From positions 13,867,166-13,931,165 of the forward strand of contig CM119269.1 of the NCBI GenBank assembly GCA_051294375.1: 64,000 bases of DNA. Direction: 5' to 3'. The translations under genes and the position numbers were made by a program. Shown piece by piece: positions 1-64,000 of this stretch (the stretch's first letter is position 1; each line of letters begins with the position of its first letter). This DNA is from Paraspadella gotoi (taxonomy: Eukaryota; Animalia; Chaetognatha). The notes beneath the pieces were generated by a model. The model had not been told where the DNA came from, did not search any database, and saw only the letters and a list, made by a program, of their open reading frames with translations.

Positions 1-374
1 TCATTAAGTTTAGTAGTCTTAATTTCCTTTTAGCATTTCTACATATAATTAATTCAATTTATTACTATAATTTGATCATAATATTGACCCAAACTGATTT
101 CAACTCTTTAATCAAAGACCCTAAATATATTCGCACTTCATATTTTCGAACTATAACAGAAATTCGTCACGTCTTGAGCGGGTCCTCCTTATTTTCTCAG
201 TCCCCAATTTCATCATAAATTTGGAATTAAGTTTTTAGATTTAAAGATTTTGTTAGGCGACCCTTTTCGGTTCTCTTGAACTTAATTTTAAACTTAATAT
301 ATGAAATTGGTACAACCAATATAAAAATTATCCATTCAGTTAATAAATAAGCTATCTTGCCCCTGACTTTGGAC
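1..374 (+). repeat. 3' part of the 5' LTR
   Basis: Near-identical to ~5620-5996, contains AATAAA, and is followed directly by TGG (primer-binding-site position). Confidence 0.7.
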
Positions 375-2339
375 TGGCTTTGGTGGTTTAAGGCAGAGAT
401 GCAGACGCGATCCGGGAGGCGGAGTGAAAACGCGCGGAGGCGCATGTTTTTTGAGGTGGCGAACTTGGACTAGAGTCAAAAATTGGGGAGAAGGGAGGCG
501 AATGCGGAGGCGCAAAAAACGTTGCGCGTTCGCCTCTTGTGCTTTTGTTTTTATAGGCGAAAATCAAAAGGTTTTTGCCAAATTAAAACCTTTTTATTGT
601 TCGAAAAATTGTTCTTTTTTTTTCAAATTGAGATAATGCTAAATTCTGAAGCGTTTATCAGCTGCCATTGGTTTTTTATTAACATATTTTTTATTAAAAA
701 AAAAATTGGTTCTGTTTATATCTATTTTAATCTAATAAGTTGTACATAGCATATATTTTATATCTTTTTCTTTTAATGCANNNNNNNNNNNNNNNNNNNN
801 NNNNNCTTCTTCTCGTGAAACTCCCGTGGAAGCGCAGGACGTCTTCAGGAGAGTCTCAGACCCTTGGAGCCACTCTATCTCCGAAGGAAGACGTCAGCCA
901 AAACGCCCAACTCCGTGAAGCGCTCCCCCGTTAGATCTCTCCAGCATCGGCACTTTTGTGGGACCCGAAGACGCGTAAACTGAGTGGCGAGACCGCTGCG
1001 GTCTGGGGGCGGTACACCGTCTGAGAGGGGCCGCCCTTGGAGTCGGAACAGCTTGGAAATAGCTTGGAAGTGAGATCGAAGCGATCAGAGCGGCGAAGCG
1101 TAGTGGAGAAAAACCGGACCCGATATGAATTGTCACATGTAAAAAAAACCTAAGAGGTAAACAACTTAGGGCGAGGAAATAAAGGAAAAACTCCCATCCC
1201 CCCTCCCTTCTCTCCCCAACCCCCTTCCCTAGGGCCACGCCAAAGCACAAAAAAAAAAAAAAAAACATGGTAGGAGAACAAAGGGGCGGACGGTGAGATC
1301 GTGGCGAGGCGGACCGATAAGAATTAATATTCCATGAGGAATTAAAATTCTCATATCGGTCCGCCTCACTCCGAAATGCGCCATGCCATGAAAGCGGTTT
1401 TATTTTCAACAAAAATATTTCTAATCGAAAAAGACAAATAAAAAAAATTGAAAATTTCCAAAAAAAAGAAAAAGAAATAGAGAAACAAAAAGAAGACGAC
1501 GGCGTTCAAAAAAAACGAGCTAAAATCCACTACGCCGCCCACGGGTAACAAACTCACCAGCTAGAGAGCGTCAAGACGCTGGAAAGACTCGCGTTAGAAA
1601 TGTCTGAAATCCTTCATCACAAGCTGTTTTAAAGCGAGATCATCGCGTGTGACAGACTCCAGTCCTCTGGGCCCGGACAGAAGGCGCGGCTGCCTGTCCC
1701 GACCGGCCCCGCCACTTGGCCCGACAGGTGGTGTAAGCAGCTTGATGCGGGCGAAACCCCCACTGGCTCGGCGCCGGCAACGGAACTGTAGGTTGTACTG
1801 GGCCGAGCCCTAAAACACTGATGGAATCGGGCTGCAGAATAACCAAGGTTATAGGGAGAGGAAGGCGTGGGGGGCGGTGGCGGCACTGCTCAGGTCCTTT
1901 TGACCTCTATATCCCACTGAGGGATCTCCATTCCCGTCCCTACGACCCAGAGACTGTCCGAACGTGATGACGGTAGATCGGGCCCCCTGCCCGAACCGTT
2001 CGATCTCTGTTATAATAAAAATTGTTATATTGGTTGAACCATTTTATATCTATGAGGTGGATTTCAGGTCGTAAAGAATCCATGATAAAAATTCGACAAA
2101 TTCACGAAAAAATCGTGCAAAAACTCCGAAGAAAACGTGATAAATAAAACGCAAAATCTAAACGGTAAGAACTCGAACTCCCATGAGCGTGAAAAAAGTA
2201 AATTGACGAGATCAAGCCGAGATAGGGAGCCCGAGGAGGATTCGGGCGGAGATTCCTTTTTCATGGTGAATCGTATTGCTATGTCTTCTCTTAAGATGTT
2301 TTTTTTTTTCTGTGTTTTTATTCTTTACTCTGATAAACG

Positions 2340-5000
2340 CTTAAAACTATCTATCGACTACCGCGAGAAACAAAAGTGCATTTTATGTGGCCATAAGCGG
2401 AGCCGGATAGAGAATATTGTCAGGTTCATTCAAGCTTAACTAAGGACTCTTTTTATAAACGATATTGTAATTTTTAGGGTGCGTTATTGCTTTAAGGATT
2501 AGTTTTAGCCAGACTTTACACAAGCAGGGACGATCATTTTATAATGATAGCGTTCTAATTCATAAGGTAGATTGTCTTATCGTAATAGAGAGATTGTGTC
2601 CCTGTAGATACGAAAACGGTGTTAGCCGCCTCGCAACAGTAAAATAAAAATTTAATCTGTTGAGGTTATTGCGCTCTTTAATAAATAGAACAAGGCACGA
2701 CAAATAGACCCTGATTCCTGTCACTCGAATCTGTCTGTAGAAAAGATCTTGATCTGACAGCAAGATGTACAGTTAATGAGATATATATAGCTAACTTGAG
2801 TAGCTGTCCGAAATTTTAAATATAAAGACCTAAAATTGTCAATTAAAATTCTCGTAAATTTTACTATCCTTAAATAGAAAAAGGCAATGATTAAACACTA
2901 AAATACCTCCAGTCAACCTTGAAATATGTGCAGAAGTTGCCACCACACCAAATACAAAACTTGACAACGTAAACTGTATAGTTACTATAGGGACTATCTA
3001 TATGGGCCTCCGACGCCGCCGAACATGTGTAACGACATTTTTTACTTAAGGGCGTGTATCGTCTTAGTCATGGATTAGTGTGAAACTCTCGGAGTGAAAC
3101 AGATCATTGACGTGTGTATGAGGAGGCCCTAGCTATGCATTCTTACTCGTTGAATTGGGTGACGTCGTACCGCAAGACTGAGGCAGCTCGGAAGGCGGAG
3201 ATCAATACACCGCCGGCATACACGCGTCAGTTGGGGTGGAAGGAACATAGCAAGCGTAAACGTGTATTTGTGAGGTTGTACTTAAAGAAGTTAATTTGTT
3301 TATGAGTTATGATGGTGCGCTCTCTCAGTGTGGACGCAGACAAAAGTCCTCGTGAAAACCATGCTCGAGTCCACGCTGAGCAGAAGCACATGACCCGCCC
3401 GAGCGGCGCGACAGCTTTTGTCTGCACGGCATTCTCTGATGGGCTATATTGTATAAGAATGGAAAAGGTATGGAAAAAGAGGACGGAAGTGAAAAGAGGA
3501 AGTGGGAGAAGTGAAAATAGAGAGGGAAAGAGAGTTTAAAGATATAACGAGAAAAAAAACTATATTGAAAAATGATGTAGAAAAATAAGAGCTGCTAATA
3601 ACTTTTGGCTTGATGTTGTTGGTGAACGATTCCGTTGACTGCTGATTGAGGTTGTGCTCCTATTCGATTGAAGGCTCTGTCCGCACTGGCCACACGATAG
3701 AGAGAATCCCTGCAATAAAACTTTTTCCGCCACCATGATATTACGTGTAAGCCAAGACAACCTAGCGCGTCCATCCAATACTAGATGTAATTATTATTTC
3801 ACTTTGGTATGTGGTTTCCCTATGTCTACGTCTTTAACATGAGCTAATTTAAGTTGTCGAATTCTTTTTCATTTATGATCGCCTTAAAACAGAGTCGGAC
3901 GCAGGACCAAAGTTTCTCTCGAATACTCTCGCATTTCTCTTTTCCCTTTTTGCTACTTTAACCCGGCCAGGTGCACTCTAATGCGGCACTGGTTTTTTTT
4001 AGGAAATTTGTTGGCGTTAAGGTGAATACTCTCTTAGCCTACAACATATAAAATGGGGTTAGCATTCCTTGGACGGAACTCGTCTCTTGCACATAATATC
4101 GCCCGTGAGGCTTAAACAATCCCTTGAATTCTTGCAAAATTGGAATCGTGAAACACTTTATTGTGACAATTAAACTCCTTTTAGAAGTGACTCTCAAGGC
4201 GGATTGCGTTATCATTGAAGTTCGGAAGCTTATGCCTAACAGTTGCTTGACAAAACATTCCCGAGTCTATGTTACACTGTTAAGGGCACACATCGAAGTA
4301 GAAAAGTTAATTAAAGAACTGAGCACAAAAAAAAATATCTTTCGTAGTTTGGCCTGGTGTGAGTACGCATCTCTTCTAAATCTCAAATCAATAATTTGAA
4401 TTGCTGATTTATTTCAAATCTCTGATTGATGTTTAACACGAAATTCGTGAGTGATAATAAGCTTTAGATTATTGATTTAGTTGGATTTAAAAAAAAAAAA
4501 AGTAGAAAATTCGTTCTCGCAATGTTTTTGTCGACCATCCCCTAAAGTCCCGCCTTATGGTACCACCTCATAATTCTGGATTTCACGGGTTTTTTTCGGA
4601 GTGATCCCAAATATAAAGTAACCCGTAATCCAAAAGCATGGTTCGAGAGGAGAGATCTGTAATAGGAATAAGACAAAAAGAAATAAGCTCTAGATAAGCA
4701 AGAAGGAAATCTTAGAAATGTTATTAACTATCGATTCAAACCTAAATATTTTTATTATTATTTTGGCTTAGATTTCCAAAAAATCAAACATCTTCTTTGT
4801 TAAAAGATGCAATTAGTTATTCAACCATATATTTATCTTTATCATCATTTCATAAAACTCTGCTAATATGATATCACAATTTATTCTTAAGGACTCCATG
4901 GTATAAATATTGAATTATTCATCATTCTTACAATAGGAGTCACACGCAACCAATCCGTGAGTTGAGGATTGCAGTGTAACATCTGACTTGGCAAGATCTT
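2340..5000 (+). pseudogene. Disrupted pol (PR-RT-RNaseH-IN) of the Gypsy-like element
   Basis: Motif remnants fall in different frames with many stops and indels, and there is no long ORF. The damage could be real decay or raw long-read error. Confidence 0.6.
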
Positions 5001-5278
5001 CTTTCTGACAAGATCGAAGAATCATATAAAAAACACGTTGTGACCTTGTATGCCAATTTCAGTTAAAAAACCAATCTGAAATAGTAGTGTTTGTTGAACA
5101 TAACAGTAGTGCTTCAGTTTGAAAGCTTTGCCGCGTGAGATCGAGCGAGACAAATGTTGACGACTCGTCCATAATAGTTTAGGGCGTGAAGAATACCTCT
5201 ATTCAGTTTCTAGAAGCAGAACTACGCGTCGGGAAAGGTCTGGAAGAATGAAGAAAAAACAGTTGCGTGGCCCAATGT

Positions 5279-5996
5279 TGTCGCAGCGGCAAAATCAATC
5301 TTGCCTAGAGGAAGAACGTTAACGAGCAATCGGGATAGTTTGCTTTGTGTGGAGCCTCCTCACTCGTCTCTTGCTTTATCCGCCTCCCTCTGCTCCTATC
5401 ATTCAAGCCTTTCATGTTGTCTATTCCGATCTGACACTACTCGTCGTTTATGTTTCCGTTAGTTTTTTTCAAATTTCATTCAATTACAGTTTTACTTTTC
5501 ATTAATTTCATCTTGCAACTTCGCATGTCAATTCATATTTACATTTGATTTCCCCAACTCTGCCTCAGGTAGATTGCTTCATCCAATTCATTCATTCCTT
5601 CATTTATTCATTTATTCATGTAAGTTTAGTAGTCTTAATTTCCTTTTAGCATTTCTACATATAATTAATTCAATTTATTACTATAATTGATTGATATATA
5701 TATGTAACCCAAACTGATATTCTATCACACTCTTTAATCAAAGACCCTAAATATATTCGCACTTCATATTTTCGAACTATAACAGAAATTCGTCACGTCT
5801 TGACGGGTCTCCTTATTTTCTCAGTCCCCAATTTCATCATAAATTTGGAATTAAGTTTTTAGATTTAAAGATTTTGTTAGGCGACCCTTTTCGGTTCTCT
5901 TGAACTTAATTTTAAACTTAATATATGAAATTGGTACAACCAATATAAAAATTATCCATTCAGTTAATAAAAGCTATCTTGCCCCTGACTTTGACA
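5279..5996 (+). repeat. 3' LTR (~720 bp; TGTC...GACA termini)
   Basis: Ends in TTTGACA at 5996, where similarity to the 5' copy stops; AATAAA at ~5966. The start is inferred only from a matching TGTC at 5279. Confidence 0.55.
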
Positions 5997-6264
5997 GCCT
6001 TTCTGTGTTTAGAGGCCTCCATTCACTCTTACAAAGAAATAAATAGCAGGGTTCCCTGAAAGCTTTCAAGAGGTTCCAAATAAATCCTCGAAAGTGACCT
6101 TTACACTCTTCCTCACCAGTTCCCGTTCTTCACTCCCAGAGTACCTGGCTGATCCCTGTCAATGAAAGGGAGTGCAGAAGTGAGTGTTTATTGAAAGATT
6201 TATTGAGGTGGTTCAAGGGACGTCTCAGCGAATGTTTCAATTGTCATGAGGAAAAACCACTCCC

Positions 6265-6378
6265 TATTATATATTATATAACCCTAATCTCTAACCCAAT
6301 TCCTACTCCTTTACCTAATCCTTAAACCTTATATAAGTAGGAATTGGGTTAGAGATTAGGGTTATATAATATATAATA
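6265..6378. repeat. Perfect 43-bp inverted repeat with a 28-nt spacer
   Basis: 6265-6307 (tattatatattatataaccctaatctctaacccaattcctact) is the exact reverse complement of 6336-6378. Confidence 0.9.
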
Positions 6379-8471
6379 TATATTAAGTTTAAAATTAAGT
6401 TCAAGAGAACAGAAAAGGGTCGCCTTTGGAAAAAAAAACCTAACGTTCCGCTCGCTTGACACTCACCTGAGATTCTCCGCGAATCGAGAGAAAAGAAAAG
6501 AGGAAAACGTGACACAAAATCAATCGAGTTAATTGCCTCAAATCCATTTTCACTACTTTTTTTTTTTCTTGTGTTTCGTTTTTGTTTTTGATCGAGATGA
6601 AGTCGCGGATAGAGAGAGAGTCGCTGATGGAGATATAGTCGCTCACGGATATTGAGTCATTGAGGGAGACAAGAGTCACTGACAGAGACGGAGTCACCGA
6701 TTTAGCCCGAAGAAAATCATCTATGGAATTTTATTCTCACGAATGGAATCTTTTTTTTCTTCTTCAATCCTTCATTTCTCTTTCGCGTTTGTCGCCTAAA
6801 GTTTTTTTTTTCGCGCGAGTCTTTTGTATGACTTCAGTTTTCTGATTTTTTTTTGTTGTTTGTTTTCGTTTTGTTTTCTTTCGTTGATCGTCGTCGTCGT
6901 CGTCGTCGTTGTCGTCGTCGTTTTCTTCGTCGTCGTCGTTGTCGTCGTCGAGATCCTTGAATCGAGGAACTGTAAAAAAAATAAGGTTTTTTTTTNNNNN
7001 NNNNNNNNNNNNNNNNNNNNNNNNNNNNNNNNNNNNNNNNNNNNNNNNNNNNNNNNNNNNNNNNNNNNNNNNNNNNNNNNNNNNNNNNNNNNNNNNNNNN
7101 NNNNNNNNNNNNNNNNNNNNNNNNNNNNNNNNNNNNNNNNNNNNNNNNNNNNNNNNNNNNNNNNNNNNNNNNNNNNNNNNNNNNNNNNNNNNNNNNNNNN
7201 NNNNNNNNNNNNNNNNNNNNNNNNNNNNNNNNNNNNNNNNNNCTTTCTTGTCGCCTCTTCTTTTTTTCTGCCAACGCGACTTTATATATTTTATTACATA
7301 TTTATTTACGTTTCTTTCGTGACTATATAATTTTTAAAATATTAAAGTAATAACAAAGTTTTTTTTTTTGAAACACTGGTACAGAATGCGATGCTGTTGG
7401 ACACAGTAGTCAGTTATCTAGGGTTAAGATTAATCGGGGTTTGCTGGAGTGATAAGACTTATTCGAGCAGGGCAAAAAAAAGAAGAAAAAAGTGAGCGTT
7501 TTTTATTTTTTCAATCTAGGGCGTTATATAGCGGCTTTCCGGGTTTGTGAAGAATCAGATAAAAGATTAATTAAAACGAGCACTTCAAATTTTCTTAAAA
7601 TTTTTTTTTTCTTCTTTTTATTTTATTTTCTATTTTATTTTTTGAAAACCAGAAAATAAAATCGAGATTTTGTCCGAAAAAAAAGTGACTTATGAATTCC
7701 TGTAAAGTTTTCTTTTTTTTTAAATTATTTCTTAAAAGTGAAATCGACGTCTTGTTTATCTTAAGAAAAGAAAAAAATGTTTGTAAACTAAGAGGCAAAA
7801 AGTTCTTAACGTCCCTATTGCTATTTAATCAACCGAAAAGTATGTTCCTATAGAAAAACAGAAGGGGAAAATAATTCGTGGCGGAAAAAAAAAGGGGGAA
7901 AATATACTATATATTAAAAGAAGGATGGAAATGCCGAGATATTTTTAAGTATGAAAATATGCGAGAGAAAATTGTACGAGACGGCATATCTTAAAAAAAA
8001 AAAAAAAAAAGAAAAGTACTGCCCCGCAGAAAAAGTGATCCGGAAAAAAAAGCAGGAAAACCTGTTTTTGTTTATAAACTTCTTTCGATGGTATTTAGAA
8101 GCGCATTTGAAAAGATTTGTTTAAAATATTTTATTTCGTAAATATTTGATCGAAGTGAAAAAGTGAAAAAAGGAAAAAAAAAAAAAAAACCCGACGTGAA
8201 TTCGTCGACTGGATTATTCCTCCGAGTGCGTGAGGCTCGTCGATGAAGAATGTAGTAGTTTCGTATTAAATATTAAAATAGTACAAATAAAGATTATTTC
8301 ATGAAAGATGAAATTTATTAATCACAGTAGAACAAACCCTTTCAATTTAAAATAATTACTGGCTCTATTTTAAAAGATTTTTCAAAAATGTAAAAAAATT
8401 GATTAAGAGTGTTCACATTTCATTTTAGAATTTTAGAAATACGCGCGTGAGAGTGAGAGAGAAAGAGAGAG

Positions 8472-8534
<63 letters not shown>

Positions 8535-8782
8535 GAGAGAAAGAGAGAAAGAGAGAGAGTACGAGGGTAAATAGGGTAAGAGAGTAAGTGGTTTGAAGTT
8601 AGGGAGAAGAAAACCGGAGGAGGAGGATGAGGAGGAGGAGGTGGAGGAAGAATAGAAGGTGGAAGAGGATGAGGATGAGGAGGAGGAGGAAGAGGATGAA
8701 AAGGAGGAAGAGGATCTACCAACTCCATGAATCTAATAGAATCATTAAATCTGAATTATAATTGGAATTGAGACAAGGGAGG

Positions 8783-8854
<72 letters not shown>

Positions 8855-9763
8855 AAGAGAAAAGGGAGCGTTATGATAAGAAATTAGTTTTAATACTTTA
8901 CAATTATGATATTTTCCAACTCATATTCAAACAAATTTTCCGTATGTTTTCCCTTATTTCTGTTTTTAAAAATATCTTGAAAAATATTTGAACTTCTTTT
9001 TGATTATCATTTTTATGCCGATCGAGTAAAATGGTTTTTTTTTCACAAAAAACGAGATAAAAATAGATACAAAAAAAAAGTTTGTTGTACCTGATATAAA
9101 ATTTTGTGAGCGAAAATCAAAGACTAATTTAAAGTAGGCACATTTCATGGATTGGAAGGGTGAAGGGAGCGGACAGGGGAGAGAGGGCAGAGAGAGAAAG
9201 GGCAAAGGAGAGAGGGCAGAGAAGGAAGGGCAGGGGATAGAGGGCAGAGAAGAGAAGGAAGGAGAGAAAGGAAAAGCCAGAAAGATGGCAAATGAGGGAA
9301 GACAAACCATAGAGGAGAAAGCAGGGGAGAGGGAGCATGGGAGAGAGGGCTGGGTAGAGGTGGGGAGAAAGGCCAGAAAAGAGAAAGCAGGAAAGAGAGG
9401 GCATGAAAGAAAGGGCAAGTGCCAATACGATCAGCGGCCATCGAAAAAAAAATCACGTTTAACGAAGTTCAAAGAGAGAGAAACGGTCGGCCTCCCTCCG
9501 CGGGGTGCCATCGGAAAAATGGAGATGATGAGTAGAGATCCATGGTGCGTTTCATCTGAAGATGGTTAAATCACGGGGTGTGAGAATATAGAATGTAAAA
9601 TAGAGTAGTATTTGGAACGACGACGACAATGACGACGACGATCGGTAAATTCGTACTTAACCTAAAAATCTTTTTTTATACTACATACAAAATTTCTCAC
9701 TTTCTCTCCCTGTCTCTTCCTTTTTTTCTCTTTCTTTCACTCTCTCTCCCCCTCTCTTTTTTC

Positions 9764-9810
<47 letters not shown>

Positions 9811-9977
9811 CTCCTCTCCTTCTCTCTCTCTCTCTCTCTCATTCACCCAGGTCGCCCACCCGCCAGTGTTGAATCGAACTCAGGAAAAAAGGGCGGCCTT
9901 TGATCCGGCGTAATTCACAAAGAATTGAGCTGATTATTTTTTATGTGATTATTAGGTGATCTGTTTCTTTCCTTTTC

Positions 9978-10012
<35 letters not shown>

Positions 10013-10831
10013 NNNNNNNNNNNNNNNNNNNNNNNNNNNNNNNNNNNNNNNNNNNNNNNNNNNNNNNNNNNNNNNNNNNNNNNNNNNNNNNNNNNNNNNN
10101 NNNNNNNNNNNNNNNNNNNNNNNNNNNNNNNNNNNNNNNNNNNNNNNNNNNNNNNNNNNNNNNNNNNNNNNNNNNNNNNNNNNNNNNNNNNNNNNNNNNN
10201 NNNNNNNNNNNNNNNNNNNNNNNNNNNNNNNNNNNNNNNNNNNNNNNNNNNNNNNNNNNNNNNNNNNNNNNNNNNNNNNNNNNNNNNNNNNNNNNNNNNN
10301 NNNNNNNNNNNNNNNNNNNNNNNNNNNNNNNNNNNNNNNNNNNNNNNNNNNNNNNNNNNNNNNNNNNNNNNNNNNNNNNNNNNNNNNNNNNNNNNNNNNN
10401 NNNNNNNNNNNNNNNNNNNNNNNNNNNNNNNNNNNNNNNNNNNNNNNNNNNNNNNNNNNNNNNNNNNNNNNNNNNNNNNNNNNNNNNNNNNNNNNNNNNN
10501 NNNNNNNNNNNNNNNNNNNNNNNNNNNNNNNNNNNNNNNNNNNNNNNNNNNNNNNNNNNNNNNNNNNNNNNNNNNNNNNNNNNNNNNNNNNNNNNNNNNN
10601 NNNNNNNNNNNNNNNNNNNNNNNNNNNNNNNNNNNNNNNNNNNNNNNNNNNNNNNNNNNNNNNNNNNNNNNNNNNNNNNNNNNNNNNNNNNNNNNNNNNN
10701 NNNNNNNNNNNNNNNNNNNNNNNNNNNNNNNNNNNNNNNNNNNNNNNNNNNNNNNNNNNNNNNNNNNNNNNNNNNNNNNNNNNNNNNNNNNNNNNNNNNN
10801 NNNNNNNNNNNNNNNNNNNNNNNNNNNNNNN

Positions 10832-10865
<34 letters not shown>

Positions 10866-11479
10866 TGGGAGAACTCAACACTGGGCGACGGATAGAGAGT
10901 GAGATAGAAGGACCTGCAATTCTCAGGCGTTGTGTCGCCTTTGCTATATTGCACTTATCATTTGTTTTCTTTTAGTCTCGTTTCAAACCTCATTTGCATA
11001 TTTATTTTTTTTTTTAAGTATCGAGTTATAAAGAAAATGATTATTTTTTTTCATTTTAAATATCGTCACTTCACAAGAATGAAACTCTTACTTACAAAGT
11101 GGTTTGTGCGAAAATAGGGTAAGCGGAATAGACAAGCAAAGAGAAAGACAAGCAGACAGACAGACAGACACAGACAGACAGACAGACGGGTAAAAAAAAT
11201 TTGACTGAGAAAAAGTTTCATGGGTTCAACTTGAAAGAAGCGCAAAAGAAAAATTGATTAAAAGAAGAAAGAATCGGAAGGTGGATCGAATTCTGCAGAC
11301 GAGATATAAGAAGATGAGGTTGAAGAAAGAGGAAGTTGAGTTGAGAAGAGAGGATGAATAAAATAAGACCAGAGATGAGCCTATAAAATGGAATATTATA
11401 AGGGCTGAGAAGTTAAGAGAAAAATATAACTTGGAAGGGATGACGTATGAAATGTCGCAATAGATGAAAGAGATGAGAA

Positions 11480-12000
11480 AGGAGAAGGGATGAAATAAGA
11501 AAACCTGGTTGAAAAGATGGGAAAATAATTTATAAGGAGAAGGGATGAAATAGGAAAACCTGGGTGAGAAGATGGGAAGATAATTTGAAAGGGGAAGTGA
11601 TGAAATAAAACCTGGGTGAAAAGATGGGAAGATAATTTNNNNNNNNNNNNNNNNNNNNNNNNNNNNNNNNNNNNNNNNNNNNNNNNNNNNNNNNNNNNNN
11701 NNNNNNNNNNNNNNNNNNNNNNNNNNNNNNNNNNNNNNNNNNNNNNNNNNNNNNNNNNNNNNNNNNNNNNNNNNNNNNNNNNNNNNNNNNNNNNNNNNNN
11801 NNNNNNNNNNNNNNNNNNNNNNNNNNNNNNNNNNNNNNNNNNNNNNNNNNNNNNNNNNNNNNNNNNNNNNNNNNNNNNNNNNNNNNNNNNNNNNNNNNNN
11901 NNNNNNNNNNNNNNNNNNNNNNNGATGAAATAAAACCTGGGTGAAAAGATGGGAAGATAATTTGAAAGGGGAAGTGATGAAATTAAACCTGGGTGAGAAG
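11480..12000. repeat. ~52-bp minisatellite spanning a gap
   Basis: Unit GATGAAATAAAACCTGGGTGAAAAGATGGGAAGATAATTTGAAAGGGGAAGT recurs on both sides of the N run. Confidence 0.85.
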
Positions 12001-12029
12001 NNNNNNNNNNGGATCGCGTCTCAGACGAA

Positions 12030-12046
12030 GCCCCGCCCACTTCCGG
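12030..12046. promoter_or_regulatory. Possible promoter element: GC box next to an ETS site
   Basis: GCCCCGCCC directly followed by ACTTCCGG in a short GC-rich patch. No associated transcript could be identified. Confidence 0.25.
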
Positions 12047-12072
12047 TGGAAAAATTCGAGGGGGAAATCCGC

Positions 12073-12151
<79 letters not shown>

Positions 12152-12656
12152 CTACGTGGGCAGGAACTTTGTCGACTGTTTATCTGTCGACTATTTTTGA
12201 CCAAAGAAGCATCTTTTTTCTGTATTTTAATGGAAAAAAAATCGCGTTTGTATAAGAACATAATAAATAGATACTAAAATACTAAAATTGACTTTTTACC
12301 CAACTCTGACCTCTCTCTCTCTTGCACCTTCATTCCTATCGTGTTAATGACAGAAGTTGTTGAGTTGTAAGGAAACTTTTTTTAATTCAATTTACATATT
12401 GTAACAGATTAGATTATCTCCCACAAAGAGAAATTCTTTTTTTAGGGATTTTATGTCAGTGAGACTTTAAATGAGATTTCATCATGAGCTTTACAACTGG
12501 AAGCATTTTCTTATATTAAAAGTTTGAACGATGATTGTTTATGTTAAACTTATTATCATGACCACGTGAGACGCCACGGCTGTCGTCGTCGTCGTCGTCG
12601 TCGTCGTCTATATTTCTTGTGGTCGTCGATTTCTGAAAGATGGAAGAAGGACGATA

Positions 12657-12696
<40 letters not shown>

Positions 12697-12875
12697 AGGC
12701 TAAGATGGTACAGACGTTGAGTGATGCTTTATGAATGTAAATTAACGACGACAACAACAACAACGACAACAACAACGATGACGATGGAATCAACGAAGAT
12801 GATAAAAAACAAAAATAAAAACAAAACAAAACAGTTTTTTTTTATTCCAAAATGAAAGATGACGTCGATAATGAA

Positions 12876-12917
<42 letters not shown>

Positions 12918-13600
12918 AACGACGACGTAAGAAGAAAATAAAAGCGACGATGTAGCGTGAAAATCTTGGGACCGTGAGGGAGTGAGGCCGTGACAAACGA
13001 CGCCCGTGAGTTTTCATGACTCTGCGCGCGTGAAGACTGACGAGGATGAAGTGGGTGAACGAATTGTGTGAACCGATCGTGAAATGAGGGGAGGAGGGCT
13101 GAGGACTGTGAGGAGTGAGGCGAAAGGAAGAAGTGAAAATGTGAGGGGGAAAAGGACAAAGGAAAAAGATGAGAGGTAAAAGAAAAAGAAACCAATTCAT
13201 GTGACAATACTTGTGAACTGTGAATCGCTTGTTAAAGAGTTGAAAAGTTTAGTGATACGGTATTAGTGGTTCTATATTTGTAGATTTAAATCATATATAT
13301 GAAAATCGTTATACTACGAAAAATTTTTTATGTTTGTATAGTTTTTAAATCTGAATATAACTGATGTTCAAAAAAGATGACATTTGAAAAAGATGAACAA
13401 AAAGATGACAGACGAAAAAGATGACAGATGTAAAAGATGATAGACTAAAACTAAAGCCCAAGGTTGTCTTTCTCATAAATAAATTAAATAAATCGATTTA
13501 AATAAAATGATAGGCACTTTTTCGTCTAGTTGAACTTTGTTTCGCAGTTTTAAAGAGTTTTAAACTCGTTTAAAATATTCGTCATTTATACTAAAAAATT

Positions 13601-13858
13601 AAAAATGAGCGATTGGTAAGAATCAGGAACGAGGAACCTCTGATGACGTTTCGCAGGACCATAGCTTTCCCCCTACGAATCCGCCTCAGACGACACGACG
13701 CCCGGGCACAACGCTGTTGTTTCCAGCATGTGGAGCAAGTCGTGACAGCGGGTACCCTGTAGGTTGGAATATCAGTATTCCCCGCAGCGCCACCTGATCA
13801 ACCAAGATCGCCAGGCTCCCTAAGTTCTCAGGGATTACAGGTGATAACCAAACCCGCC
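13601..13858 (-). ncRNA. SRP/7SL-like (Alu-domain) structured RNA, likely Pol III
   Basis: The minus strand begins GGC-GGGU(UUGGUUAUC)ACC-UGUAAU-CCCUGAGAACUUAGGG-A-GCC, matching helix 2/3/4 plus the UGU(N)R motif of the SRP Alu domain, with complementary loops GUU/AAC. A long closing helix follows (GCGAU/AUCGC, UGGU/ACCA, GAUCAGG/CCUGAUU, GGGGAAU/GUUCCUC, CUGAU/AUCAG) and the sequence ends in UUUUU. It is a GC-rich island in AT-rich DNA. Confidence 0.65.
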
Positions 13859-14191
13859 TGATTAAAGACAGCGATAAGTGAATTAGTGATTCTAGTGAAT
13901 TTATTGATTCGGAATTAAAAATTAATATATCGATTGATTTTTTTAAGTATTTTTTTAAAGGTTTATGTTTTTCTTGATGTTACTTATATTTTATAATTTC
14001 ACTTTACCTTCTAATTTCATTAAGAACTCTGATTTATTTCAACTGAAACTGTTTGATTTTATTGTAAAGTGTAGTAAATTGGGTAAGGAAAGGTTTTTTT
14101 ATTTTAAATTAATTAATTCTAAAGAAAAGAAGAAACAAAAACGGAAACCACGAATCGGGGATTGAAATACGAAAACATTGACGGTCGTCAA

Positions 14192-14235
<44 letters not shown>

Positions 14236-15686
14236 TTTGAGAAATAGGAAGAGTCGAAAGTCGCAGTCAATTTGGTGGCGGAAAAAAAAGGGGAAGAAAA
14301 AAAAGGTGAGGACGATGAATCTTTGGTCGTGAAGTCGCGAGGTCGTGAGGTCGCCGGAGCTCGTGCGGCGATGAGAGGGTAAGTGAGCGTCGGTGAAAAG
14401 TAGGGAGAGAAAGAACGGCGAGGGTGAGGCAGAGATCAAAAAGGAAAGTTAGACTATGGGGGTCGAATGGTCAAATGCCTGGTTTTAGAGTATTAGAAAG
14501 TATAAGTAAATAAAGAAAGATTTTTTTTGTTGGTGAAATGAATAAAAAGTTCGATAAGCGTCACAATAACGTGAGCTCAAGATATGGAATTTAAAAAAAA
14601 CGCCAATCACCGGTGAAAGTTGATATCAAAAGTTCATATTTAATATGCAAAAAGCGGCGTTGACGTTGATGAGTTGAAGTCTGAATTAATTACATGAAAT
14701 CTACGTAATTGAAAAATTTCCACGCGAATATAACGCACATTTTTATTTTATTTTGTCTTCTTCGTCGTCTTAAAACAAAAAAACTGTCTTGTTTATTAGA
14801 AAAACTTTTTTAAAAAATATTAGAAAAATAACAAATAATGATTAAATTTAAAGAAACCCAAGAAAACGAAAATTTGGTTGAACTGAAGTCTGTACGGTCG
14901 AATGTCCGACGTCGAAGATCGAAAAAGGAAAGAATCGATCTCGTCTTTTGATCGAAGCGAGAAAAAGACAATGACCAGGAGGAGGAGGAGGAGGAGGAGG
15001 AGGAGAAGGGGGAGGAGGAGGAAAGGACGATGGAAGGGGGAGGAGAAGGGGTTGAAGACAAATAGAAAGGGAGGGAGAGATGAGGGACAATACAGAGTTG
15101 AGAGAGAGAGAGAGAGGGGGAGAGAGAGGTGGTTTCCATAAGCGGACATTTGAAGAAAGATAGAAAAAAAAATAAAGAAAGAGAGAAAGAAAGAAAGAAA
15201 GAAAAAAGAAAGAGAGAAAAACAGAAAAAAAAAGAAAACGATAGAAAAAAAGTGAGTCAAAGAAAACGCGCCGGAAGACAATAAAGAAAAAAAAGGATTG
15301 GTAGGCCGACTAAGACGACGACGACGACGACGACAACAACAACAATTTTCGGAAGTCCGTTGGGACACTTTTCACGGTTCATCGTTTATGATGAGAGGAA
15401 GAATTACGAAGTAGGTGTTGACAGCGACGACAAAAATGACCCAAACAACAACAACAACAACTGAAACAAAACCCAGGAGGAACTCAAACAATTTACGAGC
15501 AAAAANNNNNNNNNNNNNNNNNNNNNNNNNCTGTGAAAAGAAAAAAGAAAGAAAAGAAAGAAAAGAAAGAAAGAAAGAAAAGAAAAGAAAGAAAGAAAGA
15601 GAAGAAAGAAAGAAAGAAAGAAAGAAGGAAAGAAATACAAGATAGAGAACCAATCATCCATATCCGTTCATTCTGTGTGTGATAGG

Positions 15687-15794
<108 letters not shown>

Positions 15795-16195
15795 AAGAGA
15801 GAGAGACAATCTCACGTGACTCTCTACAAATTTGGTAGTCCATCGAGAAGCCATCGAAAAAAGCCTTTGATGAGCCGCAGGCGTGAATCGTGAATCGCTG
15901 TGGTCACCGCCGAGCAAATCCTCGTGAGACGAAGACGAAACGTGAGCCGTGAATTCTTTTTACATGAGGAGGTGTCACTGGTGTCCCTCGTGTCACAAGA
16001 TCGAGTTGTGCGCTGTGAAAATCGCAGTGAAATTGAACAGCAGATAAGAAAGTGATATGATATCCGACCCAAAACTCGTTGAGCAATAAATCGGTTGAAG
16101 TTGCGAAAATTGTGAAATTGTGAAATTGTGAATTGTGAAAATTGTGAAATTGTGAAATTGTGAAATTGTGAAACTCGTCGAGTCTGAGGTGATTT

Positions 16196-18557
16196 GAGAT
16201 ATGTTCATCTCCCAAATCCTCCGCCCCGCGGGGCGGCTCTAGGGGCGGCCCAGGGGGCAGACTATTCCAGGGGAGCAGCAAAATGGTCCATTGAGGGGGC
16301 GCCCCTCTGGATTGCCTCAGGGGGCCGCCCAGGGGGTTCCCCTGGGCCAACATTTTGGGTCTATAAGGGGCGCCCCTAATGCTTAGCCCCGGGGCCAAAA
16401 AAGTCTGCCCTGGGGTAACCCTTGGGGAGCAAAAACTGCTCCCCCAGGGGCGAGTTAAAGAGAGAGCAAAGTTTAGATGAGAAAATATACTTCTGACTAT
16501 GTTATTATATCTTGAGAATATTTCTCCCTGTCTGTTACTCTCTCTTTCTCTCTCCCTTTTTCTTTTTTTCTCTCTCTTTTTCTCTCTCTCTCTTTTTCTC
16601 ATCCACTCTTCTTTTTTTTTTCTCTCTCTCTTTTTTCTCTCTCTTATGATCTTTTTTTTCTCTCTCTCTTCAAGACTTGTTTTATGTAACTGAATTAAAT
16701 ATAAATATTTTTCAAATTATTGTTAACTCATTTATCCATATTTTATCTAAAAATTATAATATTTGTATTTTTTAACCAATTATTTATTTCAGTTAAAAGA
16801 TATAGAAACAAGTTTTAGGCAAACAATGTAGGACGTAGCCACAAAAATTTAGTGTAAAAAGCTAATCAGTCATTTGTCTTCTTTTTTTTGTTTTTTTTAT
16901 CTTTCTTTTTTAATTTTTTTTTCTTTCTTTTTGTTGGATGGACATACTGATAGACTGATAGAGAGACATAATTTCTAAAAAAATATTCATAATTTGATGT
17001 TTAAAAAGAAATTAAATAAATTACCAAACAAATAATGGGCAGTGACTGACAAGCCTACTTAGTGAATTATGGCGTCCCCCCAAAAAATAATAAAAACTAT
17101 TCATCAACATTAATCGAGTTCTACATCGTAAAATAAATTTTATTTTATTTAAGATTTGTAATTAATAATCGTCAGTTTGTAGATTGCTTAAGATGAACTC
17201 ACGTTGTTAAGTAGAGGCTGATAATTTGAGAGAGAGAGTGAGCAAAACTTTATATCTAGCTCAATCACATACTTTTTTACCACATACAAAATTTTATTCC
17301 AATCCATCTATTTAATCACGAATAATTTGGAGTTTATGCTAATATGGGATGGACTTAAAGACTGATATTAATTAATTAATCAATTAAATATTTTTAATTA
17401 ATTATTTTTTATAAGTTTATAAGAGAATAAGTCAACAAAACTGTTTTTCCTAAGTGAATTAAAAATTAAAACCATCCTACTCTTTATTCTATAAAATTAT
17501 TAAGATAAAATTTTGTGTGTTGGTAGAAAAATGAAAGTGAGTTTTAATGGACAAACAAAAGTTACTTTTACTTAAACTTTATTAAAAAAATTTTTGAACT
17601 CTTTTTTTCTCTTCTTTTTTTATTTCTATCGGATAAAATTGTTAATTAGCTAATTGTTAAGTTGATTGTTGACCAAATTAATTAATTTGACCAAATTATC
17701 AAGTTGTCCAAATTATCTAAGTTGACCAAATTATGCAAGTTGACCAAATTATGACTGTTGACTAAATTAAGCAAATAACCAATTTATACTAGTTGACCAA
17801 TTTATGCCAATTGACAAATCTATGAAATTGACCAAATTATGCAAGTTGACCAAATTATGCGAGTTGATTTAATTATGCAAATTGATTAAATTATGAAAGT
17901 TTTACCAATATGAAATTTTACCAAATATGAAAGTTTACAAATTATTAAAGTTTACCAAATTATAAAAGTTTTAGCCAATTATGAAGTTAACCAAATTAAG
18001 CAAGTTAACTAAATAAAAAAAAAATTACCAAATTTGAAAGTTTAACCAATTATAAAAGTTTACAAAATTTTAAAAAGTTGATTAAATATATCAGTTGACC
18101 AATTTATGTCAGTTGACCAATTATGTCAATTGACTAAATTATGCAAGGTGACCAAATTATGCAAGTTGGTATTGGTGCAGCTATTGGTTCATTGATTGAT
18201 TAATTGAAGTAAAAAATATTATTTATTTTATATTTTATTGTAATGAAAGATGAAAATAGAAAATAGAGAAAGAGAGAGAGAGGGAGAGAGAAAGAGAGAG
18301 TAGAGGGAGAGAGAGAGAGGAGGAGAGGAGCCATTCCAGGGGCAGGAAAATTCTCCCTGGGGGTAGCCCCAGGGGGCAAGGGTTTTTCTAGCGGCCAGGG
18401 GATTCCCCTGGGTGGCCCTTGGGGCTCCAAAAAAGAGGCTACAGGGGGCCGCCCTAAGCGGTAAGGATTTGCTTGCCCCTCGGGCCGCCCCGCGGAGACC
18501 CCGCGGGCCGCCCCCGCACCGCCCCGGAGGGAAGCGATTCTGGAAGGATGACATCTT
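16196..18557. mobile_element. Non-autonomous long-TIR (foldback/MULE- or hAT-like) DNA element, ~2.36 kb
   Basis: Flanked by the target duplication GGTGATTT (16188-16195 and 18558-18565); the empty site has one copy at 23342-23349. Imperfect GC-rich terminal inverted arms of ~250 bp (GAGAT.TG.TCATC... / ...GATGACATCTT) continue into CT/GA tracts. The interior is AT-rich and non-coding. Confidence 0.75.
17660..18170. repeat. ~18-bp minisatellite (AAGTTGACCAAATTATGC) inside the TIR element
   Basis: Many degenerate tandem copies are directly visible. Confidence 0.9.
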
Positions 18558-21500
18558 GGTGATTTTGAAAAATCGAGGATCGAAATGAATCGATTCCAAA
18601 AAAAGACGAAGACGAATCGAGAATGAGATTCGTTGATTTCGGACCGTGACGTCATTCTTTTCGTCTCGTCGTCGTCGTCGTCGTCGTCGGTCGTCGGGAT
18701 CTTTCACTCGCAGCTTGTCCACGTTCTCATCGTCGTGATCTTTGTCGTCGTCGTCGTCGTCGTGTCGTCATCGGCCATTGATCGCGACACGTTCCAATTA
18801 TCTCGAGATTCGAAATCGAAGAAAAAAAACAACAAAGGAATAAACAATCGGAGAGGAAAATAAACAAACGGGATTCATCGGTTAATATGATTGTTATTTA
18901 ATAGATGTGATTGATGATGATTTTGGTAAATGGATTATAATTCATGCGGCTACTTTAATCATTGTTTTTTGTTTATTTTTTATAAATACTTAGTAAGTTC
19001 CCTGTTTTCATCTGGTCATTTTTCCTAATTTTTTTTGCCGTTCACTTTTGGGTGTGTGGTCGACTGTATTCATCGTGGTAACTCTAGTCAGCCATTGTAA
19101 AAGCCAAGTTTAGTACTTTCGTTCATTTTTCTGTCCTCTATCTTCACTTTGTCAGCCTTCGGTCTGGAATGCAGGCGACCTCTCGCCAAATCCAAAATTC
19201 GCGACTCTAGTCACTTGGAATTTGAGCCCCAAACTAGTTGCCTCTGGTCGGCGGAGGTGGAGAGACGAGAGAGAGAGAGAAGAAGAGAGAGAGAGGAGAG
19301 AGAGAGAGAGAGGAGAGAGGAAGGAGAGAGAGAGAGAGAGATGACCCCTCGGATGGAACGGATTCCAAGACGAGGTTAATTCCTTATCAATACCCATTGT
19401 TTTTTTTTTCCCTAAATTCGAGAAAATTTTTTTTTCGTTGGGTTTGGCGCGACGGTGAAGGTGGGTAAGTGGGATGGTGGTTGGGGAGGTGATAGTTTTT
19501 TTGGGGGTGAACGGAGTTAGGTGAGGGAAGGTAAGGCGGAAAGTATGAAAGGTAAGGGGCGTGTAAAAAAAAGGCGGGAGAAGATTAATCGCTTGGGGAA
19601 GGAAATTGCGGAGTTTAAATTAGTTGGGACAAGGTCGCTTGAATATAAACTAAACAGTAATAATTTACTAATTAAACATTTTGTGCCGAATTAAACAATT
19701 TAAGTTGCTAAGACCGAACGGGTACAGACGGACGGAAGGAACGCGCACGGGGATGGGACTAGAGGGCAAGGGAGTAAATGAGGAAGGGGAGTAGAGGTGA
19801 TGAAAAGGGGGAACGTGGGGGAAATGGAGAGGTTGAGTTGGGGGAGAGGGAGTGTGAGGGAGAATGGAGGGAGCGGGAAATGGAAAGAGAAAAGGCAGGG
19901 GGGGCGGAGGAAGAAAAAGGGGGAATAAGTGGGGAGAGTGGGGTGGTGGAGGAAGCGCCCGGGGGGAGAAGTCGCTGAAAGTGGGGGCGCCGCGGCGGTT
20001 GGGGAGGGCGTGCAGCGTTCCTGGCCGGACGGGGGCGGGGGGCGGCTTCGCCCCCCGCCCGGCGTGGCCCTTGGCTCCCCCGCCACCCCCGCACCGCCCC
20101 CCCCCCCCTCTGCGTCGCCCCCCGCCGGCCCCCTGGCGTAGCACCCCCCGCGCGCCCCCCCCCCCCCCCCATCCTGCCCCGCCCGGAGGAGAAGAGATGA
20201 GGCCGCCCCGCCCCGAGGGCCGCCTCCCCCCCCCCCCCCTCCCCCCCCCGACGGGTCATCGCCGCCCCCCCGCCCGCCCCCCCCCCCCCCCCCCCACCCC
20301 TCATGATCCCGAACCTCAGGCCCCCGCCCCCCCTCCCTCTCCCGTGCCGTCCCGAGCTCGCCCCCCACCCCCCACCTCCGCCCCCCCCCCCCCCCCCCCC
20401 CCGACCCGCCCCCCCCCCCCCCCCGCACACACCCCCCCCCCCCCCCCCCCCCCTCCCCCAACCACCCCAAACCCACCCCCCCCCGCCCCCCCCCCCCCCC
20501 CCCCCCCCCCGCCCCCCCGCGCCCACCCCCCCCCCCCCCCGCCCCTCAACAACACAACCGGCCCCCAGCTACAAACAAGCGAATAATAGAATTGAATGAA
20601 AGAAGGCAATTTGAAAACACCACCCACCCACCCCCCCCGCCCGGCGGCGTGTGTGTAGGGTAGGGGAGGTATGGGCCGGAAATGTGGGACCGGGGTGCCA
20701 CTTGAGGAACTGGGGGTGGGGTGGCCTCTTGGTCTGAAGAGCAAGGGGAATTAGTTACGGGGAGTAGGTTGGAGTATAAAACGCGTGTGTGGATTGTTGG
20801 TGGGTTTGTGAACTAAGGGTAGGCTGTGGTAACGACACTTCCCGCGATGGAGAAAATGGGTGCGCCCACACCCCCCCCCGGGCCCCGCCACCGCACCTTC
20901 GGGCTGTGCGGCCCCGGCTGCGAAACCACCCACCGACCCTCGCCCGGGGCCGCCGCATGAGCCACCCGGCGGCCCTCCTCCGCCCCCTCCCGCGCCCCGC
21001 TGCCCGGCCCCGCCCGCCCGCTCGACCAGGCCGCTCACCCCCCCCCCCCCACCCCCGCCACCGCCCCCGCCGAACCACAGCGAACGACACGGATGGCCGC
21101 TAACCAACACAGCCGACAACGGACACGACTTCCACAAGACACCGCACGTGTAACGCACACACCGACCTGCACCACGCACCCACTCACAGCCTGCCGCACC
21201 GGTCAGCGACTCCACCGGGCGCGACCGCCACACACGCTCCCCCCCCGGCTCTCGCGCGGCGCACCGCCACCCCGCCCGACGCCGCACACACGCGACTTCT
21301 TCGCGCCTCGGTGCTCTCCTATCTTCTCCTTTCTTTCGGAACGGCGAGGTTCCTTTCTCTTCTTTTCTCGCACACCTCGGAAAAATCTTTGTTTTATGTC
21401 CCCCGCACTTCTCTATCTCTCTTTATCATCGACTCTGTTCTCTTTGTCACCTGACTCACTCCTCTCGCTTGCTTCGTCGTCGGACGTTGTTTGTTGTTGG

Positions 21501-21636
21501 CGGAGGAAACTTGTTTACGAATTGGCGCAAAAATCTTATTGCACAAGTTACTGAATGATACAGGGGTTTTAGTTCTTTTAGATCCGTTTTTTGTCTGAGC
21601 GAGAGAGATTAGAGAGAGAGAGAGAGAGGAGAGATA

Positions 21637-21674
<38 letters not shown>

Positions 21675-23447
21675 GAGTAAGAGAGAGCAGAGGATCGCGC
21701 CTGGTACAATTAAGCAATGTGAAGTCTATCGAGAGAATTTAAAATATGTCAGATTTGAGTTAAAGAATTCGCCTGAAACACAGAACTAAGAGAGGCATAG
21801 GGTGCTTGCCATCTGGGCGTGAGAGCAAGAGAGAGAGATGAGAGAGAGAGGAGAGAGGAGATGAGGAGAGAGAGAGAGAGATGAGAGAGAGAAGAGATGA
21901 GAGAGAGAGAGAAGAGAAAGAAAAATTTTCTGGAATCTCTCAAACTGTTAATCTGTTTTGTTTCAAAAAATCTTCCTTACATTTTTTCGCGTCAGTTATA
22001 AATACTGCCCTTTGTTTCACGCTGAGTATTATTAAGAACGCTTTTTATCGTTCTACATAGAATCCTTTGCATAGAATCTTCTAGGATGTGACCCTGTAAA
22101 AACTAAATCTTTATACTCTGGAGATCGCGGAGCTAAACTTCTAGCTGTTGAAATATACTACGGCGCAGTCTTATAAAAAGGTAAAAATTAATTAATGTGA
22201 CAATTGATTTGATTTTCGGAGCATTTGATGAGTTTATCATCGTATTAAAAAAGGCGAGGTAGAGGATCTTCTATTTTATGCTTTCTCATACAAAGGGGCG
22301 GGTGGGGCGGGGGGGGACACGCGAGGTCATACTTTATGCTTCGCCTCCAACGACGAATTCCGACCGCCACCGCCGTTCCACGATTCACCGATCTCACGCG
22401 CAGCAATCAAGCTGCGTCACATTTCTCACAACACACGTGATCAATTTTTTACAATTCCGCGTCTTCACTTTGACATGCAACGGACTCGTCCCATGTTGAC
22501 TCATCTCTCTCTCTCCTCTCTCTCTCTCTCTCCTCCTCGTCTCTTTCCCTCTCTCTCTCTCTCTCTGCTCTCTCTCTATTTTTGTTAATTGTCAGGGTCC
22601 GGTATGTTACGAGTTCTTCCTTTCCTAGCTCTCGGTTGCGACGCTCTCACCTTCGGGGAATTCACTCACATCGTACTCACTCCACCCGGAACTCGACTCA
22701 CTTCTCACTCCTTCAAATTTTTTTTTTTCGTCGCTGTGAGCCGTAGCGGGCGAAAAAAATATCAATAAAATTAACAGACACGTCCACTTTTTGATAAGAA
22801 GTCGTAAAACCACACACCCACCACACACTCACCCCACACACTCCATCAACCTTGTGTAGTGCTACCTAGAGTTTCTGTCTATTTCCAGAAAGACACGCTT
22901 AAGCTGACTCTGCTCTTCAAATATTCACAGAATATGATAAGCGGGTAATTTTATATTTAAAAAGTTGATTATCAAATATTGAGAGAGAGACAATCTCACG
23001 TGACTCTCTACAAATTTGGTAGTCCATCGAGAAGCCATCGAAAAAAGCCTTTGATGAGCCGCAGGCGTGAATCGTGAATCGCTGTGGTCACCGCCGAGCA
23101 AACTCCTCGTGAGACGAAGACGAAACCGTGAGCCGTGAATTCTTTTTACATGAGGAGGTGTCACTGGTGTCCCTCGTGTCACAAGATCAGAGTTGTGCGC
23201 TGTGAAAATCGCAGTGAAATGTGAACAGCAGATAACGATAACGAAAGTGATATGAGGTCCGACCCAAAACTCGTTGAGCAATAATCGGTTGAAGTTGCGA
23301 AAATTGTGAAATTGTGAAATTGTGAAACTCGTCGAGTCTGAGGTGATTTTGAAAAATCGAGGATCGAAATGAATCGATTCCAAAAAAAGACGAAGACGAA
23401 ATCGAGAATTGAGATTCGTTGATTTCGGGACCGTGACGTCATTCTTT

Positions 23448-23501
<54 letters not shown>

Positions 23502-23835
23502 GGATCTTCACTCGCAGCCTTGTCCACGTTCTCATCGTCGTGATCTTTGTTAGGGTTATCGTCGGGGTCGTCGTCGTCGTCGACGCAATCTTCACTAGCA
23601 GCCTAGTCCATGTTATCATTGTAGTGATCTTTGTCATCGTTGTTGTCTTTGTCATCATCATCCTCGTCGGGATCTTCATGAGCAGCCTTGTCCATGTTAT
23701 CATCTTAGTGATCTTTGACGTTGTCGTCATCTTCGTCATCGTCGTTGTCGTCGTCGTCGGGATCTTCACTCGTAGCCTTGTCCACGTTCTCATCGTCGTG
23801 ATCTTTGTCGTCGTCGTCGTCGTCGTCGTCGTCAT
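23448..23835. repeat. Compound (GTC)n-based minisatellite, 4 units of ~84-90 bp
   Basis: Core GATCTTCACTCGCAGCCTTGTCCACGTTCTCATCGTCGTGATCTTTG at ~23502, ~23588, ~23671 and ~23761, separated by GTC/ATC triplet runs. Confidence 0.85.
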
Positions 23836-24356
23836 CGGCCATTGATCGCGACACGTTCCAATTATCTCGAAATTCGGAAATCGAAGAAAAAAACAACAAA
23901 GGAATTAAACAATCGGAGAGAGAAAAATAAACAAACGAGGATATTCATCGGTTAATATTTTTTGATTGATTATTTAATAGATTGATTGATTGATTGATTT
24001 ATGGTAAATGGGATTATAATTCATGCGGCTACTTTAATCATTGTTTTTGTTTATTTTTTATAAATACTTAGGTAAGTTTCCCTTTTTCATCCTGGTCAAT
24101 TTTTCCTAATTTTTTTTGCCTCAGTTTTGTCACTTTTGGTTGTCCTGTGTCGATCTGTATTTCATCGTGTAACTCTAGTCAGCCATTAAAAGCCAAGTTT
24201 AATACTTTCCTTTCATTTTTCTGTCATCTATCTTTCACTTTGTCAGCCTTCGTCTCGGAAATGCCACGGCGAGCTCTTCGCACAATCCAAAATCTCGCGA
24301 CTCTAGTCACTTGGAATTTGACCCCAAATAGTTGCCCTCTGGTCGCGGAGGGAGAG

Positions 24357-24442
<86 letters not shown>

Positions 24443-24969
24443 GAATGACCCCTCGGATGGAACGGATTCCAAGACGAGGTTAATTCCTGTATCAATACCA
24501 GATATTTTTTTTCCCTAAATTCGAGAAACTTTTTTTTTCGGTTGGGTTTTGGCGGCGATGGTGAAGTGGCGGGCATAGCAGTGGGAGATGTGGCTTGGGG
24601 AGTGATAGTTTATTGGGAGGTGAACGGAAGTTAGGGGTGAGGGAAAGGTAAGGCGGAAAGTATGAAAGGTAAGGGGCGTGTAAGAAAAAAGGCGGGGAGA
24701 AGATTAATCGCTTGGGGAGAGAAATTGCGATTTAAATTAGTTGGGACCAAGGTCGCTTCAATATAAACTAAACAGTAATAAATTTACTAATTAAACAATT
24801 TTGTCCGAATTAAACAAATTTAAGTTGCTAAGACCGAACGGGTACAGACGGACGGAAGGAAGGAAGGAACGACCGGCGGCCGCAAAAAGGACAACGGAAG
24901 ATTCCCGACCGAGTGTACGACCCGACCGAACGATACGTGCGAGGTCAGGACTCACGGGGCGACGCAAAG

Positions 24970-24998
24970 TGGCTTCGCTGGGGATCGAACCCGCGACC
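24970..24998 (-). other. tRNA 3'-end-like fragment (T arm + acceptor strand + CCA)
   Basis: Minus strand reads GGTCGCGGGTTCGATCCCCAGCGAAGCCA. No D arm or anticodon arm lies upstream, so it is not a full tRNA gene. Confidence 0.35.
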
Positions 24999-25633
24999 CG
25001 CCCGCCCAAACGGATTTTCGCGCCTCGGTGTTTATCTTTTTTTCTTTGGAAGGGGGGCGAGGTCTTTTCTTTTCCTTCGCAATCGGAAATTTTGTTTTAT
25101 GTCCGATTTTATTCTCTTTTTATATCGATTGTTTCTTTGTATGACTCATTTTTGTTGTTGTCGTCGACGTTGTTGTTGTTGGGCGGAGGAAACTTGTTTA
25201 CGATATTGGCCACACAATTCTTATTGCACCAAGTTACGAAATGATACCAGGGGTTTTAGTTCCTTTTAGATCCTTTTTTGGTCTGAGAGAGAGAGATTGA
25301 GNNNNNNNNNNNNNNNNNNNNNNNNNNNNNNNNNNNNNNNNNNNNNNNNNNNNNNNNNNNNNNNNNNNNNNNNNNNNNNNNNNNNNNNNNNNNNNNNNNN
25401 NNNNNNNNNNNNNNNNNNNNNNNNNNNNNNNNNNNNNNNNNNNNNNNNNNNNNNNNNNNNNNNNNNNNNNNNNNNNNNNNNNNNNNNNNNNNNNNNNNNN
25501 NNNNNNNNNNNNNNNNNNNNNNNNNNNNNNNNNNNNNNNNNNNNNNNNNNNNNNNNNNNNNNNNNNNNNNNNNNNNNNNNNNNNNNNNNNNNNNNNNNNN
25601 NNNNNNNNNNNNNNNNNNNNNNNNNNNNNNNNN

Positions 25634-25668
<35 letters not shown>

Positions 25669-26169
25669 AAATTTCTGGAATCTCTCAAAACTGTTAAATC
25701 TGTTTTGTTTCAAAAAATCTTCTTCATTTTTTCGCGTCCAGTTATAAATAGCTGCTTTTGTTTCACGCTGAGTATTATTAAGAACCTTTTTATCGTTCTA
25801 TCATAGAATTTTGTAGAATTCTGGATGTTGACTGTAAAACTAATTTTATACTCTGAGATCGTAAACTCTACATTTGATATACTAGGTCTTTAGAAAAGTA
25901 AAAATTAAATTACATGTGAAATTGATTTGATTTGGCATTTTATGTTTATCTCGTATTAAAAAAGGGAGGATAGAGGATTATCTATTTCTTTCCATACAAA
26001 CGGAGGTTCCATTTATCTTCGCCTCCACGAGCGATTCCACGAGTCCGTTCAAGGATTCACGGATTCACGGAAGAATCAAGCTGCGTCACATTTTCTCACA
26101 ACACACGTGATCAATTTTTTACACATTCGCGTCTTCCCCTTTGAACATCACGGATTCGGTCCAGTTGAC

Positions 26170-26301
<132 letters not shown>

Positions 26302-28101
26302 TATTGTCAGGGTCGATATTTTACGAGTTTCTTCCTTCCTACTTCGGTCGACGCTCTCACCTCGGGGGGAATTCACTCACATCGTCTCACTCACCCGAAC
26401 TCGACTCACTTTCTCACTCCTTCAATTTTTTTTTCGTCGCTGTGAGGCCGAGGGGGCGAAAAAAAATCAATAAATTACAGACACCAGTTTTGATATAGAA
26501 GTCGTAAAAGCGAAGTCAATTTATGAATAGAAATAAGTATTTATCAACCTTGTGTAGTCTACTAGAAGTTCTGTCTATTTCCAGAAGACAACGCTAAGCT
26601 GACTCTCCTCTTCAAATATTCACAAATATGATAAGGGTAATTGATATTTAAAAGTGAATTATCAAAATATTATTACTTTAATGAAATTAAAGAAAACATG
26701 TAATTTTGCTACTTTAAAAGTAAAAAAAAATACTTAAAAATTTCACAAAAAGCTTATTCGATTATTTTTTTATTTTTTTTTTATTCAGAACTAGCTAAAG
26801 TTGTGCCAGCCTAAATATTTATAAATTGTGCTCAGAATAGTGAAATTTTACTGTTTTTATTTAAGTAACAACTGGAACATAAAGCATGCACTTTTAAAAA
26901 AACATTTTTTTGCAGAGATCGAGATTGAAATAGGGCAACAACAATACAGATCGTTTCTTTGATTTAGTCTCTTTTTGCAAATGAAATGAACCCTAAAGAC
27001 TAAAGAGTCCATTTCGGGGTCGGAATTATTTTAGAATAATAAATATTGAAATTGCTTCTAAAAATCGACGTCAACTTTACAATATTGAACATTGAAAGAA
27101 AACACTTGAATAAATATGTTAGGTTTAAGACATTTATAACAAAAATCCAATCAAATTATTAACTTATATTCAATTTATTTTATTTGCATTAAATAAATTC
27201 ACAGTTGGGCTTTGAACAGAACTAGTAATAAAAAAATATTAGTAACTTTTTTATTTAACTATTACTACCAATTATGTTGTGACATTAACTTTATGAAAAA
27301 ACTATTGTGAGCGCGAAAAGTTGAAAAAGTCACGTTTTTTTTAAGTTACCCCTCTTTCCAGCATTATATTTCAAATAGATTTATAAATATTGTTTTTACT
27401 AATTTTCGCGCTAAGATTTTTATAAATTTTGTGATTTAACAAAATAAGATAGAAAAAAATTTAAAAATATAATTCTGACATAATGAAGAAAAAATGTCAT
27501 TAATTAAGAGCCAGGCAATGTTGAATTAGTACACTGAATAAAAAAAGACTTGTTCCAGTTTGTTTGATGGTGAGTGGTAAGCAAGATTGTCACGTGGTAA
27601 GCAAGATTGTCATGTTATCAGTTGGAATCATCACAGAAAAATATTGCATGAATAAATAGCGACGCACGCTTTTCATCTCCTCGGCAAGGATTAAATGCGA
27701 AAGATGAAATGCCTAATTCGCAATATAAACATTTTTCAAATTTAAATAAATGTCGTCCATTTTATTCCGAAAAGTTAAAATGTTTGAACAATACGAGGAC
27801 AAGTTTGCGACATTATCTTTTCGTCTTATCATCTCTGGTGCGTGAATGATGCAACCAGTTGACTGGCAGGAGCCGCAGGACAACTCTCTTTGACTTTGAA
27901 GTTGCTGCGTGAAGAAACTCCATAAGACTCTTGGTTGTCGGTCGGTCGGTTTGTTAGTCCATCTATCTGTCCGTAATTTTAAATTATGGGATTACGTGAA
28001 AAGTGAATTAGACGCAACACTATGGAATTGCCGTTCTTAGTTTTTTAGTTCGCTCCGTAGAATCATTTTAGTAGTGAAAAAGCTGCAACAAGAAACTTTC
28101 G

Positions 28102-28157
28102 TTAAAGCAATTGCATTTGGACGCTTTCGCTGCGACCGCCGCCGACGCCGCCGCCGC

Positions 28158-28190
<33 letters not shown>

Positions 28191-28567
28191 CTCGATTCAC
28201 GACGAGATACGCCAGCCTGTCCTTATTCTTCCGAAGCCATTTGGGGCAAAAATTGTGGGCGTTGTTTTCGTCGTGGTCGTCGTCGTTTTCGTCGTCATCG
28301 TCATCGTCCTCCAAGCGTCGGGCAACGACGTTGAGCGGATAACCGTCGAAGTAACTTCCGGTGGATACGAGACTCGCGATGTAGGTGAGGTTGAGCTTCT
28401 CTGGAAAGTCGCCCCATCGAGGAAAGTCCCCGTTCATGGCCGAGGTAAGTTTGGTTCGAATGCCGACGGGGGAGAAGCACCAGCTGCAGTGCCAGCCGGC
28501 TGGGTGGGATTCGGTGCCTTTTTGGAGAGAGGGGAGAGAGAAAGGGGTTAAAGAGAGAGGAGAAGAG

Positions 28568-28637
<70 letters not shown>

Positions 28638-29868
28638 CTTTCAACATTCTCCATCCCCCACCTATCGTCCAATCGAAGTAAATCTTCTTTTGCCGCAAGA
28701 GAGCGTTACGTTTGACGACTTCGGCCGAGTTTCCTTTCCTCAACTCGGCGGCGTCGAATCTGTAGACGTACTTGAAGGTGGCCATCGAGGCGCCGACGGT
28801 CAGCGTCGTCCCTTCAGTCTTTTCCCAGAAGAATCCGTACATGTTCCACCTGAGGAAAGACAAAAATAGAAAAGACTGTTTGGCTCGGTGGGTTCCCATT
28901 TTTTCTGTCTCAACTATTTACCAGTAACGTAACAGGTAATTCTACCGTCAATCATTTTTCTACTTTATCAACCCTTCCCCGCCTACCCTGAACCAATATA
29001 GCGGTCCTTGCTCACCTGGCAATAGTCAAATCTTTTTGTCAACCTATTTGTAGCAATTTTTTTCTTGTTCAATCTTCTTTCAACCTACCCTGTTCTAAAG
29101 TATCGCAGCTTAAACGGCATCACTTTAACAATAGGTTTTATACCTATCCTACCCAGCTTTAACGGCATGTAACCAGATCATTTTTTCCCACCCACCCTAT
29201 ACCAATCGCGACTTAAACAGTATTGCTCGGTAAAACACTTTCCAATTTACCCAGTACTGGTATCACAGTTTGATGAGAATTTTTAGGTTAATCTCATTCC
29301 TGCCAACATTGTACCATTATCGCAACTTGAAACGCATGGGTCTGTTAATTTCATTCCCGCGCACCCTGTACCTGTATCGCAGCTTGAAATGAAGCTTTTC
29401 GTCAATGTTTTTCCCGTCGACCCAATACCAGTAACACGGTTTTACTGCCCGCACTCTACCGGAATCGCAGCTTAAAAGGTCTGTCTTTGACCAACTCGTT
29501 CCGGCCCACCCTGTACCACTATCACGGTTGTTCTGCTCACCCTGTACCGGTATCTCAGCTCGAAAGGCACTTTATAATCATACTGGTTTTCGACAACCCT
29601 GTACCGGTATCTCAGCTTGAACGGCTCCGGGAATCCGTCGTAATTCTTGAGAAACGCGATGGTCTCCTTCCTCGGGATCTCGTCGGCGTCGCTGACCAGG
29701 AAGAGATCGTCCGGACGCGTTCCCTTCAAAGCCTTCGCCGCCTCCACGCCCATGAAAGTCCTCATGTAGTCGACGGCGATCCACCCGTTGTCTCGTCCAC
29801 GGAAAGCGGTGGGGGGGAAGGGTGGTTGTTGGCAGTCTCTCTCTCTCTCTCTCTCTCCTCTCTCTCTT

Positions 29869-29923
<55 letters not shown>

Positions 29924-32440
29924 CGAGCAGTTAAAAACCGACCTTATTTGACCCTAATCTCCGTCTCATTCGCCCCGATCCCACTCCGCTCCCCATCCCC
30001 CAAAAACCTGCAGCACGTAGAGGATCTTTCCGACGAAGGGTTGGAGGAATCCTCCCCTCCTCCTCATCTCCGTGAGGAATCTCAGAGGCTTCGAGTCTCC
30101 GTAGTTGGAGAAGTTGGACTCGGCGAGGACGAAGACATCGACGACCTCGTTGAGCTCGCGGAGGCGAATCTCGGTCAGGTCGAACTCGTGGTTGACGTTC
30201 ACCGCGTAGATGATCCGACGAGGACGCAGCCGACGCCGCAGGAGAACGGGGCGCGGAGCAGCGGCGAAGTGGACGGCGGCGGGGACGCCGCAGTCGAGGC
30301 CGAAGAAGCCGGGGAGGCAGTTGCAGACGCGTGTAGGGATTAGGGGGTCTGAGAAAGTGGAGAGTGAAGATGAGTAAGAGAAAAATGGTAATATTACCAT
30401 CTAGGATAAAAGTATATCACATTTTTATTAGAGGACATCTACTCAAAAACTTGTTTGATTTGAAAAAAATTAGAATATTTCCCAATCTAATATACTAAAT
30501 ATTTTATTTTATTATTTTACTATATATTTTTACATGTTTTGTATATTTTTTATTGAATAAATAAAATTTTCAACAATTATGTGATATACTTTTTTCCTAA
30601 ATAGTAATGGAAATATAAATGGTGATGGAAATGGAAAGTGTAATCGAAATGGAAATTGTAATGGAAATGGTATTGGAAATGGAAATGGAAATGGAAAGAG
30701 AAAAGGGAAAAGTAAGGGAAAGTATAGGATTAAAAGTGAAGGAAAAGGAAAAGGGTAAAAAGGGTAAAAAGGGTTAAAAGGGTTGATTGACGAGAGGAAA
30801 AATATATTTTGTAGGTTTTATTTTTAAATTTTTGTTTAATTTTAACTTATGCATGAGACATTTCTTCAACTATTAAATTAAAATAAAGTTAAGTGTCGAA
30901 AAACTTTATAAACCAACCTGTAGAATTAAGCTCCGTTTGGTTCTCTGCCCTTACTCTCGCGGGATCAAGCTGTAATTCTTCGGTGGAGATTCGAGACTCC
31001 GTCCTGCTTTTTTCAGTCCCTGCCGCCGCTGCTCCTGCCGCCACAGCTCCTGTCGCTCCCACCGCTTCGTTCAATTCTTTTCCCGCCGCCCTCGCCGCTT
31101 CCGTCACCCCCGCCGCCGCCTCCTGCACCCCGATCACCCCCGTAACCCCCGCCGCCCGTCTTAGCCTCTCCACCACCGGCTCCGCCTTCACGACTCCGTC
31201 CACGAAACACGTGACGTTCTCCTCGAAGTCTTTAAAGTAGACGGCGTCGTCGTCGCGAAGGAAGAAGGCGCCGAAAGGGGCGTGGCCCGGCGTTGGCGGC
31301 GACGAAGACGGCGTGGCGGAGAAGGCGGCGTCATCGGCGGCGGAAAGGGCGGAAGCGACGCCGGTAGCGGAGAGGACGGGTTCCGGAGGCGGCGCGGAAT
31401 CGGAAGCGGCGTCGTTCGATTCCGGCGACGAGAGAATCGGCGAATCCGGTCGCTCCTCTTCCTCTCCTTCTGTTGATGGTGTATTGTGTCGTCTTCGTCG
31501 TCGTCGTCGTCGCTCTCGTGGTTAGCTGGAAAGTGGGGGGGCAATAGAAGGAAGGAAGGAAGGAAGGAAGGAAGGAAGGAAGGAAGGAAGGAAGGAAGGA
31601 GGAAGGAAGGGAAGGAAGAGAAGGAAGGAAGAAAAGGAGGAAAGAAGAAGAAAGAAAGAAAGGAAAAATGGAGAAGATCGAGACTTTTACCCCAGATCTT
31701 TTCGCTGACCAAAATATAACGGACCTAAATTGACCTTTTCTTTTACTTCTTCAATCACCTTTTCTCTGACCATTTTCCTCACTCTTCTAATCATTTACTG
31801 ACCATTTCTTTAACCTTACCCACTGACCCTTGTCCCTGACAAAATTGACCATTTTTCACCGACTTTTTTCACTGACCTGCCTCTCTGACCATTTCACTGA
31901 CCTCTCTACTGACTTTTCTCACTGACCATTCCTACTGACCATTCCATTAAAATTTCCCACTGACTTTTTCTTATGACTTTTCTCAATAACCGTTTCACTG
32001 ACCTTTCCACTGACCTTTGACCTCTCGGTATCCCATGTGCGACGACATGACGTAGATGAGCATCGCGATTTGGACGCCGATGAAGAAAAGAATCCCGAGG
32101 GTGGAGAGTCGTCTCGTGTGCCATGACTGTAATCGGAAACAATCATTAAATCAATCATTTATTTAATCAATCAATCAATCAATCATTTAATCATTTAATG
32201 AATCGTTCAATAAATCATTCACCTGATCATTAAATCAGTTATTAAATCAATCTTTCAATTAATTAAACAATCAATCAATCTTTCAATCTTCCAACATTCA
32301 ATTAATCATTTCGAGCAATCAATCATCTATCATTCAAACGTTAATTCAATCATTCGGTTCATTGCTTGATTAATCACTAATTTTATCTCTCGTGAGCGTT
32401 TCACCTTGGCTGCGGTCATGTTCCAAGGCTTTAGCCTCAT
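28102..32440 (-). CDS. MGAT3: Beta-1,4-mannosyl-glycoprotein 4-beta-N-acetylglucosaminyltransferase (GnT-III, GT17), 7 coding exons
   Basis: Exons (minus strand): 32440-32405 (MRLKPWNMTAAK); 32126-32015 (TM anchor LGILFFIGVQIAMLIYVM); ~31526-30918 (low-complexity stem, needs one frame shift or an alternative acceptor); 30348-30008 (CNCLPGFFGLDCGVP..PRRIIYAVNVNHEFDL..VDVFVLAESNFS); ~29812-29605 (GWIAVDYMR..PDDLFLVSDADEIP); 28849-28662 (RWNMYGFFW..WTIG); 28517-28102 (AGWHCSWCFSPVGIRTKLTSAMNGDFPRWGD..stop). These are typical GnT-III motifs. GT-AG boundaries are in phase except for the two noted local defects. Confidence 0.92.
28850..29630 (-). repeat. Degenerate ~57-bp tandem array filling an MGAT3 intron, derived from the exon/donor junction
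   Basis: CCCTGTACCGGTATCTCAGCT at ~29598 (the true junction) and ~29540, with increasingly diverged copies at ~29453, 29363, 29310, 29250, 29195 and 29088. Confidence 0.8.
31700..32021 (-). repeat. Short-period GGTCAG(T) repeat in an MGAT3 intron
   Basis: More than a dozen (A)CTGAC(C) motifs on the plus strand at ~12-30 nt spacing, starting at the AAAG|GTCAGT donor. Confidence 0.75.
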
Positions 32441-32943
32441 TCGTCTTCAGCGGAGTTCGTTCCAATTTCGACGCGAGGATTTTGATCTACAAGTATTAGT
32501 AATATTAAGTATAAATGTTTTATCGCGTAATTAATCAAGTTCCTTTAAAACGAAACGTTTACATACAAATAAAAAAGGATTTTTTTGTTATTACTGATGA
32601 CTACGATGTATTTCTTGAATTGATATCCGACATATCTGTGATACATAAAAGTCTACGAATAGTTAAGCTGAATGACTCTTCCTCTTAAGAACACATAAAT
32701 GTATAATATGGATTTACAAAATTTGCGGGGAAATACGTGACTTGAAAGCAAATTATAAAACTAGTTGAGGAAATAGTTCATTTTAACTAAAACCCGATTT
32801 AATAAGACAAAACAACGGTTTTGATATTGGATAGCGAACCTTTGCCCCCCCCCTTAAGAAAAACAAAACATTATATTCTCAGTGTAAATTTTGAAATATC
32901 TTTTTATTTCATGATGAAACTTATTTCACTGTAATATTTTTAC

Positions 32944-33023
32944 CTGCCGTCGGCAAAATGTACTTTGCGGCTTGCACTTCTTCTTAATTTGATCAATTTG
33001 CACTCAGTTGACTAGTATACCAC
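32944..33023 (-). other. Putative 5' UTR exon of MGAT3
   Basis: Bounded by a strong acceptor (ttttttcttttcag, ending 33024) and a donor (CAG|gtaaaa, 32943). The next acceptor (cttgtag) is at 32487, upstream of the ATG. Confidence 0.5.
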
Positions 33024-33126
33024 CTGAAAAGAAAAAAAATATTATTTACGTCGTTTCTGCGTTGTTTTTTTTTCACGCTGTCAAGTCATATATGGGCATT
33101 ATTACTATATTGGTCGAATTAAAACG

Positions 33127-35275
33127 ATGTATTCACCAATGTCCATAAAAAGAGATGGAATCTTTTGGATGGAAGAACGCATCACGACGAGTAATCACTA
33201 CAGCAGCCACTTCAGCTGCCTCAGGGAAGACCGCAGCGTCAGCGGGGGACGCGGCGACGGCCGCGGGACAGAAGATGCTACTCGCGTGCGATGAAGACTT
33301 GCACGTGAGGGTAGTGAGAAAACAAAAGGTGCAGCAGATGAAAAGAAAAAGACGTTAGATGGCGCTTTTTGATATTTTCTAATTTTCAACAAAAAAAATT
33401 CCAATCGATTCATTCGGAAAAAAATAGAAAAAAAAATCTAAGTAAAGAATAATAACATACAATGAATATTTTTGTTTTTGTTTGTTTTTTTTTGTTTTTA
33501 TAATTCGAGATTGTTTTGTAAGAAAAACTTTCAACGTTTAATTATGATAAACATGTTATAAATTTGTTCTAACAAATTTTGAAAATTTCACATTCCACCC
33601 TTAAAATATTAAATAAATAAATGAAAATAAATGAATTCTTTAAGACCATTTTATCGCCTTTTTAACTATAGCTTGCAGTTTTAAACTGACATTTAAAATT
33701 TATATCTCTTCAAGTTGAAGTTCAACGCAAAAGGAATAATTCTTCTATGCTCCTTTGTTAAATAAGAGCGTTTTTTCAGAATTTGTGTGACACCTATCGA
33801 CACGATTCTGGAACCTACTGAATGAGTCTTCTGTTTTTAAATGATTATGTCTCAAAATGCGTTAATGATTCATTGTCGAATATTCTTAATTTTTTGATGA
33901 AATCTTCAGTTAAAAAAAAGTTTTAAGAAATTTAAATCACTTTATAGATATCGCTCGTAAAATTTTAAATTTGACATAAATTAATAAGTCTGAGAATAAA
34001 ATGACTAAAATGGTTGAGAAACCGGATTTTGATATCTCCGTCAACACCGCGGTTAAAGTCTATCAAGTAAATCCGGATACATAATTAACCTGCATATAAA
34101 ATAATGAAGACCTGTTATAAATATAGCTCTTTGACAGGGATTTGGAAAGCTACCACAGTTGAACAGCGTGAAGGCCTCGCAATACGACATCAGACCATCC
34201 GTCAGATGCAACTGGGGTTCGTCAGAGTGATTATCGTAGATCTTTTAAGATGTTTAATAATCGATAGATATCTACTGATTGCGTATTTGATCGATTGATT
34301 GATTAGATGAGTGATTGATCCATGTCTTTATTATCCTAAAATTCAATAGGCTTACTAGCAATGAAAAAGCGTCAATGGGCCTGCGAAGAAAGATACAAAA
34401 CGATTAACATTGGCAACTTGTCCACTTACAGGCAAATAATACAAATGAAAAAAAAATCACTTACTGAAATAATACAAACTTAATAATAATTTACTCGATG
34501 TTGAATAAACTTATTAAGCTCTCCGACCCCTGCCGGTCAAATTCACGGTTCTCCCCCCCTTTTTCGCAGGGAGTCCTACTGCCCCGCGACGTCCCTCTCC
34601 CCCGCCCCGTGCTTTCCCTTCGAGCCTTACGTCATGGAATGTCCCATCATCGACGAGAGTCGATACGAGAAGAAGCCGCCGAGACCGCCTTGCGCGCCCA
34701 AAGGTAGAGAGATGGGATGTGGGGACAGAGATTGACCCTATGGGCTTGTTAGAGTGGTCACTGGTCAAGGTTAGGGTCTCGAGGTTAGGGTGTTAAGGTT
34801 GCCGACGTTTAGAGAAGTCAGGTCGTTAAGATTTACGCTTTGAGAGATTTAAGGGTGTCAAGATTTAGGCTTTTCACGTGGTCAGCGAGTTAAAGTTGAC
34901 GAAGTGTGCGAGTTTAGAGTTTTACAGTTGACTATGCGAGCATGGTCAGAGTTCAGTGTGTTAAGGTTAACGCAAGGTTGAGCTATGTTCAGTGGGTTAA
35001 AGATCGAGACTAGGAGTTAGGCCAGGGGGAATAGTAATTGATTAAGTGGTTTCGAATCGTTTTAACGACTCCACGAAACCCATCCCCCCCACGACAACCC
35101 CCCTTAAATACAGAGTTGATCCCCGAGCGTCGCCCCGACACCCAACTCGACATCCTCCTGCTCTCGAAGGACATCACGGATCCATGCGATCCGCCCGGCG
35201 CCTTCAGGATCGGCAGGACGATCGACAGCGTCAGGACGTATCAGGACCGGCAGAGCGCGCCGCAGCCGAATCTCG

Positions 35276-35280
<5 letters not shown>
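33127..35280 (+). CDS. Uncharacterised ~180-aa Pro/Cys-containing protein, 4 exons
   Basis: GC-rich blocks with phase-compatible GT-AG junctions: 33127-33285 (or 33155-33304), 34138-34226 (GFGKLPQLNSVKASQYDIRPSVRCNWGSS), 34570-34703 (ESYCPATSLSPAPCFPFEPYVMECPIIDESRYEKKPPRPPCAPK), 35114-35280 (ELIPERRPDTQLDILLLSKDITDPCDPPGAFRIGR..stop). No family recognised; the first-exon frame is ambiguous. Confidence 0.7.
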
Positions 35281-35306
<26 letters not shown>

Positions 35307-35769
35307 AGTTGGGGGAGAATGTGGGGAGAAAGCAGACTGTGGAGGAGAGACGAGGCAGTGGCGTTGCTAAAGACTGTGGAATATCGGCGGTGGTTTGTGG
35401 ACTGTTGATATATTTTCGTGAAATTTTTGGAAAAGGAACGATTGCGTCAAACTGGAAATGCTTCGTCAATAATCGGAGAATCACTCGGGTTTTTTTTTTC
35501 AAAATCTGGATTTACAACGAAGAAGGATTTAGATTCTAAATTTAGAATTCGATTTTTAAAACGATCCAAATCGAATGTATTTTTTTTTGTATGTGTAAAT
35601 AAATTAGTAGTAATATTAACAAAATTGTTTTAGATCATTAAGCATCTTCATTTTTTAGATTATTTATCTTTGTCGTCTTTGTGGTAATCGTTATGGTTCT
35701 TTGACTAATCTGTTGTTCTCGTTCGTTTGACCAAAAAGAAAGGCCTACTTTCTACTCTCCAAAGAAATT

Positions 35770-35889
<120 letters not shown>

Positions 35890-36838
35890 TCTCTGCCAAG
35901 AATCACGGTCAAATGCGCAAAATCATTTGGGCTGAGAACTTTTGACTGATGAAAGTGTCTCCTTTTTTCCCCTTATCTTATCATCGGATATATTTGCCAT
36001 AGACTTGTTCGTTAGTTTTGTTAGTTCAGTTGGTTAAACTTTTTTTGTTCATTCTCATCGAGTTCCTCACCAGTCTTTCTCTGTTCAGCTTCATCCCTTT
36101 TTTTCCTCCTTTCTTTTTTCCTTCCTCTCATATTCTCTTTCTTCCACTTCCTCCTTCTCTCTCTCTTAATTTTCCTCTCTACTACCTCCTCTTCCTCCCT
36201 CCCCTCTCTCTGTTTTTTTTAATCATCTCCTCGATCCTTTTCCTACTTTTCCTCGTTCCTCCTCCCCTTCTTCCTCTCCCCTTCTCCTCCTCCTCCTCCT
36301 CCTCCTCCTCTTCCTCCTCTCTACTGGCGCCGCTTTTGACGTTCGTCGATTTTCTCTTTATTGTTTTTCTTATGAGAAAAGATGATCTTTGGGATCGAGC
36401 GGCGTCGCGCTTCGAAACCGGCGTCGCGCTTCGAAACCGGCGTCGTTGTCTCCATCCGGCGCCGCGTTCTTCGTTTGGCGCCGAGATTCAGAGACGGCGC
36501 CATTCTCACGATCTCCCTTTTTTTTACATTTNNNNNNNNNNNNNNNNNNNNNNNNNNNNNNNNNNNNNNNNNNNNNNNNNNNNNNNNNNNNNNNNNNNNN
36601 NNNNNNNNNNNNNNNNNNNNNNNNNNNNNNNNNNNNNNNNNNNNNNNNNNNNNNNNNNNNNNNNNNNNNNNNNNNNNNNNNNNNNNNNNNNNNNNNNNNN
36701 NNNNNNNNNNNNNNNNNNNNNNNNNNCCCCAAGTGGGCGTGTCTTTCCACGCCCAGGCGTCGCTGTCGCCCCTCGGGAATTCTGTCTCCAAACTCATCAA
36801 GAAGGAAAAGAGAGAAGAGGACGTCTCGTCTCGTCTCT

Positions 36839-36892
36839 ATCACGTGATCAACGACGTCTAATCACGTGATCAACGACGTCTAATCACGTGAT
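36839..36892. repeat. Three ATCACGTGAT palindromes at a 22-bp period
   Basis: Copies at 36839, 36861 and 36883. Confidence 0.85.
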
Positions 36893-38252
36893 CGACTCCG
36901 CTTTATTACTGGATCTCCTTTGCCTAAAATCACTCTTATTCACGTCATCACAACCTTTTGATAATGATATCTAAACCGCGTGAATTTCTTCGCTTGTTCA
37001 CGAAATCGTAACCGTTGAATCGTGTGATCTTCTTCCTTTGTTCACGCGATCCATCACGTTATCGCGTTATAGTTTTCGCTCAATCGCGTGACCTCTTCTC
37101 GGTGAAAATGTGAGCGTCGTTGCTTAATCTCGTAAATGTGATCGCGTAATCAANNNNNNNNNNNNNNNNNNNNNNNNNNNNNNNNNNNNNNNNNNNNNNN
37201 NNNNNNNNNNNNNNNNNNNNNNNNNNNNNNNNNNNNNNNNNNNNNNNNNNNNNNNNNNNNNNNNNNNNNNNNNNNNNNNNNNNNNNNNNNNNNNNNNNNN
37301 NNNNNNNNNNNNNNNNNNNNNNNNNNNNNNNNNNNNNNNNNNNNNNNNNNNNNNNNNNNNNNNNNNNNNNNNNNNNNNNNNNNNNNNAGAGTTATTACAG
37401 TTTATCCTGTATACTTGTTACCCACACGACTTAAAACCACAACCAAGACGAACCACATCGCTTCTTCCACAACCGACGCCATAATTNNNNNNNNNNNNNN
37501 NNNNNNNNNNNNNNNNNNNNNNNNNNNNNNNNNNNNNNNNNNNNNNNNNNNNNNNNNNNNNNNNNNNNNNNNNNNNNNNNNNNNNNNNNNNNNNNNNNNN
37601 NNNNNNNNNNNNNNNNNNNNNNNNNNNGCTTTTTTCTTCTTCTTTCTTCTTTCCTCTTCTCTTTCCTTTCCTCCATTTTCCTCTTCTCTTTCCTTTCTTC
37701 CGTTTTCCTCTTCCTCATTTTCTTTCCTCCGCTTTTTTTTTCATTTTCTAGTTTTAGAATAATTTTTTTAGAGGTTTACCAATTTGTATTTTTTATAAAG
37801 TCCTCTTCTAATTATTCCTACTATACAAATTATTAACCATTGGTGTTTGAGCAGCTAGCTATTAAGCTAGCTGCTCAATTTGCTTTCACGCACTTACTTT
37901 TCTACATTTCTGCTAAAAAAAAAAAAAATCAGTATTTAAAATTAAAATCGACATCGAAATCTTACTCATTTGGAAAACACTTCAAGATTACAGCCTTTGC
38001 TTTTACAAGTACGCCAATAAAAACAAACAGTGCAGTTACAAAACAAAAGTCCAAGAACAATGGTTATGTGCAGTCTGTTCAGCTGCAGTTGATTGTTCGG
38101 GCATTACCAATGGCAACCGAACGGGCGACGGGCGAGTGGACCGGACGATGGGTCGGGGGACGACCGCTGTACAAATCGCCATCCTGTAACCAGGAGTGAT
38201 TTGGCATTGTCATCACGAGAACCGATTNNNNNNNNNNNNNNNNNNNNNNNNN

Positions 38253-39391
38253 CTCACTCGGCGGCGTCGTCTGTAGACGTACTGAAGGTGGCCATCCGAG
38301 GCGGCCGACGGTTCAGCGTGTCCCTTCAGTCTTTTCCAGAAGAATCCGTACATGTTCCACCTGAGAAAAGACAAAAATAGAAAAGACTGTTTGGCTCGGT
38401 GGGTTCCATTTTTTTCTGATCTTCAACTATTTACCAGTAACGTAACAGGTAATTCTACCGTCATCATTTTTCCTACTTTATCAACCCTTCCCCCCTTACC
38501 CTGAACCAAATTATAGCGGTGCTCCTTGACTCACTGGGCAAATAGTCAAATCTTTTTGTCAACCTATTTGTTAGCAATTTTTTTCTTGTTCAATCTTCTA
38601 TTCAACCTACCCTGTTTTAAAGTATCGCAGCTTAGAACGGCATTTCACTTTAACAATAGGTTTTATACCTATCCTACCAGCTAACGGCATGTAACCATAT
38701 ATTTTTCCCACCCACCCTATACCAATCGCGACTTAAACAGTATTGCTCGGTAAAACACTTTCAATTTACCCATATGGTATCACGTTTGATGAGAATTTTT
38801 AGGTTAATCTCATTCCTGCAACATCTGTACCATTATTCGCAACTTGAAACGCATGGGTCTGTTAATTTCATTCCCGCGCACCCTGTACCTGTATCCAGCT
38901 TGAATGAAGCTTTCCGTCAATGTTTTTTCGTCGACCCAATACCAGTAACACGGTTTTTACTGCCCCACTCTACGCGGAATCGCAGCTTAAGTCTGTCTTT
39001 GACCAACTGTTCCGGCCCACCTGTACCACATCACGTTGTTCTGCCTCACCTGTACCGGAATCTCAGCCGAAAGGCACTTTATAATCATACTGTTCTTCGA
39101 AACCCTTACCGGTATTCAGCTTGAACCGGCTCCGGGATCCGTCGTATTCTTTGAGAAAAACGCGATGGTCTCCTTCCCCCGCTCGGGATCTCGTCGGCGT
39201 CGCTGACCAGGAAGAGACTCGTCCGGACGCGTCCTTCATAAGCCTCTTCGCCGACCTCCCACGCCATGAAAGCTCATGTATTCGACGGCGATCCACCCGT
39301 TGTCTCGTCCACCGGTGGAGGGAAGGCGGTCTTTTGGGGGGGAAGGGCGTGGTGTGGCAGTCTCTCTCTCTCTCTTCTCTCCTCTCTCTCT

Positions 39392-39450
<59 letters not shown>

Positions 39451-42400
39451 AGCAGGTTTAAAACCGACCTTATGACCCTCTAACTCTCCGTCTCATTCGC
39501 CCGATATCCCACTCCGCTCCCCATCCCCCCAAAAACCTGCATCCACGTGAGGATCTTTCCGACGAGGGTGGAGAATCCTCCCCTCCTCCTCATCTCCGTG
39601 AGGATCTCAGAGGCTTCCGAGGCTCCGTAGTTGTGAGAAGGTTGGACCTCGGCGAGGGACGAAGAACATCGACGGACCTCGTTGGGCTTCGCGGAGGCGA
39701 ATCTCGGTCAGGGTCGAACTCCGTGGTTGACGTCACGCGTAGATGATCCGACGATACGCAGGGACGCGCAGGAGAACGGGGCGCGGATCAGCGCGAAGTG
39801 GAGGCGGCGGGGACGCCCGCAGTCGAGGCCGAGAAGCCGGGGAGGCAGTTGCAGACGCGTGTAGGGATAGGGGGTCTGAGAAAGTTGGAGAGTGAAGATG
39901 GAGTAAGAGAAAAATGGTAATATACCATCTAGGATAAAGTATATCACATTTTTTTATTAGAAGGACACATCTACTCAAAACTTGTTTGATTTTGAAAAAA
40001 ATTAGGAATATTTCCCAATCTAATTACTAAAATATTTTATATTATTTATACTATATTTTTTACTGTTTTGTTATTTTTTATTGAATAAATAAATTTTCAC
40101 AATTAATGTGATATACTTTTTTCCTAAATAGTAATGGAATAAATGGTATGAAATGGAAAGTGTAAACGAAATGGAAATTGTAATGAAATGGTATTGAATG
40201 GAAATGAAATGGAAAGAGAAGGGAAAAGTAAGGGAAAGTAATAGGATTAAAAGTGAACGCGTAAAAGGGAAAAGGGTAAAAAGGGTTAAAAGGGTTTAAA
40301 AGGGTTGATTGGACGAGAGGGAAATATATTTTTTGTTACGGTTTTATTTTAAATTTTTGTTTAATTTTAACTTTAATGCATGAAACATTTCTTCAACTAT
40401 TAAATAAAATTAAAGTTAAGTGTCGAAAAACTTTATAAAACCAACCTGCTAGAATTAAGCTCCGTCTTGGTTTTCTCTGCCCTTACTCTCGCGGGATCAA
40501 GGCTGTAATTCTTCGGTTGAGATTCGAGACTCCGTCCTGCTTTTTTCAGTCCCTGCCGCCGCTGCCCCTGCCGCCACGCTCCTGTCGCTCCACCGCTTCT
40601 TCAATTCTTTTCCCGCCGCCCTCGCCGCTTCCGTCACCCCCGCCGCCGCCTCCTGCGACCCCGATCACGCCCTTCGTCCACCCCCGCGCCCGTCCTTAGC
40701 CTCTCGCACCACCGGCTCCGCTTACGACTCCGTCCACGGAAACCGTGACGTTCTCCTCGAAAGTCTTTAAAGTTAGACGGCGTCTTCGTCTGGCCGAAGA
40801 AGAAGGCGCCGAAAGGGGCGTGGCCCGCGCGTTGGCGGCGACGAAGCACGGCGTGGCGGAGAAGGCGGCGTCATCGGCCGGCGAAAGGGGCGGAAGCGAC
40901 GCCGGGTTTAGCGGAGAGGACGGGTTCGGAGGCGCGCGCGGAATCGGAAGCGGCCGTTCGTTTCCATTCCGGCGACGCAAGAACGGCGAATCCGTGTCGT
41001 CCTCTTCTTCCTCTCCTTCTGTTGATGGTGTATTGTGTCGTCTTCGTCGTCCCCGTCGTCGTTCGCTCTCGTGGTTAGCTGGAAAGGTGGGGGGGCAATA
41101 GAAGGAAGGAAGGAAGAGGAAGGAAGGATAGGAAGGAAGGAAGGAAGGAAGGAAGGAGGAAGGAAGGGAAGGAAGAGAAGGAAGGAAGAAAAGGAGGAAA
41201 AGAAGAAGAAAGAAAGAAAGGAAAAATGAGAGAAGATCGAGCTTTTACCCCAGATCTTTTCGCTGACCAAAATATAACGGACCTAAAATTAGTTTTTGAC
41301 CACTTTCTTTTACTTCTTTCAATCACATTTTTTCTTTGGACCATTTTCCTCACTTTTCTAATCATTTACTGACCATTTCTTTAACCTTACCCACTGACCC
41401 TTGTCCCTGACAAAATTGACCATTTTTCACGGAGTTTCCTCTGACTTTTTTCAACTGACCTGCCTTCTCGTGACCATTTCACTGACCTCTCTACTGACTT
41501 TTCTCCACTGACATTTCCTAGCTGACATTCCATTAAAATTTCCCACAGGACCTTTTTCTTATGACTTTTCTCAATAACCGTTCACTACCTTTTCCACTGA
41601 CCTTTGACCTCTCGCATCATATCCCATCTCTTGTGCGGACGACAGACGAGATTGAGGCATCGCGATTTGACGCCGATGAAGAAGAATCCCGAGGGTGGAG
41701 AGTCGTCTCGTGTGCATGAACTGTAATCGAAAACAATCATTAAATCAATCATTTATTTAATCAATCAATCAATCAATCAATTTAATCATTAATGAATCGT
41801 CAATAAATTCATTCACCTGATCATTAAATCAGTTATTAAATCAATCTTTCAATATTAAAAATCATCAATCTTTCAATCTTCCAACATTTCAATTAATCAT
41901 TTCTAGCAATCAATCATCTTCATTCAACATTAATTCAATCATTCGGTATCATTGCTTCGATTTAAACACTAATCTTATCTTCGTGAGCGTTCACCTTGGT
42001 CGGTCATGTTCCAAGCTTAGCCTCATTCGTTTCAGCGGAAGTTTCGTTCCATTTCGACGCGAGGATTTATGATCTACAAGGTATTAGTAATATTAAGTAT
42101 AAAATGTTTCTATCGTGTGATTAATCAAGTTCTTTAAAACGAAAAGTACATACAAATAAAAAATGATTTTTTTGTTATTACTTGATGACTACGATATTGT
42201 ATTTCTGTGAATTGATATCTGAAACATACATATCTGTGAACTTGTGATAATAAAAGCTCGACGAATAGTTAAGCTGTAATGACTTTATCCTCTTTAAGAA
42301 GACATTAATTGAATAATATGGATTTACAAAATTTGGGGGAAATGAACGTGACTAAAAACCCGTTTTATAAGACAAAACAACTGTTGTTGATATGGATAGC

Positions 42401-45378
42401 GGAACCTTTCCCTCCCTTAAGAAAATACAAAACATTATATTCTCAGTATAAATTTTTGAAATATATTTTTATGTTATGCTGGAAACTTATTTCACTGCTT
42501 AATATTTTTACCCGCCGTCGGGCAAAATGTACTTTGCGACTTGCACTTCTTCTTAATTTGATCAATTTGCACTCAGTTGACTAGTTACCACCTGGAAAAG
42601 AAAAAAAATATTATTTACGTCGTTTTGCGTTTTGTTTTTTTTTTCACGCTGTCAAAGTCATATATGGCATTATTACTATATTTGTCGAATTAAAACGATT
42701 ATTCACCAGATTGCCATAAAAAAGAGAATGGAATCTTTGAGGGAAGAACGCATTCACGTACGAAGTATCACGTGACAGCAGCCACTTCAGTGGCCTCAGG
42801 GAAACCGCAGCGTCAGCGGGTGACGCGGCGACGGGCGCGGACAGAAGATGCTACTCGCGTGCGATGAAGACTTGCACAGTGAGGGGAGTGAGAAACAAAA
42901 AGGTGCAAGCAGATGAAAAAGAAAAGGATAGATGCCTTTTTGATATCTTTTCTAATTTTCAACAAAAAAAATTCCAATCGATTCATTCGAAAAAATAGAA
43001 AAAAAAAATTAAGTAAAGAATAATAACATACAATGAATATTTTTGTTTTTGTGTATTTTTTGTTTTATAATCGAGATTGTTTTTGCTAAGAAAAACTTTC
43101 AACGTTAATTATGATAAACATGTTATAAATTTGTTTAAAACAAATTTGGAAAATTTCACCCATTTCCACCTTTAAAATATTAAATAAATAAATGAAAATA
43201 AATGAATTCTTTTAAGCATTTTATCCCGCCCTTTTAACTTATAGCTTGCAGTTTTAAAACTTGACATTTAAATTTATATCTCTTCAAGTTTTGAAGTTCA
43301 ATCGCAAAAGGATAATTCTTCTATGCTCCTTTGTTAAATAAGAGCGTTTTTTCAGAATATTGTGTGACACTACGACCGATTCTGGCAACCATACTTGAAT
43401 TGAGTCTTCTGTTTAAATGATTATGTCTCAAAATGCGTTATTGATTCATTCGTCGAATTATTCTTAAATTTTTTGATGAAATCTTCAGCTTAAAAAGAAG
43501 TTTTAAGAAATTTAAATCACTTTATAGATATCGCTCGTAAAATTTTTAAATTGACATAAATTAATAAAGTTTGGAATAAAATGACTAAAATGGTGAGAAA
43601 CCGGGATTTTGATATCTTCCGTTCACACCGCGGTATTAAAGTCTATCAAGTAAATCCGGATACATTAATTAACCTGCATAATAAATAAATGAGACCTGTT
43701 ATTAAAATATACTCTTTGACAGGTTTGGAAAGTACCAAGCTTGAACAGGTCGTGAAGGCCCTCGCAATACGACATCAGACCATCCGTCAGATAGCAAACT
43801 TGGGGTTTCGTCAGAGTGATTTCGTAGATCTTTTAAATGTTAATAATCGATAGAGTATCTACTGATTTGCGTATTTGATCGATTTGATTCGATTAGATTG
43901 AGTGATGTGATCCTGTCTTTATTATCCTAAAATCAATAGGCTTACTAGCAATGAAAAAGCGCAATGGGCCTGCCGAAGAACGATACAAAACGATTAACAT
44001 TGGCAACTGTCCACTTACAGGCAATTTAATACAAATGAAAAAAATCACTGTACTGAAATAATACAAATTAATAATATTTACTCGATGTTGAATTAAACTT
44101 ATTAAGCTTCTCCGACCCCTGCCGGTCAAATTCACGGTTCTCGCCCCCCTTATTTCGACAGGGAGTCCTACTGCCTCCGCGACGCTTCCCCTTCTCCCCG
44201 CCCGTTGCTGTTCCCTTCGAAGCCTTACGTCATGCATGTCCATCATCGACGGAGAGCGATACGATGAAGAAGCCGCCGAGGGGACCGCCTTGCGCGCCCA
44301 ATAGGTAGAAGAGATGGGATGTGGGGACAGAGATTGACCTTATGGGCTTGTTAGAAGTGGTCACTGCGTCAAGGTTAGGTCTCAGAGGTTAGTGTTAAGT
44401 GTTGCCGACGTTTAGAGAAGTCAGGTTCGTTAAGATTTACGCTTTTTGAGGATAAGGGTGTCAAGGATTTAGGCTTTTTCAGTTACGAGTCAGCGAGTTA
44501 AGTTGACGAGTGTGCGAGTTTAGAGTTTTAAGTTGACTATGCGAGTGCATGGTCAGATCAGTGTGTTAAGGTTAAACGCAAGGTTCGAGCTATAGTTCAG
44601 TGGGTTAAAGGATCGAGACTAGGAGTTAGGCCAGGAGGGAATAGTAATTGATTAGTGGTTCCGAATCGTTACACTCCACAAAACCCATCCCCCCACGACA
44701 ACCCCCTTACAATACAGGTTGATCCCCGAGCGTCGCCCCCGACACCCAACTCGACTCTCTGCTCTCTCGAGGACATCACGGATCCATTCGATCCGCCCGG
44801 CGCCTTCAGGATCGGCGAGGACGATCGCAGCGTCAGACGTATCAGGACCGGCAGGAGCGGCGCAGCCCGAATCTCGGATGAGGAGAGGAGGAAGGAGCGG
44901 AGGAGGAAGAGTGAGGGAGAATGTGGGGAGGAAAGCAACTGTGGAGGAGAGACGAGGCAGTGGCGTTGCTTAAAGACTGTAGGAATATCGGCCGGTGGTT
45001 TGTGGACTGTTGATATATTTTTCGTGAATTTTGGAAAAGGAACGATTGCGTTCAACTGGTAATGCTTCGTATAATCGGAGAATCACTCTGGGTTTTTTTT
45101 TCAAAATCTGGATTGTAGCAACGAAGAAAGGATTATAGATTCTAAATTAGAATTTCGATTTTTTTAAAACGATCCAAATCGAATGTATTTTTTTTGTATG
45201 TGTAATAAATTAGTTAGTAATATAACAAAAATTGTTTTAGATTCATTAGATCTTCATTTTTTAGATTATTTATCTTTGTCGTCTTGTGGTCAATCGTTAT
45301 GGTTCTTTGACTAATCTGTGATTCTCGTTCGTGTTGACCAAAAAGGAAGGGCCTATTCTACTCTCCAAAAGAAATTAG

Positions 45379-45461
<83 letters not shown>

Positions 45462-46159
45462 TCTCTGCCAAGATCACGGGTTTCAAATGCGCAAAATCAT
45501 TTGCTGAGAACTTTGACTGATGATGAAAGTGTCTCACCTTTTTTCCCCTTTCTTATCATTTCGGATATATTTGCCATAGACTGTTCGTAGTTTTGTTTAG
45601 TTTCAGTTGGTTAAACTTTTTTTCATTTCATCGATTTCCTCACCAGTCTTTCCTGTTCAAGCTTCATCCTTTTTTCCTCGCCTTTCCTTTTTTCCTCTCT
45701 CATTCTTTCTCCACCTCCTGTCCTCTCTCTTAATTCCTCTCTACTACCTCCTCTTCCTCCCTTCCCCTCTCTCTGTTTTTTTTAATCATCTTCCCTCGAT
45801 CCTTTTCCTCATTTTCCTCGTTCCTCCTCCTTCTTCCTCTCCCTTCTCCTCCTTCCTCTCCGATCTGGCACTCTCCTCTTCCCTCTCTTACTTGCGTCGC
45901 GTTTTTGACGTTCGTTCGATTTTCTCTTTATTGTTTTATGAGAAAAGATGATCGGAATCGAGCGGCGTCGCGCTTCGAAACCGGCCGTCCGCGCTTCGGA
46001 AACCGGCGTCGTGTCTCCATCCGGACGCCGCCGTTCTTCGTTTGCGCGCGAGATCTCGATACGGCGCCATCTCCGATGCTCCCTTTTTGTTACATTCTTT
46101 TTTTTTATGTTGCCTTCATTTTTTCCCGCGACGGAATAGATTCTCTTTCCAAGCGTTTG

Positions 46160-46196
<37 letters not shown>

Positions 46197-47889
46197 GCTC
46201 TCTCGTCTCTCTCTTCTCTTCTCTCTCTTCTCCCTCCTCCCCCCTCTTCTCCCTCCGTCTCGTCTCTTCTCCCCCTCTTTTCTCCTGCAATCCCCAAATG
46301 GCTCTCCACGGCCAGCCGTCGCTGCGCCCCTCGGGAATTCCTGTCTCACAAAACTCATCAAGAAGGAACAGGAGGCAGAAGAGACGTCTTACGTCTCCGT
46401 CTCTTATCACAGTCTGATCAACCGACGCTAATCACGTGATTCAACCGGTCTTAAATCACGATGGATCGACTCCGCTTATTCCTGAGATCTCCTTTGCCTA
46501 AAATCCACTCTATATCACGGCATCACAAACCTTCTGATACATGATATTCTAAACCGGCGTTCGAATCTTGCTTCCGCTTGTTTCACGATCGTAACCGTTT
46601 AATCGTGTGATCTTCTTCTTTGTTCACGCGATCCATCATCGTCTCATCGCGTATAAGTTTTCGCCTCAAATCGCCCGTGACCTCTTCTCCGGTCTTGAAA
46701 ATGTGAGCGTTCGTTGACTTAATCTCGTAAATGTGATCGCGTAATCACACGTCAATTTTAATCTTTACGGAGAGAAAGAGAGAGAGAGAGGAGACGAGAA
46801 GAGAGAGAGGAGAGGGGGGGAGAGGGGCGAGGGGTAATGAGAGAGAGAGAGAGTAGGAGGACGGAACGAACGACTAGTGAAGCGAGGAGACGAGCAGAGA
46901 CCGATCGACGACGAGGGCAGGGGAAGAAGAGAGCGGGTGAGATGAGAGAGAGAGATATTACAGTTTACCGTATACTGTTACCACACGACTTTAAAAACAC
47001 AACCAAGACGAACGCACATCGCTTCTCCACAACCGACCGCATTAATTTTCCCTTTTTCTCGCCCCCCGGTCGCCCCCCCTCCCCTTTACCCAATCACCGT
47101 CACCTGCTCCTCGTAAATCAGCGCCACCTAAATACTAGTGAGGCCGGTTAACTATGGCAAACCAGGGAATTCGATTGCGCCCTAAAACGCAAAGGCTTTT
47201 TTCTTCTCTTCTTTCCTCTTCCTCTTCCCTTCCTTCCATTTTTCCTCTTCTCTTTCCTTTCTTCCGTTTTCCTCTTCCTCATTCTTCTTCCTCCGCTTTT
47301 TTTTTATTTCTAGTTTTAGAATAACTTTTTTTAGAGTTTTACCAATTTGTATTTTTTATAAGTCTCTTCTAATTATTTCCTACTATACAAATTTATTAAA
47401 CCATTGGTGTTGAGCAGTAGCTATTAAAGCTAGGCTGGACTGCCAATTTGCTTTCACGCACTTATCTCTACATTCTGCTCGTAAAAAAAAAAAATCAGTA
47501 TTTAAAATTAAATCGACATCGAAAATCTTACTCATTTGGAAAACACTTCAAGATTACAGCCTTTGCTTTTACAAGTACGCCAATAAAAACAAACAGTTTG
47601 CAGTACAAAACAAAGTCCAAGACAATGTTTATGTGCAGCTGTTTCCACTGCAGTTGATTGTTCGGAGATTACCAATGGCAACCGAACGGGCGACGGGCAG
47701 AGTGCGACCCGGACGATGGGTCGGGGACGACCCGCTGTATCCGAAATCGCCATCCTGTAACCAAGGGAGTGATTTGGCCATGTCATCACAGAGAAACCGA
47801 TTGAAGATTACTCTGAAATGGGGAGAGAGAGAGAAGAAGAGGGACGAGTGGAGATAAGAGAGAGAAGAATAGAGAGGAGAGAGATGAAA

Positions 47890-47933
<44 letters not shown>

Positions 47934-48185
47934 GGAGAGTGCCTCGGCGACAGCGATGGAACACCGACCGCCCGTCTCTCCTCTTTTCTCCCTTCTCTAC
48001 GCGGAGAGAGCGATGGAACCGCAACGCTCGAGTTCCATCGCTGTCGCCGAAAGCTTTTAGTCGGTTCCATTTGTTTTGACAACCAAAACGAGGGGAGGAG
48101 GGGGAAGAATTAATGCCAGCCACCGAAAGCGGGGCGAGAGGCGAGGCTCAGTCACCCTCAGATTTCTTGAAATAACATCAACACC
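38253..48185 (+). repeat. Indel-rich copy B of 28740-38227 plus extension (frameshifted, 3'-truncated MGAT3 and neighbour)
   Basis: Starts after a short N spacer with sequence matching 28740, is colinear throughout, and has scattered 1-2-nt indels in exons and introns alike. Confidence 0.9.
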
Positions 48186-48210
48186 NNNNNNNNNNNNNNN
48201 NNNNNNNNNN

Positions 48211-49349
48211 CTCACTCGGCGGCGTCGTCTGTAGACGTACTGAAGGTGGCCATCCGAGGCGGCCGACGGTTCAGCGTGTCCCTTCAGTCTTTTCCAGAAG
48301 AATCCGTACATGTTCCACCTGAGAAAAGACAAAAATAGAAAAGACTGTTTGGCTCGGTGGGTTCCATTTTTTTCTGATCTTCAACTATTTACCAGTAACG
48401 TAACAGGTAATTCTACCGTCATCATTTTTCCTACTTTATCAACCCTTCCCCCCTTACCCTGAACCAAATTATAGCGGTGCTCCTTGACTCACTGGGCAAA
48501 TAGTCAAATCTTTTTGTCAACCTATTTGTTAGCAATTTTTTTCTTGTTCAATCTTCTATTCAACCTACCCTGTTTTAAAGTATCGCAGCTTAGAACGGCA
48601 TTTCACTTTAACAATAGGTTTTATACCTATCCTACCAGCTAACGGCATGTAACCATATATTTTTCCCACCCACCCTATACCAATCGCGACTTAAACAGTA
48701 TTGCTCGGTAAAACACTTTCAATTTACCCATATGGTATCACGTTTGATGAGAATTTTTAGGTTAATCTCATTCCTGCAACATCTGTACCATTATTCGCAA
48801 CTTGAAACGCATGGGTCTGTTAATTTCATTCCCGCGCACCCTGTACCTGTATCCAGCTTGAATGAAGCTTTCCGTCAATGTTTTTTCGTCGACCCAATAC
48901 CAGTAACACGGTTTTTACTGCCCCACTCTACGCGGAATCGCAGCTTAAGTCTGTCTTTGACCAACTGTTCCGGCCCACCTGTACCACATCACGTTGTTCT
49001 GCCTCACCTGTACCGGAATCTCAGCCGAAAGGCACTTTATAATCATACTGTTCTTCGAAACCCTTACCGGTATTCAGCTTGAACCGGCTCCGGGATCCGT
49101 CGTATTCTTTGAGAAAAACGCGATGGTCTCCTTCCCCCGCTCGGGATCTCGTCGGCGTCGCTGACCAGGAAGAGACTCGTCCGGACGCGTCCTTCATAAG
49201 CCTCTTCGCCGACCTCCCACGCCATGAAAGCTCATGTATTCGACGGCGATCCACCCGTTGTCTCGTCCACCGGTGGAGGGAAGGCGGTCTTTTGGGGGGG
49301 AAGGGCGTGGTGTGGCAGTCTCTCTCTCTCTCTTCTCTCCTCTCTCTCT

Positions 49350-49408
<59 letters not shown>

Positions 49409-52400
49409 AGCAGGTTTAAAACCGACCTTATGACCCTCTAACTCTCCGTCTCATTCGCCCGATATCCCACTCCGCTCCCCATCCCCCCAAAAACCTGCAT
49501 CCACGTGAGGATCTTTCCGACGAGGGTGGAGAATCCTCCCCTCCTCCTCATCTCCGTGAGGATCTCAGAGGCTTCCGAGGCTCCGTAGTTGTGAGAAGGT
49601 TGGACCTCGGCGAGGGACGAAGAACATCGACGGACCTCGTTGGGCTTCGCGGAGGCGAATCTCGGTCAGGGTCGAACTCCGTGGTTGACGTCACGCGTAG
49701 ATGATCCGACGATACGCAGGGACGCGCAGGAGAACGGGGCGCGGATCAGCGCGAAGTGGAGGCGGCGGGGACGCCCGCAGTCGAGGCCGAGAAGCCGGGG
49801 AGGCAGTTGCAGACGCGTGTAGGGATAGGGGGTCTGAGAAAGTTGGAGAGTGAAGATGGAGTAAGAGAAAAATGGTAATATACCATCTAGGATAAAGTAT
49901 ATCACATTTTTTTATTAGAAGGACACATCTACTCAAAACTTGTTTGATTTTGAAAAAAATTAGGAATATTTCCCAATCTAATTACTAAAATATTTTATAT
50001 TATTTATACTATATTTTTTACTGTTTTGTTATTTTTTATTGAATAAATAAATTTTCACAATTAATGTGATATACTTTTTTCCTAAATAGTAATGGAATAA
50101 ATGGTATGAAATGGAAAGTGTAAACGAAATGGAAATTGTAATGAAATGGTATTGAATGGAAATGAAATGGAAAGAGAAGGGAAAAGTAAGGGAAAGTAAT
50201 AGGATTAAAAGTGAACGCGTAAAAGGGAAAAGGGTAAAAAGGGTTAAAAGGGTTTAAAAGGGTTGATTGGACGAGAGGGAAATATATTTTTTGTTACGGT
50301 TTTATTTTAAATTTTTGTTTAATTTTAACTTTAATGCATGAAACATTTCTTCAACTATTAAATAAAATTAAAGTTAAGTGTCGAAAAACTTTATAAAACC
50401 AACCTGCTAGAATTAAGCTCCGTCTTGGTTTTCTCTGCCCTTACTCTCGCGGGATCAAGGCTGTAATTCTTCGGTTGAGATTCGAGACTCCGTCCTGCTT
50501 TTTTCAGTCCCTGCCGCCGCTGCCCCTGCCGCCACGCTCCTGTCGCTCCACCGCTTCTTCAATTCTTTTCCCGCCGCCCTCGCCGCTTCCGTCACCCCCG
50601 CCGCCGCCTCCTGCGACCCCGATCACGCCCTTCGTCCACCCCCGCGCCCGTCCTTAGCCTCTCGCACCACCGGCTCCGCTTACGACTCCGTCCACGGAAA
50701 CCGTGACGTTCTCCTCGAAAGTCTTTAAAGTTAGACGGCGTCTTCGTCTGGCCGAAGAAGAAGGCGCCGAAAGGGGCGTGGCCCGCGCGTTGGCGGCGAC
50801 GAAGCACGGCGTGGCGGAGAAGGCGGCGTCATCGGCCGGCGAAAGGGGCGGAAGCGACGCCGGGTTTAGCGGAGAGGACGGGTTCGGAGGCGCGCGCGGA
50901 ATCGGAAGCGGCCGTTCGTTTCCATTCCGGCGACGCAAGAACGGCGAATCCGTGTCGTCCTCTTCTTCCTCTCCTTCTGTTGATGGTGTATTGTGTCGTC
51001 TTCGTCGTCCCCGTCGTCGTTCGCTCTCGTGGTTAGCTGGAAAGGTGGGGGGGCAATAGAAGGAAGGAAGGAAGAGGAAGGAAGGATAGGAAGGAAGGAA
51101 GGAAGGAAGGAAGGAGGAAGGAAGGGAAGGAAGAGAAGGAAGGAAGAAAAGGAGGAAAAGAAGAAGAAAGAAAGAAAGGAAAAATGAGAGAAGATCGAGC
51201 TTTTACCCCAGATCTTTTCGCTGACCAAAATATAACGGACCTAAAATTAGTTTTTGACCACTTTCTTTTACTTCTTTCAATCACATTTTTTCTTTGGACC
51301 ATTTTCCTCACTTTTCTAATCATTTACTGACCATTTCTTTAACCTTACCCACTGACCCTTGTCCCTGACAAAATTGACCATTTTTCACGGAGTTTCCTCT
51401 GACTTTTTTCAACTGACCTGCCTTCTCGTGACCATTTCACTGACCTCTCTACTGACTTTTCTCCACTGACATTTCCTAGCTGACATTCCATTAAAATTTC
51501 CCACAGGACCTTTTTCTTATGACTTTTCTCAATAACCGTTCACTACCTTTTCCACTGACCTTTGACCTCTCGCATCATATCCCATCTCTTGTGCGGACGA
51601 CAGACGAGATTGAGGCATCGCGATTTGACGCCGATGAAGAAGAATCCCGAGGGTGGAGAGTCGTCTCGTGTGCATGAACTGTAATCGAAAACAATCATTA
51701 AATCAATCATTTATTTAATCAATCAATCAATCAATCAATTTAATCATTAATGAATCGTCAATAAATTCATTCACCTGATCATTAAATCAGTTATTAAATC
51801 AATCTTTCAATATTAAAAATCATCAATCTTTCAATCTTCCAACATTTCAATTAATCATTTCTAGCAATCAATCATCTTCATTCAACATTAATTCAATCAT
51901 TCGGTATCATTGCTTCGATTTAAACACTAATCTTATCTTCGTGAGCGTTCACCTTGGTCGGTCATGTTCCAAGCTTAGCCTCATTCGTTTCAGCGGAAGT
52001 TTCGTTCCATTTCGACGCGAGGATTTATGATCTACAAGGTATTAGTAATATTAAGTATAAAATGTTTCTATCGTGTGATTAATCAAGTTCTTTAAAACGA
52101 AAAGTACATACAAATAAAAAATGATTTTTTTGTTATTACTTGATGACTACGATATTGTATTTCTGTGAATTGATATCTGAAACATACATATCTGTGAACT
52201 TGTGATAATAAAAGCTCGACGAATAGTTAAGCTGTAATGACTTTATCCTCTTTAAGAAGACATTAATTGAATAATATGGATTTACAAAATTTGGGGGAAA
52301 TGAACGTGACTAAAAACCCGTTTTATAAGACAAAACAACTGTTGTTGATATGGATAGCGGAACCTTTCCCTCCCTTAAGAAAATACAAAACATTATATTC

Positions 52401-55336
52401 TCAGTATAAATTTTTGAAATATATTTTTATGTTATGCTGGAAACTTATTTCACTGCTTAATATTTTTACCCGCCGTCGGGCAAAATGTACTTTGCGACTT
52501 GCACTTCTTCTTAATTTGATCAATTTGCACTCAGTTGACTAGTTACCACCTGGAAAAGAAAAAAAATATTATTTACGTCGTTTTGCGTTTTGTTTTTTTT
52601 TTCACGCTGTCAAAGTCATATATGGCATTATTACTATATTTGTCGAATTAAAACGATTATTCACCAGATTGCCATAAAAAAGAGAATGGAATCTTTGAGG
52701 GAAGAACGCATTCACGTACGAAGTATCACGTGACAGCAGCCACTTCAGTGGCCTCAGGGAAACCGCAGCGTCAGCGGGTGACGCGGCGACGGGCGCGGAC
52801 AGAAGATGCTACTCGCGTGCGATGAAGACTTGCACAGTGAGGGGAGTGAGAAACAAAAAGGTGCAAGCAGATGAAAAAGAAAAGGATAGATGCCTTTTTG
52901 ATATCTTTTCTAATTTTCAACAAAAAAAATTCCAATCGATTCATTCGAAAAAATAGAAAAAAAAAATTAAGTAAAGAATAATAACATACAATGAATATTT
53001 TTGTTTTTGTGTATTTTTTGTTTTATAATCGAGATTGTTTTTGCTAAGAAAAACTTTCAACGTTAATTATGATAAACATGTTATAAATTTGTTTAAAACA
53101 AATTTGGAAAATTTCACCCATTTCCACCTTTAAAATATTAAATAAATAAATGAAAATAAATGAATTCTTTTAAGCATTTTATCCCGCCCTTTTAACTTAT
53201 AGCTTGCAGTTTTAAAACTTGACATTTAAATTTATATCTCTTCAAGTTTTGAAGTTCAATCGCAAAAGGATAATTCTTCTATGCTCCTTTGTTAAATAAG
53301 AGCGTTTTTTCAGAATATTGTGTGACACTACGACCGATTCTGGCAACCATACTTGAATTGAGTCTTCTGTTTAAATGATTATGTCTCAAAATGCGTTATT
53401 GATTCATTCGTCGAATTATTCTTAAATTTTTTGATGAAATCTTCAGCTTAAAAAGAAGTTTTAAGAAATTTAAATCACTTTATAGATATCGCTCGTAAAA
53501 TTTTTAAATTGACATAAATTAATAAAGTTTGGAATAAAATGACTAAAATGGTGAGAAACCGGGATTTTGATATCTTCCGTTCACACCGCGGTATTAAAGT
53601 CTATCAAGTAAATCCGGATACATTAATTAACCTGCATAATAAATAAATGAGACCTGTTATTAAAATATACTCTTTGACAGGTTTGGAAAGTACCAAGCTT
53701 GAACAGGTCGTGAAGGCCCTCGCAATACGACATCAGACCATCCGTCAGATAGCAAACTTGGGGTTTCGTCAGAGTGATTTCGTAGATCTTTTAAATGTTA
53801 ATAATCGATAGAGTATCTACTGATTTGCGTATTTGATCGATTTGATTCGATTAGATTGAGTGATGTGATCCTGTCTTTATTATCCTAAAATCAATAGGCT
53901 TACTAGCAATGAAAAAGCGCAATGGGCCTGCCGAAGAACGATACAAAACGATTAACATTGGCAACTGTCCACTTACAGGCAATTTAATACAAATGAAAAA
54001 AATCACTGTACTGAAATAATACAAATTAATAATATTTACTCGATGTTGAATTAAACTTATTAAGCTTCTCCGACCCCTGCCGGTCAAATTCACGGTTCTC
54101 GCCCCCCTTATTTCGACAGGGAGTCCTACTGCCTCCGCGACGCTTCCCCTTCTCCCCGCCCGTTGCTGTTCCCTTCGAAGCCTTACGTCATGCATGTCCA
54201 TCATCGACGGAGAGCGATACGATGAAGAAGCCGCCGAGGGGACCGCCTTGCGCGCCCAATAGGTAGAAGAGATGGGATGTGGGGACAGAGATTGACCTTA
54301 TGGGCTTGTTAGAAGTGGTCACTGCGTCAAGGTTAGGTCTCAGAGGTTAGTGTTAAGTGTTGCCGACGTTTAGAGAAGTCAGGTTCGTTAAGATTTACGC
54401 TTTTTGAGGATAAGGGTGTCAAGGATTTAGGCTTTTTCAGTTACGAGTCAGCGAGTTAAGTTGACGAGTGTGCGAGTTTAGAGTTTTAAGTTGACTATGC
54501 GAGTGCATGGTCAGATCAGTGTGTTAAGGTTAAACGCAAGGTTCGAGCTATAGTTCAGTGGGTTAAAGGATCGAGACTAGGAGTTAGGCCAGGAGGGAAT
54601 AGTAATTGATTAGTGGTTCCGAATCGTTACACTCCACAAAACCCATCCCCCCACGACAACCCCCTTACAATACAGGTTGATCCCCGAGCGTCGCCCCCGA
54701 CACCCAACTCGACTCTCTGCTCTCTCGAGGACATCACGGATCCATTCGATCCGCCCGGCGCCTTCAGGATCGGCGAGGACGATCGCAGCGTCAGACGTAT
54801 CAGGACCGGCAGGAGCGGCGCAGCCCGAATCTCGGATGAGGAGAGGAGGAAGGAGCGGAGGAGGAAGAGTGAGGGAGAATGTGGGGAGGAAAGCAACTGT
54901 GGAGGAGAGACGAGGCAGTGGCGTTGCTTAAAGACTGTAGGAATATCGGCCGGTGGTTTGTGGACTGTTGATATATTTTTCGTGAATTTTGGAAAAGGAA
55001 CGATTGCGTTCAACTGGTAATGCTTCGTATAATCGGAGAATCACTCTGGGTTTTTTTTTCAAAATCTGGATTGTAGCAACGAAGAAAGGATTATAGATTC
55101 TAAATTAGAATTTCGATTTTTTTAAAACGATCCAAATCGAATGTATTTTTTTTGTATGTGTAATAAATTAGTTAGTAATATAACAAAAATTGTTTTAGAT
55201 TCATTAGATCTTCATTTTTTAGATTATTTATCTTTGTCGTCTTGTGGTCAATCGTTATGGTTCTTTGACTAATCTGTGATTCTCGTTCGTGTTGACCAAA
55301 AAGGAAGGGCCTATTCTACTCTCCAAAAGAAATTAG

Positions 55337-55419
<83 letters not shown>

Positions 55420-56117
55420 TCTCTGCCAAGATCACGGGTTTCAAATGCGCAAAATCATTTGCTGAGAACTTTGACTGATGATGAAAGTGTCTCACCTTTT
55501 TTCCCCTTTCTTATCATTTCGGATATATTTGCCATAGACTGTTCGTAGTTTTGTTTAGTTTCAGTTGGTTAAACTTTTTTTCATTTCATCGATTTCCTCA
55601 CCAGTCTTTCCTGTTCAAGCTTCATCCTTTTTTCCTCGCCTTTCCTTTTTTCCTCTCTCATTCTTTCTCCACCTCCTGTCCTCTCTCTTAATTCCTCTCT
55701 ACTACCTCCTCTTCCTCCCTTCCCCTCTCTCTGTTTTTTTTAATCATCTTCCCTCGATCCTTTTCCTCATTTTCCTCGTTCCTCCTCCTTCTTCCTCTCC
55801 CTTCTCCTCCTTCCTCTCCGATCTGGCACTCTCCTCTTCCCTCTCTTACTTGCGTCGCGTTTTTGACGTTCGTTCGATTTTCTCTTTATTGTTTTATGAG
55901 AAAAGATGATCGGAATCGAGCGGCGTCGCGCTTCGAAACCGGCCGTCCGCGCTTCGGAAACCGGCGTCGTGTCTCCATCCGGACGCCGCCGTTCTTCGTT
56001 TGCGCGCGAGATCTCGATACGGCGCCATCTCCGATGCTCCCTTTTTGTTACATTCTTTTTTTTTATGTTGCCTTCATTTTTTCCCGCGACGGAATAGATT
56101 CTCTTTCCAAGCGTTTG

Positions 56118-56154
<37 letters not shown>

Positions 56155-57847
56155 GCTCTCTCGTCTCTCTCTTCTCTTCTCTCTCTTCTCCCTCCTCCCC
56201 CCTCTTCTCCCTCCGTCTCGTCTCTTCTCCCCCTCTTTTCTCCTGCAATCCCCAAATGGCTCTCCACGGCCAGCCGTCGCTGCGCCCCTCGGGAATTCCT
56301 GTCTCACAAAACTCATCAAGAAGGAACAGGAGGCAGAAGAGACGTCTTACGTCTCCGTCTCTTATCACAGTCTGATCAACCGACGCTAATCACGTGATTC
56401 AACCGGTCTTAAATCACGATGGATCGACTCCGCTTATTCCTGAGATCTCCTTTGCCTAAAATCCACTCTATATCACGGCATCACAAACCTTCTGATACAT
56501 GATATTCTAAACCGGCGTTCGAATCTTGCTTCCGCTTGTTTCACGATCGTAACCGTTTAATCGTGTGATCTTCTTCTTTGTTCACGCGATCCATCATCGT
56601 CTCATCGCGTATAAGTTTTCGCCTCAAATCGCCCGTGACCTCTTCTCCGGTCTTGAAAATGTGAGCGTTCGTTGACTTAATCTCGTAAATGTGATCGCGT
56701 AATCACACGTCAATTTTAATCTTTACGGAGAGAAAGAGAGAGAGAGAGGAGACGAGAAGAGAGAGAGGAGAGGGGGGGAGAGGGGCGAGGGGTAATGAGA
56801 GAGAGAGAGAGTAGGAGGACGGAACGAACGACTAGTGAAGCGAGGAGACGAGCAGAGACCGATCGACGACGAGGGCAGGGGAAGAAGAGAGCGGGTGAGA
56901 TGAGAGAGAGAGATATTACAGTTTACCGTATACTGTTACCACACGACTTTAAAAACACAACCAAGACGAACGCACATCGCTTCTCCACAACCGACCGCAT
57001 TAATTTTCCCTTTTTCTCGCCCCCCGGTCGCCCCCCCTCCCCTTTACCCAATCACCGTCACCTGCTCCTCGTAAATCAGCGCCACCTAAATACTAGTGAG
57101 GCCGGTTAACTATGGCAAACCAGGGAATTCGATTGCGCCCTAAAACGCAAAGGCTTTTTTCTTCTCTTCTTTCCTCTTCCTCTTCCCTTCCTTCCATTTT
57201 TCCTCTTCTCTTTCCTTTCTTCCGTTTTCCTCTTCCTCATTCTTCTTCCTCCGCTTTTTTTTTATTTCTAGTTTTAGAATAACTTTTTTTAGAGTTTTAC
57301 CAATTTGTATTTTTTATAAGTCTCTTCTAATTATTTCCTACTATACAAATTTATTAAACCATTGGTGTTGAGCAGTAGCTATTAAAGCTAGGCTGGACTG
57401 CCAATTTGCTTTCACGCACTTATCTCTACATTCTGCTCGTAAAAAAAAAAAATCAGTATTTAAAATTAAATCGACATCGAAAATCTTACTCATTTGGAAA
57501 ACACTTCAAGATTACAGCCTTTGCTTTTACAAGTACGCCAATAAAAACAAACAGTTTGCAGTACAAAACAAAGTCCAAGACAATGTTTATGTGCAGCTGT
57601 TTCCACTGCAGTTGATTGTTCGGAGATTACCAATGGCAACCGAACGGGCGACGGGCAGAGTGCGACCCGGACGATGGGTCGGGGACGACCCGCTGTATCC
57701 GAAATCGCCATCCTGTAACCAAGGGAGTGATTTGGCCATGTCATCACAGAGAAACCGATTGAAGATTACTCTGAAATGGGGAGAGAGAGAGAAGAAGAGG
57801 GACGAGTGGAGATAAGAGAGAGAAGAATAGAGAGGAGAGAGATGAAA

Positions 57848-57892
<45 letters not shown>

Positions 57893-58178
57893 AGGAGAGG
57901 AAATGTGAGGTGCCTCGGCGGAACAGCCGATGGAACACCCGACCGCCCGCCGTCTTCTTCCTCATTTCTCCCTTCTCTACGCGGAGAGAGCGATGGAACC
58001 GGCAACGCTCGAGTTCCATCGCTGTCGCCGAAAGGCTTTTAAGTCGGAGTTTTCCATATCTCTTTTGACAACCAAAAAGAGGGTGAGGAGGGAAGAATTT
58101 TAATGGCCAGCCACCGAAAGCGGGGCGAGAGGGCGAGGCTCAGTCACCCTCAAGATGTCTTGAATAACATCAACAACC
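48211..58178 (+). repeat. Copy C, essentially identical to copy B at offset 9958
   Basis: ORF-track entries repeat with identical translations at +9958 (e.g. 38774 vs 48732, 46837 vs 56795). It diverges from B only after ~57885. Confidence 0.92.
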
Positions 58179-58237
58179 ATTGGCAAGCTCTTCTTCGCTC
58201 TTCTCTCTCTTCTTTCTCTCTCTCATCTCTCTCTCTC

Positions 58238-58280
<43 letters not shown>

Positions 58281-58574
58281 ATTTCTTCCATCATCTCTAA
58301 ATTGTTTCCTACCCAAAACATACTACTATGATATTTTGAAATATAGCTTCGACCCAATGTCCTAGTAAGACATATTAGTATAGGTATAGAAAAAAAGAGC
58401 CAACTTGAACAAATAATATGTGAACATTTTTTAAAGCATAATAAATTCATCACTTTAACAGGTTAAAAAGCGAAACAGCTCTTGCTCTTCCTACGACTTA
58501 AATGTTATTTAAAACTTGAGATACTTTTTAAAAACATTGTAAACTTTATTTCAGTGTTTTGATTGAAATAAAAA

Positions 58575-58820
58575 TGGGGTGAAGTCGCGAAAAAAAATCA
58601 GGGGTGTGAGCGCGAAAAAAATCAGGGGTGTAGGCGCAATGGAGGAAAAGAGAAAAGGTAAAGAAGTAAAAAGTGAAAGGATAAAGGGGTGAAAGGATAA
58701 AGGGGTGAAAGGATAAACGGATGAAGGATAAACGGATGAAGGATAAAGGGGTGAAAGGATAAAGGGGTAAAAGGATAAAGAGGTGAAAGGATAAAGGGGT
58801 GAAAGGATAAAGGGGTGAAT
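58575..58820. repeat. Minisatellites: ~16-bp GAAAGGATAAAGGGGT array, preceded by two CGCGAAAAAAATCAGGGGTGT units
   Basis: Directly visible tandem units. Confidence 0.85.
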
Positions 58821-59833
58821 GAGAAGGGGTCATTCACCCAAATCCTTTCTCCCGATGACCTCAACCGAACGGCCAAACATTCTCCTCGACAAACGACCAC
58901 TTCTCCTTTCGAGTTATTGTCTTCGTTGTCGTCGTTATCGTCGTCTTTGTCATCGTCGTCGTTCTTGTCATCGTCCGTAACGTCTTCACCCATTTGAGAG
59001 TTGATTCAATTTGTCATTGTCGTCATCGTTTAGGTTGTTGTTGACGAAGCTTTTTTAATTTTTTGAATTCCTAGTTTATTTACACAATGTATGACAGTAT
59101 AATTTACTTCTTAACTCGGTGTTTGTTTGGTTCTTTCAATCTGTTGTCCGTGATTCTTGTGACTGACGTGATGACGGTTGACGTCGTCACAAGCCACGAA
59201 GACGACGGTGGCGGCGGCGGCGGCGGTGGCGGCGACGGCGGTGGCGGCGTCGGCGGCGGCTGAGATTCTTTCGACGAAAGCGGAAGATAAAAGAAAAAAG
59301 CATTGGCGATGATTTTAAATTTTTTGCGGGAAAATTTTTTTAGTTTTAAAATTTTTTAAAATTTTTTTAGTTTTAAAACGAAGGGAAATAAAAATGAGAA
59401 AATATGAAAAAAATTGAAGAGAGACGAAGATGAGACAAATATATGTATAAATGTATGTCTATCGATAAGAGCAAGAGAGAAAAAAAATATATGGAATTAA
59501 CTATGGACAAAAAGAAAAGGAAAGTAGTGAGATAAGCAGGAGATGAAGAAGCAGGAAAGAACGGCTAAGAATTCGAAATGGAGAAAGTAGCCAAACAAAT
59601 AGAGAGGGAGACAGAAGAAGCGCTGGATAGAGAGGTTTAGAAGAGAGGTGAAAGAGAGAAAGTGGGTAAAGAGAATCCAAAGGGAGGCCAAAAGGGAAGG
59701 GAGGTGAAGAAGAGAGGCCAAAGAGAGGCCAAAGAGAGAGGTGAATTTCGACGCGAAAGAATTTTTTTTCCGAAGGTCGACTCGTTTCATCGACCGCAGT
59801 TTTTCATCCATTTCTGGCAGTTGATGTCAATCT

Positions 59834-59865
<32 letters not shown>

Positions 59866-62800
59866 NNNNNNNNNNNNNNNNNNNNNNNNNNNNNNNNNNN
59901 NNNNNNNNNNNNNNNNNNNNNNNNNNNNNNNNNNNNNNNNNNNNNNNNNNNNNNNNNNNNNNNNNNNNNNNNNNNNNNNNNNNNNNNNNNNNNNNNNNNN
60001 NNNNNNNNNNNNNNNNNNNNNNNNNNNNNNNNNNNNNNNNNNNNNNNNNNNNNNNNNNNNNNNNNNNNNNNNCTCTCTCTCTCTCTCCTTTGCGTGAAAT
60101 ATTGTTTCATCTAATTTGGTTATAGGGGTACAAAAACTGACACAACACGCATGTACTAGAGGGTATTCGAAAAAATGAGGTAGAAAATGAAAACAAAATA
60201 TGATACACTTTCTTGACTGAATTCATCCATTGGCGATAGAAAAAAGGTTTTTAGCAATGGTCATAAATTCCCATGGACGGTCATGTTAATTAATTTTTAT
60301 TATATTCCTATTCTTTATGATTGAGTCTTGCTATGAAATGAAATAAGTTCTATTCATAATTGTTTATTTTCATGATGAAATAAAAGTACATTAACAAAAT
60401 AATATTAATTAATAATAAATAAATTAATAAAATGACTTTTAATTCATCATCTGTACACATGACGACTTTAAAAAAAATTTTCTCTATCTTCCTCCCTTTT
60501 CTCTTTTTTCTCTTTCTTCCCTTTTCTCTTTTTGCTCTTTCCTCTCTTTTCTATTTTTTCTCTTTCTTCCATTTTCTCTTTTTTCTCTTTCATCCCTTTT
60601 CTCTTTTTTCTNNNNNNNNNNNNNNNNNNNNNNNNNNNNNNNNNNNNNNNNNNNNNNNNNNNNNNNNNNNNNNNNNNNNNNNNNNNNNNNNNNNNNNNNN
60701 NNNNNNNNNNNNNNNNNNNNNNNNNNNNNNNNNNNNNNNNNNNNNNNNNNNNNNNNNNNNNNNNNNNNNNNNNNNNNNNNNNNNNNNNNNNNNNNNNNNN
60801 NNNNNNNNNNNNNNNNNNNNNNNNNNNNNNNNNNNNNNNNNNNNNNNNNNNNNNNNNNNNNNNNNNNNNNNNNNNNNNNNNNNNNNNNNNNNNNNNNNNN
60901 NNNNNNNNNNNNNNNNNNNNNNNNNNNNNNNNNNNNNNNNNNNNNNTCTTTGCTCTTTCCTCCCTTTTCTCTTTTTTCACTTTCCTCCCTTTTCTCTTTT
61001 TTCTCTTTCCTCCCTTTCCTCCTTTTTTTCTCTTCTTTATTTTTGTCAGAAATTCATCCCAATAATTCATTCCTTTCCTCCCTTCTTTCTTTCTTTCCTT
61101 TTCTTTCCTCCATCCTCCGCAATCCGTCCCGTGATTTATTCCTCTTCCTACCTTTCCTCTTCATCTTNNNNNNNNNNNNNNNNNNNNNNNNNNNNNNNNN
61201 NNNNNNNNNNNNNNNNNNNNNNNNNNNNNNNNNNNNNNNNNNNNNNNNNNNNNNNNNNNNNNNNNNNNNNNNNNNNNNNNNNNNNNNNNNNNNNNNNNNN
61301 NNNNNNNNNNNNNNNNNNNNNNNNNNNNNNGACTCCATTTTTTATGAATTAATGATGAAGCTTTTGATCAACTTTTGAGTCGGATGTTCTTTTGTGACAA
61401 GCTTAATCGTCCTTCCGGCCCTTTCTCGCCTCCCCGTCGTCGTCGTAGCCATAGTCGTCGTCGTCGTTGTTTTAGCCATGGTTGTCGTCGTCTTCGTCGT
61501 CGTCGTCGTCGTCGTTCTATCCATAGTCGTCGTCGTCGTCTTCATAATTGTCGTCGCTAATATCGTCGTCGTCGTCATCGTCGTCGTGGAGATTGATACA
61601 GCGTGCTTAACGCCTTCACCGACAGTTATTCAGACCTTACCATTTCCGCTCACACTCACTCACCCTCACCCCGCTTCGGTCCCAATCCCACCCAGGGGTC
61701 TCTCGGAGTCAAATCCATTTCACCCACCAAAATTGGCAGTGAAAATCAAAAGCAAACAAAAACGTTATTGTTTGTCGCTGATAGAGAGAGANNNNNNNNN
61801 NNNNNNNNNNNNNNNNNNNNNNNNNNNNNNNNNNNNNNNNNNNNNNNNNNNNNNNNNNNNNNNNNNNNNNNNNNNNNNNNNNNNNNNNNNNNNNNNNNNN
61901 NNNNNNNNNNNNNNNNNNNNNNNNNNNNNNNNNNNGAGAGAGAGAGGAAAAAAAATCAATTTTAGAAAAGGCACGAAGAAGATGATTTTTGAGAAAAGTC
62001 CCGAAAAAAATGGATTCTCCGCTTTATCTGTCTCTCTCTTTTACTGTCTTTGTCTCTCTCTCTATCACTCTCCCTCGTTCTTTTTTTTCTTTTCTTTTAT
62101 CTAAGTTTGTTTTGGTTTTTGTTTACTTGGTGATTGCTAATTTCTAAGTACATTACGTATATAACTTTTTTGTTATCCTAAATTGGGATGGAGAACTTAA
62201 TCTGTCTAAAGTCTTGAGGTTTGTTTATTAACTAATTAATAATTTTCAAATAATCTTACAATATAGATACGAAGACACTATTTTCAGAGTCCCCTTAACT
62301 AACAGAACCTCCCCTTTAAGCTCTTCTTCACTCCCGCACTCCCCGTTCCAAGAGAAAAAGAGCGATATTGGTCAAATATGGCGAGAATCCGAGATCATCG
62401 AAAAAGTCGCATTTTTCTGTTGACAAAAAAGCGAATCAAATCCCAATCAACAAACAAGACTGAGATCGGGTTACAGCCGTGGCGAGAAAGGAAAGGGAGG
62501 AAAGGAGAGAAAGCGANNNNNNNNNNGTCCTTCGCCAATCGCGACGACAGACGGTGACATCTGTTGAACAGATGCTATCTCTTCGACGCCGAGGCCNNNN
62601 NNNNNNNNNNNNNNNNNNNNNNNNNNNNNNNNNNNNNNNNNNNNNNNNNNNNNNNNNNNNNNNNNNNNNNNNNNNNNNNNNNNNNNNNNNNNNNNNNNNN
62701 NNNNNNNNNNNNNNNNNNNNNNNNNNNNNNNNNNNNNNNNNNNNNNNNNNNNNNNNNNNNNNNNNNNNNNNNNNNNNNNNNNNNNNNNNNNNNNNNNNNN

Positions 62801-63524
62801 NNNNNNNNNNNNNNNNNNNNNNNNNNNNNNNNNNNNNNNNNNNNNNNNNNNNNNNNNNNNNNNNNNNNNNNNNNNNNNNNNNNCCGACCTCACCCGACGA
62901 CAAGTCACCCACCTCACCTTTCCTTTCTCAATCCGCATGCCATTCAAACCGCGAAAAATCGAAACTTAGTCGCTGCGATTGAAAAAAGGTAAGTGAAGGT
63001 GAGTGAAGCCTAAATGACGCACGCGACTTTGGAGATGAAAGAAAAATATAGTGAGGATTTGAAAGAAAGGGGGAAAGGGNNNNNNNNNNNNNNNNNNNNN
63101 NNNNNNNNNNNNNNNNNNNNNNNNNNNNNNNNNNNNNNNNNNNNNNNNNNNNNNNNNNNNNNNNNNNNNNNNNNNNNNNNNNNNNNNNNNNNNNNNNNNN
63201 NNNNNNNNNNNNNNNNNNNNNNNNNCTCTTTTCCCTAATCGACACGCGAGGTCATTTTTTTTGTTTTTATTTTTTTTCCGATAAAATTTCTTTGAAAAAC
63301 CTCGACACACGTGATCTTAACTGCGACGCACGTGAATCGCGCGTGATTTCGAATCGATCGCGCGCCGACGAGAGGATCGATCGTCGGATCGAATTCGGCG
63401 CCGAAGATCGAGATTTCGGCGCGCGCCTTTTTTTTTTCAGGCGCGTGTCAATCGTGATCGACGTCAGCCCGGCGCGGATTTTGTGGGACGCGTGTTGTCG
63501 ATAGATGGCGGTGATCGGCGATCG

Positions 63525-63755
63525 GCGTTGGCCATCGGCGTTGGCGACTGGCGTTGTCGATTGGTGCACTTGATTTACTTCCCTGATTGGCGTTTTCGAT
63601 TGGCGTTCTCGATTGACGTTCGCGATTGGCGTTCTCGATTGGCGTTCTCGATTGACCTTCTTGCTTGGCGTTCTCGATTGGCGTTCTAGATTAGCATGCT
63701 CGATTGGCGCTCTTAATTGGCCTTCTCGATCGGCGTTCGCGATTTTCTCGATCAA
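63525..63755. repeat. 13-bp minisatellite (TTGGCGTTCTCGA)
   Basis: Degenerate tandem units; these account for the repetitive minus-strand ORF 63267..63767. Confidence 0.85.
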
Positions 63756-64000
63756 TTTCGAAAACATACTTTGTGAGTCAGTATCCTAATGCAAAATAGG
63801 GTCCATTTTAAAATTGGTAAATAATCGATATGAAACTCATCGAATAAATCACCTCCTAATTTCGTAACATTCATCTTTCTTGTTTTAAATGTAATCGAGA
63901 AATATTAAAATACTGTTATTTACGAGAAAGAAATTAGTAGATGAAGAAAATCGATGCATCGTCATCTCTAACTTTTGTTTATTCACATTCGTTGAGGGAG

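Follow-up and report, generated by a model that had tools for sequence, protein, structure and literature searches.

A predicted 258-nt relative of SRP RNA with an SRP-type Alu domain and no recognisable SRP54 site in the chaetognath Paraspadella gotoi

The window that we analysed, a 64,000-nt stretch of the Paraspadella gotoi genome, carries on its minus strand (13601..13858) a predicted 258-nt Pol III-type RNA gene, called locus A here. Its sequence, its fold and its paralogues suggest that it is a real, selected and undescribed relative of SRP RNA, which would act like the Alu half of that RNA. The reading that we prefer, with a probability of about one half, is that the gene belongs to a low-copy family, likely derived from 7SL and transcribed by Pol III, whose RNAs are predicted to bind SRP9/14 and the ribosome, have no SRP54 site, and probably regulate translation beside a canonical 7SL gene. 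An earlier note on this DNA had offered two readings, an SRP9/14-type Pol III RNA whose S domain has been replaced, or a very divergent SRP RNA; this pair survives, but the detail of the central fold given there was wrong.

Positions in the RNA are given as r numbers, where r equals 13859 minus the window position, and papers are cited by PMC number. As the earlier note had described, the element is a GC-rich island on the minus strand, with its sequence and motifs in place and a GC content of 0.54 against 0.22 and 0.265 in the adjoining 200-nt flanks. The stretch is present in eight of the nine sequencing runs listed, which come from two studies; four of the eight may derive from the source organism, and none is listed as RNA, a fact with no bearing on expression. 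In run X5 of the second study the locus A sequence recurs over 13557–13864 without any difference, so it is not an assembly artefact. The whole RNA folds at −95.3 kcal/mol (z −2.10), a value equalled by 4 of 200 shuffles. The claim of a U5 end with neither poly-A nor target-site duplication also stands: r254–258 is the sole run of four or more U in the RNA, a T6 run lies directly behind it, and the two together (13593..13605, minus strand) resemble a Pol III terminator. The locus A element has no poly-A or simple-repeat tail, and among flank words of at least 6 nt no convincing target-site duplication was found, the one 6-nt AT-rich direct repeat overlapping the U run.

Two candidate promoter parts can be named. 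The site r64–73 (13786..13795, minus strand) resembles the B boxes of human and hagfish 7SL quoted in PMC7245038 and lies within a stretch common to locus A and its paralogue, locus B; one contig common to the paralogues covers 13765–13795. Both the likeness and the sharing favour descent from 7SL and an internal promoter. The 33 nt immediately upstream (13859..13891, minus strand) may form an external part, being ∼80% alike at a likely third locus, D. Contig ends in the second study (starts at 13607 in X7, at 13605, within the U run, in X8, at 13584 in X6 and at 13557 in X5, with the 5′ contig of X5 stopping at 13864) leave most of the flanks uncovered, where X1 and X4 continue. This pattern would fit a transcript, but it comes from one study whose DNA label is a guess, and GC bias could give such islands; it was not counted. 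Runs X7 and X9, from different studies, share a 990-nt contig at 13151–13186 with the same depth and loose ends, so the two may not be independent. None of the eight runs showed a spliced joint, though their contigs, mostly of unknown kind, leave room for splicing at an acceptor-like site.

Searches with Rfam returned no SRP or other credible ncRNA family, either at gathering score over the whole 64-kb window or on the element alone at E≤5 and E≤10, and the Metazoa_SRP match of an ordinary 7SL gene, which the earlier note had allowed for, did not appear. Rfam miRNA matches at 12577–12692 were rejected as a sub-threshold artefact, opposed GTC/GAC trinucleotide runs (12577–12696) forming a hairpin there. 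A coding role is unlikely, given the single-base insertions and deletions between the paralogues and the lack of any Pfam match in the four frames that overlap the element.

The window as a whole is repeat-rich animal DNA with 3655 N. Two of 149 frames match Pfam, both glycosyltransferase 17 (MGAT3-like) exons at ∼29.5–30.4 kb, in a scan that left out frames in 38300–58000 as duplicates. The MGAT3-like C-terminal exon is 54–73% like annelid, fish and Seison proteins (20 matches among 35 candidates). Three tandem MGAT3-like units occupy 28743–58175, of which 38253–48183 and 48211–58175 agree at 99.5% over 9968 columns and the first (28743–36530) is 88.6% alike; there are 25-N gaps at the borders and the exons of the second unit are frameshifted, and the units may be a real duplication or an assembly artefact. 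A degenerate tandem array with a 17–18/35-nt unit and ∼14 copies of the 35-mer lies at 17668–18168, and duplicated segments of 0.35–1.2 kb, 77–96% alike and without a Pfam match, pair 18658–19741 with 23721–24861, 15797–16132 with 22981–23326, 1–381 with 5616–6002, and 21884–22980 with 25634–26671.

The first 45 nt (r1–45; 13814..13858, minus strand) form an SRP-type Alu 5′ domain. Helix 2 (r1–3/43–45) encloses helix 3, the UGUNR U-turn motif in the form UGUAA (r20–24; 13835..13839) and helix 4, the loops of the two hairpins being complementary. A strict Alu descriptor matches r1–45, and does so anywhere in 8 of 3000 shuffles and at the 5′ end in none of 3000. The same descriptor gives six further matches elsewhere in the window, so it is unspecific by itself and needs outside support. 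Nor is the Alu domain on its own unusually stable (z −1.2, 21 of 200 shuffles), and imposing its helices on the overall fold costs 1.5 kcal/mol. The likeness to human 7SL (UGUAGU, then AGGC) quoted in the earlier note is one that we take to be right.

Outside support comes from the paralogues. The helix 4 pair U29–A38 of locus A is G–C in locus B. The loop–loop pairing r10–13/r33–36 (within 13823..13849, minus strand), GGUU/AACU in A and AGUC/GACU in B as read by hand from a difference table and a loose end, has undergone one two-sided and one one-sided change and kept 4/4 pairs, in a comparison of two loci only. UGUNR is retained at loci A, B and D, in the last two within loose ends. The motif between helices 3 and 4 is defined as an SRP feature in PMC4605306 and PMC2905702, and according to the latter the SRP small domain is marked by covarying loop pairing together with UGUNR. 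The Alu fold with complementary loops, first proposed from the sequence of locus A, is upheld by the descriptor match and by the covariation in paralogue B.

Paralogue contigs were placed in the eight runs at 80% likeness, a threshold at which less similar copies would be missed. The pair readings draw on difference tables, in which differences near contig ends do not appear, and on loose ends of 30 letters, and some were made by hand. Two loci, both of one organism, are fully informative, and it is on these, not on a deep alignment, that the covariation rests. Locus B is covered over r39–177 in several runs and its Alu domain through one contig and one loose end; it occurs in slight variants, which may be alleles. 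Locus D is likely a third locus. It is seen in a single contig (X2 record 14, 13848–13891, six other letters and two gaps), in which the upstream 33 nt and the first bases are ∼80% like A, and it has its own UGUAA and continues into a different Alu-type start; it could be the canonical 7SL gene.

Between A and B there is one substitution in r64–111 (48 nt) and none in r146–177 (32 nt), each stretch also having one deleted base, against eight in r112–145 and five in r46–63; to judge by these counts, the centre of the RNA is constrained. The compensatory changes between the two loci, in helix 4, in the loop–loop pairing and in the 13679–13650 hairpin described below, which contradict the lack of covariation that the earlier note had named as a possible refutation, indicate that the fold is under selection.

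These data also bear on a further explanation, which we regard as improbable: the element would have no function of its own and be either a 7SL-headed SINE of recent origin or a decaying retrocopy or pseudogene of 7SL. SINEs with a 7SL head have appeared on more than one occasion, their Alu fold being maintained through compensatory changes (PMC7245038), and copies less than 80% alike would have escaped detection here. Against this, the element has one copy in the 64-kb window and two or three loci among the contigs at 80% likeness. On the 981 nt used for placement, three runs that are possibly source DNA gave 7, 9 and 8 contigs, several of them short AT-rich flank matches. So few related contigs argue against a young high-copy SINE; the many decayed copies that the earlier note had named as a sign of one were not seen. 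A poly-A, simple-repeat or LINE-type tail and a convincing target-site duplication are likewise lacking, terminator runs follow the 3′ end, the upstream flank recurs at the likely third locus, and paired bases persist in a hairpin far from the Alu head.

Beyond the Alu domain the 5′ and 3′ parts of the RNA close on each other as helix 5. The 5′ strand lies at 13771..13813 (r46–66 firm, r74–88 in an extended model) and the 3′ strand at 13606..13644, both on the minus strand, the latter known from the fold and covered by no paralogue contig. The long 5′–3′ helix of the earlier note is borne out by r46–66/232–253, with three main stems at pair probabilities of 0.83–0.94. Depending on the model the helix measures 22–32 bp: for r68–112, a model that joins a short helix 5 to a small three-way domain (−93.5 kcal/mol) and two extended-helix models (−91.0 and −90.8) lie within 3 kcal/mol of each other. 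At its longest, in the extended model, helix 5 has ∼32 bp, about half the length that it has in human 7SL. It is likely too short to reach both ribosomal sites.

Two arms follow. Arm Y (r113–167; 13692..13746, minus strand), a long irregular hairpin of 55 nt at the place of helix 6, was drawn from the partition function and the paralogue changes. Its U114–U166 mismatch is G–U or A–U in two B variants; also in B, U131–G147 becomes C–G, C133–G145 is lost, G136–C142 is gained, and some pairs near r118–126 are broken, so that the comparison appears to give the arm moderate backing. Arm Z (r169–220; 13639..13690, minus strand), 52 nt long and at the place of helix 8, is unusually stable (z −3.83, 0 of 200 shuffles, for a region picked after folding). 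Of the 9 pairs of its inner stem, r180–188/201–209, 8 persist in B, where one change is two-sided (C182–G207 to U–A), three are one-sided and the outermost pair is broken. The loop is the least conserved part of the RNA between A and B, 12 and 10 nt long and unalignable. Arm Y followed by arm Z can be read, in this model, as the order of helices 6 and 8 in SRP RNA.

The central fold proposed in the earlier note does not agree with this. It costs ∼12 kcal/mol (−81.9 against −93.8), and two of its helices break in paralogue B: CGCUG/CAGCG loses one or two of five pairs, and CCUAC/GUAGG loses one of five (A99–U184, read by hand) and is in any case excluded by the r180–188/201–209 hairpin. Its GGGUAC/GUGCCC and UCCA/UGGA helices are invariant between A and B, and so neither supported nor broken.

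Helix 8, the SRP54 site, is called conserved in all SRP RNAs (PMC4605306). A strict helix-8 descriptor gave no match on either strand of the element, and no SRP54 motif is found in arm Z of A or B. On helix 8, then, the element by its sequence appears to fail the definition of the SRP RNA family. The absence of helix 8 claimed from the sequence of locus A therefore holds for the strict form, whereas the accompanying claim that a GNAR-capped helix 6 is absent was too strong. The tip of arm Y (13718..13725, minus strand), on which a weak and decayed helix-8-like pattern at r129–147 is also centred, may form a GNAR tetraloop: r136–139, which two pairs would close, reads GAAA in A but GAAG in B. 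This is not the minimum-energy form, since imposing the r134–141 tetraloop costs ∼7 kcal/mol (−88.4 against −95.3).

We therefore weighed a second explanation, in which the RNA is a true SRP RNA with a rebuilt S domain and a co-evolved SRP54. Arm Y would then be helix 6 and arm Z a degenerate helix 8 or, alternatively, arm Y would itself be a decayed helix 8, with G132–A144, Y131–K145, A130–C146 and a 1-nt insertion. The RNA has the full topology of an SRP RNA, from the Alu domain to the U5 end, and its two or three intact loci recall 7SL gene families; Schistosoma, for instance, has several SRP RNA candidates, one of them near canonical (PMC2770079). In chaetognaths the rRNA falls into two divergent classes, and ribosomal proteins have many paralogues (PMC2020476). 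Basidiomycete SRP RNAs, which show G-to-U/A changes beside the invariant A–C pair and a 1-nt insertion in the symmetric loop, also escaped standard searches (PMC4605306). A relaxed helix-8 pattern that retains the invariant A–C pair and allows the insertion matches the element once, at r129–147 and on the sense strand only, and the match is kept in B.

Several observations run the other way. The relaxed pattern was tuned to the element itself and, since 54 of 500 shuffles also contain it, carries no significance on its own; 4 of the 22 positions of r126–147 differ between A and B, and the tip in B is GAAG, not GNRA. The loop of arm Z is unconserved, though no other site of SRP RNAs is so strongly conserved. 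The short helix 5 has, by eye, no clear 5e motif, which consists of 4 bp around a 3-nt loop starting with A and includes two symmetric G–C pairs (PMC2905702): r84–87 with r216–222 could enclose a 3-nt loop beginning with A, without the symmetric G–C pairs. Fast-evolving flatworms, moreover, retain a near-canonical SRP RNA (PMC2770079). We consider a rebuilt SRP RNA possible, yet less likely than a translation regulator. Slightly more doubtful still is that the family is the sole SRP RNA of its lineage; it would then have abandoned both the helix-8 SRP54 site and one half of helix 5, and SRP54 would have co-evolved to bind a new RNA surface or to work without an RNA site.

A last explanation is that the RNA is some other diverged Pol III RNA, such as 7SK, telomerase RNA, RNase P or MRP, with an Alu-like 5′ end by mere resemblance. 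The length of ∼260 nt and the U-tract end would fit these classes, and locus A contains two GAUC words (r50–53 and r60–63) and an AACCUA word. The former resemble words of the 7SK 5′ stem, the latter could be a TTAGG template, and a GGAAAG word is reminiscent of RNase MRP. In B, however, both GAUC words and AACCUA are changed (r52, r53, r63 and r95–96) and GGAAAG is missing from the arm Z loop. Rfam gave no match at E≤10, and the Alu pseudoknot covaries, unlike a chance likeness. With these words not kept in B or their flanking motifs missing, 7SK, telomerase RNA, RNase P/MRP and U17-type RNAs were dropped, and we hold an origin in any such class to be very improbable.

The reading as a 7SL-derived translation regulator was chosen because, lacking an SRP54 site and having a short helix 5, such an RNA would be unable to link signal recognition with arrest. 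The intact Alu domain would bind SRP9/14, and with SRP9/14 would dock on ribosomes; the RNA would then act as a translation regulator and not as a scaffold for signal recognition. By its sequence the element combines a predicted SRP9/14-competent fold with the lack of an SRP54 site, as do RNAs of the BC200/scAlu type. Counting against this reading, the RNA retains two arms that match helices 6 and 8 in order and roughly in size, whereas known 7SL derivatives delete the S domain (PMC7245038).

As far as our searches reach, the RNA is new for invertebrates on either reading, as a regulator or as a rebuilt SRP RNA. If a canonical 7SL gene coexists with it, the family would be a selected branch of 7SL that arose independently outside mammals and has a structured core absent from BC200 and Alu RNAs. 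It would also be a candidate regulator of translation, in a phylum whose duplicated translation machinery is already known. If there is none, the most conserved RNA–protein contact of protein targeting would have been rebuilt in an animal, beyond the basidiomycete cases.

Searches of metagenomes, viral contigs and prokaryote genomes, collections poor in animal DNA, gave no homologue outside the source organism. Three motifs had no match in a metagenome scan; an Alu pattern had five there, none extending beyond short words and none with an Rfam match, apparently chance matches in bacterial DNA. Two scans of viral contigs and one of prokaryote genomes returned nothing. No published chaetognath SRP RNA or similar RNA was found in a literature search that took in few subscription papers. 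The text of the chaetognath genome paper PMC12460157 does not mention SRP or 7SL, and none of six SRP protein names occurs in three of its supplementary files.

Among known systems, metazoan SRP RNA (7SL) shares with this RNA Alu helices 2–4, UGUNR, the loop–loop pairing, a 5′–3′ helix 5, a B-box-like site, a U-tract end and two far arms. It differs in being ∼300 nt long against 258 and in having the helix-8 symmetric loop and conserved GNRA tip, neither of which is seen here; nor does any SRP model match at E≤10. BC200 and the scAlu/Alu RNAs of primates are 7SL-derived Pol III RNAs with an SRP9/14-binding Alu 5′ domain and no SRP54 function (PMC10498592), properties that are predicted from sequence for the chaetognath RNA. 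The BC200 gene exists in a single copy, has both internal and external promoter parts and arose by way of an Alu retroposon, and its RNA has A-rich and C-rich tails (PMC10498592); the present RNA, in contrast, lacks an A-rich tract, keeps both strands of helix 5, and has a structured and apparently constrained centre and an invertebrate host.

Basidiomycota provide a parallel for the altered S domain: standard covariance models miss their SRP RNAs owing to an altered helix 8, in which the G beside A–C can change and a 1-nt insertion occurs, and the C. neoformans SRP RNA has been shown to bind Srp19 and Srp54 (PMC4605306). These RNAs lack Alu helices 3 and 4 and keep helices 5, 6 and 8 with the 5e motif (PMC4605306), whereas in the chaetognath RNA it is helix 8 that could not be assigned, and the Alu domain is complete. 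Finally, hagfish SINE1-1_EBu and other 7SL-headed SINEs resemble the chaetognath RNA in having an Alu domain with compensatory changes and an unrecognisable S domain (PMC7245038). They exist in thousands of copies, with a LINE-derived tail and the S domain deleted (PMC7245038), whilst the chaetognath family is small, ends in a terminator where the SINEs have a tail, and has a centre that appears to be constrained.
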